From the NCBI RefSeq assembly GCF_000737315.1, contig NZ_JMCB01000004.1:310001-374000 (forward strand): DNA of 64,000 nt, given 5' to 3'. The notes beneath the pieces were generated by a model, which was not told where the DNA came from, did no database searches, and was given only the letters and a program-made list of their open reading frames with translations. Of the stretch, positions 1 to 64,000 are shown piece by piece. How positions within the stretch are numbered: the first letter of the stretch is position 1; every line of letters starts with the position of its first letter. Origin of the DNA: Hyalangium minutum (GTDB lineage: Bacteria > Myxococcota > Myxococcia > Myxococcales > Myxococcaceae). A program made the position numbers and the translations under genes.

Positions 1-1
1 G

Positions 2-142
2 ATTCCGCGCGGAGAGGTCCAGGTGTTCGCGCGGAGGACGGCCGCCGAGGAGGGCAAGCAGACCTTCCACGTGGCCTCGTGGGATACGCAGGGACGGCCC
101 GTCGCCCTCTTTCGGGGGTTCGCCGTGCAGGAGGTGCCGTGA
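2..142 (+). CDS. 3' end of upstream gene (partial), C-terminus resembles a PKS dehydratase/hotdog domain
   Basis: Frame 2 reads IPRGEVQVFARRTAAEEGKQTFHVASWDTQGRPVALFRGFAVQEVP* with TGA at 140-142 overlapping the next GTG (GTGA coupling); the 'DxxGRPVAxxxGF' ending resembles PKS DH C-termini. Confidence 0.55.
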   Translation: MPRGEVQVFARRTAAEEGKQTFHVASWDTQGRPVALFRGFAVQEVP

Positions 143-3100
143 GCGCCGCGCTGTTCCGGCCTGTCGCCATCGTGGGCGTGGGGTGTGTCTTTCCCAAGGC
201 GAACAGCCCCGAGGCCTTCTGGACGCAGCTCTCGACAGGCGCCACGGCCCTCGGCGAGCTGAACGAGCGGGAGTTCCGGCCGGAGTGGTACTACGACCCC
301 TCGCGCACCGCCCCCGACCGTACCTCCTGCCGCTACGGCGCACTCGTGGACGAGCCCCGGCTGGATGCCAGGAAGTACCGCATCCCGCCGAGGGTGCTGC
401 AGGACATGCACCGGATGCAGCTCGCCTTCATTGATGCGACGGCCCAAGCGCTGGAGGATGCCCGGGGCGGCATGGGCCAGGTCGCGCCGGAGCGCATGGG
501 CCTGGTGCTGGGTTCTCTCGGCGGTGGCCTGCGTCCCGGCACCCGCGTCCAGAGCCGGCTCTTGGACATGCTGCGCTCGCTGTCCGCGTCGGCGACGTTG
601 GCCTCGCTTCATCCGGGCCTCACTTCCGAGCTGGCGGCGGCGCTCACCCAGCAGCTCGAGGCGGAGCTGGCCGGAACCAGCGAGACGGAAGCGACCGCGT
701 CGTTCAGCAGCATCTGGGGCGGACGGGCCGCCAAGCTCTTCGACTTGCGGGGGCCGCACTTCTCCGTGGACGCGGGCTATGCGTCCACGCTCGCGGCCAT
801 CCAGAGCGCCAGCCAGCAGCTCAACTCCGGTGACTGCGATGGGGTGGTGGCGGCGGGTTGCAGCCAGTTGCTGACGCCGCATGACCTCGTCGCGTTCAGC
901 AAGCTCGGGGGGTTGGGGACCTCCGTGCTGGCGCCGTTCGACCGGCGCTCGAGCGGGACCCTGCTGGGCGAAGGGGTTGGGGTGTTCGTTCTCCGCCGCT
1001 TGGAGGATGCCCTGGCGGCCGGCGCAAAGGTCTATGCCGTCATTCGGGGCATCGGCGCGGCATCGGGTGGCAGGGGCACCTCCCTGGTGGCGCCGAACCC
1101 GAAGGGGCAGATCCTGGCGATGCGCAGGGCCTATGCACAGGCCGAGTACGGGCCCCGCGACGTCCAGTACGTCGAGTGCCATGCCTCGGGGATTCCCCTG
1201 GAGGACGCGGCCGAGTTCCAGAGCCTGCGGGAGGTCTGGAGCGAAGGGGAAGGCGCGTCCCCCGTCATGCTGGGAGGCGTCAAGGAGCTGACCGGGCACC
1301 TCCAGGCGGCCTCGGGCGCGGCGGGCCTGCTCAAGACCACCCTGGCACTGTTCCACAAGGTGCTGCCGCCGCAGCACTCGTTTCAGGAAGGCGCCGAGGG
1401 AGTCGACCTGCGCGGCACGCCGTTCTACTTCACGCGGGAAGGCAGGCCCTGGCCAGCCGTCGCGAATGGGCTGCGGCGGGCTTCCGTCAGCGCCTTCGGC
1501 TTCGGCGGGCTGAGCTACCACCTGACGCTCGAGGAGTTCTCCGCCGACGCGCATGCGCGCCTGGCCCGCTCCCTGCCGCCCCCTCGGCCCGCCGAGCCGA
1601 TTGCCATCGTGGGACTGGGAGGCGTGTTTCCCGGCGCGGAAAACGCCGAGCAGCTCTGGAGCAACCTGCTGGCGAAGCACTGCGCGATTGGAGCCATTCC
1701 GCCCGAGCGGGCCGAGACCGCTCGCTACCTGGATCCGGCGCGCAAGAGCAAGGTCCGGCCCTACACCAACCTTGCGGGCTCCATCGTCGACGGGAGCTGG
1801 CCCCAGGAGCGGGTCCGCCTCCCTCCCGAGGCCGTGGCGCAGATCGACCGGGGACAGAGCTGGACGATGAAGGCGGCCCTGCAGGCGCTCGACGACGCTG
1901 GCTGGCGGCCCGGGGGCGTCGACTCCCAGCAGGTCGGGGTCGCGATGGGCTACATGCCGCCGCTGGAGCGGGAGTTCCTGACGCAGGCGCGCGTGTACTA
2001 CGCCGAGTTCGACGGGCGGCTGGCGGAGCAGCTGCGGCGGCGCGGCGTCGACGATGCGACGGCGGCGAGAATCCGTGAGGAGGTGGAGCAGGACTACAAG
2101 CGGGAGTTGCCGCCCATCACCGAGCAGACGTTGCCGGGCTACCTGGGCAGCCTCGCCGTGGGCCGCGTCGCCCATCACCTGGACCTCCAGGGACCGGCGA
2201 TGATGGTGGAGTCCGCCTGTGCCTCCAGCCTGGCGGCCATGGAGATCGCCGCCAACTTCCTGCACACCCGGGAGTGCGATCTGGTGCTGGCAGGCGGCAT
2301 GTATGCCTCGCTCGGAGTGGATGCCCTGGTCCAGTGGTGCTCCTTCGGGGGGTTGTCCCAGAACGGCTCCTTCCCCTTCGATGCACGGGCCGACGGCTAC
2401 GTGACGAGCGAAGGGGCGGCCATGCTCGCGCTGAAGCGCCTCTCGGATGCGCAGGCGGCCGGCGATCGCATCTACGCGGTGATTCGCGCCGTCGCGGGCG
2501 CGACCGACCCGAAGAGCGCCTCCATCTGGGCGCCCTCCTCGGAGGGCCAGGTCCAGGCGGTGCGCAGGGCCGTGGAGAAAGCCGGGGTCACGCCGGACGA
2601 CATCCAGTACCTGGAGGGACATGGTACGGGGACCCCGGTGGGAGATCCCATCGAGGTGGAGACCTATCGCTCGGTCTACGGGCAGGGCCGCCCGGGGAGG
2701 CGAGTCCTCCTGGGCTCCATCAAGTCGAACCTGGGGCACTTGAACTCCGGGGCCGGCGCTGTGTCGCTGCTCAAGGTCGCGCTGTCCCTGCACCATGGGC
2801 AGGTCCCGCCCAACGCGGGCTTCGCGACGCCCAATCCGTCCATTCCCTGGAGCGCGCTGCCCTTCCGGGTGCCGGCGGAGGCCGAGCCCTGGGTGGCCTC
2901 GGAGAACAGCGTCCGGCGAGCGGGCGTCACCTCGCTGGGGCTGGGCGGCACCAGCTTCCACGCCATCGTGGAGGAGCCTCCCCCCCGGGCCTCGCCGCGA
3001 ACCGTTCCAGCGCCTGTGGGCGCTCAACTGAATCCACCGATTGTTCAAAGGGCACGTGAGATGACCCCGGAACCGCAAGCAGCCACCCGAACGTCCATGC

Positions 3101-6100
3101 CCATCGCCATCATCGGGGCTTCGTGTCAGGTGGCAGGCGCCGATACGCCCGAGCAATTCTGGCAGTACATCGTGGAGGGCAAGCCCCGGTTCACCCAAGT
3201 GCCGGCCTCCCGCTTTCGCTGGGAGAGCTTCTACAGCCAGGACCCCTCCGAGACGGAGAAGGGCGAGGTGTGGAGGGCGTCCTTCTTCAACGACCTGGAG
3301 CTGCCGTGGCGTGAGTACAAGGTCGGGCCGAAGATGCTCGATGAGCTCCACCGCTGCGAGCTGTACACGGTGGAGGCGATCCGCCGGGCCCTGGCGGACG
3401 CGCGCCTGCTGGACCGTGCATTCCCCCGGGAGCGGACGGCCGTCATCATGGGCGGGACGGAGATGGGCTACGACTCTCGCATCACCCATCCCTTCCTCTG
3501 GCACCTCCCTCAGTTGATGGAGTCCATCCGGGCGGCGATGGATGGCTCGGGGCTTCCCGAGGACGCCCGTCGCCGCATCCTGGAGGACGCGGAGAGGAAC
3601 TTCCGCGAGGTCAGCCATCGCGAGTTCACCCGAGGCACCGTCTCCGGCATGAGCCTGGCCCTGGGGCGGGCGTGCTCGCTGTTCGACTTGAAGGGGCCGC
3701 ACTACGTCGTGAACGCCGCCTGCTCGTCCGTCATGGCGGCGCTCGAGAACGCGGTCAACGGGCTCACACTGCGGGACTACGACGTCGCGCTGGTGGGAGG
3801 CACCAGCCCCTACCTGACGCCCGCGCCCTTCGTCACCTTCGAGCGCATGCGGCTGCTGACGCGCGAGGCGCAGCCTCGTCCCTTCGACGCCGGGGCCAGC
3901 GGAACGCTCTTGGGGGAGGGCACTGGCTTCTTCGTGCTGCGACGGCTCGACGATGCGATCAAGAACGGGGACACCATCCTCGGCGTCATCCGGGGAATCA
4001 GCGGGGCGAATGACGGGCGCCGAGGCGCGCTCCTCAGCCCGCCCGTGGAGGCCCAAACCCTGGCGGCCCGGCGCGCCTATGAGCTCGCGGGGTACGCGCC
4101 CGACTCGGTCCAGTACCTGGAGTGTCACGCCAACGGCGTCGAGTTCCTGGAGGCCTCCGAGCTGGAGGCGATGGGGCAGGTGTTCGGCAGCCGCGCACCC
4201 CGAAGCCTCACGATTGGCTCGACCAAGAACATGGTGGGCTATCTGCTCTCGGCCTCGACGATGCCGGGCCTCGTCCGCACGTTGATGGCCCTGAAGCACC
4301 AGGCGCTGCCGGCCCAGGGGCACGTGCGCCAGCTGCGCGACGAGCTGCGCGTGGAGGGGACGCCCTTCCAGGTCCTCTCGGAGCTTCGCCCTTGGAATGC
4401 CCCTGCTGGCGGAGTGCCCCGCCGTGCGGGCGTGAACTCGCTGGCGATGGGCGGACAGGCCTACCACCTCACGTTGGAGGAGTACCTGCCCGAGTACCAC
4501 GCCCGGCTGGCCGCGAGCCTCGGCCCCCCGCCGAAGCGGGAGCCCGTGGCCGTCGTGTCGTACGGAGCCCTGGCGCCCGGCGCGCACAACAGCGACACGT
4601 TCTTCGAGAACGTGCTGGCGAAGAAGGACCAGATCATCCGGGTCCCCAAGGACCGGTTCGACATCGACCGGTACTACGGTCCCGAGGGAGTGACGGGGAA
4701 GATCTACTGCCCGCTGGGAGGCTTCCTTGAGGACTTCACCTTCGACGAGAAGGCGTTCCTCATCCCGCCGATGCTGGCGGCCCAGCTCGACCGCTCCCAC
4801 ACATTCGCGCTGACGGCCGCCGCCGAGGCGCTCCGCAAGACGACCGCGCCGCAGAAGGTGCCGCAGCGAACCGCCGTCTTTCTGGCGGACATGCCCGGGC
4901 GCCTGCGCGAGCGCGAGGTGGAGCTGCGCATCTCCTATACCGAGATGGATGCACTCTTCCGGCGGGTGCTCCAAGACAACGGGGTGCCCACCGCCACCAC
5001 CGAGCGGATCGCCCGCCAGGCCGAGGGCCACTTCAAGGCAGACATGGCGCCCATGACGCCCTACACCCACGCGGGGTATGCCGGCAGCACGGAGGCTACG
5101 ATCATCGCGCATGTCTACGGGTTCAAGGGCGCCACCAGCATCTTCGAGAGCACCTGTGCGTCGTCGCTGGCCGCCATCGAGGCGGCCGTGGCGAGCCTCC
5201 AGCTGGACCTCACAGACGTCGTGCTGGCGGGCGGCACCTTCGCGGATCTGGAGCCCGATCTGTATGCCATCAACTGCACCTTCCGGGGCATGAGTGGAAC
5301 CGGGAGCCGCCCCTTCGACGCGGACGCGTCCGGGTTCATCCCCGGAGAAGGCGCGGGCGTCGTCGTGCTCAAGCGGCTGAAGGACGCGGAGCGGGATGGC
5401 GACACGATTCTCGGCGTCATCAAGGGGATTGGCTCCTCCAGTGATGGAAAGGGCAAGTCCCTGCTCGCGCCCAACCAGGTGGGCCAGGAGCTGGCGGTGC
5501 GGCGTGCTCTGGAGCGAGCGGAGATCTCACCGGCTTCCATCCAGTACATTGAATGCCATGGCACGGCGACCCCGGTGGGAGACTTCACCGAGATCTCCAC
5601 CTACTCACAGGTCATGCAGGGGCGTCCGCCGCGCTCCGTGGGAATCGGCTCGGTGAAGTCGATGATTGGCCACCTGCACTCAGCCGCGGGCGTCATCAAC
5701 CTTGTCAAGGTGTTGAAGAGCCTGGAGCGCAAGGTGCTTCCGCCGCAGATTCACTTCGAGCGCCCGAACCCGGACATCACGTGGGACACGGTGCCGTTCG
5801 AGGTCATCACGGAGCAGCGGCCCTGGGCCGCTCCCGCCGATGGGGGGCCACGCCGGGCGGGCGTCAGCGCCTTTGGCATGGGCGGCACCAACTACCACCT
5901 GGTGGTCGAGGAGTACCTGGGGCGACAGGAGGCCGAGGCACTGAGTCCTTCGGCCTTCCCCATGGTGGGCACGGTGGTGGAGCGCACCGCGGATTCGCTG
6001 ACTGCGGTGCGAGAGCTGAGCCTGGAGACGGATCCCTACCTGCGCGAGCACCGGGTGAATGGGGTCGGGGTGCTCCCCGGTACCTTCGGCATGGAGATGA

Positions 6101-6912
6101 TGGCCGAGGCGGCCCTGCTGCTTCGGCCTGGCCTCCACGTGGAGGGGCTCGAAGACGTTCGCTACCACCAAGCCGCCAAGGTCTGGGAGGGGAAGCGCTC
6201 GCGGCTCATCGCCACCGCCCGGGCGGGACAGGCGGACGCCGCCGGGCGCGTGTCCGTGGCGCTCCAGGTGGACCTGGAGCTCAAGCCTCGCGTGGACCTG
6301 CCCACCGTCCGCCGCAAGCTCTACACGGGCACCGTGGTGCTCTCCGCCCGGCGGGCCGTTCCCCCGGGTGACGCCGTGACGGTGGATGCCAGGACGGCGG
6401 CGCTCTGCACGACCGAAGGCCGTCAAGACTTCCGGCCGCTCTACAACCACGGCGAGGAGACCTACCTGGGGTCCTGCATGCAGGGCTGCCGCTACCTGCG
6501 CTTCCTGTCGGACACGCAGCAGGCGGCGTGGGTGGTGGAGGAGGGGCTGAACGGCCTCTTCTCGTTCACCTCGGGGCCGCGAATGCGAGTGGCGCCGCTC
6601 GCGCTCGATGCCATCAACCACGCCGCTGGCATGGCCGCCTACTACCAGCTCGAGCGCCTCGTTCTTCCGGAGGGCGTGGATCGTCTGCGGCTCCATGAGG
6701 CGATTCCCGTGGGAGAGGAGATCGCCGTCCTCTGTACCTACCTGGGCGTCAGCGACGGAATCGCCAGGCTTCGGGCCGTGGCCTTCCAGCCGCAGACACG
6801 AAAGGTGTACGTCGAGATCGACGGGCTCCGCTTCAGCATGCTGGGGCACCTGGGCCCGGTGCTCAAACCCATCATTGATGGCCGCCAGAAAGGGACGCGG
6901 GGCCGGGCGTAG
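139..6912 (+). CDS. PUFA-synthase-like type I PKS: KS0-KS-KS*-KS-DH, no AT/KR/ACP/TE
   Basis: Start moved to GTG 139 (GGAGG at 130-134, coupled to upstream stop). Four KS repeats (PVAIVG, PIAIVG, PIAIIG, PVAVVS), active-site motifs DAGYAS / ESACAS / NAACSS / ESTCAS, and a C-terminal DH with HRVNGVGVLPG and LDAINH motifs. Confidence 0.9.
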   Translation: MSAALFRPVAIVGVGCVFPKANSPEAFWTQLSTGATALGELNEREFRPEWYYDPSRTAPDRTSCRYGALVDEPRLDARKYRIPPRVLQDMHRMQLAFIDATAQALEDARGGMGQVAPERMGLVLGSLGGGLRPGTRVQSRLLDMLRSLSASATLASLHPGLTSELAAALTQQLEAELAGTSETEATASFSSIWGGRAAKLFDLRGPHFSVDAGYASTLAAIQSASQQLNSGDCDGVVAAGCSQLLTPHDLVAFSKLGGLGTSVLAPFDRRSSGTLLGEGVGVFVLRRLEDALAAGAKVYAVIRGIGAASGGRGTSLVAPNPKGQILAMRRAYAQAEYGPRDVQYVECHASGIPLEDAAEFQSLREVWSEGEGASPVMLGGVKELTGHLQAASGAAGLLKTTLALFHKVLPPQHSFQEGAEGVDLRGTPFYFTREGRPWPAVANGLRRASVSAFGFGGLSYHLTLEEFSADAHARLARSLPPPRPAEPIAIVGLGGVFPGAENAEQLWSNLLAKHCAIGAIPPERAETARYLDPARKSKVRPYTNLAGSIVDGSWPQERVRLPPEAVAQIDRGQSWTMKAALQALDDAGWRPGGVDSQQVGVAMGYMPPLEREFLTQARVYYAEFDGRLAEQLRRRGVDDATAARIREEVEQDYKRELPPITEQTLPGYLGSLAVGRVAHHLDLQGPAMMVESACASSLAAMEIAANFLHTRECDLVLAGGMYASLGVDALVQWCSFGGLSQNGSFPFDARADGYVTSEGAAMLALKRLSDAQAAGDRIYAVIRAVAGATDPKSASIWAPSSEGQVQAVRRAVEKAGVTPDDIQYLEGHGTGTPVGDPIEVETYRSVYGQGRPGRRVLLGSIKSNLGHLNSGAGAVSLLKVALSLHHGQVPPNAGFATPNPSIPWSALPFRVPAEAEPWVASENSVRRAGVTSLGLGGTSFHAIVEEPPPRASPRTVPAPVGAQLNPPIVQRAREMTPEPQAATRTSMPIAIIGASCQVAGADTPEQFWQYIVEGKPRFTQVPASRFRWESFYSQDPSETEKGEVWRASFFNDLELPWREYKVGPKMLDELHRCELYTVEAIRRALADARLLDRAFPRERTAVIMGGTEMGYDSRITHPFLWHLPQLMESIRAAMDGSGLPEDARRRILEDAERNFREVSHREFTRGTVSGMSLALGRACSLFDLKGPHYVVNAACSSVMAALENAVNGLTLRDYDVALVGGTSPYLTPAPFVTFERMRLLTREAQPRPFDAGASGTLLGEGTGFFVLRRLDDAIKNGDTILGVIRGISGANDGRRGALLSPPVEAQTLAARRAYELAGYAPDSVQYLECHANGVEFLEASELEAMGQVFGSRAPRSLTIGSTKNMVGYLLSASTMPGLVRTLMALKHQALPAQGHVRQLRDELRVEGTPFQVLSELRPWNAPAGGVPRRAGVNSLAMGGQAYHLTLEEYLPEYHARLAASLGPPPKREPVAVVSYGALAPGAHNSDTFFENVLAKKDQIIRVPKDRFDIDRYYGPEGVTGKIYCPLGGFLEDFTFDEKAFLIPPMLAAQLDRSHTFALTAAAEALRKTTAPQKVPQRTAVFLADMPGRLREREVELRISYTEMDALFRRVLQDNGVPTATTERIARQAEGHFKADMAPMTPYTHAGYAGSTEATIIAHVYGFKGATSIFESTCASSLAAIEAAVASLQLDLTDVVLAGGTFADLEPDLYAINCTFRGMSGTGSRPFDADASGFIPGEGAGVVVLKRLKDAERDGDTILGVIKGIGSSSDGKGKSLLAPNQVGQELAVRRALERAEISPASIQYIECHGTATPVGDFTEISTYSQVMQGRPPRSVGIGSVKSMIGHLHSAAGVINLVKVLKSLERKVLPPQIHFERPNPDITWDTVPFEVITEQRPWAAPADGGPRRAGVSAFGMGGTNYHLVVEEYLGRQEAEALSPSAFPMVGTVVERTADSLTAVRELSLETDPYLREHRVNGVGVLPGTFGMEMMAEAALLLRPGLHVEGLEDVRYHQAAKVWEGKRSRLIATARAGQADAAGRVSVALQVDLELKPRVDLPTVRRKLYTGTVVLSARRAVPPGDAVTVDARTAALCTTEGRQDFRPLYNHGEETYLGSCMQGCRYLRFLSDTQQAAWVVEEGLNGLFSFTSGPRMRVAPLALDAINHAAGMAAYYQLERLVLPEGVDRLRLHEAIPVGEEIAVLCTYLGVSDGIARLRAVAFQPQTRKVYVEIDGLRFSMLGHLGPVLKPIIDGRQKGTRGRA

Positions 6913-6941
6913 TCCCGCGCCCACCCTGCGCGACTCACACC

Positions 6942-8540
6942 ATGTCTTCTCCTCCGTCCTTTCAGACGCCGTTCCTCGTGGGGGTTCGCGCGGCCGGCCT
7001 GTTGCTGTGTGTGCTGTCCTGGCCTCTGGGCGGGGCGGCTTGGCTCGTGTTCGCCTGGGGCGCGCTGAGCCTGCTGCGCATGCCTCGCCGGAGGCTGCTC
7101 GTGGAGCTCGCCATCGCCTCCATGCTGTTGCTCGCGGTGGCGCCCGGCTGGGCGCCGCTGGTGGGCGCCACCGTGATGCTGCTGGTGATTCCGCTCGCGC
7201 CCGAATCAGGGGCCCTGAACCTGAACGGCCTGGACCGCTACTTCTACCTGCAGGACGGCCCGAACTCGCGGATGAACTCGCACCACTTCGTGGACACGGA
7301 CGCCCCGCTGGAGCGCGAGCCGCTGGAGCGCGCCGTCGCCGCCATGCTGCACGAGGTGCCCCTGGCCCGCTCGTTCGTGCGCGAGGCGCCGCTGAGCGTT
7401 GCGCGGTTCGTGGCCCGGCGCCCCTGGGTGGGAGCGGCGGAGCTTCTGTGCTGGTCCGACGCTCCCGTCGAGGCGGGGGACTCGCGCGCGCTGGACGCGC
7501 CCATGGACCTGCGGCGCCTGCCACCGTGGCGGGTCATCCACGCGCCTCGATCCGAAGGGGGGTACCGCCTGTGCCTCACGGTGCACCACAGCGCCGTCGA
7601 TGGGGAGGGGGGCCTGTTGATGCTCGACCTGCTGGTGCGCCGCTACAACGAGCTGCGCGCGGGGAGGCCGCTCACGCCGCAGGTCCCTGCTCACGGTGGC
7701 CAGCGGCTGCGCGAGATGCTGCGGCCTCGGGGGCTGGGCTGGACCCTGCGGATGATGAGGCGTCACGTCGCCGCCGCCGACAAGCACAAGGGGGCGTCGG
7801 CCCTGCTCGCGGATGATGCCGCCGCACATCCCACGCACACCCGGCACCACCTGCTGCGCATTCCGGGAGCCACTTGGCAGCGCCTCAAGGCCGTCTCCAC
7901 CGCCAAGGGGGTGAGCCGCAATGATCTGTTGGTGGGTGCCGTCTTTCGCGCGGCCAGCGCCCTCCGCCAAGAGCGCGGGTGGCCCGAGCTGCGCTTCCGG
8001 TCCTTTGTGCCCGCGAACCTCCGTGAGGCGCTGGGGGTTCCCTCCGGGCTGGGCAACTACCTGGGAATGCTGGATGTCGTGGCACTCCCGGAGGACATCC
8101 ACTCCCCGGAGCTGGAAAAGCGCCTCTCCGAGTCCATCCGGAGCAAGCGCGTCCTCGATGAGGCCGTGGGCTTCATGGTCAACATGGGGCTGCTGACGCT
8201 CATGCCACCGGCGATGTTTAGAGCGGCGCTGCGCAGCAACGAGGCCGATCCCTCCTCGTTCATCTACTCGATGGTCGTGAGCACCATCCGTCAACCCGAG
8301 GAGCTGGCCCTGCCCGAGGGCGTCACCACCGAGCGGGTCTTGGTGCGCGGCTCACTCACGGGGAGTCCCTGCTTCGGCGTCGTCATCATCCACTCCGGTG
8401 GACAGGTGCATGGAGTGCTCGAGTACCTCTCTCCGACCGTCCGCGACGAGACCGCCCGCGAGTTCGCCGAGAGATGGCTGGCCGAAGTCGATCGGTTGGC
8501 AGGGGCGGGAGACCTTCATGAACAACATCGTGCGGGATGA
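6942..8540 (+). CDS. Membrane-anchored condensation-domain/CoA-dependent acyltransferase (PapA5/WS-DGAT-like fold)
   Basis: About 85 hydrophobic N-terminal residues followed by a domain with VHHSAVDG (HHxxxDG) and an FVPANLR motif. Confidence 0.75.
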   Translation: MSSPPSFQTPFLVGVRAAGLLLCVLSWPLGGAAWLVFAWGALSLLRMPRRRLLVELAIASMLLLAVAPGWAPLVGATVMLLVIPLAPESGALNLNGLDRYFYLQDGPNSRMNSHHFVDTDAPLEREPLERAVAAMLHEVPLARSFVREAPLSVARFVARRPWVGAAELLCWSDAPVEAGDSRALDAPMDLRRLPPWRVIHAPRSEGGYRLCLTVHHSAVDGEGGLLMLDLLVRRYNELRAGRPLTPQVPAHGGQRLREMLRPRGLGWTLRMMRRHVAAADKHKGASALLADDAAAHPTHTRHHLLRIPGATWQRLKAVSTAKGVSRNDLLVGAVFRAASALRQERGWPELRFRSFVPANLREALGVPSGLGNYLGMLDVVALPEDIHSPELEKRLSESIRSKRVLDEAVGFMVNMGLLTLMPPAMFRAALRSNEADPSSFIYSMVVSTIRQPEELALPEGVTTERVLVRGSLTGSPCFGVVIIHSGGQVHGVLEYLSPTVRDETAREFAERWLAEVDRLAGAGDLHEQHRAG

Positions 8541-9489
8541 GGCAGCAGGCCGGTGGGCGTGGATCTTTCCGGGACAGGGCTCCCAGAAAGTGGGCATGGG
8601 GCGGAAGATGCTCGAGCGCTCCAGCGCGGCCCGGCGGGTCTTCGAGGAGGCATCGGACGCCATCGGGGTGGACCTCGCCCGGCTGTGCCTGGAGGGGCCT
8701 GCCGAGACGCTGATGGCGACCGAGAACGCCCAGCCGGCCATCGTGACGGTGAGCGCGGCCTGCCTGGCGGAGCTGGAAGAGCGAGGGCTCGCGCCGCCGG
8801 TCGTGGCAGGGCACAGCGTGGGGGAGTTCTCGGCCCTGGTGGCGGCCCGGTGCCTGCCGCTGGCGGCGGCTGTCCGTGCGGTGCGGAAGCGGGGGCAGCT
8901 CATGGCGAGCGTGAGGGCGCCTGGAGGAATGCTGGCCGTCATGGGCCTGGATGGGGCGCGGGTCGCTGAGCTGTGCCGCGAGGCCGCGCGGGACGGAGTA
9001 GTCGTGGTGGCCATCCACAACAGCCCGCAGCAGTTCGTGCTCTCTGGAGACCTGGGGGCCCTGGAGCGGTTCAAGGACGTCGCCACCTCCGCCGGAGCCA
9101 AAGAGTGCGTGATGCTGGAGGTGAGCCACGCCTTCCACTCCCCGCTGATGGGGCAGATTCACGAGGAGTGGCGGGCCGTGGTCGCGAGCCTGCAGCTCCG
9201 GATGCCCAGGTGCCCCGTGTTCCTCAACACGACGGCGAAAACGGTGAAGACGCTGGTCTGTATCCGGCAGTCACTGCTGGTGCAGATCACGGCTCCCATC
9301 TTGTGGATGCAGTGTGTGCAGGGCCTCGTCGAGCTGGGCGTGACGCGGGTGTTGGAGGTCGGAGACAGCAAGGTCGTGTCCTCCCTTGCGCGGCGGTCCG
9401 TCCCGACCCTCCAGACGCTGACGTTTCAAGAGCCCACGGTCTTGAATCAGCTGGGCGGCGCGGACACCTCGCGCGCAACCCCCGTGTAG
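8518..9489 (+). CDS. fabD: Malonyl-CoA:ACP transacylase (FabD-like, standalone AT)
   Basis: FPGQGSQ, GHSVG, RGQLM, AFHS motifs; start ATG 8518 overlaps the upstream gene end. Confidence 0.9.
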   Translation: MNNIVRDEAAGRWAWIFPGQGSQKVGMGRKMLERSSAARRVFEEASDAIGVDLARLCLEGPAETLMATENAQPAIVTVSAACLAELEERGLAPPVVAGHSVGEFSALVAARCLPLAAAVRAVRKRGQLMASVRAPGGMLAVMGLDGARVAELCREAARDGVVVVAIHNSPQQFVLSGDLGALERFKDVATSAGAKECVMLEVSHAFHSPLMGQIHEEWRAVVASLQLRMPRCPVFLNTTAKTVKTLVCIRQSLLVQITAPILWMQCVQGLVELGVTRVLEVGDSKVVSSLARRSVPTLQTLTFQEPTVLNQLGGADTSRATPV

Positions 9490-9537
9490 AAGCGCCCAAC
9501 CGGGCGCCTGCCATGAGGGCGGGAGGGTTCTCGGCGG

Positions 9538-10656
9538 TCAGGCCGCGAGCTTGTTGCTCACGTGCTGGTGCACCACGCGGTGCGTCGAGGACAGCCAGAG
9601 CAGCGGAAAGCCAATCTCCGGGTACTGCGAGATCATCTCCCGGAGGTAGCGGTACATGCTGATGAGCAGCGCCATCGCCATCACCCCCAGCAGCCCGTGG
9701 CGAAGCGCGGGCTGGAGCGTTTCGGGCAACAGCGAGAGGGGGAGCACCAGGAGGAACAGCACGGACTCGGCTGTCAGCCACGCCGGAGGCTTGTTGACGA
9801 GCTGGCGCGCATGCACGCCTACCGCGAGGCTGCCCATGGCGAGAGCGACGAGGGCCCGGGCGGAGAAGACGTCGCTCCAGCCGCGGAGCCAGAGCAGGTA
9901 GAGGCCGAGGATGAGCGCCGGCGCCAGGAGGATGCGCACGTAGAAGCGCAGCGAGGAGAGCGGCGAGCGGGACATAAGCGCGAGGTCCTGCACCAGCGAC
10001 CAGAAGCCAGCGCCAAAGGCCACGACGCTCAGGAGCGAGTAGGTGAGCTGGAACCCCGGCTCCTCGAGAATCGACACGCCGAAAAGGCAGACGGACAACC
10101 CGAGGAACAAACAGAAGACATAGTTCCAGAGGTGGTTGATGTACGGGTCTCGCATGAGGCCCGTCGCGTAGTAGCGGCACAGCCCGAGGTAGAAGAACAG
10201 CTGCCCGGTGGCGGTGAGCAGGACGTAGGGCAGGAAGACAAAACCCTGGCGAGGGCCGAGCTGGGCGACGATCAGCACGGCCATTGCCGAGTTCATGACG
10301 TCGACCCAGTGGTCCCAGAAGTGGCGGGCGGTGGATTGCGTGCCGTTGCGACGGGCCTGGGTGCCATCCATGGCATCCAGACAGAAGTGGAGCACCCGGC
10401 AGAGCACCCAGAGCGCATACATCCACTGGGCCCGCTCGAAGGTGTGGACGGCGGCGAGCAGGAACAGGTGGAGCAGCAACCCAGGAAGGCCGAGGACGAC
10501 CGGGGAGAGCCTGTAGGGGAGATGGCGGACGGCGAAGCTCCGGCATCTCTCCCGGACAAACCGGATGAGGGCATCCTCTTCCGGGCGCTTGTAGCTCTGT
10601 TGCGAATCGAGGACCAACACATGGGGCTCCAGCGCCCGTGCCTGCTGCTTGCTCAT
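9538..10656 (-). CDS. CDP-alcohol phosphatidyltransferase, CEPT/EPT-like multi-pass membrane protein
   Basis: DAMDGTQARRNGTQSTARHFWDHWVD matches DxxDGxxAR...DxxxD (consensus G replaced by R); about 9-10 hydrophobic segments. Confidence 0.8.
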   Translation of the reverse strand: MSKQQARALEPHVLVLDSQQSYKRPEEDALIRFVRERCRSFAVRHLPYRLSPVVLGLPGLLLHLFLLAAVHTFERAQWMYALWVLCRVLHFCLDAMDGTQARRNGTQSTARHFWDHWVDVMNSAMAVLIVAQLGPRQGFVFLPYVLLTATGQLFFYLGLCRYYATGLMRDPYINHLWNYVFCLFLGLSVCLFGVSILEEPGFQLTYSLLSVVAFGAGFWSLVQDLALMSRSPLSSLRFYVRILLAPALILGLYLLWLRGWSDVFSARALVALAMGSLAVGVHARQLVNKPPAWLTAESVLFLLVLPLSLLPETLQPALRHGLLGVMAMALLISMYRYLREMISQYPEIGFPLLWLSSTHRVVHQHVSNKLAA

Positions 10657-10792
10657 TGCCTGTGTCCGTTCACGCCGGGCGGGTGTCGTTGCCCGGGGCG
10701 AGACGAACCATGCAAGGGATTGGGGCTGGGAGCGGTGAACTGCCTCACACGAGGGATGTGGGCTGCGTCACACCCCTCGGTGGGGGTTCAAA

Positions 10793-11287
10793 TCACGGAG
10801 TGCAATTCTCGACATGCACTTCGAGGATGGCTCCCTGGATGTTGTAGTACGAGTCCCAGGCCAGGTATTGCACATAATAGATACCTTCGACGGCATCGTC
10901 CGGCCCCGGGCCAAAGTCATCCGAATCGCCGCTGCCCGGAGCCCCATCCTGATCGTCATCGCCGGTGTTGTACCGGTGCACTTCCAGCGGTTGACCACAC
11001 GCGTCCGTGGCGGTGACCTCGGGCGGCTCCCAGGTATCCACACCACACTGCAGTTTAATGACCGCGTCGCTCAGGCTGAGCGTGGGCGCCCCGCCATTCT
11101 GGGCGGCCGTGCACGGCTCCTCGCCGAGGGACTGGCTCGAAGTCTGCTTCGGCTGGGAATTGGAGAGGAGGGTTTCCTCATCCGTGGGCTGCTGCCCACA
11201 AGCGCTGACAGAGACGGCAAGGACTGTCAGCGTTCCGAGGATGAGGGAGCGGCGCCACGGTTGAGAATCGAGAGGGAAAAGACTCAT
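10793..11287 (-). CDS. Putative lipoprotein with acidic Ig-like (HYR-like) domain
   Basis: Start ATG 11287 with GGAGG RBS; lipobox VSAC; 'TATDACG...Y.V.Y.AWD' Ig-like pattern and Asp/Gly-rich loop DDDQDGAPGSGDSDD. Confidence 0.65.
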   Translation of the reverse strand: MSLFPLDSQPWRRSLILGTLTVLAVSVSACGQQPTDEETLLSNSQPKQTSSQSLGEEPCTAAQNGGAPTLSLSDAVIKLQCGVDTWEPPEVTATDACGQPLEVHRYNTGDDDQDGAPGSGDSDDFGPGPDDAVEGIYYVQYLAWDSYYNIQGAILEVHVENCTP

Positions 11288-11488
11288 CGGCGATGCCTCC
11301 AGTGCGGGTATGTACAACATCACTGAGAGTATCAGAACCAAGACATGAATTGTCGTTGTGAATGCCTTTGGGCTCTCTTTTTTTTATTCTTGCGCCGCTG
11401 AAAAATGGAGAGGAATTGGAGTGAAGCTTGCTGGCTGTGCGCAGGCTGTGCGCCTGGGCAGGAATTCTTTCGCGGAAACAGAGAGCCC

Positions 11489-13243
11489 TCAGGCGGCCTC
11501 GTTCTCGGCCAGCAACGCGGCAAAGGGGGAGGGGCCCTCTCCGAGTTCCTTGTAGAGGGCCTCCACCTTCTCCAGCTCCCGCTTGAGCACCTTGTGGTGG
11601 TTGCGATTCTTCAGGAGGTTTTCCCGCCCCAGCGCTCGGAATGCCTCCTCGCGGCCCATCTGCTGCACCGCCTGCCCCAGTACGATGCCCACCAGCGCCT
11701 CGGTCAGCCCCAGGTCCAGCGGCGTGCCTCGGCGCTTCGCCTCCGCGATGAACGCCTGGGCGGCCGCGATCAAGGCCGTAGGTATCGAGGCCGCCGCCTT
11801 GCTCTCGGCCTGGCCCGTGGCGCCCTCGTACTCCAGCGCCCGCGAGACATGGCCCGAGGAAAGCGTCAGCTCCGCCGAGGGCCCGTGCTCCACCAGCGCC
11901 AGCGTGTAGGCCCGGCGGATGATGTTGTCCAACTGCCGCAGGTTCCCCGGCCACGCACGGCCGCTCAGCACCTGCTCCGCTTCGGGCGACAGCTGCGCCT
12001 GCCCCTGCGGGAACTGCTCCTTGTGCCGCCGTGTCACCATGTAGTGGGCCCACAGCGGGATTTCGTCTTGGCGCTCGTCCAGCGAGGGCACCCGCAGCGG
12101 CAGCACGTTGATGCGGTAGTACAGGTCCTCGCGGAACCGGCCCGCGCGTACCGCCTCGCGCAGATCCACGTTCGTGCCGATGATGAACCGCACGTCCGCG
12201 CCCCGGTCTCCCGCCCCGTCTCCCAGCACCCGGTACGAGCGCTCCTCCAGCACCCGCAGCAGGCCCGCCTGCGCCTTGAGCGACAGCTTGTCGATCTCGT
12301 CGATGAAGAGTGTGCCGCCCTCCGCTCGGCCGATGCTCCCCAGGCTGTCCTTCACCGCGCCCGTGAACGCGCCCTTCTTCCAGCCAAAGAGCTCCGCCAT
12401 CTGCAGCTCTTCGGGCACTGCGAGCAGCTCCAGCACCTCGAAGGGGCCCTTGCGCCGGCTCGAGCGCGAGTGCACCCACCGCGCCAGCCGCGACTTGCCC
12501 GCTCCCGTCGGCCCGCTGATCAGCACGCTCTCCTCCTGCTGCGAGAAGACGTTCAGGATGGGCAGCAGGTTCGCCATCGACTTGCCCACCACGGGCAGGT
12601 ACTCGTCCACCTCCGCGTGGGGCGCTGGCCGGAACGGCAGGCCCGTGAGGTACGGTGCCGCCACCTCCGCGATCGTCTGCAGCCGATCGATGCACTCGCG
12701 CCAGATGAAGTCCTGGCCCATCGCCGTGGGGCTGTCCGCCTCCAGTGAGATCATCCCCCCAATCCCCGCGCCCAGCGCCCGCAGGGGGATGACGCACACG
12801 TGCGAGGCCTGCCGGCTCAGGAAACTCTGGCGGCTCTCCTGACTGGTGAAGCTGCCGGGCAGCGGCTCCTCGGCCTTGTCCGGCAACTGCGGCAGGTACG
12901 GCTTCAGCGCCCCCAGCGTGACGTCCACGAAGACGGGGCTTCCGTGCTGCACCACCGAGCGCCACGCCGTGGCTGACACCAGGCTCGGCGCGCCGCGCTG
13001 GCCCGTGCTCCCTGCCGACTGCACCGCCGTGGCGCCTTGCTCGAGGATGGCCAGCTTCACGTAGCCCCCTGCGGGCCGTAGGTGAACCATGCTCCGCAGC
13101 ACCTTGGCGCGCCCGGCGTACTTGCTGGCGGCGATCGTCCGCTCGGTCAGGCCCATCATGGCCGACAGGGTCCGCGCGGCTGCATCCTCGAAGTCTCCCG
13201 ACTTCGACAGCGCCACCACCAGCGAGGACAGATCGTCTTGCAT
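11489..13243 (-). CDS. Sigma54-dependent enhancer-binding protein with GAF-like N-terminus
   Basis: True start MQDDLSS at 13243 (the ORF-track 5' extension is a shadow of the patatin gene); GPTGAGKS, ELFGWKKGAFTGA, FIDEID, FREDLYYR, WPGNLRQL. Confidence 0.9.
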   Translation of the reverse strand: MQDDLSSLVVALSKSGDFEDAAARTLSAMMGLTERTIAASKYAGRAKVLRSMVHLRPAGGYVKLAILEQGATAVQSAGSTGQRGAPSLVSATAWRSVVQHGSPVFVDVTLGALKPYLPQLPDKAEEPLPGSFTSQESRQSFLSRQASHVCVIPLRALGAGIGGMISLEADSPTAMGQDFIWRECIDRLQTIAEVAAPYLTGLPFRPAPHAEVDEYLPVVGKSMANLLPILNVFSQQEESVLISGPTGAGKSRLARWVHSRSSRRKGPFEVLELLAVPEELQMAELFGWKKGAFTGAVKDSLGSIGRAEGGTLFIDEIDKLSLKAQAGLLRVLEERSYRVLGDGAGDRGADVRFIIGTNVDLREAVRAGRFREDLYYRINVLPLRVPSLDERQDEIPLWAHYMVTRRHKEQFPQGQAQLSPEAEQVLSGRAWPGNLRQLDNIIRRAYTLALVEHGPSAELTLSSGHVSRALEYEGATGQAESKAAASIPTALIAAAQAFIAEAKRRGTPLDLGLTEALVGIVLGQAVQQMGREEAFRALGRENLLKNRNHHKVLKRELEKVEALYKELGEGPSPFAALLAENEAA

Positions 13244-13411
13244 GCAGTCACCCAAGTCCTTGAATTCCGGCGCGCGAACCAGCGGCCAGCCAGGCGCGGC
13301 ACCGGCGCATCCTCTCAGAGGCCGTGGCTCCCGTGAAAGCCTCGACGGGCTTGCTCGCCGTGCGTGCAGCCGCGCCCGCACCTGCGGCATCGTAGTAAAG
13401 GAAGGAGGCGC

Positions 13412-15871
13412 ATGACGAGCGAGCACAAGAAGGCAGAGACCCTGGGTGGAAAGGGAGAGGGCCTCCCTCCGCTGCACTACAAGGCGCTGAGCCAGTGGCT
13501 CGAGGCCCACCCGGATCTGGTGCGTCAGCACTTCGTGGCGAAGACGTTCCCGCGGGAGACGCGCGTCTTTCCGTCGGAGGCACTGCAGTCCGCGGGACTG
13601 CCGAGGCTCGCGATCCTGCTCTCGGGGGAACTGGCTCTGACGCAGCTCGCTCCGGGCGCTCTGGCGCCGCACAAGGCGCTCTACCGCGGCGATCTGTGGG
13701 TCAACCCCAACAAGCCCGGCGCCAAGCCCCGCGAGCCCATCGTGGCCATCCATCTCCAGGCCGTGGCCACGAGCGAGGCCTTGCTCTTGACCGAGCAAGG
13801 GCTGCGCTCGATGCCCGAGCAGGATGCGAGAGAACTGGAGAAGCTCCTTGATGCCTACGCGGGGCTGCACTCGACCCGCGCCACCTTCTTCCAGGCAATT
13901 CGGAAGACGCTCCAGTTCAGCAGGGCCGCCGTGCGGCACCTCCATGCGCTGCTCGACACGGTGGATGTGCGCACCTACGAGAAGGGGAGCGCCAGCGGAG
14001 ACATCGTCGTCCCGCAGGGCAGCACCGACGAGGCGCACAAGGGCATCTTCCTGGTGCTGGAGGGACAGCTCGGCGAGTGGCGGGATCCACAGAGTTCCGA
14101 GACGCAGCCCGTGCTCATTCGCCCGCTCTACGAGGGGAGCATCTTCGGGGACGCAGTGCTGCACAGCGACGCGCCTCCACCGGCCACGGTGAAGCTCCAC
14201 TCGGACAAGGCGCGCGTGGCCTTCCTGCCGGAGCTGAACAGCCTGAAGCTCATCCAGCGCTCGCAGTTGTTCGCCAGCTCCGTGGGCTCCGCGCCGGGTG
14301 AGATCTGGCAGCGCATCGCACAAGTGGGCTCCGCGCTGGCGCCTCCTCCCGAGGTGGTGCTGTTCCGCTGCGATGCGCCAGACATCCCGTTGCCGATGCT
14401 GATCCAGGGCGTGGCCGAGGCCACCCACCTGAGCTACGAGGATCGCATCCTCCGAGTGGAGCTCTTCCACTCCGCGCAGTCTCAGGGAACGGTGCCCGAG
14501 GAGCCGCCGGAGCCGCGCCCCGGAGAAGTTCCGGTCTACCGGCTTGGGGCGCATGACGGACCCGCCGCAAGCCGGGCGCTCCACGCGTTGGCGTTGGCGC
14601 TCCAGGGGCGTTGGGACTACCTGTTCGTCCACGTGGATCCGCGGCTGTGGCATGGGCTCACGCCTCCCCTGGGGAGCGCCCGGGGCTTCCGGCCGTTCTT
14701 CCTGGCGGGGGAGGACGTCTGGAAGGTGGTTACGGTCTCGCGGGATCCGCTCGCGGTTCCGCCACCGCCCGGCTTCGACAACGGCTCCGTGCTCTGCGCG
14801 GCGCTGCTGCCCCCTGGGACAGAGCGCGAGCCGGGCCCCGCGTTTCCGGCTGGGACGGTGCGTCTCCCGCTGAACCTCCGGAACTTCTCCAGCCACCGGA
14901 CCTTCTCCCAGTGCTCCTCGGCCGAGCAGGAGCTGTTCCGGCGCTGGGGCCGCGCCATCACCGAGCGGCTCGTGGGCATCGCGCTGGGAGCGGGCGGCTC
15001 GTGGGGCTACGCCGAGATCGCCCTCATTCGCGGAATGCAGGAGCGGAAGATCCCCATCGACGCCGTCAGCGGGACGAGCTTCGGGGCCATGACAGGGGCG
15101 TTCTACAGCGCGTTCGGCGACGCGGGCCTGGACCTGCTGCTGAAGGAGGGCCACAAGTTCAACGCGGTCATCCTCGCCAGCATCATCAACTCGGGCGCCA
15201 TCACGCTGTTCATCGATCACCTGCTCGGGCGCCAGCGGCTGGAGAAGGTCCCGCTGCCCTTCTTCCCCGTGGGGACGAATGTCTCCGAGTCCCAGGCGTG
15301 GGTCCTCCAGAAGGGGACCCTGGGCGCAGCGGTGCGCTCCAGCGGCATCATGCCGGGGCTGCTCTCGCCGGACTTCACCGATAACTACAGCCGCGTCGTG
15401 GATGGCGCCTTCATCAACAGCGTGCCGGTGAGCATCCTGATGAGCCAGCGCGCCAACCTGATCGTGGGCACCAACGTGCTGTCGACGCCTCCGGATCAGA
15501 AGGAGCAAGGACCGCTGCTGCCCGGCGCCCTGGGGTGGTTCCTGCACGGGCTCAACCCGGTGGGGCGCATCTCCGACGCGGTGCGCTCCACGCTGATCCT
15601 GTTCCACACGGGAGGCGAGCAGGCCGGCTCGGGGGCGGATGTGACGTTCGACAGCCCATTCTCGCCGCTGCCGCCTTGGGCCTTCGCACAGGGACAGGCC
15701 GTCGTGGACCGGGCGGCCGCCGTCCTCGGACCGACGCTCGATGACATCGAGATGCGGTGGAAGATCATGGCCACGCCGCGGTGGGATCTGCCGTCGAAGC
15801 TGCGCCTCTTGAAGGAGGCCGGCGAGCTGGGGCCGCTGGAGGGCCTGCTGGCGTCGAGGATGCTGGCGTGA
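13412..15871 (+). CDS. Cyclic-nucleotide-binding-domain patatin-like phospholipase (NTE/RssA-like)
   Basis: ATG 13412 after GAAGGAGG; cNMP-like repeats (IFLVLEGQL...FGDAVL); patatin motifs GAGGSWG, GTSFG, VDGA. Confidence 0.8.
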   Translation: MTSEHKKAETLGGKGEGLPPLHYKALSQWLEAHPDLVRQHFVAKTFPRETRVFPSEALQSAGLPRLAILLSGELALTQLAPGALAPHKALYRGDLWVNPNKPGAKPREPIVAIHLQAVATSEALLLTEQGLRSMPEQDARELEKLLDAYAGLHSTRATFFQAIRKTLQFSRAAVRHLHALLDTVDVRTYEKGSASGDIVVPQGSTDEAHKGIFLVLEGQLGEWRDPQSSETQPVLIRPLYEGSIFGDAVLHSDAPPPATVKLHSDKARVAFLPELNSLKLIQRSQLFASSVGSAPGEIWQRIAQVGSALAPPPEVVLFRCDAPDIPLPMLIQGVAEATHLSYEDRILRVELFHSAQSQGTVPEEPPEPRPGEVPVYRLGAHDGPAASRALHALALALQGRWDYLFVHVDPRLWHGLTPPLGSARGFRPFFLAGEDVWKVVTVSRDPLAVPPPPGFDNGSVLCAALLPPGTEREPGPAFPAGTVRLPLNLRNFSSHRTFSQCSSAEQELFRRWGRAITERLVGIALGAGGSWGYAEIALIRGMQERKIPIDAVSGTSFGAMTGAFYSAFGDAGLDLLLKEGHKFNAVILASIINSGAITLFIDHLLGRQRLEKVPLPFFPVGTNVSESQAWVLQKGTLGAAVRSSGIMPGLLSPDFTDNYSRVVDGAFINSVPVSILMSQRANLIVGTNVLSTPPDQKEQGPLLPGALGWFLHGLNPVGRISDAVRSTLILFHTGGEQAGSGADVTFDSPFSPLPPWAFAQGQAVVDRAAAVLGPTLDDIEMRWKIMATPRWDLPSKLRLLKEAGELGPLEGLLASRMLA

Positions 15872-16836
15872 TCCCTGTTCGCATCCTGGGCACCTCGGGG
15901 CTGCTGCCGGGACGGGCCGTCTCCACCGAGGAGGTGGCGCGGCAGCTCGGCAGGGATCCCGCCAAGATTGAAGCGCGCACGGGCATCCGGACTCGCTACT
16001 GGGTGGAGCCTGGTACCCGGATGACGGACCTCGGCGTGGAGGCGCTCCGGCGCGCGCTCGATGCCGCGAAGATGGCGCCCTCGGATCTGAGCCGCATCAT
16101 CTTCGTCTCTTCCTCCGGTGGGGATGCGATCACCCCCGCCACGGCGAGCATGATCTCCGGGGCGCTGGGGCTCGCGGGCTCGTGCGACGCGTTCGACCTC
16201 AACAACGCCTGCATGGGTTTTCTCTCCGCCTTCGATATTGCTGCCCGCTCCATTGCGACTGGGATGGGGCCGGTGGGGATCGTTGTCGTCGAGTGCATCT
16301 CCCGCGCGCTCGATCCCAGCCATCCCCGGCCGTACCTCGTCTTTGGAGATGCGGCGGCCGCCGCGGTGCTCGGGCCCGCGCGAGAGGGCGAGGGTGTGCT
16401 GAGCGTGGCGCTCGCCAACAACGGCACGCTGCCTCCGGACACCGTCTGTGCTCAGCCTCTGTTCACCGGCAAGGTGGAGCGGGTCCAGTTCGTCGTCTCC
16501 AAGGAGGAGATCCTCGAGATCGCGCTGAACGCTCTGGGCACGGCGACGAACACGGTGCTCCAGAAAGCCGGGGTGGAGCTGGGCGACATCCAGTGGGTGC
16601 TGCCTCATCAGCCCAATGGCGCGCTGCTCGACGCGATCATCGACAGGCTCGGGTTGGATCGAACGCGGCTCATCCCCATGGTTCAGGATGTGGGTAGCGT
16701 GGCAGCGGTGTCGATCCCTTACAGCCTCGATCTGCTGATGCGGACCGGCAAGGTGCGCCCCGGAGATCGGATCCTGATGGTCGGCGTGGGGGCGGGTGTC
16801 TCTTACGGTGCGCTTCTCTATCAGGTGGGCGGATGA
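15868..16836 (+). CDS. 3-oxoacyl-ACP synthase III family protein (Cys-His-Ser variant)
   Basis: GTG 15868 coupled to the patatin stop; NNACMGF, HQPNG, G(S)VAAVSIP where canonical enzymes have GNTSAAS. Confidence 0.85.
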   Translation: MIPVRILGTSGLLPGRAVSTEEVARQLGRDPAKIEARTGIRTRYWVEPGTRMTDLGVEALRRALDAAKMAPSDLSRIIFVSSSGGDAITPATASMISGALGLAGSCDAFDLNNACMGFLSAFDIAARSIATGMGPVGIVVVECISRALDPSHPRPYLVFGDAAAAAVLGPAREGEGVLSVALANNGTLPPDTVCAQPLFTGKVERVQFVVSKEEILEIALNALGTATNTVLQKAGVELGDIQWVLPHQPNGALLDAIIDRLGLDRTRLIPMVQDVGSVAAVSIPYSLDLLMRTGKVRPGDRILMVGVGAGVSYGALLYQVGG

Positions 16837-17585
16837 GCCGAGCGGGGGGCGTTCCTCTCGCCACGTGGCTGGCGGCGTTCCGGATGCTGCGCCTCTGGCA
16901 TCGCTACGAGGTGCAGGGCCTGGAGCGTCTGCTGCACCCAGGAGCGAAGCTGATCGTCGCGTACCACGGCCGGCCGCTGGCGCTCGATCAGTGCATGCTC
17001 ACCGTCACCCTCTACGAGCAGCTGGGCTATCTGCCCCATGGCATCATCCACGGCTACTTCGGCCAGAACCGGCTGCTGCGGTATGTGATCGACGGCCTGG
17101 GGTTCGTCACCGGAGATGGGCCCGAGATCGTTGACGCCGTGGCGCGGGGCGAGCACGTCCTCGTCCAGCCCGGCGGGACGCGCGAGGGATGCCGCAGCTT
17201 CCGCCACCGCTACCGGGTGGACTGGGGTGACCGGCTCGGGTACCTGCGCATGGCCATCCGGCATGGCCTGCCCATCGTCCCCGTGGCCGGTAACGGCGTG
17301 GATGACACCTATCTGGGACTCAACAACGGCTACAAGCTTGGGCGCAGGCTCGGTGTGCCCGCGGGTCTTCCGGTGTGGCTGGGGCTGGGCCTCACGGGTG
17401 TGTGGCCGCTCTCGCTGTCGTTCCCAGTGAAGGTGACACAGCTCGTTGGCGAGCCGATCGAGCGGCACCTCAGGGGGAAGATCGATCCGGCGGACAAGGC
17501 CGCGTTGATGGAGCTGCACCAAGAGGTTCGCGGCGCCGTCCAGGTGCTCATGGATCGGGCGCGAGGCCAGAAGGAGTCGCGATGA
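16833..17585 (+). CDS. Lysophospholipid/diacylglycerol acyltransferase family protein
   Basis: YHGRPLALD and QPGGTREG motifs, 'GYLRMAIRHGLPIVPVA'. Confidence 0.8.
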   Translation: MSRAGGVPLATWLAAFRMLRLWHRYEVQGLERLLHPGAKLIVAYHGRPLALDQCMLTVTLYEQLGYLPHGIIHGYFGQNRLLRYVIDGLGFVTGDGPEIVDAVARGEHVLVQPGGTREGCRSFRHRYRVDWGDRLGYLRMAIRHGLPIVPVAGNGVDDTYLGLNNGYKLGRRLGVPAGLPVWLGLGLTGVWPLSLSFPVKVTQLVGEPIERHLRGKIDPADKAALMELHQEVRGAVQVLMDRARGQKESR

Positions 17586-18397
17586 GTACGGGGCAGTGGG
17601 CAGTCGTCCTGGGGGCCTCGTCAGGGACGGGGGCCGCCATCGCCCTGGAGGTGGCTCGCTCCCGGGAGTTCAACGTGTTCGGCGTGCACCGAGGGCGTTA
17701 CCTGGAGCAGGCTCAGCGGGTGGAGCAGGATGTGGCCGCCACCGGCCGGCGCATCGTCATGCACCGGGGGGATGCCGCGATCCCCGAGGGTGTGGCTCAG
17801 GGCGCCGACGCCTTGCTGGCGGCGGCAGGGCCGAGGAGCGTGAAGCTGTTCGTCCACTCGCTGGCCAGCGGCTCGGTGGGGCACTTCGTCTCGGGCGGGG
17901 AGGAGCAGTTCCACCCCAAGCAGGTGGAGCGCACCTTCAACGCGATGGCCCACTCGTTCCTCTATTGGATCCAGGCGCTCGTGGCGCGGGATCTGCTCGC
18001 GCCCCAGGCGAGGCTGCTCGGGCTGACCAACCCGCTCACCGAGTCGCTCCTCCACAACACGGGCCTCATCACCGCCGCCAAGGCCGCGCTGGAGATCTAC
18101 GTGCGGCACCTGGCGCTCGAGCTGGGGCCGAAGGGCCACCGGGTGAACCTGCTCAAGTTCGGCACGGTGATGACGCCCGCGCTCCAGCACGTCTACTCGC
18201 CCGAGGCCCTGGCGAAGCTGGAGGCTGCTCACGCTCGGATGAATCCCTCCGGCCGGATGTGCACGGTCGAGGAGGTGGCCCGCTTCGTCTCCGTGCTCGT
18301 GGGCGAGGATGTGGACTGGTTCAACGGCGCCACCATCGACTTCACCGGCGGCATGACGCTGCGGCTGCTCGATCTCGTGCTCAACGCGCCGCGCTGA
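17582..18397 (+). CDS. Enoyl-ACP-reductase-like SDR (FabL/FabI-like), canonical catalytic Tyr absent
   Basis: ATG 17582; GASSGTG, AAKAALE, GHRVNLL, FNGATIDFTGG. Confidence 0.75.
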   Translation: MSTGQWAVVLGASSGTGAAIALEVARSREFNVFGVHRGRYLEQAQRVEQDVAATGRRIVMHRGDAAIPEGVAQGADALLAAAGPRSVKLFVHSLASGSVGHFVSGGEEQFHPKQVERTFNAMAHSFLYWIQALVARDLLAPQARLLGLTNPLTESLLHNTGLITAAKAALEIYVRHLALELGPKGHRVNLLKFGTVMTPALQHVYSPEALAKLEAAHARMNPSGRMCTVEEVARFVSVLVGEDVDWFNGATIDFTGGMTLRLLDLVLNAPR

Positions 18398-18400
18398 GCC

Positions 18401-21400
18401 TCACCCGCGATCAAGCTCCGCCTGCACCCGCGCGGTCTCGTCCGGCATCTCCAGCTCGGAGAAGAGGGCGCGGGCCTTCAGCAAGTGCGGCCGCCGGTTG
18501 GGATCCTGCACGTCCATGTGGCGGCCGAGCTCGAGCCGCGCGAAGCCCTCCTCGAAGGGCATCTTGTGTTGCTGCGCCTCCGCCAGCGCCCGTTCCCAAG
18601 CATGGCGGGCTGCGGCCTGGCGTCCGGAGAGCCACGCCTCGCTGCCTCCGCACAGCCAGGCGAAGGAGCGCGCAAACGGGAGGATCAGCGCGAACATGCG
18701 CAGGATCTGGATGCCATCCCGCGCCTCCTTGAGAAGCTGCTCCCGGTCCGGATCGTTCTCGGCGGTGTGCTCCCAGAGGGCGAGGTGCACCTCGTTCATC
18801 GCGATGATGCCCGGGTACAGGAAGAAGGTGGCGGGCTTGATGGACTGCAGCACCTGGAGCGTCTGCGTGGCCATGCGGCGCGCCTGCGCAAGGTTGTTCT
18901 GACGCAGCCACGCCAGCCCCAGCGTGCCGTAGAGGACGATCTTCTCCGCGGCCTCGACGTTCGCCTCGATGTGAGGCACCTGCGAGACCACCGTCACGAT
19001 GGCCTCCGAGGAGCACCCGAGCCGCACCATGGGGCCCACCCGCATCACGGGCCCCCAGAGCTGCGTCTGCGTGGCACCTCGCCGCCGGGCCGACTGCTCC
19101 AGCCGATTCGCTAGATCGATGGCGCGCCGGTACCTCGCGCGGCACGTGTTCGCGCAGGTGAGGATGGCGCTCGTCTCCTCGGTCAACCGGTAGTCCCCGA
19201 GGCTGCTCGAGGTGTCGATGGAGCGGTTGCCCCAGACCTCCAACTCGTCCCAGCGGGCCTGTCCGATGCCGCTGGCCGCGCTGCGGGACAGCACGTACGC
19301 CACGTCGATGGGCGTGCCCACTTGCTGGGCCATTTCCTGGGCCCGGCGCATCCACGTCTCCGCGATGCGGCGCGTGGGCGGCAGGCTGAAGGCCACCACC
19401 GACATCAATGCATAGCCTCGCGCCAGGGTGGGGGAGGGGCCCAGAGGCTCGCAGGCGTTGAGCGTCCGCAGGCCCGCCCACGTCAGCCGCGGCATGTCCT
19501 GCGTATAGATGTAGTTGTCCGTGAGCCGCAGCAGGATGTGCCCGGCCTCGGCCTGAGCTTTCACGCGCTCGGCGCCGTGGACCTCGAAAGCCTCGGGCAC
19601 CGTGGCCTGGGACACGCGCTGGAGGATCTGTCCGAGCACTCCCGCGCCCCAGCCCACGGAAGAGGAGGGGACACGCCAGCCAAAGTGCCTCAGGGCGCGC
19701 TCGGCGTGCGTGCGGAACTTGTCCAGCAAGCCCAACTGGTAGAAGGCGTCCGCCAGCAGTGCCTCGATGTGTCCGAGCCGCGCGCGCTTCTCGGGAGACA
19801 GAGAGGAGACCTCACTCCCGTCCGGAGCCAGGAGCACCAGCGCTCGCTCCAGGTGCGGGATGGCCTCGCGGCAGGCATAGGCCGCCAACGCCTGCTCTCC
19901 GGCCCTCAGCGTGGAGAGGAGCTCCTTCTCTTGGTCTCCCGCCTTGCCCCAGTGGTACGCGAGCGCCACCGCCGAGTCGTGGGACTCCGGGTACGCCGCC
20001 TCGATGGCCGTGGCCGCCTGGCGATGGAGCAGCTGCTCGGTGCGCGGTGGCAAGTCCGCGAGCACGCCCTCACGCAGCTTGTCGTGCGCGAAGCGCCACT
20101 GGCCCTCGGAGAAGTCCAGCACCGCCGCGCTGGAGCACTCGGACAGGAATGCATCCATGCGCACGGTGGGCGCGCACACGCTCAGGATCTTGGGATCCAC
20201 GCGGCGCCCGATGACCGCCGCCAACTGGAGCAGCTCGCGCGCGGATGGGGGGAGCTTGGCCAGCCGCCGCTGGACGATCTCCCGCACGCCACCCGGGAAG
20301 ACCTTGGCGGGCAGCGGCGCACTGCCGATCCGCGCCAGTTGGCCGCTCTCGTCGGCCAGCGCTCGCACCACCTCCACGAGGAAGAACGGGTTGCCCTCCG
20401 TCTCCCGCCGTAGCAGCTCCACGATCTGCGGCGAGCGGCCCGAGGCACCGATCATCGACTCGGTGAGCACGGCGATGGCGTCCTCGCCGAGCCGGGGCAG
20501 CCGCAGTACCTCGGCCACTGGCATCAGGCTCGGAAGATCGGGGCGCTCGTCGTCGCGGTAGCTGGCGAGGATCAGCAGCGGCAGCGTCTTGGCCAGCGCC
20601 GAGATGCGAGCCAGCAGGAGCAGCGACTCACCGTGCGCCCAGTGCAGATCCTCCACGATGAGCACCGTGGGCTGGGGCACGCGCCGGATCAGATCCTCTA
20701 CCACCGCGAACAGGCGCGCCTGCGCCATCTCGGGATCCAGCTCGACGATCGCGGGTACGGCACGCCCGAGCAGGACCTCGATGTCCTCCACCAGCGGCCG
20801 GAGCACACCGGCCTCGAAGTCATTGGGCTCGGCCAGCAGCACCAGCCAGCGCAGCACCGAGCGCCACTCCTGATACGGGCTGCCGCCACCGCTGACGCCC
20901 TGGCCGCGAACGGCCACCGCGCCCCGCACCAGGGCCAGGGTGCGCACCTCGTCGAGCAGCCGGGACTTGCCCACGCCGCTCTCTCCACCGATCAGCCATG
21001 CGCTGCCCTTGCCGTTCAGCGCCTGCTCGAGCACTTTCTCGAAGCGCGCCAGCTCGCGCTCGCGGCCCACGAAGCGAGCACCTTGGAGGAAGCTCTCGCG
21101 CGTGGCTGAGGTCTCGATGACGACCTGGTGACCCGTGGCCTCGGTCAGCGCGCTCAGGGCCTCCTCGGCGCTGCGGTAGCGCTCGCGGGGATCGGGAGCG
21201 CTCAGCTTGCGCAGCACCTGCCCCAGCGCGCTCTCCTCGAAGCCCGCGGGCAAGCCCTTGGGGCCCGCGAAGAGCCGGTAGGCGACCATCCCCAGGCTGA
21301 ACAGATCCGAGGCCGCTGACGCCGGCTGCCCCTCGAAGAGCTCCGGCGCCACGAAGCCGGGAGTGCCCACCATGCCCTGGCCGTCCAGCCGCTCGCGGGC

Positions 21401-21901
21401 GATGGCCAGGCCGAAGTCGAGCACCTTCACCTGGCCATCCACCACCAGCACGTTGGCCGGCTTCAGATCACGGTGGATGACGCCCCAGCGGTGCATGTAC
21501 GCCAGCGCCTGGAGCACCTGCGCCAGCAGGCCCACGCGCACCTCGTGCGGCTGCTCCTTGCCCGCCTCGGTGATGGTCCGCGCGCCCTTGAGCAGGTCCA
21601 TCGTGTAGTAGGGGCGTGCCTGGTCATCGAACCCGTAGTCCAACACGCTGATGACGTGCGGGTGGTGCAGGGAGGTGAGGACCTTGAACTCGTCCGCCAG
21701 CCCCAGCGCGATCTCCGGGGGCTGTGTCTTGGCGCCCAGGCTGCGGGTGGCTTCGTCCGCCAGCTCCTCCACCGAGCGGTGAAGCCGCTTCAGCGCCACG
21801 ACGCCCGCGAGCCGATCCCGTGCGAGGTAGACCGTCCCCATCCCTCCCCGACCGACAACGTCCAGGACCTGGTAGCGGCGGCCAAGCACCTCTGCATTCA
21901 T
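18401..21901 (-). CDS. Ser/Thr protein kinase fused to AAA ATPase and helical (TPR-like) C-terminus
   Basis: GRGGMG, VALK, HRDLKPAN, DFG intact; GESGVGKS Walker A; LIVEDLHWA Walker B. Confidence 0.9.
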   Translation of the reverse strand: MNAEVLGRRYQVLDVVGRGGMGTVYLARDRLAGVVALKRLHRSVEELADEATRSLGAKTQPPEIALGLADEFKVLTSLHHPHVISVLDYGFDDQARPYYTMDLLKGARTITEAGKEQPHEVRVGLLAQVLQALAYMHRWGVIHRDLKPANVLVVDGQVKVLDFGLAIARERLDGQGMVGTPGFVAPELFEGQPASAASDLFSLGMVAYRLFAGPKGLPAGFEESALGQVLRKLSAPDPRERYRSAEEALSALTEATGHQVVIETSATRESFLQGARFVGRERELARFEKVLEQALNGKGSAWLIGGESGVGKSRLLDEVRTLALVRGAVAVRGQGVSGGGSPYQEWRSVLRWLVLLAEPNDFEAGVLRPLVEDIEVLLGRAVPAIVELDPEMAQARLFAVVEDLIRRVPQPTVLIVEDLHWAHGESLLLLARISALAKTLPLLILASYRDDERPDLPSLMPVAEVLRLPRLGEDAIAVLTESMIGASGRSPQIVELLRRETEGNPFFLVEVVRALADESGQLARIGSAPLPAKVFPGGVREIVQRRLAKLPPSARELLQLAAVIGRRVDPKILSVCAPTVRMDAFLSECSSAAVLDFSEGQWRFAHDKLREGVLADLPPRTEQLLHRQAATAIEAAYPESHDSAVALAYHWGKAGDQEKELLSTLRAGEQALAAYACREAIPHLERALVLLAPDGSEVSSLSPEKRARLGHIEALLADAFYQLGLLDKFRTHAERALRHFGWRVPSSSVGWGAGVLGQILQRVSQATVPEAFEVHGAERVKAQAEAGHILLRLTDNYIYTQDMPRLTWAGLRTLNACEPLGPSPTLARGYALMSVVAFSLPPTRRIAETWMRRAQEMAQQVGTPIDVAYVLSRSAASGIGQARWDELEVWGNRSIDTSSSLGDYRLTEETSAILTCANTCRARYRRAIDLANRLEQSARRRGATQTQLWGPVMRVGPMVRLGCSSEAIVTVVSQVPHIEANVEAAEKIVLYGTLGLAWLRQNNLAQARRMATQTLQVLQSIKPATFFLYPGIIAMNEVHLALWEHTAENDPDREQLLKEARDGIQILRMFALILPFARSFAWLCGGSEAWLSGRQAAARHAWERALAEAQQHKMPFEEGFARLELGRHMDVQDPNRRPHLLKARALFSELEMPDETARVQAELDRG

Positions 21902-22028
21902 GGTCTTCCTCTATCACGTCTCCCCAGCCTCGCGGAGATTGACCCGAGGAGGCGCGCAGTGGCTGCGCGGCTGACGAGGCCCCCCGCAAAACCTGCGTGT
22001 TTCACCCGGGGACACCCAGGAAGAATGG

Positions 22029-22044
22029 TGGCGCGAGCTTTGCT
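22029..22044 (+). promoter_or_regulatory. Sigma54 -24/-12 promoter
   Basis: TGGCGCGAGCTTTGCT: GG-N10-GC, one mismatch to TGGCACGNNNNTTGCW, about 43 nt upstream of ATG 22087. Confidence 0.7.
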
Positions 22045-22086
22045 GAAGGACTCGGGACCGGGCGCACTCCCGGTACGGAGTCCTAC

Positions 22087-22920
22087 ATGGTTACCCGCAG
22101 CGTTCCCTTGCTCCTGCTCGCCACGCTCCTGCTCACCACCGCCAGCCAGGCGGCAGGGTTGGAGCCCGGCTCCAGGATTCCGGTCCAGAACCCTCGCCCC
22201 CGCCCTATCCGGGCCGCCGAGCCGCTGCCGCAGGGCACCAGCCTCCCTCGCTTCCTCGAGGAGCCTGGGAAGGACGAGGCGCGCGTCGCGCTGTGGCTGC
22301 GCTTCAACCGGGAGGCGCGCCTGCTGGAAGAGGGCTCGCGGGACTTCTTGGGGACGATCATCCAGATCGCGGCGCAGGTGCCCCAGGGCATCATCTACGC
22401 GCACGAGCGCGTGCAGCTCGAGGCGGAGTTGCTGGCGGCCGAGCAGGAGATCCAGGCGCTGGTGGATGCTCGGGTGGAGCTGCTCGAGGAGCGGGGCCGG
22501 ACCGATCCAGAGCACGCCCTCCTCGAGGGAGAGCTGGCGCCGCCCTGGTCCCCGGATGGGCCGCTGGACCGGGAGGCGCTGGTGGCCATTGTCTTCGCGC
22601 ACACGGGCCGGGCGGGGCCGCTGAGCCCTGGGGTGGAGCAGGTGCTGACCCGGCTGGAGGGGGTGGAGCGGCGCCTGGACTCCATGGAGCGCCAGCTGCT
22701 GCCCGCAGCCGAGGAGGCCCTGGGCGGGGCGCTGCTGGCGCTGTCCTCGGCCGAGGCCACCATGCTCGAGGTGACGCACGGGCTGCACTTCCTCAAGCAT
22801 CAGCAGCGCACCCGGTTGGAACTGCGAGTGCACCGCGAGCTGCTGCTCATGGAGCTGGCGCGCGAGGCGGGCTGCCGGGTGGAGCAACTGCCTTGGGCGA
22901 AGGCTCCCATCGCTGGGTGA
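22087..22920 (+). CDS. Secreted helical protein, possibly a short TolC/CzcC-like outer-membrane factor
   Basis: Signal peptide after ATG 22087 (GGAG RBS); C-terminal '[11 protein letters not shown]...[10 protein letters not shown]' recalls OMF helices; only 277 aa. Confidence 0.5.
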
Positions 22921-22993
22921 AACCCAAGCGAGCGGGGGCGTTTGCCTGACAGAAGCGCTTCCCTGGACCCGGACCGGCGGTAGTCTGCTGCCT

Positions 22994-24148
22994 ATGGCGG
23001 AGACCTTGTTCGAGGAGCTGAAAAGGTACGTGGGTTTCAGCACGGAAGATGAGCGGGCCCTGCTCTCCTTCCATACTGTCGCGCGCGATCACTTCGCACG
23101 GATCGCCAAGGTGTTCTACGCCCGGATTCTCGAGCACGAGGGAGCCCGCACGGCCCTCGAGGGCGGCGAGAGCCAGGTGGGCCACCTGAGGGGCGAGCTG
23201 CAGCTCTGGATGGAGCAACTGCTGCATGGTCCGTGGGATGAGTCCTATTACGAGATGCGCTGCCGGATTGGCCGTAAGCACGTGCGCATCTCGCTTCCGC
23301 AGCACTACATGTTTGGAGCGATGAACGTGCTCAGGCAGGAGTTCAACGCGGTCATCGACGACAACTACCGGGACAAGCCCCAGGAGCTGGCGGCGATCCG
23401 CGGGGCCATGGCCAAGATCCTGGATCTGGAGCTGGCCATCATGCTCCACACGTACCGGGAGGATCTGCTCGCGCAGCAGGCCCGCAGCGAGCGCCTCTCC
23501 ACCTTCGGCCAGCTGGTGGGTTCCATTGGCCACGAGCTGCGCAACCCGCTGGGCGTCATCGAGACCTCGCTCTTCATCCTCAAGGGCCGCCAGACCACGC
23601 CGGATGAGCGCACGGTCAAGCACCTGGACCGCATCGGCGAGCAGGTGACCATCGCCAACCGCATCGTCTCGGACCTGCTGGACATGATCCGCGACCGGCC
23701 CCTGAAGCGGGAGCCCATGCAGCTCGCGGAGGTGTGGCAGAGCGCGGCCAGCGCCGTCCATCCCCCTGCGCAGGTGACGGTGACCGCACGGGGGTTGGAG
23801 GCGCTGCCCACGCTGCAGGGAGATCCCCACCAGCTCCGGCAGGTCTTCCTCAACTTGCTGGAGAACGCCATCCAGGCCGTGGGGGACTCGGGAACGGTGG
23901 AGCTGACGGCCAAGGTGCTGCCGGACATGGTGGAGCTGGCGCTGGAGGACTCCGGACCGGGGGTGAGCGAGACCATCCGCCGCAGGCTCTTCGAGCCGTT
24001 GATGACCACCAAGGCGCGCGGTATTGGCCTGGGCCTGCCGCTCGTCAAGCGCATCCTCGAGCGCCACGGCGGCTCCATCTCATACTCCCCCCGCCCGGAG
24101 CGCGGGGCCGGCGCGCGCTTCGTGCTGCGGTTGCCGCTCGTGTCCTAG
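22994..24148 (+). CDS. Globin-coupled sensor histidine kinase (AfGcHK-like)
   Basis: Protoglobin domain ([16 protein letters not shown] distal Tyr, RIGRKHVRI proximal His), GHELRNP H-box, NLLENA, DSGPG, GLGL; closely resembles the Anaeromyxobacter globin-coupled kinase from recall. Confidence 0.9.
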
Positions 24149-24158
24149 AGGGTGCTTC

Positions 24159-24869
24159 ATGAGAAACTTCCTCCTTCTCGATGACAACAAGGCCTTCGCC
24201 GAGAACATCGCCGAGATTCTTCGGGACTCGGGGAGCCTGGCCACGGTGGTCACGGACGGCGTCGAGGCGCTCTCGCTGGCGAAGTCCCAGCGCTTCGACG
24301 TGTTGCTCACGGATATGAAGATGCCGGGCATGAGCGGCGCGGCGGCCGTGCACCACATCCGCAAGGTGGATCCGGGGATCGCCGCCGTGGTCATCACCGC
24401 CTATCCGGGTGAGAACGATCTGGAAGCGGCGCGCCGGGAGGGCCTGCTGGCCGTGCTGCCCAAGCCGGTTCCGTTGCCCACGCTGATGGGGCTGCTGTCG
24501 AGCGCGAGGCGGGATGGGCTGGTGGCGCTGGTGGAGGATGATCCCGCGATGGCGGACAACCTGAGCGAGGTGCTCCGCACACGGGGCTTCTCGTGCGTGA
24601 CGGCCCGCTCGGTGCTGGAGACGGAGCAGCTCTCCATGGTGAAGCCCTTCGCGGCCCTGGTGGATCTGCGCCTGCCGGGCGGCCCAGATGGCGAGGCGCT
24701 GCGCCGGCTCCGCGCCCGCTTCCCGGAGATGCCCCTCTTCGTCGTCACCGCCTACCCGGAGCTGGCTCCGCTGGAGAGTGCCGCCGGCGTCTTCGCCAAA
24801 CCCTTCGACACCGCCGCGCTGGTGCATGCGCTGGAGCGGGCGCATACCGCGCGTCTGGGTGCCGTATGA
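24159..24869 (+). CDS. Response regulator with two receiver domains
   Basis: LLLDDN...TDMKMPG...KP and LVEDD...VDLRLPG...KPF. Confidence 0.88.
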   Translation: MRNFLLLDDNKAFAENIAEILRDSGSLATVVTDGVEALSLAKSQRFDVLLTDMKMPGMSGAAAVHHIRKVDPGIAAVVITAYPGENDLEAARREGLLAVLPKPVPLPTLMGLLSSARRDGLVALVEDDPAMADNLSEVLRTRGFSCVTARSVLETEQLSMVKPFAALVDLRLPGGPDGEALRRLRARFPEMPLFVVTAYPELAPLESAAGVFAKPFDTAALVHALERAHTARLGAV

Positions 24870-25987
24870 GCCCCGAGCTGCGCCACGCACGTGTCCTGGT
24901 GGTGGACGACAACGCGGCCTTTCTCGACAACCTCCAGGAACTGCTGAGCGACGCGGGCTATGAGGTCGGCGTCGCGAGCAGTTGCCAGGCCGCGCGCGAG
25001 CGCGCGAAGGAGGGCTTCGATGTGTCGCTGGTGGATCTCCGTCTGCCAGACGGAGAAGGCACCTCGCTGGCCGCCGAGCTGAAGAAGGCGATGCCGGAGT
25101 CCGAGGTGGTGCTGCTCACCGGCTTCGCCACCCTGGAGACGGCGATGGCGGCGGTGCGGGCGGGCGCGTGCGCCTACCTGATGAAGCCGTGCGCGCCCCA
25201 GGAGCTGCTGCTCACGCTGGAGCAGGCCATGCGGCAGGTGCGCCTGCACGGGGAGAAGCGGGTGCTGGCCCGGCGCGCCCAGATGACGGAGAAGCTGGCG
25301 GCGGTGGGCACGATGACCGCAGGCCTCTCGCACGAGATCCGCAATCCGCTGAACGCGGCGGCGCTGCAGCTGTCCGTGCTGGAGCGGAGGGTGCGCAAGC
25401 TCCCCGAAGGTCAGCAGGGCCCGCTGCTCGAGCCGCTGGGGCTGGTGCGAGACGAGATCCGCAGACTGGATCACATCCTGGAGGACTTCCTCCAGTTCGC
25501 GCGGCCTCGCGAGTTCCGGCCGGAGCCGGTGGAGGTGGAGGCGCTCCTGCGCCGCGTGGGGGATCTGCTGGGCAGCCAGGCCGAGGCGCGGAAGGTCAAG
25601 CTCGAGGTGGTGCTGCCCTCTCCCATCTCCCGGGTGCTCGGTGAGGAGGAGCGGCTGCGCCAGGTGCTCATCAACCTGACACTCAATGCGCTGGATGCCA
25701 CGCCGGAGGGCGGCGAGGTCCGGCTCTCGGCGAGCGAGGACTCCCGGGGCATCTGGGTGACCGTGGACGACACGGGGCCTGGGATTCCTGTCGCGGTGCG
25801 TGATCGCATCTTCGAGCCCTTCTTCACCACGAAGGCGCAGGGTTCGGGCCTGGGGCTCCCCATCGTGCACGCCATCGTGACGCAGCATGGCGGAACGCTC
25901 GAGGTAGGAGAGGCGCCTGGGGGCGGCGCCCGCTTCGTGCTGTGGCTGTCCAAGGGGGCTCCTGCACCGGCGCAACCAGTGGGGTAG
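24866..25987 (+). CDS. Hybrid REC-histidine kinase
   Basis: VLVVDDN, VDLRLPD, SHEIRNPL, NLTLNA, DTGPG, GSGLGL; start ATG 24866. Confidence 0.9.
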   Translation: MSPELRHARVLVVDDNAAFLDNLQELLSDAGYEVGVASSCQAARERAKEGFDVSLVDLRLPDGEGTSLAAELKKAMPESEVVLLTGFATLETAMAAVRAGACAYLMKPCAPQELLLTLEQAMRQVRLHGEKRVLARRAQMTEKLAAVGTMTAGLSHEIRNPLNAAALQLSVLERRVRKLPEGQQGPLLEPLGLVRDEIRRLDHILEDFLQFARPREFRPEPVEVEALLRRVGDLLGSQAEARKVKLEVVLPSPISRVLGEEERLRQVLINLTLNALDATPEGGEVRLSASEDSRGIWVTVDDTGPGIPVAVRDRIFEPFFTTKAQGSGLGLPIVHAIVTQHGGTLEVGEAPGGGARFVLWLSKGAPAPAQPVG

Positions 25988-25996
25988 GCTGCCGGG

Positions 25997-28168
25997 GTGT
26001 CCCGGTACGCGTTCACGCTCTTCGCGAGCGCCTTCCTGCTGTTCGGCGTCCAGCCGCTGGTAGGGCGGTTCGCGCTGCCGTGGTTCGGCGGGACGCCGGC
26101 CGTGTGGACCGCGTGCATGCTCTTCTTCCAGGCCGCGCTGCTGGCGGGCTACGCCTACGCGCACGTCGTGGCCACGCGGCTGACGCCTCGCTCCCAGGTG
26201 AAGCTGCACCTGGGGCTGCTGGGGCTCACGGTGGTGGTGCTCGCCGCGCGGGCCCTGTGGGGAGGCTCGCCCGTGGCGCCCGGGCCGGAGTGGCGGCCGT
26301 CTGGAGCGGAGGGACTCACGGGGCGCCTGCTGGCGATGTTGACGGTGACGATCGGCTTGCCCTTCTTCGTGCTGTCCACCTCGGCGCCGCTGCTGCAGAG
26401 CTGGTTCGCCCGGGTGAGGCCGGGTGTGGCCCCGTACCGGCTCTATGCGCTGTCCAACGCGGGTTCCCTGCTCGCGCTGCTGAGCTACCCCTTCCTCGTA
26501 GAGCCTGCCGTGCCGCGTGGCGTGCAGGGCTGGGCGTGGGCGGTGGGCTTCGGGATCTTCGCCGTGGGGTGCGCCGCGTGCGCGAGGGAGCTGTGGACGG
26601 CAGGAGTGGCCACTCCTGGAGAGAGCACTGCCTCCGAGCCAGCGCCCTCGCCACAGGAGGAGGGCACGCGGCCCGGACTGGGACGCACGCTGGCGTGGCT
26701 GGGGTTGAGCGCGTGCGCGTCCGTGCTGCTGCTGGCGACCACGAATCAGCTCTCGCAGGATGTGACGGCTGGGCCGTTCCTGTGGGTGCTGCCGCTCGCG
26801 CTGTACCTGCTCACCTTCATCCTCACCTTCGAGCGTGACGGGTTGTACTCGCGCGCGGTGTTCTCCCTGCTGCTCATCGGCGCGGTGGCTGGTGTGACGT
26901 GGGTGCTCGTGTCAGGGCCGCACACGCCGATGAGCCTCCAGCTCCTGGCCTACGGCGGCGCCCTGCTGGCTGGGGGCATGGTGTGCCATGGTGAGCTGTA
27001 CCGCTTGCGGCCTGCGCCTCGGCACCTGAGTGCCTTCTACCTCTGGGTGTCGGTGGGTGGTGTGCTCGGAGGGGTGTTCGTCAGCCTCGTGGCGCCTCGG
27101 GTCTTCTCGACGTTCGCGGAGTACCCGCTCGCGCTCGGGGCGTGCTGCCTCGTCTCGTTGCTCACCATGCTTCCGGGTTTTGCCGCCGAGGAGCGGGTGG
27201 AGCGGCTGCGGCGTGCTGTGCGCATCTTCCTCCTCATCTTTGTGGCCGTGCGCCTGACCGATGCCGTGAAGGAGCTCCAGCGCGAGAGCCTGCTCTCTGC
27301 GCGGAACTTCTTCGGCGTGGTGCAGGTGCTGGAGCAGGGACGGGACAAGCCCGCCGAGCACCGCTTCACGCTCAAGCACGGCGCCATCGCCCACGGCGTC
27401 CAGTACACCGAGTCCATGCGGCGGCGGCAGCCCATGTCCTACTTCACCCCGGAGAGCGGGCTGGGACTGGCTGTGGCCGAGCACCGCCGCCTGCGCAAGG
27501 CCGTGGGGCTGCCGCCGGGGCTGCGCTTCGGGGTGCTCGGGCTGGGCGTGGGCTCCACCGCCGCGCTGGCCGAGGCCGAGGACTCGGTGCGCTTCTACGA
27601 GATCAACCCCCAGGTCATCTCCCTGGCGCGAGGGCAGGGTGGCTACTTCAGCTACCTCGCGGACACCGCCGCGCGCGTGGAGATCGTAGAGGGAGACGCG
27701 CGCATCTCACTGGAGCGGGAACAGGCGCAGGGCTTCGACGTGCTCGCGGTGGACACCTTCAGCTCGGACGCCATCCCCATGCACCTGATCACCGAGGAGG
27801 CCGTCGCGCTCTACCGTGGCCACCTCGCGACCCACGGCGTGCTGGCGCTGCACATCAGCAACGCACACCTGGATCTGGTGCCCGTGGCACTGGCGCACGC
27901 GAAGGCCTTCGCGATGCATGCGACCGTGGTGGTTCACGATCCCACAGAGGATGCGGCGCGCAGCGTGTGGGTGATTCTCAGCCCGGACGGGGAGTTCTCC
28001 TGGGGCCCCACCTTCACGCATGCGGTAGCGCGCGTGCGCCGCTTGGAGTGGGTGGGTACGCACGCGGTGAGGTGGACGGACGAGCACGGGAGCGTGCTGC
28101 CCCTGCTCTGGCGAGGCGACTGGCAGGGCGAGGTGCGGGAGTTTGTCCGCGCCGCCGCCCAGCCCTGA
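25997..28168 (+). CDS. Fused MFS-like membrane domain / spermidine synthase-like SAM-dependent protein
   Basis: About 12 TM segments then LGLGVG, FYEINP, EGDAR, VDTFSSDAIP, LHISN motifs. Confidence 0.85.
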   Translation: MSRYAFTLFASAFLLFGVQPLVGRFALPWFGGTPAVWTACMLFFQAALLAGYAYAHVVATRLTPRSQVKLHLGLLGLTVVVLAARALWGGSPVAPGPEWRPSGAEGLTGRLLAMLTVTIGLPFFVLSTSAPLLQSWFARVRPGVAPYRLYALSNAGSLLALLSYPFLVEPAVPRGVQGWAWAVGFGIFAVGCAACARELWTAGVATPGESTASEPAPSPQEEGTRPGLGRTLAWLGLSACASVLLLATTNQLSQDVTAGPFLWVLPLALYLLTFILTFERDGLYSRAVFSLLLIGAVAGVTWVLVSGPHTPMSLQLLAYGGALLAGGMVCHGELYRLRPAPRHLSAFYLWVSVGGVLGGVFVSLVAPRVFSTFAEYPLALGACCLVSLLTMLPGFAAEERVERLRRAVRIFLLIFVAVRLTDAVKELQRESLLSARNFFGVVQVLEQGRDKPAEHRFTLKHGAIAHGVQYTESMRRRQPMSYFTPESGLGLAVAEHRRLRKAVGLPPGLRFGVLGLGVGSTAALAEAEDSVRFYEINPQVISLARGQGGYFSYLADTAARVEIVEGDARISLEREQAQGFDVLAVDTFSSDAIPMHLITEEAVALYRGHLATHGVLALHISNAHLDLVPVALAHAKAFAMHATVVVHDPTEDAARSVWVILSPDGEFSWGPTFTHAVARVRRLEWVGTHAVRWTDEHGSVLPLLWRGDWQGEVREFVRAAAQP

Positions 28169-28183
28169 CGGCTGGGCCTTCAG

Positions 28184-28333
28184 TTACGGCGCACTGGGAG
28201 GGGGGGGCTTGTCCCGAGACTTGTCGTCGGACTTGTGGATGTCCACGCGCGAGCTCCAGAGCCCTGGGCCCAAGAGCACCACGAGAACGACCATCACCAC
28301 CATTCCAATCAATGTCTCGAGCCAGAACCCCAC
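28184..28333 (-). CDS. Small single-pass membrane protein (49 aa, not in ORF track)
   Basis: GGAGGG RBS 4 nt before GTG 28333; MGFWLETLIGMVVMVVLVVLLGPGLWSSRVDIHKSDDKSRDKPPPPSAP*; begins 13 nt after the stop of the sigma54 regulator. Confidence 0.6.
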   Translation of the reverse strand: MGFWLETLIGMVVMVVLVVLLGPGLWSSRVDIHKSDDKSRDKPPPPSAP

Positions 28334-28345
28334 GCGTCCCTCCGA

Positions 28346-29755
<1,410 letters not shown>

Positions 29756-29852
29756 AAGGGGAAGCTCACACTAGCAAGCGGCGAGGAAAGGGGGCGGCTT
29801 GGCGGCACGGCCCGGGAGGCCGCGACAGGGGGTGGAACAGCGGGTGCTCTCT

Positions 29853-30323
29853 CTAGAGAGGCGAGGGGACGCGGGGGCCGTCCTCCCAGACCTCCACGAC
29901 CGGTTCGATGCGGGGCGCCAGGTGCATCATGGAGCTGGGGAAGCACCGGCCCGGCAGCTCCTCGAAGAGGGTTCTCACCCGCTCCGCGTCCTGCTCGGAG
30001 CGGACGGCGACGTGAGGCCGGATGATGAAGTCCGTGAAGTGGGGCAGGCCGCCCGGGCCCTCCACGCGCCGGCCCATGGCGGTGCTCTGGTAGAACACGA
30101 TGTCGAGCGACTCGGCCCGGGCCTGCTGCAGGAACATCTGCAGGATGCGTCCTTCCAGGGCGCCCACGAGCAGCGTCTCGGGACACCATCGGTCCTCGTG
30201 AGGATGGCCGCCGGTACGGGCGGCGAGCGGCAGTGCCGGGGCGTGCTCGCTGGTGAGCAGGACCCACTGCGATCCTTGCCACTGCAGGCGGGTCTCGAAT
30301 TCGGTGACGGCGATGGAGGTCAT
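29853..30323 (-). CDS. OsmC/Ohr-family protein (first conserved Cys replaced by Arg)
   Basis: Start ATG 30323 with AGGAG RBS; WCPETLLVGALEGRIL, FTDFIIRPHV, GRCFPSS. Confidence 0.7.
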   Translation of the reverse strand: MTSIAVTEFETRLQWQGSQWVLLTSEHAPALPLAARTGGHPHEDRWCPETLLVGALEGRILQMFLQQARAESLDIVFYQSTAMGRRVEGPGGLPHFTDFIIRPHVAVRSEQDAERVRTLFEELPGRCFPSSMMHLAPRIEPVVEVWEDGPRVPSPL

Positions 30324-30358
30324 GGGAGGGCTCCTACGGCAGCTTGGGAGGTCATCCA

Positions 30359-30374
30359 TTCAACGCACATGCCA
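30359..30374 (-). promoter_or_regulatory. Candidate sigma54 promoter for the OsmC-like gene
   Basis: Minus strand TGGCATGTGCGTTGAA: strong -24 box, -12 reads TTGA rather than TTGC, correct spacing. Confidence 0.45.
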
Positions 30375-30381
30375 AGCGAGC

Positions 30382-31770
30382 TCATGGCAGACCGAAGAGA
30401 CGGAGGACCCAAGGGCCTGTCAGTGTCACCACCAGGCAGCCGAGCACCATCAGGGGAAGCCCCACGCGCAGCAGGTCTCCGGAGTCCACGCCGCCCTCTC
30501 CGGCGACCATGGCGTTGGGCGGGGTGCTGATGACAAAGGGGATGCCGAAGGAGCAGCCCACGGCCACGAGGATGGGCATGGAGGCGGAGGGGAAGAGCTG
30601 CACGGCGATGGGGATGAGCAGCGCGGCCGTGCCGGTGTTGCTCATGAGGGCCGCCAGCACGGCGGCCAGGCTGACGAGCACTCCCGCCTGGGCCAGCTGG
30701 GGCCAGGTGCTCCAGTCCACGCCTCTCAGGGCCGTGGCCACCACGCCGGAGTGCTCCACCAGCCGCCCCAGAGCGATGCCCCCAGCGATGAGGATGAGGG
30801 TGGACCAATCCACCTTGCCCAGATCCTCGCGCCGCAGCAGGCCGGTGCCGAAGAGGGCCACCACGGCGCCCAGCGCCACCAGCGGCGCGGACAGACCGTG
30901 CAGGGGCTCGCTGAGCCACAGGGTGGCGCAGGCGGCGAACACGCCGAGCACCCAGCGCGCATGGGGGCTCAGCTTCTGGGCCGGGGCGGCGGGGAGCTCG
31001 AAGCGACCGCGGACCTTGTAGCCCACCACCAGGATGAAGAAGCCCACCCCGAGCATGAGCCCGGTGAGGGGGAGCGCGAAGGCCATCCACTGGACGAACG
31101 TCACATGGGCATAGGGCGCGGCCGCGGAGATGGCGATCCCATTGGGACCGGTGCCCACCGGCGTGGCCAGCCCTCCGAAGTTCGCCCCCAGGGCCACGGA
31201 CAGCAGCAGGGCCCGGCGCAGGGCCGCGTCCTGGGAGGACTGGAGCAGGGGTCGCAGGGAGGCGAGCATCATCGACGCGGCGGCGATGTTCGACATCCAC
31301 ATGGAGAGGAAGGCCACCCCGGCGATGATCAGCATCATCAGCAGGCGCCGGCTCCCGTGGGCCAGCCTCACCACGTGCTGCGCCACCGCTGCGTCCAGGC
31401 CGTGCCGCGAGGCGGCCACCTCCAGCGTGAAGCCACCCAGGAAGAGCGCGAGCACGGGATCGGCGCACCACGCGAACACGGCGGGCAGGCGGTAGCTGGT
31501 ATCCAGCGGGCCCAGCAGCGCGGCGGTGGCCCCGAGCAGCAGCAGGGTGGGGACGAAGGGGGGGACCAGCTCGGTGAGCCACAGCGTCAGGCACACGCCG
31601 GCAATCACGATCGAGCGGGCGATGATGGGGCTGTCCACGCTCAGCCATGCCACCAAGAGGCTCGCGGTGACGCCCGCCACGGCCGCGGCGGGGCGGATCC
31701 AGCTTCGAGGTGAGGAGGCCGGTGAGGCCGGGAGGGCCTCCGCGACTGCGGGGGAAGGGGGGGCGCTCAT
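30382..31770 (-). CDS. SLC13/DASS family anion:sodium symporter
   Basis: SMWMSN, GLATPVGTGPN, ALMSNT, FVISTPPNA motifs. Confidence 0.9.
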   Translation of the reverse strand: MSAPPSPAVAEALPASPASSPRSWIRPAAAVAGVTASLLVAWLSVDSPIIARSIVIAGVCLTLWLTELVPPFVPTLLLLGATAALLGPLDTSYRLPAVFAWCADPVLALFLGGFTLEVAASRHGLDAAVAQHVVRLAHGSRRLLMMLIIAGVAFLSMWMSNIAAASMMLASLRPLLQSSQDAALRRALLLSVALGANFGGLATPVGTGPNGIAISAAAPYAHVTFVQWMAFALPLTGLMLGVGFFILVVGYKVRGRFELPAAPAQKLSPHARWVLGVFAACATLWLSEPLHGLSAPLVALGAVVALFGTGLLRREDLGKVDWSTLILIAGGIALGRLVEHSGVVATALRGVDWSTWPQLAQAGVLVSLAAVLAALMSNTGTAALLIPIAVQLFPSASMPILVAVGCSFGIPFVISTPPNAMVAGEGGVDSGDLLRVGLPLMVLGCLVVTLTGPWVLRLFGLP

Positions 31771-31773
31771 CCG

Positions 31774-33126
31774 TTACTCATCCCGAGGAGGGCGGACGAT
31801 GAACACCGGCCGTGTGCCGTTCAGCAGCACCTCCTGGGCCACCGAGCCAGCCAGGGCGCGCGTCAGCCCCGAGCGCCCGTGGGTGGCCAGGCAGATGACA
31901 TCGCAGTCCAGCCGCTCAGCGGCCTGGCAGATGGCTTCAGAGACCTTGCGGCCAGTGATGAGCTCGATGCGCGAGGTGATGCCGCGCAGGGTGGCCTCGG
32001 GAGGGATGAGTGCGCGCAGCTCGGTGGAGAGCCGCTCTCGCTCGGCACGCTCGTCGGCGGAGGTGGGCTCTGGCAGGACATAGCCGGTGCCGACCGGAGG
32101 CGCTCCCGCAGGCGGAGACAGGACATGGAGCAGGTGCACGGTGCCGCCCGCCGGGGCCAGGGAGTAGGCGTGGCGCACCCCGCCGGAGCCCAGCTCGGAG
32201 AGATCCGTCGGAGCCAGCACCCGGCGCAGATGGGGAATGGTCCGCATCATGGCGGCGCTGGCGGGCACGCAGAGCACGGAGGAGGGCGAGTCATGCAGCA
32301 CCGTCTGCGAGACGGAGCCGTGCCACAACTTGCTCGTGCCGGAGCGCTGGTGCGTGCCCACGACCACCAGATCCACGGCCTCCTTGCGCGCCAACTGGAC
32401 CAACGCTTCGGAGGGGCGCCCCAGCCCGGGCTGCAAGTGCACCCAGACGGAGCCACTGCCGGGCATGTCACCCAGACGCGCGGTCAGATCGCGCCGGAGC
32501 GCCTGCTCGGCCTCGGGCGTCACCTCCGCCTCGGGAGAGAGGGGCAGGCCGTAGCGGGCATGTGCGTCCGCGCCCCAGTAATGGTGGGCGGCAATCACCT
32601 CGCACGGGCCCAGCGCCCTCATGCGCCGCACCCACGCCACCGCAGCATCCGACGGCCCCGAGAAGTTGAGCCCCAGGAGCAGGCGCAGCGAGCGCAACCC
32701 TGCTGCCCACGACTCGATGGGCTGGGGCGCCTTGAGCACCAGCACCGGGCAGCGCGCCGCCTGAACCACGCGATCCGCCACGCTGCCGATCCGCCACCGC
32801 GGCGCCCGCTGCCCATGGTGCGAGAGCACGATGAGTGAGGCGTGGACCTGCATGGCCAGCTCCACGAGCACCTCGTCTGGGGCGCCGTCCAGCAGGTGGC
32901 CCTTCACCTCGATGCCGCGCTTGCGGAGCTCGCCGGACTGCTGCTCCAGGCGCGCGGAGACCTCGCGTCGCATCGCATCCACGAGCGTGGCCGAGCTGAC
33001 AGCGCTCCCCAAGTCGAGGACGTGCACCAGGTGGAGTGGCTCACCCATCCGGCGGGCCAGGGCCGCCGCGGCGAGCGCCGCCACGGAGGCGTGCTCCGAG
33101 AAGTCCGTTCCGAAGACAATGGCCAT
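31774..33126 (-). CDS. Universal stress protein with three USP domains
   Basis: Start MAIVFGTDFS (33126); three repeats ending GSVADRV, GSVSQTV, GSVAQEV. Confidence 0.88.
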   Translation of the reverse strand: MAIVFGTDFSEHASVAALAAAALARRMGEPLHLVHVLDLGSAVSSATLVDAMRREVSARLEQQSGELRKRGIEVKGHLLDGAPDEVLVELAMQVHASLIVLSHHGQRAPRWRIGSVADRVVQAARCPVLVLKAPQPIESWAAGLRSLRLLLGLNFSGPSDAAVAWVRRMRALGPCEVIAAHHYWGADAHARYGLPLSPEAEVTPEAEQALRRDLTARLGDMPGSGSVWVHLQPGLGRPSEALVQLARKEAVDLVVVGTHQRSGTSKLWHGSVSQTVLHDSPSSVLCVPASAAMMRTIPHLRRVLAPTDLSELGSGGVRHAYSLAPAGGTVHLLHVLSPPAGAPPVGTGYVLPEPTSADERAERERLSTELRALIPPEATLRGITSRIELITGRKVSEAICQAAERLDCDVICLATHGRSGLTRALAGSVAQEVLLNGTRPVFIVRPPRDE

Positions 33127-33167
33127 GGGCGCTCGTGCCTTTCGAGGTGGGGAGGCTCGGGAGAGGG

Positions 33168-33599
33168 CTACTCCTCGTACTCGGCGGCCTCGCTCATGCG
33201 GTCCAGGTCGGCGATGAGGTGCTGCGCGTAGCGGACCAGATCCGCCTCCGTGAGGATGCCCACCAGGGTGCCGCCCTCGCCGACGACGGGCAGGCAGCCG
33301 AACTTGTTGTCGAGCATCACCTTCACGGCATCCCTCAGGGGTGTCTCCGGCCCGACCGTGCGCACCTGGCGGCTCATGATGTCCGAGGCCCACAGGGGCT
33401 GCTTGACGGGATCCGGGCACTTGAGGCCCGTGGCCTTCATCAAGTCGCGATGGGTGATGAGGCCCACGAGCTTGCCCTCACGCACCACGGGCAGGTGGCG
33501 GATGCGGTTCAGGCGGAGCAGCTCATCCGCGACTGCGAGGTTCTGGGTCTCCTTCAGGGTCACCAGCTCTCGGGTCATCAGCTCGCTAACGATCTTCAT
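33168..33599 (-). CDS. CBS domain pair protein
   Basis: RHLPVV...GLITHRD and GCLPVV...GILTEAD. Confidence 0.9.
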   Translation of the reverse strand: MKIVSELMTRELVTLKETQNLAVADELLRLNRIRHLPVVREGKLVGLITHRDLMKATGLKCPDPVKQPLWASDIMSRQVRTVGPETPLRDAVKVMLDNKFGCLPVVGEGGTLVGILTEADLVRYAQHLIADLDRMSEAAEYEE

Positions 33600-33642
33600 A
33601 GGTCAGGTCGCTCCAAGGACAGCAAGTCGTGAAGGCCCCTTA

Positions 33643-33658
33643 TGCACAATCGGATCCA
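33643..33658 (-). promoter_or_regulatory. Weak candidate sigma54 promoter for the CBS-USP-DASS operon
   Basis: Minus strand TGGATCCGATTGTGCA has GG-N10-GC about 45 nt upstream of ATG 33599 but several mismatches. Confidence 0.3.
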
Positions 33659-33789
33659 AGCCCCGGGCTCCCTGAAGGACGGTGGGGTTGGCTGGGAGTG
33701 CACGCAAGGTTTGCGCGGGTGCCTGCTACCCCGCAGAACTTGCGCCCCGGGGTTGCCGCGGCAGACCCCGTGGGGTACATCGCCCCCGT

Positions 33790-35808
<2,019 letters not shown>

Positions 35809-35910
35809 GAACCCGGCGTTGATTGTCCGTCACGTGACAGGGGAGGCCCTCGTTGACTAAAAGGGGGTGAGGCGCGGTACGCGTCTCACCGACTTTTGAG
35901 GGGCTGTGTC

Positions 35911-36294
35911 ATGGATCAGCAGCAGAGAGAGCAGTCGTTCCTGACGGGTTCACCGGCGCCGACCCAGGACGAGAAGACCTGGGGCATGCTGGCGCACCTG
36001 AGCGGGATCTTCGCGAGCTTCATCACGCTTCCGTTCCTGGGCCCGCTCCTGGTCATGCTCATCAAGGGCAAGGAGTCGAAGTGGGTCGAGGCGCAGGCCA
36101 AGGAGGCCCTCAACTTCACGATCACCGTGACGATCGTCGTCTGGATCGGCATCCTCGGCTCGTGCCTGATCATCCCGGCCATCCTCGCCTTGGTGGTCGG
36201 GATCGCCGCCTTCGTCCTCAACATCATCGGCGCGATGAAGGCCAATAACGGGGAGATGTACCGCTACCCGGCCAACATCCGGCTGTTGAAGTAA
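35911..36294 (+). CDS. DUF4870/Tic20-like membrane protein
   Basis: WGMLAHLS, GPLLVML, QAKEALNF, YRYP. Confidence 0.85.
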   Translation: MDQQQREQSFLTGSPAPTQDEKTWGMLAHLSGIFASFITLPFLGPLLVMLIKGKESKWVEAQAKEALNFTITVTIVVWIGILGSCLIIPAILALVVGIAAFVLNIIGAMKANNGEMYRYPANIRLLK

Positions 36295-36303
36295 GGGCGG
36301 GCC

Positions 36304-37329
36304 TCAGCCGCCGATGCCCATCATGGGCAGCAGGGTGGACGCGCTACCGGCCTCTGTGAACCGGTGGCCGTCCGGCTTCTCTCCCAGGGCACGGCGGACG
36401 GCCAAGGCCAGCTCCGCATCCGAGGCGCCGCCGCGGATGAGCTGGTGCAGCGGCGCCTGGGCGCGCCCGCCGAGGCAGCTGCGCAGGTCTCCATTGGAGG
36501 CCACGCGCACGCGGTTGCATCCGCCGCAGAAGTTCTGGGTGAGCGGAGAGATGAAGCCCACGCGGCCCGTGGGCGAGCGCCAGTAGCGCGCCGGGCCCGA
36601 GGTGATGCTGGCGGCGGCGCTGAGGGTGTCCTCTGGCTCGGTGGCAAGCGGCACGCCCGCGGCCTGGATCTGCTCGACGAGCTCCGCGCTCGGCACGGGC
36701 GTGCCCTGGCCGAAGGGCATCAGCTCGATGAAGCGCGGGGTGATGCCGCGCTCGTGGGCGTAGCGGACGAGGGCCGGGGCTTCGCTGTCGTTGACGCCGC
36801 GCATGACGACGACGTTGAGCTTGAGCGAGTCGTAGCCTGCCCGAGCGGCGGCATCGATACCGCGCAGCGTGGCGGCGAAGTCTCCCTGCTTGGAGATGCG
36901 GCGGAAGGTCTCCTCGGAGAGCGTGTCCAAGCTCATGTTGAGCTGGCTGACGCCGGCCTCGCGCAGGGGAGCGGCGAGGCGCTCGAGGTGGCTGGCGTTG
37001 GTGGTGATGGCCACGCGCTGCACACCGGGAGTGGTGGAGATGCGCTGGGCTATCTCCAGGATGTCCGGGCGGATGAGCGGCTCACCGCCCGTGAGCCGCA
37101 CGCGCTGGATGCCCATGCTCGCGAAGACGGAGACGATGCGGGCGAACTCGGCGGGGGAGAGCAGGTCCTTCTTGCCGCCCCAGGAAGCGGGCGAGCAGTA
37201 CGTGCACCGGAAGTTGCAGCGGTCGGTGATGCTCAGCCGCAGGTACGTCATCCGCCGCCCCTGCGCGTCCAAGAGAGGTGGAGCGAGTGGGTCTCGCAGG
37301 GGCACGGCGGCTGTCGGCAGAGGCGTCAT
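36304..37329 (-). CDS. moaA: GTP 3',8-cyclase
   Basis: YLRLSITDRCNFRCTYC, RLTGGEP, FCGGCNRVR...LRSCL. Confidence 0.95.
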   Translation of the reverse strand: MTPLPTAAVPLRDPLAPPLLDAQGRRMTYLRLSITDRCNFRCTYCSPASWGGKKDLLSPAEFARIVSVFASMGIQRVRLTGGEPLIRPDILEIAQRISTTPGVQRVAITTNASHLERLAAPLREAGVSQLNMSLDTLSEETFRRISKQGDFAATLRGIDAAARAGYDSLKLNVVVMRGVNDSEAPALVRYAHERGITPRFIELMPFGQGTPVPSAELVEQIQAAGVPLATEPEDTLSAAASITSGPARYWRSPTGRVGFISPLTQNFCGGCNRVRVASNGDLRSCLGGRAQAPLHQLIRGGASDAELALAVRRALGEKPDGHRFTEAGSASTLLPMMGIGG

Positions 37330-37395
37330 CGGAGGGGGGAAGGGCGGAAGTGCGGGGGACTATGGTCCTGATAACGCGGGGATGCACGCGTTGCT

Positions 37396-38208
37396 TCACT
37401 CTGGAAGTGAGGTTTCGAACCCATCGTACTCACCTGCGTGCTCCGCGGCGAGATGCTCCAATTCCTCACGGATGGAAATAGCCTCCCCGCCGCCTGGGCT
37501 TAGGAGGTGTTCGACGAGGACCAGCCAGTTCTTTTCGTCCGCCCCCTGGCGGCTCTCCACGGTGAACCCGCGCCGGCGCAGCTCGGCCGCCACGCTCCTG
37601 CCCACGGTGGCCTGCGGGAAGTAGAGATAGTGGCGCATGCGCGGCGATTGACCCTGGGTGGCCGCGTGCGGAGTGTGGAGTCCAGCCGGTCCAAGGCGCT
37701 TCGCGTGCTCGTGCTCTGGATGCCACTGCTCGGAGAGACGCTGCACCAGGAACTCGTGGTTCCACATCTCCGCGAGCGACAGGCGCTTCTCCTCGGGGGT
37801 AAGCGCTCTGTTCAAGAGGGTTTCCCGCGTGCCCTCCTCCAGCCACCACTTCGTCACCGTGCCTTCCCGTGTGATGAAGCCAGGCCTCAGAATGGCGCGT
37901 GGCGCCTCGAGGCCTGCAGGAATCGGGTAATGGGCTACCACCTCGGCAAGCCCGTGCCGAACCGCGTGGCTGACCAGGTAGAAGGCGAAGTAGCCCTCAT
38001 GGGTGGACAGGGCCTCCAACTTCTCTGGAGCAGGCCTCTCTGGGAAGAGGCCTGGAAGGACGCGAACCGTATCCATGTAAGAGGGATGCTTGGAGGCGTA
38101 CTGCAGATAGGCCAGTCCGGCCGGGGTGCGCACCTCGACGATATCGCCGAAGCGCACCTGCTTCCGCGCGGGGGACTTCTTAGTCCGCTTGGTAGTCGAT
38201 GGACTCAA
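37396..38208 (-). CDS. Putative immunity protein (Imm26-like N-terminus, RraB-like C-terminus)
   Basis: TTG start overlapping the toxin remnant; 'FGDIVEV...LAYLQY' N-part and 'HYLYFP...AAELRRRGF...AGEYDGFET' RraB-like C-part. Confidence 0.6.
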   Translation of the reverse strand: MSPSTTKRTKKSPARKQVRFGDIVEVRTPAGLAYLQYASKHPSYMDTVRVLPGLFPERPAPEKLEALSTHEGYFAFYLVSHAVRHGLAEVVAHYPIPAGLEAPRAILRPGFITREGTVTKWWLEEGTRETLLNRALTPEEKRLSLAEMWNHEFLVQRLSEQWHPEHEHAKRLGPAGLHTPHAATQGQSPRMRHYLYFPQATVGRSVAAELRRRGFTVESRQGADEKNWLVLVEHLLSPGGGEAISIREELEHLAAEHAGEYDGFETSLPE

Positions 38209-38720
38209 GCAGTTTCTTCCCCCGACGTAAGAGGTCGGCGTACCGCGGATTGGACCGAGCGATGCTGTTGATCCGGTTCAGCAGTGTGCCTCCGTTCTTC
38301 TGAAGGCCATAAAGCTCAATGAGGACCTGCTCGACCGCTCGGGCATCCTCTCGGGAGAGCCCCTTCATCGTCCGCTCGCGCCGGCTCCGAGCTCAAGGGA
38401 ACAGCGGAGACGTCCTCTTCGGTACCTACGGAGACGAGCCCCAGACGTCCCCTGACTCCTGCATACGCGCCGCTTCGAGAGGGGGTCCACCACAGGCGCC
38501 TTGCCTCTGAGAGAGGGTGAGGAGAGGTTCGTACCTCGGGGGCCCACGTGCTGAGGGCAGCCTTGAGGTCCGCGGCGTCTACCTCGATGGCGGTGCGGTC
38601 ACCCTCTGAAAGGTGAACGATGCTCGGCTGCGGCTCCGTCTCCACTTGCAGCACCTGTGAGGAGGTGCTGCAGGCGGCCAGAAATGCGAGCAAAAGCGCG
38701 GCGGGGAAACGGCGCTTCAT
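38180..38720 (-). pseudogene. Internally deleted SitA5-like lipoprotein polymorphic toxin
   Basis: 38720-~38370 encodes lipobox FLAAC plus a SitA-like N-terminus; in another frame 38368-38180 encodes LSREDARAVEQVLIE...GTLLNRINSIARSNP.YA.LLRRG, a toxin-type C-terminus; the central part is missing and the frames do not join. Confidence 0.65.
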
Positions 38721-38753
38721 GCGGAGGCCTCTCCCAAAAACTGGAGAGGCTGC

Positions 38754-39971
38754 TCAGGCGACCTTGTTACCAGAGAAGGGCGGGGTGGGCGTCGGGGTGG
38801 ACGGCGAGGGCGCTGGCGTCAGCTCCAGGTCGTCCTCCTCGCTGAGCCGCTCGAGCTCCGCCTCGGCCTCCTGGGCCTGTGCCTCGACCTCGGGAGGCTT
38901 GAGCTTGCGCTCGGCCATCTCCAGCTTGATGCGGACCAGGCCTTCCTCGCCAATGTCCAGGAACGCCCGTACCACCTCGGGATCGAACTGCGTGTTGGCG
39001 CAGCGCTTGATCTCCTGGATGGCGTTGGCGAACGTCGTTCCCTTGCGGTACGGCCGGTCGCTCGTCATCGCGTCCAGCGTGTCCGCCACCGCGAAGATGC
39101 GCGCGCCGATGTGGATCTCGTTCTTCTGCAGGTTGCGCGGGTAGCCCGCGCCATCCCACCGCTCCTGGTGCGACAGCACGATCTGCGCCGGCGTGTCCAG
39201 GAAGGGGATGCTCCGGATCATCTGGAAGCCGATGTCCGGGTGCTTGCGCATCTCCAGCCACTCGTCCGGCGTCAGCTTGCCCGGCTTGAGCAACACCGCG
39301 TCCGGCACGCCGATCTTCCCGATGTCATGCAGCAGCGCGCCGCGGCCGATCTCCTCCATCTCCTTGCCGGCAATGCCCATCCGCGTCGCGATGGCCGAGG
39401 TGTAGCTCACCACGCGCTGCGAGTGGTCCGACGTCTCATGCTCACGCGCGTCCAGCGCGGCCACCAGCGCCAGCAGCGTGTTCTGGTACGTGTTGGCGAT
39501 GTCGCGCAGCGCGGTGTGCAGCTCCGCGGTGCGGACGCGCACCTTGTGCTCCAGCTTCTTCTGGTAGCGCTTGCGCGCCAGCTCGATGCGGCGCTTGGCC
39601 AGCGCACGCTCGATGGCGCGGATGAGATCCGTCAGCTTGGGTGGCTTGAGCAGATAGTCCACCGCGCCTCGGCGCAGACAGTCCACGGCGGACTCGGTGT
39701 CGCCGTAGCCCGTGAGCATGATGACCGAGGTGTCCGGGTGGCGCTCGCGCAGATTCTCGAGCAGCCAGAGACCGTCCCGGCCCGGCATCTTCATGTCACT
39801 GATGACCAGGGGCGTCTCTGCTTCGGTGGCCAGATCGAGCGCCATCTCGGCGCCGCTGGCGACCACGCAGTTGTAGCCCTCCTCCGTGAGGAGGACGGAG
39901 ATGACATCGCGGACGGAGTCATCGTCGTCCACGATCAGGATGCGAGGAGGGGCAGGGGGAATGGCTTCCAC
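38754..39971 (-). CDS. REC + HD-GYP cyclic-dinucleotide phosphodiesterase (RpfG-like)
   Basis: DMKMPG receiver, HSQRV, HDIGK, HQERWDGAGYP, DRPYRK. Confidence 0.92.
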   Translation of the reverse strand: MEAIPPAPPRILIVDDDDSVRDVISVLLTEEGYNCVVASGAEMALDLATEAETPLVISDMKMPGRDGLWLLENLRERHPDTSVIMLTGYGDTESAVDCLRRGAVDYLLKPPKLTDLIRAIERALAKRRIELARKRYQKKLEHKVRVRTAELHTALRDIANTYQNTLLALVAALDAREHETSDHSQRVVSYTSAIATRMGIAGKEMEEIGRGALLHDIGKIGVPDAVLLKPGKLTPDEWLEMRKHPDIGFQMIRSIPFLDTPAQIVLSHQERWDGAGYPRNLQKNEIHIGARIFAVADTLDAMTSDRPYRKGTTFANAIQEIKRCANTQFDPEVVRAFLDIGEEGLVRIKLEMAERKLKPPEVEAQAQEAEAELERLSEEDDLELTPAPSPSTPTPTPPFSGNKVA

Positions 39972-40078
39972 GGGAGGGATTCTAGAGGTTTCCGGGTTTC
40001 GATCGCCAATAGGTACGAGAACTTACCACCTTCCCTGCCTTCCTGGTTACCCCCCGATACAGGGTGCAGCAGGTTGCT

Positions 40079-41197
40079 TCACATGGGGGCCCTAACACTG
40101 AACCGGTCATACCGGAAGTGCGAGAGATCAAGGGAAGGACGTTCTCCCAGCAGACACTGCGTCAAGAGTTTCGCGGTGATGGGAGCCAGGAGGATGCCGT
40201 TGCGAAAGTGGCCGGTGGCCAGGAAGAGGCCAGGCAAGGGGCCGGGCCCCAGGATGGGGAGCTTATCCTCCGTGTAAGGGCGGAAGCCGGCCCAGGTGCT
40301 GGTGACGGAGGCGGTGGCCAGGGCGGGGCACAGCTCCTGGGCCATGGCGAGGATGCGAGCGAGGCCCTCGGCGGTGACCTGCTTGTCGAAGCCGGCGAAC
40401 TCCATGGTGCTGCCAGCGATGAGGCGCCCGTCCGTGCGAGGGACGAGATAGCCCTTCTCGGAGGTGAGGATGTGCGTGGTGACGGGGAGCCGCGTCTGCA
40501 GCTCGATCATCTGTCCTCGGGCAGGGCGGACGACGTGAGGATCCAGTGCGGTGCCGTGGACGAGCCCCGACCAGGAGCCTGCGGCGACGATGACGGCGCC
40601 GGCAGAGAGGAGATCGCCATCAAGATCAACGCCGGCGGCGCGCCCGTTCTGCTCGATGACACCGCGCACGTAGCCGCTGCGGAAGGTGGCGCCGACGCGG
40701 GCCGCAGCCATCGAGAGGGCACGGACGAGGAGCCGGTTGTCGACCTGGTGATCGTCGGGGAAGTGCGCGGCGGCGAGAGCGTGGGGGGAGAGCTTGGGCT
40801 CGAACTCGCGGGCCTGCTTTCCATCGAGCAGGTCCGCGCGCAGGCCGAGCGCCTTCTGCCAGGCGACGGTGGCCTCCAGGTGGTGGATCTCCGCTTCATT
40901 GAAGCCGGCCTTGAGGACGCCGCAGGGGAGATAGGCGATGTCCACGCCGGTGAGCTCGCGCAGCTCGGCGGCGAGGGCGCCGTAGAGCGCGCGGCTGCGG
41001 AGGCAGAGCTCGAGGAATGGGCCAGGGCCGTCGGACTCCATCTGAGGAGCGAGAATGCCGGCGGCGGCGCTGGAAGCTTCAGCGCCGGGGATGGAGCGCT
41101 CCAGCACGGTGACCTTCATGCCGGCCTGGCGCAGGCGCAGGGCGATGCCGCAGCCCATAACACCGCCGCCCACGATGATGACGTCCGGAAGACTCAT
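40079..41197 (-). CDS. thiO: Glycine oxidase ThiO / DAO-family FAD oxidoreductase
   Basis: GGGVMG, ASSAAAGIL, AAGSW, WAGFRP, GHFRNGILLAP. Confidence 0.8.
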   Translation of the reverse strand: MSLPDVIIVGGGVMGCGIALRLRQAGMKVTVLERSIPGAEASSAAAGILAPQMESDGPGPFLELCLRSRALYGALAAELRELTGVDIAYLPCGVLKAGFNEAEIHHLEATVAWQKALGLRADLLDGKQAREFEPKLSPHALAAAHFPDDHQVDNRLLVRALSMAAARVGATFRSGYVRGVIEQNGRAAGVDLDGDLLSAGAVIVAAGSWSGLVHGTALDPHVVRPARGQMIELQTRLPVTTHILTSEKGYLVPRTDGRLIAGSTMEFAGFDKQVTAEGLARILAMAQELCPALATASVTSTWAGFRPYTEDKLPILGPGPLPGLFLATGHFRNGILLAPITAKLLTQCLLGERPSLDLSHFRYDRFSVRAPM

Positions 41198-41286
41198 GGG
41201 CGGGTTTCTGCGGCTTCACTGGCGTGTTTTCAAGCGCTCCTTCGCGGATGGCCCTTAGCAACTACTCCTAGAGCGCAACGCCCCTA

Positions 41287-42690
41287 CTACCGCTCTCCAG
41301 TGTTCGAGGGACGTGGCGGAGCCCCGACGGGCACGTAGCACCGCTTTCTCCACTCATAGGCGAACGCGCCGCAGGGCGGGGACGCATTCCCCAAGACGTA
41401 CCAACAAGCCCCGTTGATCTCGATCTGAGGCCCTTGGCACGGAGGATGGCGCTGGCCGGGCAGAGGCTCCGAGGGCAACGGCGCGGTGATGCCGTTGTGG
41501 GGCCTGTACTCCAAGGTGACCAGCGGCTGCGCGAGGGCTGCCTCTCCCAAGTTTGAGGGGAACGCTTCCTGTGCTGGTGCCTCGGCCGCCTGCGCGTACT
41601 CCGCCGGGGCCGCGGGCGGTTCGTGGGGGCGCATGGCCAACAGGCCCGCGCCGCCAGCGCCAATCAACGCCCACATGGTCATGTTCTTGAGCTTCTTTCG
41701 CCACGGCAGGTCATCCAGCGAGTCCACGATCATCGTCGCCGGCCCCGTGGGCCTCAGGGGCATCTTCGCGATGATGGGCTGGTCCGCCTCCGGGCCTTCG
41801 TTGATCGATGCCAGAGACATCCCCGTGGCCACCTCCGCCACGGTGCCGCGCTCCTCGGGTTCGACGATGAGCATCTGCCGGATCCAGCGCGCCAGCTCCG
41901 GGCTCAGCTGAACCAGTGCATCCGCGGGCACGATCTCCGGGAAGTGGGAGAAGTAATCCTCGATGTCGTCATCCGTTCCGACGTCCTCGGCGATGAGCGG
42001 GTAGCGTCCCGTCGCCAGGCGATACGCCGTGACGCCCAAGGCATACAAGTCATCCGAGGGCGTCGACTCGTAGCGGGCACCCGTGTGGCGGCGGTGCCTC
42101 CACTGGTGAAGCTGCGACTGTGGGCTCTGGTACTCCGGCGTGCCCGGATGCTCGACCTGGCGGGTGAGCATGGGCGCCCCGCGATAGGTGCAGGACCCGA
42201 AGCCCACCAGCACCGTGCGCCCGTCCTCGGGACGCACCAGGAGGTGGTCTCCCTTGATGTCGCGGTGAAGCCCACCCGCGGCGTGGACCGCCTGGATGGC
42301 GCTCGCGGCCTGGGCCAACACGCGCAGCAGCTCCCGAGGACGGCGGGTCTGGAGGCGAGCCCACGAATACAGGGGCAGCCCCTCCACGAAGTCCATGACG
42401 AAGAAGGGGTACTCCGCGCCACTCGGGCTGCTCCACCGGCCGGAGTCATGCAGGCGGGGCACGTTCGAGTGGACCGTGCGCGAGAGCAGCTCAATCTCCA
42501 GGGCGAAGCAAGGATCATTCGGCCGCAGCGCGAGCTTGAGGGCGAACGGTCCAGTTTCCGGTTGCACGCTGTGCTCTACGCGGAAGACCACGCCCTGCGC
42601 TCCCTGGGCAATGAGCCCCAGGAGACGCCAGGGACCGACGAGCGAGCCAGGACGAAGGGAAGCGGGATGGACAGCATGAGAAATCTCCAA
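41287..42690 (-). CDS. Myxobacterial membrane Ser/Thr kinase-like protein, probable pseudokinase
   Basis: HRDIKGDH (N to H), LVGFG (DFG to GFG), GTPEYQSP, DDLYALG, TM helix and Cys-rich C-terminus. Confidence 0.75.
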   Translation of the reverse strand: MEISHAVHPASLRPGSLVGPWRLLGLIAQGAQGVVFRVEHSVQPETGPFALKLALRPNDPCFALEIELLSRTVHSNVPRLHDSGRWSSPSGAEYPFFVMDFVEGLPLYSWARLQTRRPRELLRVLAQAASAIQAVHAAGGLHRDIKGDHLLVRPEDGRTVLVGFGSCTYRGAPMLTRQVEHPGTPEYQSPQSQLHQWRHRRHTGARYESTPSDDLYALGVTAYRLATGRYPLIAEDVGTDDDIEDYFSHFPEIVPADALVQLSPELARWIRQMLIVEPEERGTVAEVATGMSLASINEGPEADQPIIAKMPLRPTGPATMIVDSLDDLPWRKKLKNMTMWALIGAGGAGLLAMRPHEPPAAPAEYAQAAEAPAQEAFPSNLGEAALAQPLVTLEYRPHNGITAPLPSEPLPGQRHPPCQGPQIEINGACWYVLGNASPPCGAFAYEWRKRCYVPVGAPPRPSNTGER

Positions 42691-42887
42691 GGCGGTACCT
42701 CCGAGGCGGGATAGAACCTGGTAGGTAGGATCACCTCATCTGACCGGGCAGGTCAAGACTTCTCCATCCAACCCTGTGGGTCAATGAGTTGTGCGAGGAG
42801 TCGCCCCCGAGGAAGGGAGAGCCCCCCAGCCGAGGGTTTTGGCCCGGAGGTTGACGAGCTTGGGGACTTTCCGTTACTCATAGTCCC

Positions 42888-42980
42888 GTGCGTCTTGCTT
42901 CCGTGCATCACCATCATGCGCATCATCGGCTCGGCCCTGACGGGACCGCTCGCCGCGCGCATGCCTGGATGACTGCCTGA
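42888..42980 (+). CDS. hisL: his operon leader peptide (30 aa, HHHHAHH)
   Basis: GTG 42888: MRLASVHHHHAHHRLGPDGTARRAHAWMTA*, followed by a terminator hairpin and hisG. Confidence 0.8.
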   Translation: MRLASVHHHHAHHRLGPDGTARRAHAWMTA

Positions 42981-43015
42981 CACGCACCTTCCTCCCGGCC
43001 CTGCCGCAGTGACCG

Positions 43016-43046
43016 AAAGCCCGTCCCCCCCCGGACGGGCTTTTTT
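43016..43046 (+). terminator. Attenuator terminator of the his operon
   Basis: AAAGCCCGTCC-CCCCCC-GGACGGGCTTT perfect 11-bp stem followed by a T tract. Confidence 0.88.
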
Positions 43047-43089
43047 CATTTCCGCGCCCACCTTTCACTCACTCCACTGGAACTCGCCC

Positions 43090-43947
43090 ATGCTGAAGAT
43101 CGCCCTTCCCAACAAAGGCCGCCTCTCCGAGGAGGTCCGTGAGCTGTTCAACGATGCAGGTCTCGAGGTCCGCGCCCGAGGCGAGCGAGCGCTCACTGCC
43201 TCCCTCGGCGGCGAGTTCGAGGCCATCTTCGTCCGGGCCCAGGACATCCCCGAGTTCGTCGCCGATGGCGCTGCTCAGGCGGGCGTTACGGGCTGGGATC
43301 TCGTCAACGAGGCCGGCCGCGAGCTGGACCTGCTGATGGACCTGGAGTTCGGCAAGTGCCGGCTCGTGGTGGCGGCCCGCGAGGAGAGCGGAATCACTTC
43401 CGCGGACGGGGTGAAGGATGGGATGCGCGTGGCCTCCTGCTTCCCCCGCCTCACCCAGGACTACTTCGCCAAGCGGGGCCAGCAGGTCACCGTGGTCCCC
43501 GTGTCCGGCGCCGCTGAGATTGCCCCTCACCTGGGCATCGCCGACATCGTCGTGGACCTGACTTCCACTGGCTCCACGCTCAAGATGAACGGCCTGCGCG
43601 AGGTGGCCACGGTCCTGGAGTCCAGCGCCCGGCTCGTGGCCTGCAAGCGCAATGACGCGGAGGCCTCGCAGAAGCTCGAGGAGCTGAAGCAGGCGCTGGG
43701 CTCGGTGCTGGCGGCCCGAGGCAAGCGCTACCTGATGACCAACGTGCCTCGGAAGGTGCTCCCCCAGGTGCGCGAGGTGCTCCCAGGCCTCAATGGTCCC
43801 ACCGTGGTGGACATCATGAATGGCGGCGACTTCGTGGCCGTGCACGCCGTCGTCTCCGCCAAGACGATCTACCGCACCATCAACGCCCTCAAGGCCATGG
43901 GCTGTGAGGGCATCCTCGTCACTCGCATCGAGAGGTTGATGCCGTGA
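43090..43947 (+). CDS. hisG: ATP phosphoribosyltransferase (long form)
   Basis: MLKIALPNKGRL, DLTSTGSTL, C-terminal regulatory domain. Confidence 0.95.
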   Translation: MLKIALPNKGRLSEEVRELFNDAGLEVRARGERALTASLGGEFEAIFVRAQDIPEFVADGAAQAGVTGWDLVNEAGRELDLLMDLEFGKCRLVVAAREESGITSADGVKDGMRVASCFPRLTQDYFAKRGQQVTVVPVSGAAEIAPHLGIADIVVDLTSTGSTLKMNGLREVATVLESSARLVACKRNDAEASQKLEELKQALGSVLAARGKRYLMTNVPRKVLPQVREVLPGLNGPTVVDIMNGGDFVAVHAVVSAKTIYRTINALKAMGCEGILVTRIERLMP

Positions 43948-45245
43948 GCACTCGGACCCTCAAGTATCGCGGCCCCCTGGCCGCTCTGTCCGCCGAGGAC
44001 AAGCGCCGCCTCTTGGATCGCTCGGGAGAGTCGGACGCCCAGGTTGCTACCCGCGTCCGGGACATCATCGCCCGGGTCCGCAAGGACGGGGACCGCGCGC
44101 TGCTCGACATGGCGCGCGAGCTCGACCGTGCCAACCTCACCTCCGTCGAGGTGCCTCGGGCCCGCTGGGAGGCCGCGCTTGCCTCGCTGGACCCGAAAGT
44201 GCGCCGCGCCCTGGAGCGCGCCGCCCGCAACATCGCCAAGGCCCACGAAGCACAGAAGCCCCACGCCATCGAGGTGGAGACCGAGCCCGGCATTGTGGTC
44301 GGCCGCCGTCCCGATCCGCTCGGGCGCGTGGGTGTGTATGCACCTGGCGGCCGGGCCGTGTATCCCAGCAGTGTGTTGATGGGCGTGGTGCCCGCGAAGG
44401 TGGCCGGGGTAGGGGAGGTCATCGTCTGCTCGCCTCCTGGGCCCGATGGGCTGCCCGCGGCCGGAGTGCTCGCAGCGGCCGCCCTGGCAGGCGCGGATCG
44501 CGTCTTCGCCCTCGGTGGTGCCGGAGCGGTTGCCGCCATGGCCTACGGAACCCAGAGCGTGCCGCGCGTGGATCGCATCGTCGGTCCCGGCAATGCCTAT
44601 GTCGCCGCTGCCAAGCTCCAGGTGGTGGACGCGGTGGCCATCGACGCTCCGGCGGGGCCGAGTGAGATCCTCGTCGTCGCGGACCGCTCGGTGGACCCCG
44701 AGGCCGTGGCGCGAGAGATGCTGGCGCAGGCCGAGCACGATCCGGATGCCTGCTGTGTCACCCTGGCCGTGAGCGTGACGGTCGCCGAGACCATCGCCGC
44801 TGCGGTGGAGCGGGCCGCCGCCAAGGCCCAGCGACGGGAGATCGTCACCACCGCGCTGCGAGAGCGCGGCGCCGTGCTGAGCGTGGACTCCCTGGAGGAG
44901 GCCTGGCCCTTCGTCTCCGAGTTCGCCCCCGAGCACCTGCTCATCGCCACGGCGATGCCTCGGGAGCACCTGGAGCGCGTCCGCAACTGCGGCACCGTCT
45001 TCCTCGGCGAGCGCGCCTCCGTCGCCTTCGGGGACTACATGACGGGCGCCAACCATGTGCTGCCCACGGCGGGCCTGGGGCACGCGTACTCGGGGCTGTC
45101 GGTGCTCGACTTCTACCGCTGGACCACCTACCAGCACGTGGACCACGCTGCGGCGGCCCAGCTCGCGGAGGATGTGGGCGTGCTCGCCGACAGCGAGGGG
45201 CTCTTCGCCCACGCAGAGGCCGCTCGTGCCTGGAGGAAGCCATGA
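43944..45245 (+). CDS. hisD: Histidinol dehydrogenase
   Basis: YAPGG, GPGNAYV, AGPSEI, QAEHD, APEHL, GANHVLPT. Confidence 0.96.
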   Translation: MSTRTLKYRGPLAALSAEDKRRLLDRSGESDAQVATRVRDIIARVRKDGDRALLDMARELDRANLTSVEVPRARWEAALASLDPKVRRALERAARNIAKAHEAQKPHAIEVETEPGIVVGRRPDPLGRVGVYAPGGRAVYPSSVLMGVVPAKVAGVGEVIVCSPPGPDGLPAAGVLAAAALAGADRVFALGGAGAVAAMAYGTQSVPRVDRIVGPGNAYVAAAKLQVVDAVAIDAPAGPSEILVVADRSVDPEAVAREMLAQAEHDPDACCVTLAVSVTVAETIAAAVERAAAKAQRREIVTTALRERGAVLSVDSLEEAWPFVSEFAPEHLLIATAMPREHLERVRNCGTVFLGERASVAFGDYMTGANHVLPTAGLGHAYSGLSVLDFYRWTTYQHVDHAAAAQLAEDVGVLADSEGLFAHAEAARAWRKP

Positions 45246-46279
45246 CTCCCCGCAGAGCTTCCTATGAGGGCATCTCGCTCTACTCGCCGCCCGCTGTGCC
45301 CTGCCGCGTCGACCTGAGCGACAACACCAACCTCTTCGGTATGCCTCCGGCCGCCGAGCAGGCCCTGCGTGACTTCACGCCCTCGCTCATCACGCGCTAC
45401 CCCGTCAGCTACGCCCCCGAGCTCAAGAAGGCCCTCTCCGCCTACAGCGGCTTCGAGGCCTCCTGGCTCACCACGGGCTGCGGCTCGGACGATCTGATCG
45501 ACTGCGCCTTGCGCGCCTTCCTGGAGCCCGGCGAGCGCATCGCCGTCCCTGAGCCGTCCTTCTCGATGATGTCCTACTTCGCGAAGGTGAATGGCCTCCA
45601 GTACACCCCCGTGCCGCTCCGGTCTGACTTCGAGATCGATGTGGACGGGCTGCTCGCCACGGGGGCACGGCTCATCTACGTGTGCTCGCCGAACAACCCC
45701 ACGGGAACGGTGGTCTCTCGCGCCGTGCTCGAGCGGCTGGTGGATGCGGCCCCGGGCATCGTCCTCCTCGACGAGGCCTATACGGAGTTCGCCAGCGCGA
45801 GCCACGTGGATCTGGCGCGCTCGCGGCCCAACGTGATCGTGACACGGACGCTCTCCAAGGCCTTCGGCCTCGCGGGCATGCGCGTGGGTTATGCCATCGG
45901 CCGCCCCGAGCTCGTGGCCGAGATTGAGAAGGCGCGCGGTCCGTACAAGCACTCCGGCCTCGCCGAGCGCATGGCCATTGCCGCGCTCACCGAGGGCGTC
46001 TCCTGGGTGAAGGCCCGCGCCGAGGACGCAAAGGAGATCCGCAAGCGGCTGGTCGCGGAGCTGAAGGCGCAGGGGCTGGAGCCGCTGCCTTCGGAGGCCA
46101 ACTTCGTGCTCGTCCCGCTGCCGGGGGCTCCCCAGGTGGCGGCGCGGATGCGCGAGCGGGACGTGAACGTGAGGGCCTTCCAAGGGCTGGCCGGAGTCGG
46201 GGATGCGCTCCGGATCGGCTGTGGACCCTGGCCCCTGATGGAGGCGGCGCTCCAGGCGCTGCGGGAGGCACGGCGGTGA
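45242..46279 (+). CDS. hisC: Histidinol-phosphate aminotransferase
   Basis: GSDDLI, SPNNPTG, DEAY, RTLSKAFGLAGMRVGY. Confidence 0.95.
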   Translation: MTPRRASYEGISLYSPPAVPCRVDLSDNTNLFGMPPAAEQALRDFTPSLITRYPVSYAPELKKALSAYSGFEASWLTTGCGSDDLIDCALRAFLEPGERIAVPEPSFSMMSYFAKVNGLQYTPVPLRSDFEIDVDGLLATGARLIYVCSPNNPTGTVVSRAVLERLVDAAPGIVLLDEAYTEFASASHVDLARSRPNVIVTRTLSKAFGLAGMRVGYAIGRPELVAEIEKARGPYKHSGLAERMAIAALTEGVSWVKARAEDAKEIRKRLVAELKAQGLEPLPSEANFVLVPLPGAPQVAARMRERDVNVRAFQGLAGVGDALRIGCGPWPLMEAALQALREARR

Positions 46280-46869
46280 GAGTCACTCTGTTCGACTATG
46301 GCGCGGGCAACATCCACTCGCTGGCCAAGGCGCTCGCCACGGCCTCCGGCGCTGACGTTCGCGTGCAGACGGATCCCGTCAAGGCACTCGACACGGACGT
46401 GCTCGTGCTGCCCGGTGTGGGCGCATTCGGCGCCGCCGCCGCCCGCATGGAGCCTGGACGTGAGCAGATGCGCCAAGCCCTGGAGCAGGGTCTGCCGTGC
46501 CTTGGTATCTGCCTGGGCATGCAGCTCCTCTTCGAGTCCAGTGAGGAAGGCGAAGGCCGAGGGCTGGGCCTCTTCAAAGGCCGCGTCACCCGGCTGCGCG
46601 CGAAGCATGTGCCCCACATCGGCTGGAACTCCGTGGAGGAGGACTCCGCGCTGAAGGGGGCGAAGCTCGACACCGTCTACTACGCGCACAGCTTCGCCTG
46701 CCGCGCCGAGGAGCCTGAGGCGGTGGTGGGCTGGACCTCCCACGAGGAGGATCGCTTCCCGGCCTCGGTGCGGCGAGGCAAGGTGCTCGGGGTGCAGTTC
46801 CATCCCGAGAAGAGCTCCGCCGCCGGGGTGAAGTTCGTCCAGGCGTTCCTCCGGGAGGTGGCGCCGTGA
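46276..46869 (+). CDS. hisH: Imidazole glycerol phosphate synthase glutaminase subunit
   Basis: LPGVG, GICLGMQ, QFHPEKS. Confidence 0.95.
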   Translation: MRVTLFDYGAGNIHSLAKALATASGADVRVQTDPVKALDTDVLVLPGVGAFGAAAARMEPGREQMRQALEQGLPCLGICLGMQLLFESSEEGEGRGLGLFKGRVTRLRAKHVPHIGWNSVEEDSALKGAKLDTVYYAHSFACRAEEPEAVVGWTSHEEDRFPASVRRGKVLGVQFHPEKSSAAGVKFVQAFLREVAP

Positions 46870-47579
46870 TTGCCATCCCCGCCATCGATCTCCGAGAGGG
46901 CGCGTGCGTGCAGCTCGTGGGCGGCTCGTATGACGCCGAGCGCGTTCGCGTGAACGATCCGCTCGACGCGCTGAAGAAGTGGCGTGCCCTCGGCTTCAAG
47001 ACCTTCCATGTGGTGGACCTGGACGCGGCGCTCGGCAAGGGCGCCAACCCGGACGCCATCGCCCGGCTGCTGGGCCACGAGCCCGGTCTCACCTTCACGG
47101 TGGGCGGCGGCGTGCGCGACACGGCCAAGATCGAGACCGTGCTCGCCACCGGCGCCTCCTTTGTCGTGGTCGGCACCCGGGCCATCGAGGACACGCCCTG
47201 GCTCTCCGAGATGGCCCACCGTTTCCCGGGCCGCATCGTGGTGGCCGCGGACGTGAAGGGCCGTGAGGTGGTGACGCGCGGCTGGACCGCCGGGAGCGCT
47301 CGGGATGTCGCCGACGTGCTCACGGCCCTGAATCCCCTCGACTTGGGTGGACTGCTCGTCACCGCTGTCCACAAGGAGGGGCAGATGGGGGGTGTGGACC
47401 TGCCGCTCATGCAGGAGGTGGTGCGCGGCACCCGGCACCGCGTCTATGCCTCGGGTGGAGTGACGACCCTGGAGGATCTTCGGGCCCTGGCGGACGCTGG
47501 GGCCTATGGCGCCGTCATCGGCATGGCGCTCTACACTGGCAAGCTCGACGCGGCCGCGGTCGCACGGGAGTTCGCATGA
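46866..47579 (+). CDS. hisA: ProFAR isomerase
   Basis: IPAIDL, HVVDLD, VGGGVR, ASGGV. Confidence 0.93.
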   Translation: MIAIPAIDLREGACVQLVGGSYDAERVRVNDPLDALKKWRALGFKTFHVVDLDAALGKGANPDAIARLLGHEPGLTFTVGGGVRDTAKIETVLATGASFVVVGTRAIEDTPWLSEMAHRFPGRIVVAADVKGREVVTRGWTAGSARDVADVLTALNPLDLGGLLVTAVHKEGQMGGVDLPLMQEVVRGTRHRVYASGGVTTLEDLRALADAGAYGAVIGMALYTGKLDAAAVAREFA

Positions 47580-48112
47580 CTGTCGTGACTCGAGAGACGA
47601 AGGAGACCCAGATCCGCGTGGAGCTGACGCGCGGTCAGGGTGTGGCCAAGGTCGACACCAGCCTGAAGTTCTTCGACCACATGCTCGGCACCTTCGCCAA
47701 GTACGCAGGGCTGGACATGAACCTTCACGCACGTGGGGACCTGCGGCACCACATCATGGAGGACGTGGCCATCGCCGTGGGCACCGCCGTCTACCAGATC
47801 ATCCCGCCCACCGCCGCCCGCTACGGCGAGCGCACCATCCCCATGGATGACGCGCTGGTGCACGCGGCCATCGACACCTGCGGCCGCTTCTACTACCGCG
47901 GCCCGCTGCGCAATAAGCTCTACGACCACTGGATGCGCTCCTTTTGCGAGCACGCGAAGGTGACGCTCCACGTCCGAGTCCTCCGAGGCCGCGACAGCCA
48001 CCACCTCACCGAGGCCGCCTTCAAGGCCGTGGGCCTGGCGCTGCGCGATGCGCTGGTGGACTCCGGCACAGTCTTCAGCACCAAGGGCTCCGTGGCCCTG
48101 GAGGTGAAGTGA
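47576..48112 (+). CDS. hisB: Imidazoleglycerol-phosphate dehydratase
   Basis: [34 protein letters not shown]. Confidence 0.93.
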
Positions 48113-48873
48113 TGCTCACCCGACGGCTGATCGTCTGCCTGGACATGAAAGGCGGCCGGGTCGTGAAGGGCGTCCAGTTCGAGGGACTGCGAGACGTGGG
48201 CGATCCCGTGGAGCTGGCCCTGCGCTACGAGGCCGAGGGCGCCGACGAGATCACCTTCCTCGACATCTCCGCCAGCCACGAGGAGCGCGAGACGCTCTGG
48301 GAGGTGGTCCACCGCACCGCCGAGCGTCTCTTCATCCCCCTCACCGTGGGCGGCGGCGTGCGCACCGCGGACGACGTGGGCCGGGCGCTCCGGGCCGGTG
48401 CGGACAAGGTGAGCATGAACTCCGCTGCGGTGGCCCACCCCGAGCTGCTCACCGCCTGCGCGGAGCGCTTCGGCGCCCAGTGCGTGGTGGCCAGCATCGA
48501 CGCCCGGCGCGAGGGTAACGGCTGGCGCGTCTACACCCGCGGCGGCCGGACGCCCACGGACCTGGACGCGGTGGCCTGGGCCCGCGAGTGTGTGAAACGC
48601 GGCGCGGGCGAGGTTCTCCTCACCAGCATCGATCGCGACGGGGCCCGTTCGGGGTATGACCTGGACCTGACGCGGGCCGTCGCCGAGGCGGTGGACGTAC
48701 CGGTCATCGCCTCGGGTGGGGCGGGGAACGCGGAGCATGTCCGGGCCGCGCTCACGGAGGGGAAGGCGGACGCGGCGCTGGTGGCGGGCATCCTCCATGA
48801 CGGCCTCACCACCGTCGGGGCGATCAAGACGCTGCTCCAAGGGAGCGGCTTGAGAATCAGGAGCGTCGCATGA
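48112..48873 (+). CDS. hisF: Imidazole glycerol phosphate synthase cyclase subunit
   Basis: [37 protein letters not shown]. Confidence 0.95.
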
Positions 48874-49652
48874 CGACGGAAGCGCAGGGATTGATGCAGG
48901 CCGCCGCCGAGGTGGCTCGGAAGTCCGGCAACGTGGCGCTCGAGTTCTTCCGCAAGGGCGTCACCGTAGACATCAAGGGAGACGGTACCCCCGTCACGGT
49001 GGCGGACCGCACCTCCGAGCAGACCGCGCGCGAGTGGATCGAGGCGCGCTTCCCCCAGGACGGCATCCTCGGCGAGGAGTTCGGCGAGACGCGGCCCGGT
49101 GCCAAGCGCCGGTGGATCCTGGATCCCATCGACGGCACCAAGACGTTCATCCGCGGCGTGCCGCTGTGGGGCACGCTGGTGGCGGTGGCCGAGGGCGAGC
49201 GCATCCTCGCGGGCGCCGCCTACTTCCCGGCCGTGAGCGAGCTGCTGGTGGCCTCTCCGGGACAGGGCTGCTACTGGAACGACAAGCTCACGAAGGTCTC
49301 CATCGTGTCGCAGCTCTCGCAGGCGGTAGTGCTCTCCACGGACGAGCGCTTCATCCAGTCCCCCGAGAAGGGGAACGCCTGGCGGGCGCTCGCGGCGAAG
49401 GCCTCCATGGATCGCACCTGGGGTGACTGCTACGGCTACCTCCTGGTGGCCACGGGCCGCGCCGAGGTGATGGTGGATGAGTTCCTCTCCCCTTGGGACG
49501 CAGCGGCGCTCCAGCCCATCATCGACGAGGCGGGTGGGGTGTTCACCGACTGGACGGGGGCGCCCACCTCGTTCGGTGGCAATGGCATCGCGACGAACGG
49601 CGCACTCGGGGCGCAGGTGCGCGAGCTGCTCGGTGCGACGAAGAGGACGTGA
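48870..49652 (+). CDS. hisN: Histidinol-phosphate phosphatase (inositol monophosphatase family)
   Basis: [26 protein letters not shown], position in the his operon. Confidence 0.88.
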
Positions 49653-50266
49653 TGCTGGATCTCTCCAAGCTGGACTTCACCAAAGGCAATGGGCTCGTCA
49701 CCGTGGTGACGCAGGACGCGCGCTCGGGCGATCTGCTCATGGTGGCGCACGCGGATCGCGAGGCGCTCGAGCGCACGCTGGCTACCGGCGAGATGCACTA
49801 CCGCTCGCGCACGCGCGGCCTCTGGCACAAGGGCGCCACCAGCGGCAATGTGCAGCGCGTGGTGTCCCTCTCGGCGGACTGTGATGGTGACGCGGTGCTC
49901 GCGCGCGTGGAGAAGGCCGGCCCCGCGTGCCACACCGGCCAGGAGACGTGCTTCGGTCCCGGGAAGCTGGACGCGCTGGCCGCCCTGGATGCGACGATCA
50001 CCGAGCGCGCCTCCCAGGCCCCACAGCCCGGCGAGAAGCCCAGCTACACCCGGCGCCTCCTGGACGACCGGAACCTGCGTCTCAAGAAGATCGGCGAGGA
50101 GGCTGCGGAGCTTGTCACCGCCTGCGCGGACGGCGACAAGGTCCGCGCCGTGGAGGAGGCTGCGGACGTGCTCTACCATCTGCTCGTTGCGGTCCGGCCC
50201 CTCGGCATCACCCTGGACGACGTGAAGCAGACCTTGGCTCAGCGCGCAGCGAAACCCGCCAGGTGA
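49652..50266 (+). CDS. hisIE: Bifunctional phosphoribosyl-AMP cyclohydrolase / phosphoribosyl-ATP pyrophosphatase
   Basis: KGATSG, DCDGD, ACHTG..TCF, KKIGEEAAE, DVLYH. Confidence 0.94.
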   Translation: MLDLSKLDFTKGNGLVTVVTQDARSGDLLMVAHADREALERTLATGEMHYRSRTRGLWHKGATSGNVQRVVSLSADCDGDAVLARVEKAGPACHTGQETCFGPGKLDALAALDATITERASQAPQPGEKPSYTRRLLDDRNLRLKKIGEEAAELVTACADGDKVRAVEEAADVLYHLLVAVRPLGITLDDVKQTLAQRAAKPAR

Positions 50267-50369
50267 ATGAGGTTCTTGGGCCACACACCCACCGGTGCCG
50301 TGCCCCGCTGGCGTCTGATTCCGCGGGGTTGAGTGCCGGTGCATTTCCTGCAGTCCGCGCCCGGCATGA

Positions 50370-50477
50370 GGGGGCCGGGTCCTGGAGCAGCTCCAGGCCC
50401 AGGGCTACCGCTTTGTCACCGTCTCCGAGCTCCTGGCGCTCAAGCCGGCCGATATGTCCTCCGCCGCCGGACGTTGA
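50370..50477 (+). pseudogene. 3' remnant of a NodB-type polysaccharide deacetylase
   Basis: RVLEQLQAQGYRFVTVSELLALK...* matches the typical 'L..xGYxFVTvxEL' C-terminus; in-frame TGA directly upstream (50367-50369), no start. Confidence 0.6.
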
Positions 50478-50517
50478 GGCAATAGCGGGCCGTAAACCCG
50501 TGTAGGAGGTCTCCACG

Positions 50518-51024
50518 ATGTCCGAGCTGTCGGAAGAGGTGCGCGTCCAAGTGGCCCGTTTGCGTCATCTTCTGATCGACGTAGGCCGCCAGGGCATCTT
50601 CTCCAGTCCGCTCGCAGCGCCTGCTGAAGGCGATATGGAGCCACTCCACTTCGAGTCGCTCTGGTGGCTGCGCGCCGAGGGCTTCCTGACGATCAACACG
50701 CTGGCGGAGCGGCTCGGGGGGGTCGCCATGCCGCGCATGTCTCGCATGATCGATCGTCTGGAGGAGGCCGGCTGGGTCCAGCGGGTGAAGATCGTCCGCG
50801 AGGATCGCCGGCATGTGAGTGTGCGGCTGACGGACTCGGGACGAGCCCAGGCCGAGCAGGTCGATGCGCTCGTTCAGGCGCGCATGGCCCGGCTGCTGCT
50901 GCCGCTGGCGGGAGAGGATCGCAGCGCGCTCATGGATCTCCTCGAACGTTGGGTGGAAGCAGTCGGCCGAGCGACCCAACAGGTTGACTCGGAGTCCCTC
51001 GCCCTGTCAGCCTCTGACGGTTAG
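50518..51024 (+). CDS. MarR family transcriptional regulator
   Basis: SRMIDRLEEAGWVQR...EDRR...VRLTDSG. Confidence 0.85.
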   Translation: MSELSEEVRVQVARLRHLLIDVGRQGIFSSPLAAPAEGDMEPLHFESLWWLRAEGFLTINTLAERLGGVAMPRMSRMIDRLEEAGWVQRVKIVREDRRHVSVRLTDSGRAQAEQVDALVQARMARLLLPLAGEDRSALMDLLERWVEAVGRATQQVDSESLALSASDG

Positions 51025-51158
51025 TCGTCGCAGCACGGGTCTTGGGTCCTCAGGGTCCCGAAGCTCTACGGCCCCGCCACCGGGGCGGGTGGACCTTGGA
51101 GCGCTCGCTCCGGTGGCGTGGGCCGTTTTTCCGGATGGGCTCTTATACAATCGAACCC

Positions 51159-51716
51159 ATGCCCGCTCGCAGGCCAGGCCTCGTCCGAGCCACCCTCGTC
51201 CTCGTGTTTCTGGGAGCGACGCTGGGATCCGCGCTCGATGCCATCCACTCGCACTTCGGGGCCGTGAGCTACACGACCCCTGTCTTCGCCAAGGCCGCCT
51301 GGTGGGTCCCACTGCTCTTTGCTGGAGCGTATGGGACGGCCATCGGGCGGCCGCTGATCGCACCCCACGAACCGCTCCTGCCAGGGTGGAAGGTGGTCCT
51401 GGGGATGGCGCTCTTCATCGGGGCCTACTGGCTCACCGTGGCCCCGGTGAGTTGGCCCGTGCGCTGTGTCCTCTTGAGCGCCATCTTCGTGGGGGGCTGG
51501 GCGATCTGTGACCGGAGACCGCTCGGGTGGCTCATCGCGGCGCTGGCCGCGTTCTTCGGACCGGTGGTGGAGATCACGCTGCTGCGCGCGGGTGTCTTCG
51601 TCCACCACGAGGCGCACGTCCTCGCGATCCCCTACTGGCTCCCGTTGATCTACGCCTGCGCGTCGGTGGGGCTCGGCGCCCTGGCTCGATGGCTCACGGC
51701 GCCTCGGGCCGCTTGA
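51159..51716 (+). CDS. INSIG-like six-helix membrane protein
   Basis: Start ATG 51159; DAIHSHFG..SY...WWVPLL and GPVVEITLLRAGVF...PYWLPLIY resemble the mycobacterial INSIG homologue pattern from recall. Confidence 0.55.
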   Translation: MPARRPGLVRATLVLVFLGATLGSALDAIHSHFGAVSYTTPVFAKAAWWVPLLFAGAYGTAIGRPLIAPHEPLLPGWKVVLGMALFIGAYWLTVAPVSWPVRCVLLSAIFVGGWAICDRRPLGWLIAALAAFFGPVVEITLLRAGVFVHHEAHVLAIPYWLPLIYACASVGLGALARWLTAPRAA

Positions 51717-51773
51717 GTCGCTTCGGGGGTGCCAGGCGGGTCCATTCCGGACAAGGCGTGAGATAGGACGGCG

Positions 51774-52331
51774 TCAGGTGGAGGTGAAGCGGTGGGGGCC
51801 CGTGAGGCCCTGCGCGTCGAACCACTTGCGAGCCGCCTGGATGTGGAGCGGGAAGGCGAAGACCTCCTCCAGACCTGCTGGCCCGAAGACGAGGCCTCGC
51901 TCCTCCGTCTCGTGGCTCGGCGTGAACGCGGGGATCGTGGAGCGTTCGAGCGTGGACGCTACCGAGAACAGCAGCACCCGGTTGGGCACGGGCTCGGTGC
52001 TCGTGAACCACAGGGGCTGGAGCTTCGACGCGTCCACCTTCACACCCGTTTCTTCGAGGATCTCTCGTGCGCCGCCCACCTGCCAGCTCTCGTGCTCCTC
52101 CAGGAAGCCGCCCGCCAGCGCCAGCTTGCCCTTGCCCGGCATGATGCCGCGCCTCACCACGAGCAGCCCCACGCCTTGCTCCGCACGCACCGGCACGAGC
52201 ACCACCGACACCGGGATGGGGTTGGCCCAGACTGTGGCCTTGCACGCGGAGTTGATGCAGGTGCGGGGGTAGGCGAGCGGCTCCGGGAACGCGGAGCCAC
52301 AGGATGAGCAGAAGCGGTCCTTGGTCGGCAT
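51774..52331 (-). CDS. NUDIX hydrolase with N-terminal zinc ribbon
   Basis: FCSSCG...TC....C, ANPIP, GGFLEEHES...GAREILEETG. Confidence 0.88.
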   Translation of the reverse strand: MPTKDRFCSSCGSAFPEPLAYPRTCINSACKATVWANPIPVSVVLVPVRAEQGVGLLVVRRGIMPGKGKLALAGGFLEEHESWQVGGAREILEETGVKVDASKLQPLWFTSTEPVPNRVLLFSVASTLERSTIPAFTPSHETEERGLVFGPAGLEEVFAFPLHIQAARKWFDAQGLTGPHRFTST

Positions 52332-52364
52332 GGTACCGGCCATGATAGGCGGTGTGGCTGCGGA

Positions 52365-53534
52365 ATGCCTACCTCGATACCCCTCCTCTTCGATGGCCGC
52401 GCGTGGGCCGATGGGCGTGCAATGGCGTTGCTGGAGCAGTTGCGACGCTCTGGCTCTGTCGTCCACATTCCGGATGACGCGGCGTGGGCGGTGCTCGGGC
52501 ACGCCGAGGCGGTGGAGGTGCTGACCCATCCCGAGACGTACTCGTCGGCGTGGGGCACGGGCGTTCGATCGAAGCACGATGGAGCGCCTTCTCCGGAGCT
52601 CCTCTCGCTGAACCTGTCGGATCCGCCGCTCCACACCGCACTCCGCCGTGCTGTCGCGCAGGTGTTCACTCCGGCCCGGCTCTCTCAGCTCACAGAGGGT
52701 CTCACGCAGCGCGTGCGCGAGGCGCTGAGCTCGCTCCAAGAGCGGGGCGGGGACTTCGTCACGGAGGTGGCCCAACCGGTGGCGCTCGGCACTTTCGGGG
52801 AGTGGCTGTCACTGGAGGGCAGGGAGCTTCAGGAACTGGGCCACCTCAGCCGGAGGCTGGCTCGCGCAGAGGATTTGCACCCGGGCGAGCACGCTCAGGC
52901 CTACGAGGAGTGGCGCTCGGCGGATGAAGCGGTCCAGGCCGTTCTTCGTGAGGGCTTGCGTCAGGGACGCTCGGGGATTTTCTGGGAACTGGCTCGCGAG
53001 GTCCGTCTCAACGGTGCACCGCTGGAAGAGCGTGACGCCCTCTACCTGCTGCGCCTCATCGTGCAGACCGGGCACGAGACGACCGCCCATGCGCTCAGCG
53101 GCGCGTTGCATGCGCTGCTCACCCAGGCGGTGGAGTTCGAGGGACTCGATACACTCACGGCCACCGAGGAACTGCTGCGGTGGACCACCCCGATCATCCG
53201 CTTCGGCCGGCGCGTCACGCACCCAGCCTCGCTCGGCGGTGTGGCGCTGGCGCCCGGCACGCGCGTCATCGTCTTCTTCTCCGCCGTGAACCGGGACCCC
53301 GCCGTTTTCCCAGAGCCGGACCGGCTCGTGTTCGGACGCCGGCCCAATCCTCACCTGGCCTTTGGCGCAGGACCCCACACCTGTATGGGTGCGGTGCTGG
53401 CGCGGATGCAGCTGCGAGCCCTCGTCGAGGCGCTGCGTGAAGGGCCTCGGCTGCGCCTGGTGGGGGAGCCTCGGCGGCTGATCTCCGCGGTCACCTCGGG
53501 CTTCGCGTCATTGCCAGTGACGGGGCGGGAGTGA
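52365..53534 (+). CDS. Cytochrome P450
   Basis: SDPPLHT, TGHETT, EELLR, FGAGPHTCMG heme motif. Confidence 0.93.
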   Translation: MPTSIPLLFDGRAWADGRAMALLEQLRRSGSVVHIPDDAAWAVLGHAEAVEVLTHPETYSSAWGTGVRSKHDGAPSPELLSLNLSDPPLHTALRRAVAQVFTPARLSQLTEGLTQRVREALSSLQERGGDFVTEVAQPVALGTFGEWLSLEGRELQELGHLSRRLARAEDLHPGEHAQAYEEWRSADEAVQAVLREGLRQGRSGIFWELAREVRLNGAPLEERDALYLLRLIVQTGHETTAHALSGALHALLTQAVEFEGLDTLTATEELLRWTTPIIRFGRRVTHPASLGGVALAPGTRVIVFFSAVNRDPAVFPEPDRLVFGRRPNPHLAFGAGPHTCMGAVLARMQLRALVEALREGPRLRLVGEPRRLISAVTSGFASLPVTGRE

Positions 53535-53611
53535 GCCTTTCCGGGCGAGTGCTTGGCCCCTTTCTGACTTCGTCCTATAGAAAACCCATCCAGCTTCCAG
53601 GGAGCCCGCCC

Positions 53612-54046
53612 ATGACCGAGCCCAAGTCCCCGCCGCAGCGCAACTGGGAGAACGTGCGCGCCAAGCTCCTGGACGATCCCGACACCCAGCGCATTGCCCG
53701 CTCCCTGGACATGAAGCTGGAGGACTACGTGGATCTGGTGATCCACTACGCCCAGAACCCGGACGAGGAGCCCCAGCTCCTGGTGGCGGAGGATGAGGAT
53801 CTCCGCGCGGCCGGCTACAACCCTCCCGCCCCCGAGCAGGTCGCCGAGTTCTTCCTGGCCGGTGCCCGAGGCGAGCTGGGCCTGGGCGAGCCCGCGTCCT
53901 ACAAGACCGGGTACGAGCCCACGCCGGAGCGCTCCGGCAAGCCCTCGCTCCGGGGAGACGAGAACCAGGAGCCTGTGGCCACCAACGAGGAGGCGCGCGC
54001 GGCCCTGCTCAAAGACATCCCCAAGGGCGGCCCCGACCGCGTGTAG
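53612..54046 (+). CDS. Acidic hypothetical protein
   Basis: ATG 53612 with GGAG RBS; high-GC3 codon usage; no recognisable motif. Confidence 0.7.
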   Translation: MTEPKSPPQRNWENVRAKLLDDPDTQRIARSLDMKLEDYVDLVIHYAQNPDEEPQLLVAEDEDLRAAGYNPPAPEQVAEFFLAGARGELGLGEPASYKTGYEPTPERSGKPSLRGDENQEPVATNEEARAALLKDIPKGGPDRV

Positions 54047-54092
54047 GTGATACGCAACAGAAACTCACACTCAGAGATAATTCCCCTGTAGG

Positions 54093-54107
54093 CCCCACAC
54101 TGTGGGG
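54093..54107. promoter_or_regulatory. Perfect 15-bp palindrome, candidate operator
   Basis: CCCCACA-C-TGTGGGG in an AT-richer intergenic region about 55 nt upstream of ATG 54161. Confidence 0.35.
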
Positions 54108-54160
54108 ACATTCCAAAAATTCTCTCGGAGTGAAACCGGGAGCAGCGCAGGGGTTTAACT

Positions 54161-54808
54161 ATGGGAGTTGGAGGCGCGAGCGGATCCAGTGGTGGCAGCC
54201 GGGGTGCGAGTGGTGCGAGTGGTGCGAGTCGGGGGGCCAGCGGCACCAGCGGCACCAGCGCGAGCAAGAGCACCAGCGCGAGCAAGAGCACCAGCGCGAG
54301 CAAGAGCACCAGCGCGGCCAGCGCGGTGGGCAAGGCGGCCACTGGCATCGGCAGTGCCGTGAGCGGGATTGGCAAGGCCATTGGCAACGCGGTGAGCGGC
54401 ATCGGCAAGGCCGTGGGCAGCGCCGCTCGCGGGTTGAGCTCGGCCGCGGGCAAGGTCTCCAGCGCCCTGGGCCGCGTCTCTGGCCTCGTGCAGAAGGGGC
54501 TCAGCGCCCTGACGTCGCCCATCAAGGGACTGGTGGGCAAGGCGCTCGACAAGATGCCCTTCGGCATCGGCCAGCTGGCCAAGCCGTTCGCCAACAAGTT
54601 CCTCGATCACGCGCTGTCCATGGTGGCCGGCGGGCCGCTGGGCGGTGTGGCCTCGATGTTTGGCGCGGCCTCCAGCGTGGGCAAGCTGGCGGACATGGTG
54701 GACACCGTGCGCAAGAGCGCGGACATCGTGGGGGATGTGGCTGAGGGCAAGTTCAATGCCCAGCAGCTGGCCGCGTTCGCTCAGTCCAAGCTGATGAAGG
54801 GGCTGTAA
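54161..54808 (+). CDS. Gly/Ser/Ala-rich protein with amphipathic helical repeats
   Basis: Low-complexity N-terminus, GIGSAVSGIGKAIGNAVSGIGKAVG 11-mer-like periodicity, no signal peptide. Confidence 0.7.
   Translation: MGVGGASGSSGGSRGASGASGASRGASGTSGTSASKSTSASKSTSASKSTSAASAVGKAATGIGSAVSGIGKAIGNAVSGIGKAVGSAARGLSSAAGKVSSALGRVSGLVQKGLSALTSPIKGLVGKALDKMPFGIGQLAKPFANKFLDHALSMVAGGPLGGVASMFGAASSVGKLADMVDTVRKSADIVGDVAEGKFNAQQLAAFAQSKLMKGL
54263..54316 (+). repeat. Intragenic tandem repeat, 3 x 18 bp (SKSTSA)
   Basis: AGCAAGAGCACCAGCGCG perfect copies at 54263, 54281, 54299; preceded by 9-bp GGTGCGAGT and AGCGGCACC repeats. Confidence 0.9.
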
Positions 54809-54832
54809 GCCCCTCCAGGGTCCCTCCGAGTC

Positions 54833-55750
54833 CTACAAGGACTGAGGGATCTCGGCGAGCGGCGGGAAGCCCCATCGCTCGCGCTCCGCATCCTTCACGC
54901 TCGGATCCACGGGGTACAGGCGCATCTGCTTCGTGGCCTTGTCGAGCGTGTACTGGGTGCCGAAGCGCTGGGGCTGCTCGGCCTTCATTAGCCAGCGGTC
55001 CCATGCCGCTGCGGTCAGCCAGAGCCCCATGGGGTGGCCCTTGCGTGCGGCCTCGGCCGCCAGCTCGCGCGCTTTGGCGAAGTCCTCGAGGGTGTCTCCA
55101 TGCTGGAAGACGAGCGCCGCGGCCAGGAAGTCCGCGCCCGTCTTCGCCGCTCCTGCGGCCAGCAGCTCGGTGACCCGCTGACGGCGCTGACGATCCCGCT
55201 CGGAGACCTTCTTCCAGTCGTCGGGGCCCAAGCCGTTGCCGCGGCGGTCCTGCTGATCGTCCTCCCCAATCTGGATCAGCTCGGGGTTGGAGCCTTCATT
55301 CTTCACGGGGACAGGGAGCGTGGGGATGCGAGCCAGCAGCGCGGCAAAGGCCGGCTCGCCGTGGATCGAGGAGAGATCCGTGTCCTGCTTCATCCACGCC
55401 ACATCGCGGAAGCCGAGCTCCACGGAGCGCTCCAGCCAGGTCATCGCCTCGCTCTTGCGCCCGATCAAGGCCGAGGCGCACGCGGCGCTGTAGGCGACGT
55501 TCTCCCGCTTATCCCCCGCGTCCCAGGCCTGCTGGTACAGCGCGAGTGCCTGCTCATGCGCTTTCTCTTCCATCAGCTTGTCGGCGCGGCGGATCAACTG
55601 GGTTCCCGGCGGAGGCGCGGCGGGCGGCTCCATGAAGGGGAGCGAGGGCCCCGAGGCATTCGCCGTCGTGGACGAGGAAGTGGAGGGAGTGGCCGGTGCC
55701 GTCGCGCAGGCCATCGTCAGGAACAGGAGGCAGGAGAACAGTTGGCGCAT
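54833..55750 (-). CDS. Putative lipoprotein with TPR-like repeat and helical C-terminal domain
   Basis: Lipobox TMAC; AYSAACASAL...AMTWLERSVELGF...DTDL; DQQDR...FQHG...AAWDR..QRFGTQ. Confidence 0.7.
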   Translation of the reverse strand: MRQLFSCLLFLTMACATAPATPSTSSSTTANASGPSLPFMEPPAAPPPGTQLIRRADKLMEEKAHEQALALYQQAWDAGDKRENVAYSAACASALIGRKSEAMTWLERSVELGFRDVAWMKQDTDLSSIHGEPAFAALLARIPTLPVPVKNEGSNPELIQIGEDDQQDRRGNGLGPDDWKKVSERDRQRRQRVTELLAAGAAKTGADFLAAALVFQHGDTLEDFAKARELAAEAARKGHPMGLWLTAAAWDRWLMKAEQPQRFGTQYTLDKATKQMRLYPVDPSVKDAERERWGFPPLAEIPQSL

Positions 55751-56230
55751 GGCTGCGCCTTATACTGGTGCTTCCCGCCTCGCGTCTTGATCACTCGAAG
55801 CAGTGACAGGCGTCGTCGTCTGCTTCGCGGTCGCCGCGCTGATTGCGCGGAACGAGTTCCTGAGCGTGGGCCCCCGGATGGAGACCGAGGCCACGCTGCT
55901 GGGGTGCTGCAGGTGGAAGCCGCTCAGTGAGCGACATCTCCGCTCAGCCCGTGTGAACGTCACACATGGAGACTGTGGCTCGGCTCCACGGCTGTGGCGG
56001 CGCTCCCCGTTGCCAGATTGTCCCTCTGCGGCGCGGCGCATCCCACGAATGACACGGAGTCTCCCGTTCGTGAAAACGCATCCGTGTCTCGCGCGCGGCA
56101 ACGGCGTGGAAGTGCATGACTTTCCTCGGGGCCTCTTTCGCGCCTCCTGCCGCTCGGGGCTTCACGGTGCTGGCTCGCGCCTTGCTCTGTGAGGGGGAGC
56201 GTGCACGACGCACGCTCTCAGGAGGCCGTC

Positions 56231-56344
56231 ATGTTCCGCTCGCAGACCCAGAACGACACCAACCCCTTCATCGTCATGTGCTCCGTGCTCGCATTCCACT
56301 GCATCGGCTGCGTGTTCCTGCTCATCGACTCCATCCGTCCATGA
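56231..56344 (+). CDS. Small single-pass membrane protein (37 aa, not in ORF track)
   Basis: GGAGG (56221-56225) 5 nt before ATG; MFRSQTQNDTNPFIVMCSVLAFHCIGCVFLLIDSIRP*; nearly all codons end in G/C. Confidence 0.7.
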   Translation: MFRSQTQNDTNPFIVMCSVLAFHCIGCVFLLIDSIRP

Positions 56345-56359
56345 GCGGGGCCCAGTGCG

Positions 56360-56406
56360 CAGAAAAGACAACGCGCCGGGGTGAGCGTGAGAGCACCCCG
56401 GCGCGT
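56360..56406 (-). terminator. Intrinsic terminator hairpin between convergent genes
   Basis: Perfect 13-bp stem ACGCGCCGGGGTG / CACCCCGGCGCGT with a minus-strand T-rich tail (TGTCTTTTCT). Confidence 0.7.
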
Positions 56407-56472
56407 CGGGACTTTGGAGGGGAAACCTCCTCCGCCCTGGGAGAATGTCCCAGAAACGCCGCAGACTTTTTT

Positions 56473-56997
56473 CTATTCCTGGCGCAGCGCTTCGGTGGGA
56501 TCAGCTTGTGTTGCCCGGCGCGCGGGCAGCCATGCTGCGAACAGTGCCACTCCGGTCAGAAACACCGGGACCATCAAGAAGGAGAGGGGATCTGTCGCGC
56601 TGACGCCGTAGATCAAACTCTCCAGTAACCGTGAACCCGCCCAGGCCACGCCCAGCCCCAGCCCGATCCCCTCGAGCGCGGGCGTCAGCTCCTGGTGAAG
56701 CGTGAGACGCAGCACGTCACTGGGCTGAGCCCCCAGCGCCATGCGGATGCCGATCTCCCGCGTGCGCTGCGCGGCCACCTGCGACAGCACGCCGTAGATG
56801 CCCAGCGCCGCCAGCAGCAGCGCTATCCCCGCGAAGCCTCCCAGCAGGACCATGTGCACGCGCGGCTTCGCCACCGCGTGATCTCCCCATAGGACCACCA
56901 GCCGCTCGGGCTCAGGGAGGGGCAGGGGGCGCAGCACCTTGCACGCGGTGGGCATGGCCAGGAACAAGGCCGCGACGACCCAGTAACGAGATGCCAT
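56473..56997 (-). pseudogene. Internally deleted ADOP/FtsX-type ABC permease
   Basis: N-terminal 'VLRPLPLPEPERLVVLW' fused near 56880 to C-terminal 'PRVHMVLLGGFAGIALLLAALGIYGV...RTREIGIRMALGA...ARRATQADP'; only 174 aa versus the 809-aa paralogue at 59218. Confidence 0.75.
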
Positions 56998-57158
56998 CAG
57001 ACGCCCTCCAGATCGGGGAGGGTTCAAGTGAGTCGACGCCCACTCCTCACAGGGGAAGTGTCCGTTTCTGGGACGACGCTTTCCGCAATCGAGCAGCCCC
57101 ATCTCCGGTAGCAGGACAATCCCCAGGAGTTTCGGTAGGTTGGAGTCTTCCTCGGCAT

Positions 57159-57173
57159 TGGCACAGCATTCGC
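57159..57173 (+). promoter_or_regulatory. Candidate sigma54 promoter of the efflux operon
   Basis: TGGCACAGCATTCGC (GG-N10-GC); imperfect palindrome TGTCC-N7-GGACG at 57059-57075 as possible enhancer; predicted TSS only about 3 nt before the GTG, which is a caveat. Confidence 0.45.
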
Positions 57174-57187
57174 TCAAGGAACTCGCC

Positions 57188-58432
57188 GTGGACATCCCTC
57201 GGACTCGCAAACCCAATCGCAAACCCTGGATCTTCGGAACCGTGGGGGTGGTGGCGCTCGCGGCGGTGACACTGGGCCTGTCGCAGCTCCGGGCCGCCGC
57301 GCCCACCGTGGAGCGGGGCAGCGTGTGGCTGGACAGCGTGAAGCGCGGGCCCATGCTCCGGCAGGTGAAGGGGGCGGGCACGCTCGTGCCCGAGTACATC
57401 CGCTGGCTCACCGCCGACACCGCGGGCCGCGTCGAGCGCATCCACGTGCGCCCCGGTGCTCCCGTGCAGGCGGACACCCTGCTGCTGGAGCTGTCCAACC
57501 CGGACGTGCAGCTCCAGGCGCTCGAGGCCGAGCGGCAGCTCGCCAGCGCCGAGGCCGAGCTCATCGCCCTGCGCACCACGCTGGAGACGCAGCGCATCTC
57601 CCAGGAGGCCGCCCTCGCCACCCTGCAGGCTGAGTCCTCCAATGCCGGCCGCCAGGCCCAGGCCACGGTGGCGCTGCTGGATCGTTCGTTCGTCCCCACG
57701 CTGGAGGCCCAGCAGACCCGGGAGAAGGCCGGGGAGTTGAGCACCCGCCTGGAGCTCGAGCGCCGGCGGCTGGCCGTGCTCAACGCCAGCACCAAGGAGC
57801 AACTGGCGGCGCAGCAGGGACAGATCGAGCGATTGAAAGCGGTGGCCCGGTTCCGCCGTACACAGGTGGAGTCCATGCAGGTGAAGGCCGGGGAGACCGG
57901 GGTGCTGACGGAGCTGCCGCTGGAGCTGGGCCAATGGGTGACGCCGGGCACGGTGCTGGCCAAGGTGGTCAAGCCCGAGCGCCTGAAGGCGGAGCTGCGC
58001 ATCGCGGAGACGCAGGCGCGGGACATTCAAGTCGGCCAGCGCGCCCAGGTGGACACGCGCAACGGGGTGGTAGAGGGCACGGTGTCTCGTGTGGCCCCCG
58101 CGGCGAGCCAGGGCACGGTGCGGGTGGAGGTGACGCTGCCGGACGAGCTGCCCAAGGGCGCGCGGCCGGACCTGACGGTGGAGGGGACGGTGGAGCTGGA
58201 GCGGCTGGGAGACGTGCTCTTCGTCGGCCGGCCTGCGGGCGCACAGCCAAACTCCACCATGTCCCTCTTCCGGCTGATGCCGGGCAGCGACGAGGCGGTG
58301 CGGATTCCAGTACAGCTCGGCCGGGGCTCGGTGAACTCCATTGAAGTGGTGCAGGGCCTTACCGAGGGGGATCAGGTGGTCCTCTCGGACATGACCGTGT
58401 GGGACGCGGTGGATCGGGTACGAGTGCGATGA
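57188..58432 (+). CDS. Efflux periplasmic adaptor (MacA/HlyD-like)
   Basis: GTG 57188 MDIPR, TM anchor, VKRGPMLRQVKGAGTLVP, coiled coil, GDQVVLSD. Confidence 0.9.
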   Translation: MDIPRTRKPNRKPWIFGTVGVVALAAVTLGLSQLRAAAPTVERGSVWLDSVKRGPMLRQVKGAGTLVPEYIRWLTADTAGRVERIHVRPGAPVQADTLLLELSNPDVQLQALEAERQLASAEAELIALRTTLETQRISQEAALATLQAESSNAGRQAQATVALLDRSFVPTLEAQQTREKAGELSTRLELERRRLAVLNASTKEQLAAQQGQIERLKAVARFRRTQVESMQVKAGETGVLTELPLELGQWVTPGTVLAKVVKPERLKAELRIAETQARDIQVGQRAQVDTRNGVVEGTVSRVAPAASQGTVRVEVTLPDELPKGARPDLTVEGTVELERLGDVLFVGRPAGAQPNSTMSLFRLMPGSDEAVRIPVQLGRGSVNSIEVVQGLTEGDQVVLSDMTVWDAVDRVRVR

Positions 58433-59196
58433 ATACGACGGTTTCGGAGCGCGCGAAGGAGCAGGGCGCGGCGGTGACGGCGGCCGCCCATTCCTCGGAG
58501 GTGGTGCCGCAGAAGGCGCTCATCCAGTTGGAGGGAGTGACCAAGGTCTTCGAGACCGAGGAGGTGGAGACGCACGCCCTCTCCGACGTGCACCTCTCCG
58601 TGAAGCCCGGCGAGTGGCTCTCCATCGTAGGCCCTTCCGGCTCCGGGAAGACGACGCTGCTGGCGGTGCTGGGCCTGCTGGACACGGCCAGCCGGGGCAC
58701 CTACCTGCTGGACGGCAAGTCCGTGTTGGACTTGTCCCCCACGGAGCGGGCGCTGGTGCGCAACCGGCACATCGGCTTCATCTTCCAGAGCTTCAACCTG
58801 ATCGGCGATCTGTCCGTCTACGAGAACGTGGAGCTGCCGCTCACGTACCGGGGCATGCCGGCGGATGAGCGCAAGGCGCGCGTGGAGAAGGCGCTGGAGC
58901 GCGTGGGCATGAGCCACCGGGCGCGGCACATGCCGGGGCAGCTCTCGGGCGGTCAGCAGCAGCGCGTGGCGGTGGCCCGCGCGGTGGCGGGCGATCCGCT
59001 CATCCTGCTGGCGGACGAGCCCACGGGTAACCTGGACTCGAAGAACGGCGAGTCGGTGATGCAGCTGGTCTCCGAGCTGCACCAGGGCGGCGCCACGCTC
59101 ATCATGGTGACGCACGATCCGGCGCAAGCCCGGCTCGGCACGCGCACGGTGAGCCTGTTCGACGGCCGCGTCGTCCAGGACGAGCGTCTGCGCTAG
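58429..59196 (+). CDS. ABC transporter ATP-binding protein (MacB/LolD-like)
   Basis: [26 protein letters not shown]. Confidence 0.95.
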   Translation: MNTTVSERAKEQGAAVTAAAHSSEVVPQKALIQLEGVTKVFETEEVETHALSDVHLSVKPGEWLSIVGPSGSGKTTLLAVLGLLDTASRGTYLLDGKSVLDLSPTERALVRNRHIGFIFQSFNLIGDLSVYENVELPLTYRGMPADERKARVEKALERVGMSHRARHMPGQLSGGQQQRVAVARAVAGDPLILLADEPTGNLDSKNGESVMQLVSELHQGGATLIMVTHDPAQARLGTRTVSLFDGRVVQDERLR

Positions 59197-59217
59197 GTCC
59201 TCACTGCCTCCTTATAT

Positions 59218-61647
59218 ATGGATCACTTCCTCCAGGACGCGCGTTACGCCCTGCGTGTGCTTCGCAAGAGCCCGGGGTTCGCGCTGGCGGCCATCCTGGC
59301 GCTGGCGCTCGGCATTGGCGCCAACAGCGCCGTCTTCAGCGTGGTGAACGGGGTGCTGCTGCGCCCCATGCCCTTCGCCGAGCCCGAGCGCTTGGTGCGC
59401 CTCTTTGGCAACTTCCACGGCATGGGCCTGGAGCGGATCTCCGTCTCGGTGTTGGAGTACCGGGACTACCGCGAGGTGACGCGGACGCTGGAGTCGGTGG
59501 CGGCCTACATCCAGACCGACATGACGCTCACGGGCCAGGATGTGCCCGAGCGCCTGCGCGCGGTCGCCTCCTCCGCGTCCCTGCTCTCCACGCTGGGCGT
59601 GGTGCCGATGATGGGCCGCACCTTCTCCGAGGAGGAGGAGACGCAGGGCCGCAACCGCGTGGTCCTGCTCACGCACCGGCTGTGGCGCGGGCGCTTCGGG
59701 GCGAGTCCGGAGATCCTCGGGAAGACGCTGACGCTCGACGGTGAGCCCTTCACGGTGGTGGGCGTGCTGCCCTCGGGTTTCGAGTACCCCGCGCAGACGG
59801 ACCTGTACGTGCCCTTTGCCCCCACGCCGGACATGGTGGACCCGGGGGCTCGGGGGAGGCGCTTCCTGAACGTGGTGGCCCGCGTGAAGCCGGGCGTGTT
59901 CGTGGAGGCCGCGCAGCGGGACATGGACCGCGTGGCCGCGCTGTTCGCGGAGACGCACCCGGAGCGGTACCCCCAGCGCGTGGGGTGGGCGATCTCCGTG
60001 GTGTCCATGGAGGAGCAGACGGTGGGCGGGGTGCGCTCCACGCTGTGGGTGCTGCTGGCCGCGGTGGGCTGCGTGCTGCTCATTGCCTGCACCAACGTGG
60101 CGAACCTGCTGCTCGCCCGGGCGGCGGCGCGCGGACGGGAGATCTCCATCCGCGCGGCGCTCGGGGCGGGCCGTGGCCGGCTGGTGACCCAGTTCCTGAC
60201 GGAGAGCCTCGTGCTCTCCCTCGCGGGGGGAGCGCTGGGGTTGCTGCTGGCGATGTGGGGCATGGATGCGCTGCTCGCCCTGGTGGGCGACGGGCTGCCC
60301 CGGGCCGCCGAGGTCCGTCTGGATGGCAGGGTGGTGCTGTTCACCGGCACCCTCTCTGTGTTGACGGGGCTGCTGTTCGGCTTGGCGCCAGCGCTGCAGG
60401 CCAGCCGCGCGGATCTGCACGGGGCGATGCGCGAGGGGGCCCGAGGCACCGGGGGACGGGCCTCGGGGCGCATGCGCTCGGTGCTGGTCGTCTCGCAGGT
60501 GGCGCTCGCGCTGGTGCTGCTGGTGGGGGCGGGGCTGTTTCTGCGCAGCTTCCTCGCGCTGCAGGGCGAGGATGCCGGCTTCGAGCCTCGGGGCGTCCTC
60601 ACCGCGCGGGTGTCGCTGCCCCAGGAGCGCTACGGCGAGCCCTCCAAGCGCGCCGCGGTGATGCAGGAGTTCCTGACGCGGGTGCGCTCCGTGCCCGGCG
60701 TGGAGTCCGCCGGACTGGCCTCGTTGCTGCCGCTCACGGGCCGCTCGGACTGGAGCTTCGACGTCGAGGGCCGCGTCCAGGATCCGAGCGATCCTCCCCG
60801 GCCGGCGGTGGAGTACCGGGCGGTGAGCTCCGGCTACCACAAGGCCCTGCGCATCCCGCTGCTGCGCGGGAGGATGCTCGAGGACTCGGACGGCTTCGAT
60901 GCGCCTCACGCGGTGGTCTTCAGTGAGGCGGCGGCCCGCATCACCTTCCCGGGGGAGGAGGCGGTGGGCAAGCGCATCCGGCTCCGGGGCCAGGGCCCGG
61001 ACGCGCCGTGGGCCACGGTGGTCGGCGTCGTGAAGGACACGAAGGAGTGGGGCCTGGATCAGCCCGCGCGCCCGGTGGCCTACTTCTCGCTGACGCAGCG
61101 CAACCCCATGGGCGCGTACCTCGTGGTGCGCACGCGCCAGGGCGCCGGGGCGCTGCTGGCCTCGCTTCAGGCCGAGCTGCGCGTGGTGGATCGCAACCTG
61201 CCGCTCTACGACGTGGCGCCGATGGAGGCGGTGGTGGATGGCTCGGTGAGCCAGCGCCGCTTCTCCATGTTGCTGCTGGGGCTCTTCGCGGGCGTGGCGG
61301 TGGTGCTGGCGTCGCTCGGCATCTACGGCGTGATTGCGTACACCGTCACGCAGCGCACCCGCGAGCTGGGCATCCGCATGGCGCTGGGCGCTCGGCAGGC
61401 GGACGTGCTCGGGCTGATGGTGGGGCAGGGGATGAGGATGACGCTGCTGGGCGTGGGGCTCGGGTTGGTGCTGGCGCTGGGGCTCGGGCGGCTGCTGAGC
61501 GCGCTCCTGTTCGGGGTGAAGGCGCATGACCCGGTGACGTTCGCTGGGGTGGCTGTGCTCCTGGCGGGCGTGGCGCTCGTGGCCAGCTGGCTGCCCGCTC
61601 GCCGCGCCGCGAAGGTGGATCCTGCCCTTACCCTCCGCTCGGAGTGA
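59218..61647 (+). CDS. ABC permease, ADOP family (duplicated MacB/FtsX)
   Basis: QDARYALR, ALGIGANSAVFS, REISIRAALGA, RELGIRMALGA, ARRAAKVDP. Confidence 0.93.
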   Translation: MDHFLQDARYALRVLRKSPGFALAAILALALGIGANSAVFSVVNGVLLRPMPFAEPERLVRLFGNFHGMGLERISVSVLEYRDYREVTRTLESVAAYIQTDMTLTGQDVPERLRAVASSASLLSTLGVVPMMGRTFSEEEETQGRNRVVLLTHRLWRGRFGASPEILGKTLTLDGEPFTVVGVLPSGFEYPAQTDLYVPFAPTPDMVDPGARGRRFLNVVARVKPGVFVEAAQRDMDRVAALFAETHPERYPQRVGWAISVVSMEEQTVGGVRSTLWVLLAAVGCVLLIACTNVANLLLARAAARGREISIRAALGAGRGRLVTQFLTESLVLSLAGGALGLLLAMWGMDALLALVGDGLPRAAEVRLDGRVVLFTGTLSVLTGLLFGLAPALQASRADLHGAMREGARGTGGRASGRMRSVLVVSQVALALVLLVGAGLFLRSFLALQGEDAGFEPRGVLTARVSLPQERYGEPSKRAAVMQEFLTRVRSVPGVESAGLASLLPLTGRSDWSFDVEGRVQDPSDPPRPAVEYRAVSSGYHKALRIPLLRGRMLEDSDGFDAPHAVVFSEAAARITFPGEEAVGKRIRLRGQGPDAPWATVVGVVKDTKEWGLDQPARPVAYFSLTQRNPMGAYLVVRTRQGAGALLASLQAELRVVDRNLPLYDVAPMEAVVDGSVSQRRFSMLLLGLFAGVAVVLASLGIYGVIAYTVTQRTRELGIRMALGARQADVLGLMVGQGMRMTLLGVGLGLVLALGLGRLLSALLFGVKAHDPVTFAGVAVLLAGVALVASWLPARRAAKVDPALTLRSE

Positions 61648-61653
61648 AGCCTC

Positions 61654-62334
61654 ATGTCCCAGCCCCTCGTCTCCCTGCGCAACATCGAGAAGTCCTACCC
61701 CATCGCGGGCGGCCGGACGTGGGTGCTGCGCCGCATCCACCTGGACGTGCAACCCGGCGAGTTCGTCACGCTGATGGGGCCCTCGGGCGCGGGCAAGTCC
61801 ACGCTGCTGTCCATTCTGGGGATGCTCGATGCCGAGTGGACGGGCGAGTACCTGCTCGAAGGCCGGGCCGTGCATTCGCTGAAGCCAAAGGACCGGGCGG
61901 AGCTGGCCAAAGGCACCATCGGCTTCGTCTTCCAGCAGTACCACCTGCTGGACGGGCTCACGGTGGCGGAGAACCTGGAGGTGCCGCTGTCCTACCGCAA
62001 CCTCAAGCGCTCCGAGCGCGAGGCGCTGGTGGCGGACATGCTCGACCGCTTCCAGCTCGTGGGGAAGAAGGACCTGTACCCCAATCAGCTCTCCGGCGGG
62101 CAGCAGCAGGTGGTGGGCATCGCCCGAGCCCTCATCGCCAGCCCGAAGATGCTGCTGGCGGACGAGCCGACCGGCAACCTGCACTCCACGCAGGCCAAGC
62201 AGATCATGGAGATGTTTCAGGCGCTCAACCGCGAGGGCACCACCGTCATTCAGGTGACGCACTCGGAGTCAAACGCCGCATACGGCCATCGCGTGGTCCA
62301 ACTGGCGGACGGTTGGATCCAGGAGCCGCGCTAA
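61654..62334 (+). CDS. ABC transporter ATP-binding protein
   Basis: [24 protein letters not shown]. Confidence 0.93.
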
Positions 62335-62399
62335 GCCTCAAACAGATGCATTCCCCCTCACCAAGGGCCTCTGGCAGAGTCCTTTGCTTCGGTGCCGCC

Positions 62400-63827
62400 G
62401 TGACTGAGATCGCCCCCGCAATCCCTGAGAGTGCTCCTCGGCCCGAGCCCGACTCGCGGCCGCGCATCCTCGTCGCCGACGATCAGGCGGACGTGCTGGA
62501 AGCGCTGCGCCTGCTGCTGAAGCGGGATGGGTATGCCGTGCTGACGGCCCAGTCCCCGGCGGGCGTCCTGGCCATGCTGGAGGCCGAGGACGTGGACGTG
62601 TTGCTGATGGACCTGAACTACGCGCGCGATACCACCTCCGGGCGCGAGGGCTTGGACTTGCTCGCGCGAGTGCGCCAGATGGATGCGGCGCTGCCAGTGG
62701 TGGTGATGACGGCGTGGGGCAGCGTGGAGGGCGCGGTGGAGGCCATCCGCGGGGGCGCTCGGGACTACGTGCAGAAGCCGTGGGACAACACGCGCCTGCT
62801 CACCCTGCTGCGCACCCAGCTGGAACTGCGGCGGGCGCTGAAGCGCTCGAAGCGGCTGGAGCAGGAGAACACCCACCTGCGCAAGAGCGGTGGCGAGCGG
62901 CCGTCCTTCCTGGCCGAGTCCCGCGCCATGCAGGCGGTGCGGCGGCTGGTGGAGCGCGTGGCGCCCTCGGGGGCGAACATCCTCATTACGGGCGAGCACG
63001 GCACGGGCAAGGAAGTGATGGCGCGGTGGATCCACGCCGCCTCTGGGCGCCCGGAGAGCCCCTTCGTGGCAGTGAACTCGGGCGGCCTGTCCGAGGGCGT
63101 CTTCGAGAGCGAGCTGTTTGGCCACGTGAAGGGCGCCTTCACGGACGCGAAGACGGACCGCATCGGCTGCTTCGAGCTGGCGGACGGCGGCATCCTGTTC
63201 CTGGACGAGATCGGCAACATGCCGCTCACGCAGCAGGCCAAGCTCCTGCGCGTGCTGCAGACGGGCGAGCTGCACCCAGTGGGCTCCTCGAAGGTGCGCC
63301 GGGTGTCCGTGCGCGTCGTCGCGGCGACGAACGCGGATCTGTCCAAGGCGGTGGCCGAGGGCCGCTTCCGGGAGGATCTGCTCTACCGCCTCAACACGGT
63401 GGAGGTGCAGCTGCCGCCGCTGAGGGATCGCCGCGAGGACATTCCGCTGCTGGCGGCGCACTTCCTGGCGGAGCAGGGCCGGCGCTATGGTCGTCCGGCG
63501 ATGCGCCTGTCGCAGGGGGCGCTGGAGGCCCTGATGTCCTACGGATGGCCGGGCAACGTGCGCGAACTGGAGCATGCGGTGGAGCGCGCGCTGCTCATGG
63601 CCAGCGGGGAGGAAGTCACGGCGGAGGACCTGCTGCTGCGGCGCGCGAGCCGCGAGGGCCCGTCCCGCCTGGAGGAGATGACGCTGGAGGAGGTGGAGCG
63701 CTACCTCATCGATCGGGCCCTGACGCGGTATGAGGGCAACGTGAGCGATGCGGCGAAGGCGCTCGGGCTGTCGCGCAGCGCGCTGTACCGCCGCATGCAG
63801 TACTACGGCATCAAGGGAGCGCGGTGA
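62400..63827 (+). CDS. Sigma54-dependent response regulator
   Basis: GTG 62400; REC (DLNY), GEHGTGKE, ELFGHVKGAFTDA, WPGNVRELEH, SALYRR HTH. Confidence 0.93.
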   Translation: MTEIAPAIPESAPRPEPDSRPRILVADDQADVLEALRLLLKRDGYAVLTAQSPAGVLAMLEAEDVDVLLMDLNYARDTTSGREGLDLLARVRQMDAALPVVVMTAWGSVEGAVEAIRGGARDYVQKPWDNTRLLTLLRTQLELRRALKRSKRLEQENTHLRKSGGERPSFLAESRAMQAVRRLVERVAPSGANILITGEHGTGKEVMARWIHAASGRPESPFVAVNSGGLSEGVFESELFGHVKGAFTDAKTDRIGCFELADGGILFLDEIGNMPLTQQAKLLRVLQTGELHPVGSSKVRRVSVRVVAATNADLSKAVAEGRFREDLLYRLNTVEVQLPPLRDRREDIPLLAAHFLAEQGRRYGRPAMRLSQGALEALMSYGWPGNVRELEHAVERALLMASGEEVTAEDLLLRRASREGPSRLEEMTLEEVERYLIDRALTRYEGNVSDAAKALGLSRSALYRRMQYYGIKGAR

Positions 63828-64000
63828 AACGCTCCCGGAGATCGCTCCCCTTCGATCTCCGCATCTTCCTGCTGGCGCTGCTGGCGGGGCTGCCGGGCTC
63901 CATTGCGACGCTGGCGCTGCTGTGGACGCAGGACGTGAGCGCCAAGGTGCAGTGGACGGTCTCCGTGCTGGTGGTGGCGGTGCACTTGGGCGCGGCCATC
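63824..64000 (+). CDS. Membrane sensor histidine kinase, 5' part (truncated by window end)
   Basis: GTG overlaps the regulator stop; MKRSRRSLPFDLRIFLLALLAGLPG...AKVQWTV with two TM segments. Confidence 0.7.
   Translation, partial: MKRSRRSLPFDLRIFLLALLAGLPGSIATLALLWTQDVSAKVQWTVSVLVVAVHLGAAI

Follow-up and report, generated by a model that had tools for sequence, protein, structure and literature searches.

A four-ketosynthase protein of Hyalangium minutum as a rare gene-fusion variant of the dawenol-type polyene synthase family

The window analysed here, a stretch of 64,000 nucleotides from Hyalangium minutum (contig NZ_JMCB01000004.1, positions 310,001 to 374,000), contains near its beginning a gene for a protein of four tandem ketosynthase (KS) domains and one dehydratase (DH), which raises the question of what such a protein does and how its architecture arose. 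The tetra-KS gene (139..6912, + strand) is a single reading frame of 2257 aa with the order KS1-KS2-linker-KS3-KS4-DH, a GTG start at 139 and a stop at 6910-6912. The GTG overlaps the stop of the preceding gene (GTGA), which encodes a stand-alone PS-DH-type dehydratase and of which the 3' end lies at 1..142 (+ strand; stop TGA 140-142; 284 aa in the source contig). The Pfam scan of the protein gave four ketoacyl-synt N+C pairs (E 1e-191 / 6e-134), KAsynt_C_assoc and PKS_DH_N, and no AT, KR, PP-binding or TE domain, which bears out the domain content proposed by the sequence-only reading. With a cut-off of 1010, the TIGR02813 (PfaA) profile of 2582 positions gave 1116 bits, a sum over four KS stretches, each of which covered the N-terminal KS part only. 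The minus-strand ORF at 5680-7524 and other overlapping ORFs were rejected as high-GC shadow frames; coding-type GC3 was found only in the + frame.

The active-site residues of the four KS domains, all encoded on the + strand, were in agreement with an alternation of degenerate and intact domains. KS1 (148..1578, aa 4-480) carries Tyr214 (TAT 778-780) in the motif DAGY214AS instead of the catalytic Cys but still has H348, K382 and H387. In the HMMER alignment, Tyr214 was placed on the Cys of DAACASS in the PfaC KS-CLF crystal sequence 6riw. KS3 (3079..4518, aa 981-1460) retains C1195 (3721-3723) and H1330, and its second His is replaced by Tyr1368 (TAT 4240-4242), which aligned with the His of the K..GH motif in a MAFFT alignment of 125 domains. 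The triads of KS2 (1570..3021, aa 478-961; C694, H828, H867) and KS4 (4519..5973, aa 1461-1945; C1673, H1807, H1845) are complete. The DH (5959..6912, aa ~1941-2257) has intact motifs with H1971 (HRVNGVGVLP) and D2157 (DAINH). Thus, the residues and codons were exactly as the sequence-only reading had given them. The substitutions were not sequencing errors, because they are conserved in orthologues from further genomes, where the codons are identical or synonymous. A helical insert typical of PUFA synthases had been claimed for all four domains. In each of them, about 70 residues were found to separate the GxxLGS strand from the GR.A..FDL.G region, compared with about 15 residues in a modular KS (7zma) and 56/65 in the PfaC KS/CLF. 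The wording departs in a minor way for KS4, where the counterpart of the GR.A..FDL.G motif is divergent (ATIIAHVYGFKGAT).

The degenerate domain came first and the intact domain second in all pairs examined, namely four in H. minutum, three in Stigmatella aurantiaca and two in loci from metagenome-assembled genomes (MAGs). In the KS tree, the first domains formed one clade and the second domains another, and the true chain-length factors (CLFs) were the outgroup. The models of the pairing covered KS1-KS2 and KS3-KS4, with pTM of 0.94 and 0.93, respectively. Both AlphaFold models superposed over their whole length on 6riw, the KS-CLF of PfaC from Moritella marina, with TM-scores of 0.79/0.83 for KS1-KS2 and 0.77/0.81 for KS3-KS4, while the remaining PDB matches covered one KS only. 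Accordingly, the earlier suggestion of two covalent pairs in an order reversed to that of Pfa KS-CLF was upheld by both the alignment to 6riw and the superposition, and the models predict that each pair adopts the pseudo-dimer fold of PfaC KS-CLF, but with its inactive domain on the N-terminal side. In PfaC, the active KS is first and the CLF second. The likeness to PfaC thus includes a covalent tandem of KS folds, a predicted intramolecular pseudo-dimer (TM 0.77-0.83), an insert of about 55-70 residues and tandem ACPs as working partners. The idea that the degenerate domains are orthologues of CLFs was not sustained. They showed 18-23% identity to the 6riw CLF, clustered with KS domains and not with CLFs, and kept some or all of their His residues; where the Cys would stand they have Tyr, Cys or Ala, compared with Glu in the 6riw CLF. 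The dN/dS values of KS1 and KS3 were 0.16-0.24 and those of KS2 and KS4 were 0.17-0.19, so purifying selection acts as strongly on the inactive domains as on the active ones.

The closest known system was found in S. aurantiaca DW4/3-1, whose cluster is collinear with the H. minutum operon. The C-terminal 57% of the tetra-KS protein (KS3-KS4-DH) was 69% identical to the S. aurantiaca KS-KS-DH protein (P0004) over its full length (1280 aa), and the gene order of the five-gene Sg a15 deposit matched as well. Both clusters share KS(Tyr)-KS-AT, tandem-ACP-KR, AAT-DH, a pair of a dead KS and a KS, KS(Cys-His-Tyr)-KS-DH, PPTase, DH and a discrete AT. The active-site substitutions are the same, including the Cys-His-Tyr first domain of KS-KS-DH, and an enoyl reductase (ER) is missing in both. 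However, S. aurantiaca has three KS pairs on three proteins with a separate KS-KS-DH of 1277 aa, whereas H. minutum has four, of which two are fused, with the fourth pair (KS1-KS2) ahead of KS3, and a membrane-anchored HHxxxDG acyltransferase in addition. Dawenol of S. aurantiaca is said to be the subject of a paper by Osswald et al. from 2014 (J Biotechnol 191:54) on 'a highly unusual polyketide synthase'. In the literature searched, CP002271.1 is given as the record of the dawenol cluster (MIBiG BGC0000044), and its KS is called 'PUFA-like'. The S. aurantiaca locus compared here, at about 1.917-1.937 Mb of CP002271.1, is most probably this dawenol polyene cluster, judged by the record accession, the organism and the 'PUFA-like' label and not by coordinates. 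The claim that the architecture has no counterpart among characterised clusters was not supported. A characterised cluster with the same tetra-KS-DH protein and a known product was not found. The literature searched mentioned dawenol only in passing and held nothing usable on an H. minutum polyene, PUFA-like myxobacterial polyenes or RedX/PigJ didomains, and the survey of secondary lipid synthases by Shulse & Allen does not cover Stigmatella and Myxococcus.

The operon on contig JMCB01000004.1 has the order KS-KS-AT (1387 aa), ACP4-KR (1228 aa), AAT-DH, KS-KS (953 aa), PPTase, DH, tetra-KS, a 532-aa protein and AT. The ACP4-KR protein, with four PP-binding stretches, was recovered when the genes upstream were retrieved as the sequence-only reading had advised. 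No ER was found among the called genes of the operon; a PfaD-type enoyl reductase and a FabA-type DH/isomerase were likewise absent among the called cluster genes, where the only dehydratases were of the PS-DH / PKS_DH_N type. The H. minutum cluster differs from Pfa synthases in this lack of ER and FabA-type DH. The 532-aa acyltransferase-like protein (6942..8540, + strand) starts with about 90 hydrophobic aa and has a condensation/PapA5/WS-DGAT-like domain with an intact HHSAVDG at aa 215-221. Among dawenol-type clusters, it occurs in the eight-KS version only. The genome scan with it yielded four loci only, and a 50% identical homologue in a groundwater MAG is without PKS neighbours. It was considered a paralogue of a 454-aa condensation-like protein, forming a duplicated module, but no similarity was detectable and the 454-aa protein is without HHxxxDG. 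The last conserved gene of the operon encodes a discrete FabD-like acyltransferase (8518..9489, + strand, 323 aa) with the motifs GHSVGE and HAFH. It is not specific for the eight-KS version, as a discrete AT is also encoded ahead of the first gene in the S. aurantiaca cluster. In addition, the membership of the upstream AMP-ligase, Paa-like oxygenase and MMPL genes in the cluster was unsupported, and these genes are missing in Myxococcaceae bacterium GXIMD 01537.

The origin of the four-KS arrangement can be read from its split relatives. Myxococcus stipitatus (CP147913.1) and Corallococcus terminator BB12-2 have the same eight-KS operon as H. minutum, including a 530-aa acyltransferase and the AT, but have two genes at the position of the tetra-KS gene. 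These encode KS-KS-AT* (1299-1309 aa) and KS-KS-DH (about 1280 aa), which matched the respective halves of the H. minutum protein at 79-85% identity, and the genes overlap at an ATGA stop/start. The AT* of the split clusters is dead, with the GHSxG active site changed to GEGAGE. In H. minutum, GXIMD 01537 and one metagenome contig, the AT* was lost and the two genes were fused; about 350 aa of the dead AT that M. stipitatus and C. terminator still possess are deleted in H. minutum. The ancestral stop/start overlap string GTGAGATGACC is still present in the H. minutum linker (2995..3063, + strand; aa 953-974), and Met975 (ATG 3061-3063) is the one-time start codon of the KS-KS-DH gene. Furthermore, KS1-KS2 shared 67-74% identity with the KS-KS encoded by the first gene of the cluster and was sister to it in the tree, KS1 being a paralogue of the first KS in that gene. 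The sequence comparison thus identifies the tetra-KS protein as a secondary gene fusion and not a primary design. It is a real, unusual and rare variant, formed by gene fusion, of the published PUFA-synthase-like dawenol polyene synthase family.

More distant relatives with two pairs were found in uncultured Deltaproteobacteria and Acidobacteria, arranged as [KS(F/Y)-KS-AT-ACP] and [dead KS-KS-KR-DH] with a PPTase. They share the degenerate-then-active rule, the aromatic residue for Cys in the first domain and the absence of ER. They differ in that their KS pairs are fused with ACP, KR and DH, in an identity of only about 40% and in the lack of a cultured producer.

Seen beside the observed domain content, residues, homology, synteny, fusion scar and purifying selection, it is likely that the tetra-KS protein is a subunit of an iterative, ER-less, dawenol-type PUFA-synthase-like PKS, with the pairing and the polyene product as proposed in the following. 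KS1:KS2 and KS3:KS4 would form two intramolecular KS pseudo-heterodimers, followed by an active PKS-type dehydratase. The decarboxylative Claisen condensation would be catalysed by the C-terminal domain of each pair (KS2 and KS4), while KS1 and KS3, unable to condense, would be obligatory dimer partners that probably shape the acyl tunnel. This CLF-like role would make them functional analogues, not orthologues, of a chain-length factor. The substrates would be acyl and malonyl groups, bound as thioesters to the four ACPs that stand in tandem in the ACP4-KR protein of the same operon, and the KR together with three PS-DH dehydratases, without ER, would lead to a conjugated polyene. The H. minutum cluster contains four KS pairs, the dawenol cluster of S. 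aurantiaca three and the simpler metagenomic relatives two. In PUFA synthases, KS_A and KS_C-CLF divide the cycles by chain length (PMC9702510). By analogy, the pairs may split the elongation cycles by chain length here too, and the H. minutum product would therefore be a longer or otherwise extended dawenol-like polyene, which the membrane-anchored HHxxxDG acyltransferase next door may off-load. The fusion came about through a deletion in a KS-KS-AT* gene, a paralogue of the first gene of the cluster, by which the dead AT was lost and the following KS-KS-DH gene was joined in frame.

The degenerate domains might also have chemistry of their own. KS1 could be a malonyl-ACP decarboxylase that primes the synthesis as KSQ domains do; because KS1-KS2 duplicates the first (priming) gene, the extra pair would then start a second chain, which the 532-aa acyltransferase would join to the first, as in the two-chain speculation of the sequence-only reading, which named two chain lengths as the other possibility. 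We regard this as improbable, although several observations are consistent with it. Like KSQ loading domains and the chain-length/initiation factors of type II PKSs, KS1-type domains lack the nucleophilic Cys and keep both His, and like KSQ they are encoded at the start of the assembly line beside an AT. The Cys position is aromatic (Y, H or F) in all of them, from myxobacteria to distant MAG proteins, with H348, K382 and H387 invariant or nearly so. Judged from the alignments, the conservation of His-Lys-His and the aromatic residue exceeds what a purely structural partner would need. The close kinship of KS1-KS2 with the priming pair and the constant co-occurrence of the extra pair with the extra acyltransferase also fit, as does the formation of acetyl-ACP in PUFA synthases by a KS through decarboxylation of malonyl-ACP (PMC9702510). 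However, the residue is Y in H. minutum and H in GXIMD 01537 and M. stipitatus, so a specific chemistry is not conserved, the two other degenerate domain types have lost His residues and yet hold the same position in the pair, and the whole cluster is served by one ACP4-KR protein. KS1-type domains have Tyr, His or Phe instead of the Gln of KSQ and type II CLFs, and KS3 has Cys; to our knowledge, there is no precedent for Tyr, His or Phe acting like Gln in decarboxylation. In addition, KS1 is covalently paired with an active KS, with no separate loading module, unlike KSQ. In a bolder proposal, the degenerate domains would not be passive: KS-Y domains would form a new class, of priming decarboxylases or of gatekeepers, the number of inverted pairs (2, 3 or 4) would programme the polyene length or a second chain, and the eight-KS cluster of the H. 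minutum type would make an undescribed membrane-bound polyene lipid through the adjacent HHxxxDG acyltransferase. This proposal appears equally doubtful.

A somewhat less probable reading is that KS3 (Cys-His-Tyr) is a non-elongating but acylatable KS, similar to KS0, which takes up the growing chain on C1195 and passes it to KS4 or the DH, and not a passive partner. From what is generally known of KS enzymes, a KS without its second His should still be capable of transacylation but no longer of decarboxylative condensation, which would suit this role. The Cys of KS3 is retained in all eight-KS clusters, and C1195 and H1330 are both kept in H. minutum, GXIMD 01537, M. stipitatus, the metagenome protein P0002 and S. 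aurantiaca DW4/3-1; this retention may indicate acylation. However, in the KS3 orthologues of other dawenol-type clusters these positions read Ser-His-Glu (P0007-P0010) or Gly-His-Tyr (P0011), which makes the Cys dispensable in the family. Furthermore, the KS0 domains of trans-AT PKSs keep Cys and lack the first His (of HGTGT), whereas KS3 keeps H1330 and has lost the second His, and KS1 retains both. It is very unlikely that KS1 and KS3 are decaying relics, or that the fused frame is an assembly or sequencing artefact over two ordinary proteins. The persistence of Met975 in its old start context and the rarity of the fused form (3 proteins among 5.8 billion) would be compatible with this. On the contrary, the fused ORF occurs in three independent assemblies, one of them a complete genome, with different linkers and the same frame, KS1 and KS3 have the dN/dS of the active domains, and the degenerate domains are conserved throughout the family.

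The fusion brings no new enzymatic principle. Its interest lies in the inverted KS pairs, from which an entire family of ER-less, PUFA-synthase-like polyene synthases appears to be built, with two pairs in uncultured bacteria, three in the dawenol type of S. aurantiaca and four in H. minutum; no biochemical study of such pairs was found in the literature searched. How the cycles are divided among several KS pairs on one ACP array is a question common to PUFA synthases. In this respect, the H. minutum protein is a natural experiment, in which a fourth pair was added, the adjoining AT was dispensable and two pairs came to lie in one polypeptide. Because two pairs are tied together and the fourth has been added, it would be a convenient construct for structural work and for tests of the relation between pair number and chain length.

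By exact sequence match, the tetra-KS gene (window 139–6912, + strand) lies on Hyalangium minutum contig JMCB01000004.1 (GCA_000737315.1). It forms one ORF encoding 2257 aa, which begins at a GTG overlapping the stop codon of the preceding gene (GTGA). The Pfam scan detected PF00109 (E 1.4e-191) and PF02801 (E 6.4e-134) in four stretches each, corresponding to four complete KS domains, together with a KS C-terminal extension and the N-terminal half of a PKS dehydratase. No AT, KR, ACP, or TE was found in the protein by Pfam. KS1 possessed Y214 at the Cys position (DAGYAS; TAT 778–780), with H348 and H387, and KS3 had C1195 (3721–3723) and H1330 with Y1368 (TAT 4240–4242) replacing the second His. 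The triads of KS2 (C694, H828, H867) and KS4 (C1673, H1807, H1845) were complete. Tyr214 aligned by HMMER to the Cys of DAACASS in the PfaC KS-CLF structure (PDB 6riw), and Tyr1368 to the second catalytic His in a MAFFT alignment of 125 KS domains. About 70 residues separated the GxxLGS strand from the GR.A..FDL.G region in all four KS, compared with about 15 in the modular KS 7zma and 56 and 65 in the PfaC KS and CLF, respectively; therefore, the PUFA-type insert is real. In the DH, H1971 (HxxxGxxxxP) and D2157 (DAINH) were intact. The results were in full agreement with the sequence-only reading as to substitutions, triads, domain content, and insert. Both Tyr codons are TAT, which is rare in this genome (GC3 about 88%) and a single transition from TGT (Cys) or CAT (His). 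The KS1 Cys position is CAT (His) in Myxococcaceae bacterium GXIMD 01537 (GXIMD) and M. stipitatus.

In a search of 5.8 billion proteins, the four-KS-DH architecture recurred only twice, in GXIMD and on a metagenome contig, each time with 83% identity to the H. minutum protein. Stigmatella aurantiaca DW4/3-1 (CP002271.1, about 1.92 Mb) owned a collinear cluster with three KS pairs, in the order discrete AT, KS(Y)-KS-AT, ACP-KR, AAT-DH, dead-KS-KS, KS(C-H-Y)-KS-DH, PPTase, and DH. Its KS(C-H-Y)-KS-DH (1277 aa) was 69% identical to aa 975–2254 of tetra-KS. This locus is presumed to be the dawenol cluster, because the literature cites CP002271.1 as such (MIBiG BGC0000044) and terms dawenol a 'PUFA-like' polyketide, and because strain Sg a15 has a five-gene GenBank deposit (AIS92915–AIS92919) whose first and fifth proteins are the same as in the S. 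aurantiaca cluster. The architecture is not unprecedented: tetra-KS is most probably a member of the published dawenol-type family, and what differs is the four-KS fused form. The S. aurantiaca cluster has three pairs with KS-KS-DH separate, whereas that of H. minutum has four, two of them fused. The eight-KS cluster of H. minutum was also present in M. stipitatus and C. terminator, where two genes stand instead of tetra-KS.

The first split gene of these two species encodes KS(Y/H)-KS-AT* (1299–1309 aa, 79–83% identical to aa 1–952), and the second KS-KS-DH (about 1280 aa, 81–85% identical to aa 975–2257). AT* carries GEGAGE where GHSxG is expected, indicating that it has no nucleophile. The M. 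stipitatus split genes overlap at ...CAAGTGAGATGACC (stop TGA, start ATG). The H. minutum junction is CACGTGAGATGACC, read through as Arg-Glu-Met975-Thr, and the GXIMD junction is CAAGTGTGATGACC. Because of the split genes and the old overlap string at the junction, tetra-KS is, as judged by sequence comparison, a gene fusion in which the dead AT was deleted and the upstream part shifted into the downstream frame. The four-KS form is a secondary fusion, known from three sequences. KS1-KS2 was also paralogous to the KS-KS of the operon's first gene (67–74% identity, sister clades).

In the 60 proteins compared, the second domain was always Cys-His-Lys-His and the first always degenerate, in three types. 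The KS1 type has Tyr, His, or Phe instead of Cys and keeps His-Lys-His; every dawenol-type cluster also has one in its first gene, and the type recurs in distant KS-KS-AT-ACP proteins from uncultured bacteria. The KS3 type was Cys-His-Tyr in H. minutum, GXIMD, M. stipitatus, and S. aurantiaca DW4/3-1, and Ser-His-Glu or Gly-His-Tyr in other orthologues. The dead type (Ala-Gly-Ser/Ala-Asp) was found in the first KS of the 953-aa operon protein. Within H. minutum, the first domains (KS1, KS3, and that of the 953-aa protein) were mutually 34–37% alike, and the second KS domains of the tandems 36–41%. The neighbour-joining tree grouped first domains in one clade and second domains in another, with genuine CLFs (6riw CLF and two Pfa-like proteins) as the outgroup at about 20% identity. 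By this tree, the degenerate first domains are an independent invention rather than inverted CLFs.

Decay of KS1 and KS3 was rejected, as their dN/dS (H. minutum against GXIMD and M. stipitatus: KS1 0.24 and 0.19, KS3 0.16 and 0.17) was similar to that of the intact KS2 (0.19 and 0.18) and KS4 (0.17 and 0.19). A sister family (P0032, P0036, P0040, P0042, P0047, P0048, and P0058), KS-KS-AT(-ACP-KR-DH), kept Cys-His-His in both tandem KS, apparently two active KS joined head to tail; the first domain of the related protein P0090 retained Cys without the first His and Lys. Compact two-pair relatives from uncultured bacteria, [KS(F/Y)-KS-AT-ACP] + [KS(Thr-Gln-Thr-Phe)-KS-KR-DH] + PPTase (MAG locus L011, 10001–22288, and the locus of protein P0039), likewise had inactive-then-active polarity.

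AlphaFold2 models of KS1-KS2 and KS3-KS4 were built from 44- and 42-sequence alignments. Their pLDDT values were 92.4 and 91.0, and pTM 0.94 and 0.93, respectively. In Foldseek searches against the PDB, each whole model superposed on 6riw, with query/target TM of 0.79/0.83 (RMSD 3.7 Å over 972 alignment columns) and 0.77/0.81 (4.2 Å over 966 alignment columns); the remaining matches spanned one KS only (query TM about 0.4). Together with the degenerate-first polarity, this supports the two inverted pairs proposed earlier, with tetra-KS predicted to form the two intramolecular pseudo-dimers modelled, KS1:KS2 and KS3:KS4.

The window begins within a co-directional, tightly packed operon. Its genes encode KS-KS-AT (1387 aa), ACP-KR (1228 aa, four PP-binding stretches), an AAT-like Ntn-hydrolase domain fused to PS-DH (705 aa; 17851–19968 of the source contig, L002), KS-KS (953 aa), PPTase (282 aa), DH (284 aa), tetra-KS-DH, a 532-aa protein (window 6942–8540, +), and a discrete FabD-like AT (323 aa, window 8518–9489; GHSVGE and HAFH motifs). 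Neither an enoyl reductase nor a FabA-type dehydratase was present among the operon genes. The 705-aa protein, whose AAT/peptidase C45-like domain matched PF03417 (E 2e-9), was conserved in every dawenol-type cluster seen and is a possible chain-release or transfer enzyme. The 532-aa protein has a hydrophobic N-terminus of about 90 residues and a weak condensation/PapA5/WS-DGAT match with HHSAVDG intact; among dawenol-type clusters, it was confined to those with eight KS. No PKS genes lie beside a homologue with 50% identity (L009, 10001–11551), which comes from a groundwater Deltaproteobacteria MAG.

Window genes past 9.5 kb were regulatory or housekeeping and not conserved beside the cluster in other genomes. 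Just downstream lie a CDP-alcohol phosphatidyltransferase (9538–10656, −), a sigma-54 activator (11489–13243, −), a patatin-like phospholipase with a weak cNMP-binding match (13412–15871, +), and a FabH-like KAS III (15868–16836, +); this lipid-related neighbourhood of the cluster was conserved neither in M. stipitatus nor in GXIMD. A Ser/Thr kinase with an AAA_16 domain (18401–21901, −), a protoglobin-coupled histidine kinase (22994–24148, +), an NtrC-type response regulator (28346–29755, −), and an HD-GYP-like response regulator (38754–39971, −) form a dense, myxobacteria-typical signalling set with no relation to tetra-KS. Upstream of the cluster, L002 1551–9741 encodes a PaaABCD-like diiron oxygenase set, an MMPL transporter with a TP_0789-like lipoprotein, and an AMP-dependent ligase, all absent beside the GXIMD cluster. 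It also encodes a 454-aa condensation-like protein, which lacks HHxxxDG and is found beside the S. aurantiaca cluster as well.

The H. minutum cluster contains tandem ACPs, one KR, three PKS-type DHs, four intact KS, and no ER. It would be an iterative synthase making a conjugated polyene, like the presumed dawenol relative. Each intact KS would act inside a covalent pseudo-dimer whose N-terminal partner is unable to condense. In PUFA synthases, KS_A and KS_C-CLF elongate different chain-length windows (PMC9702510); by this analogy, elongation cycles are probably shared out among the KS pairs. The number of pairs rises from two in the MAG loci to three in S. aurantiaca and four in the H. minutum type, which suggests that the product is lengthened or altered when a pair is added. 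The fourth pair comes with the membrane-anchored HHxxxDG enzyme, which may transfer the chain to an acceptor.

Less probably, the degenerate domains have catalytic roles. The KS1 type may be a priming decarboxylase, in agreement with its retained His-Lys-His, the conserved aromatic residue at the Cys position, and its origin as a duplicate of the operon's first gene; in that case, a second chain would begin at the extra pair. KS3 may be acylated on C1195, but this Cys is missing in some orthologues. The division of elongation cycles among pairs with a non-condensing partner is the more likely reading. Tetra-KS is mainly valuable as a handle on the role of inverted degenerate KS partners.
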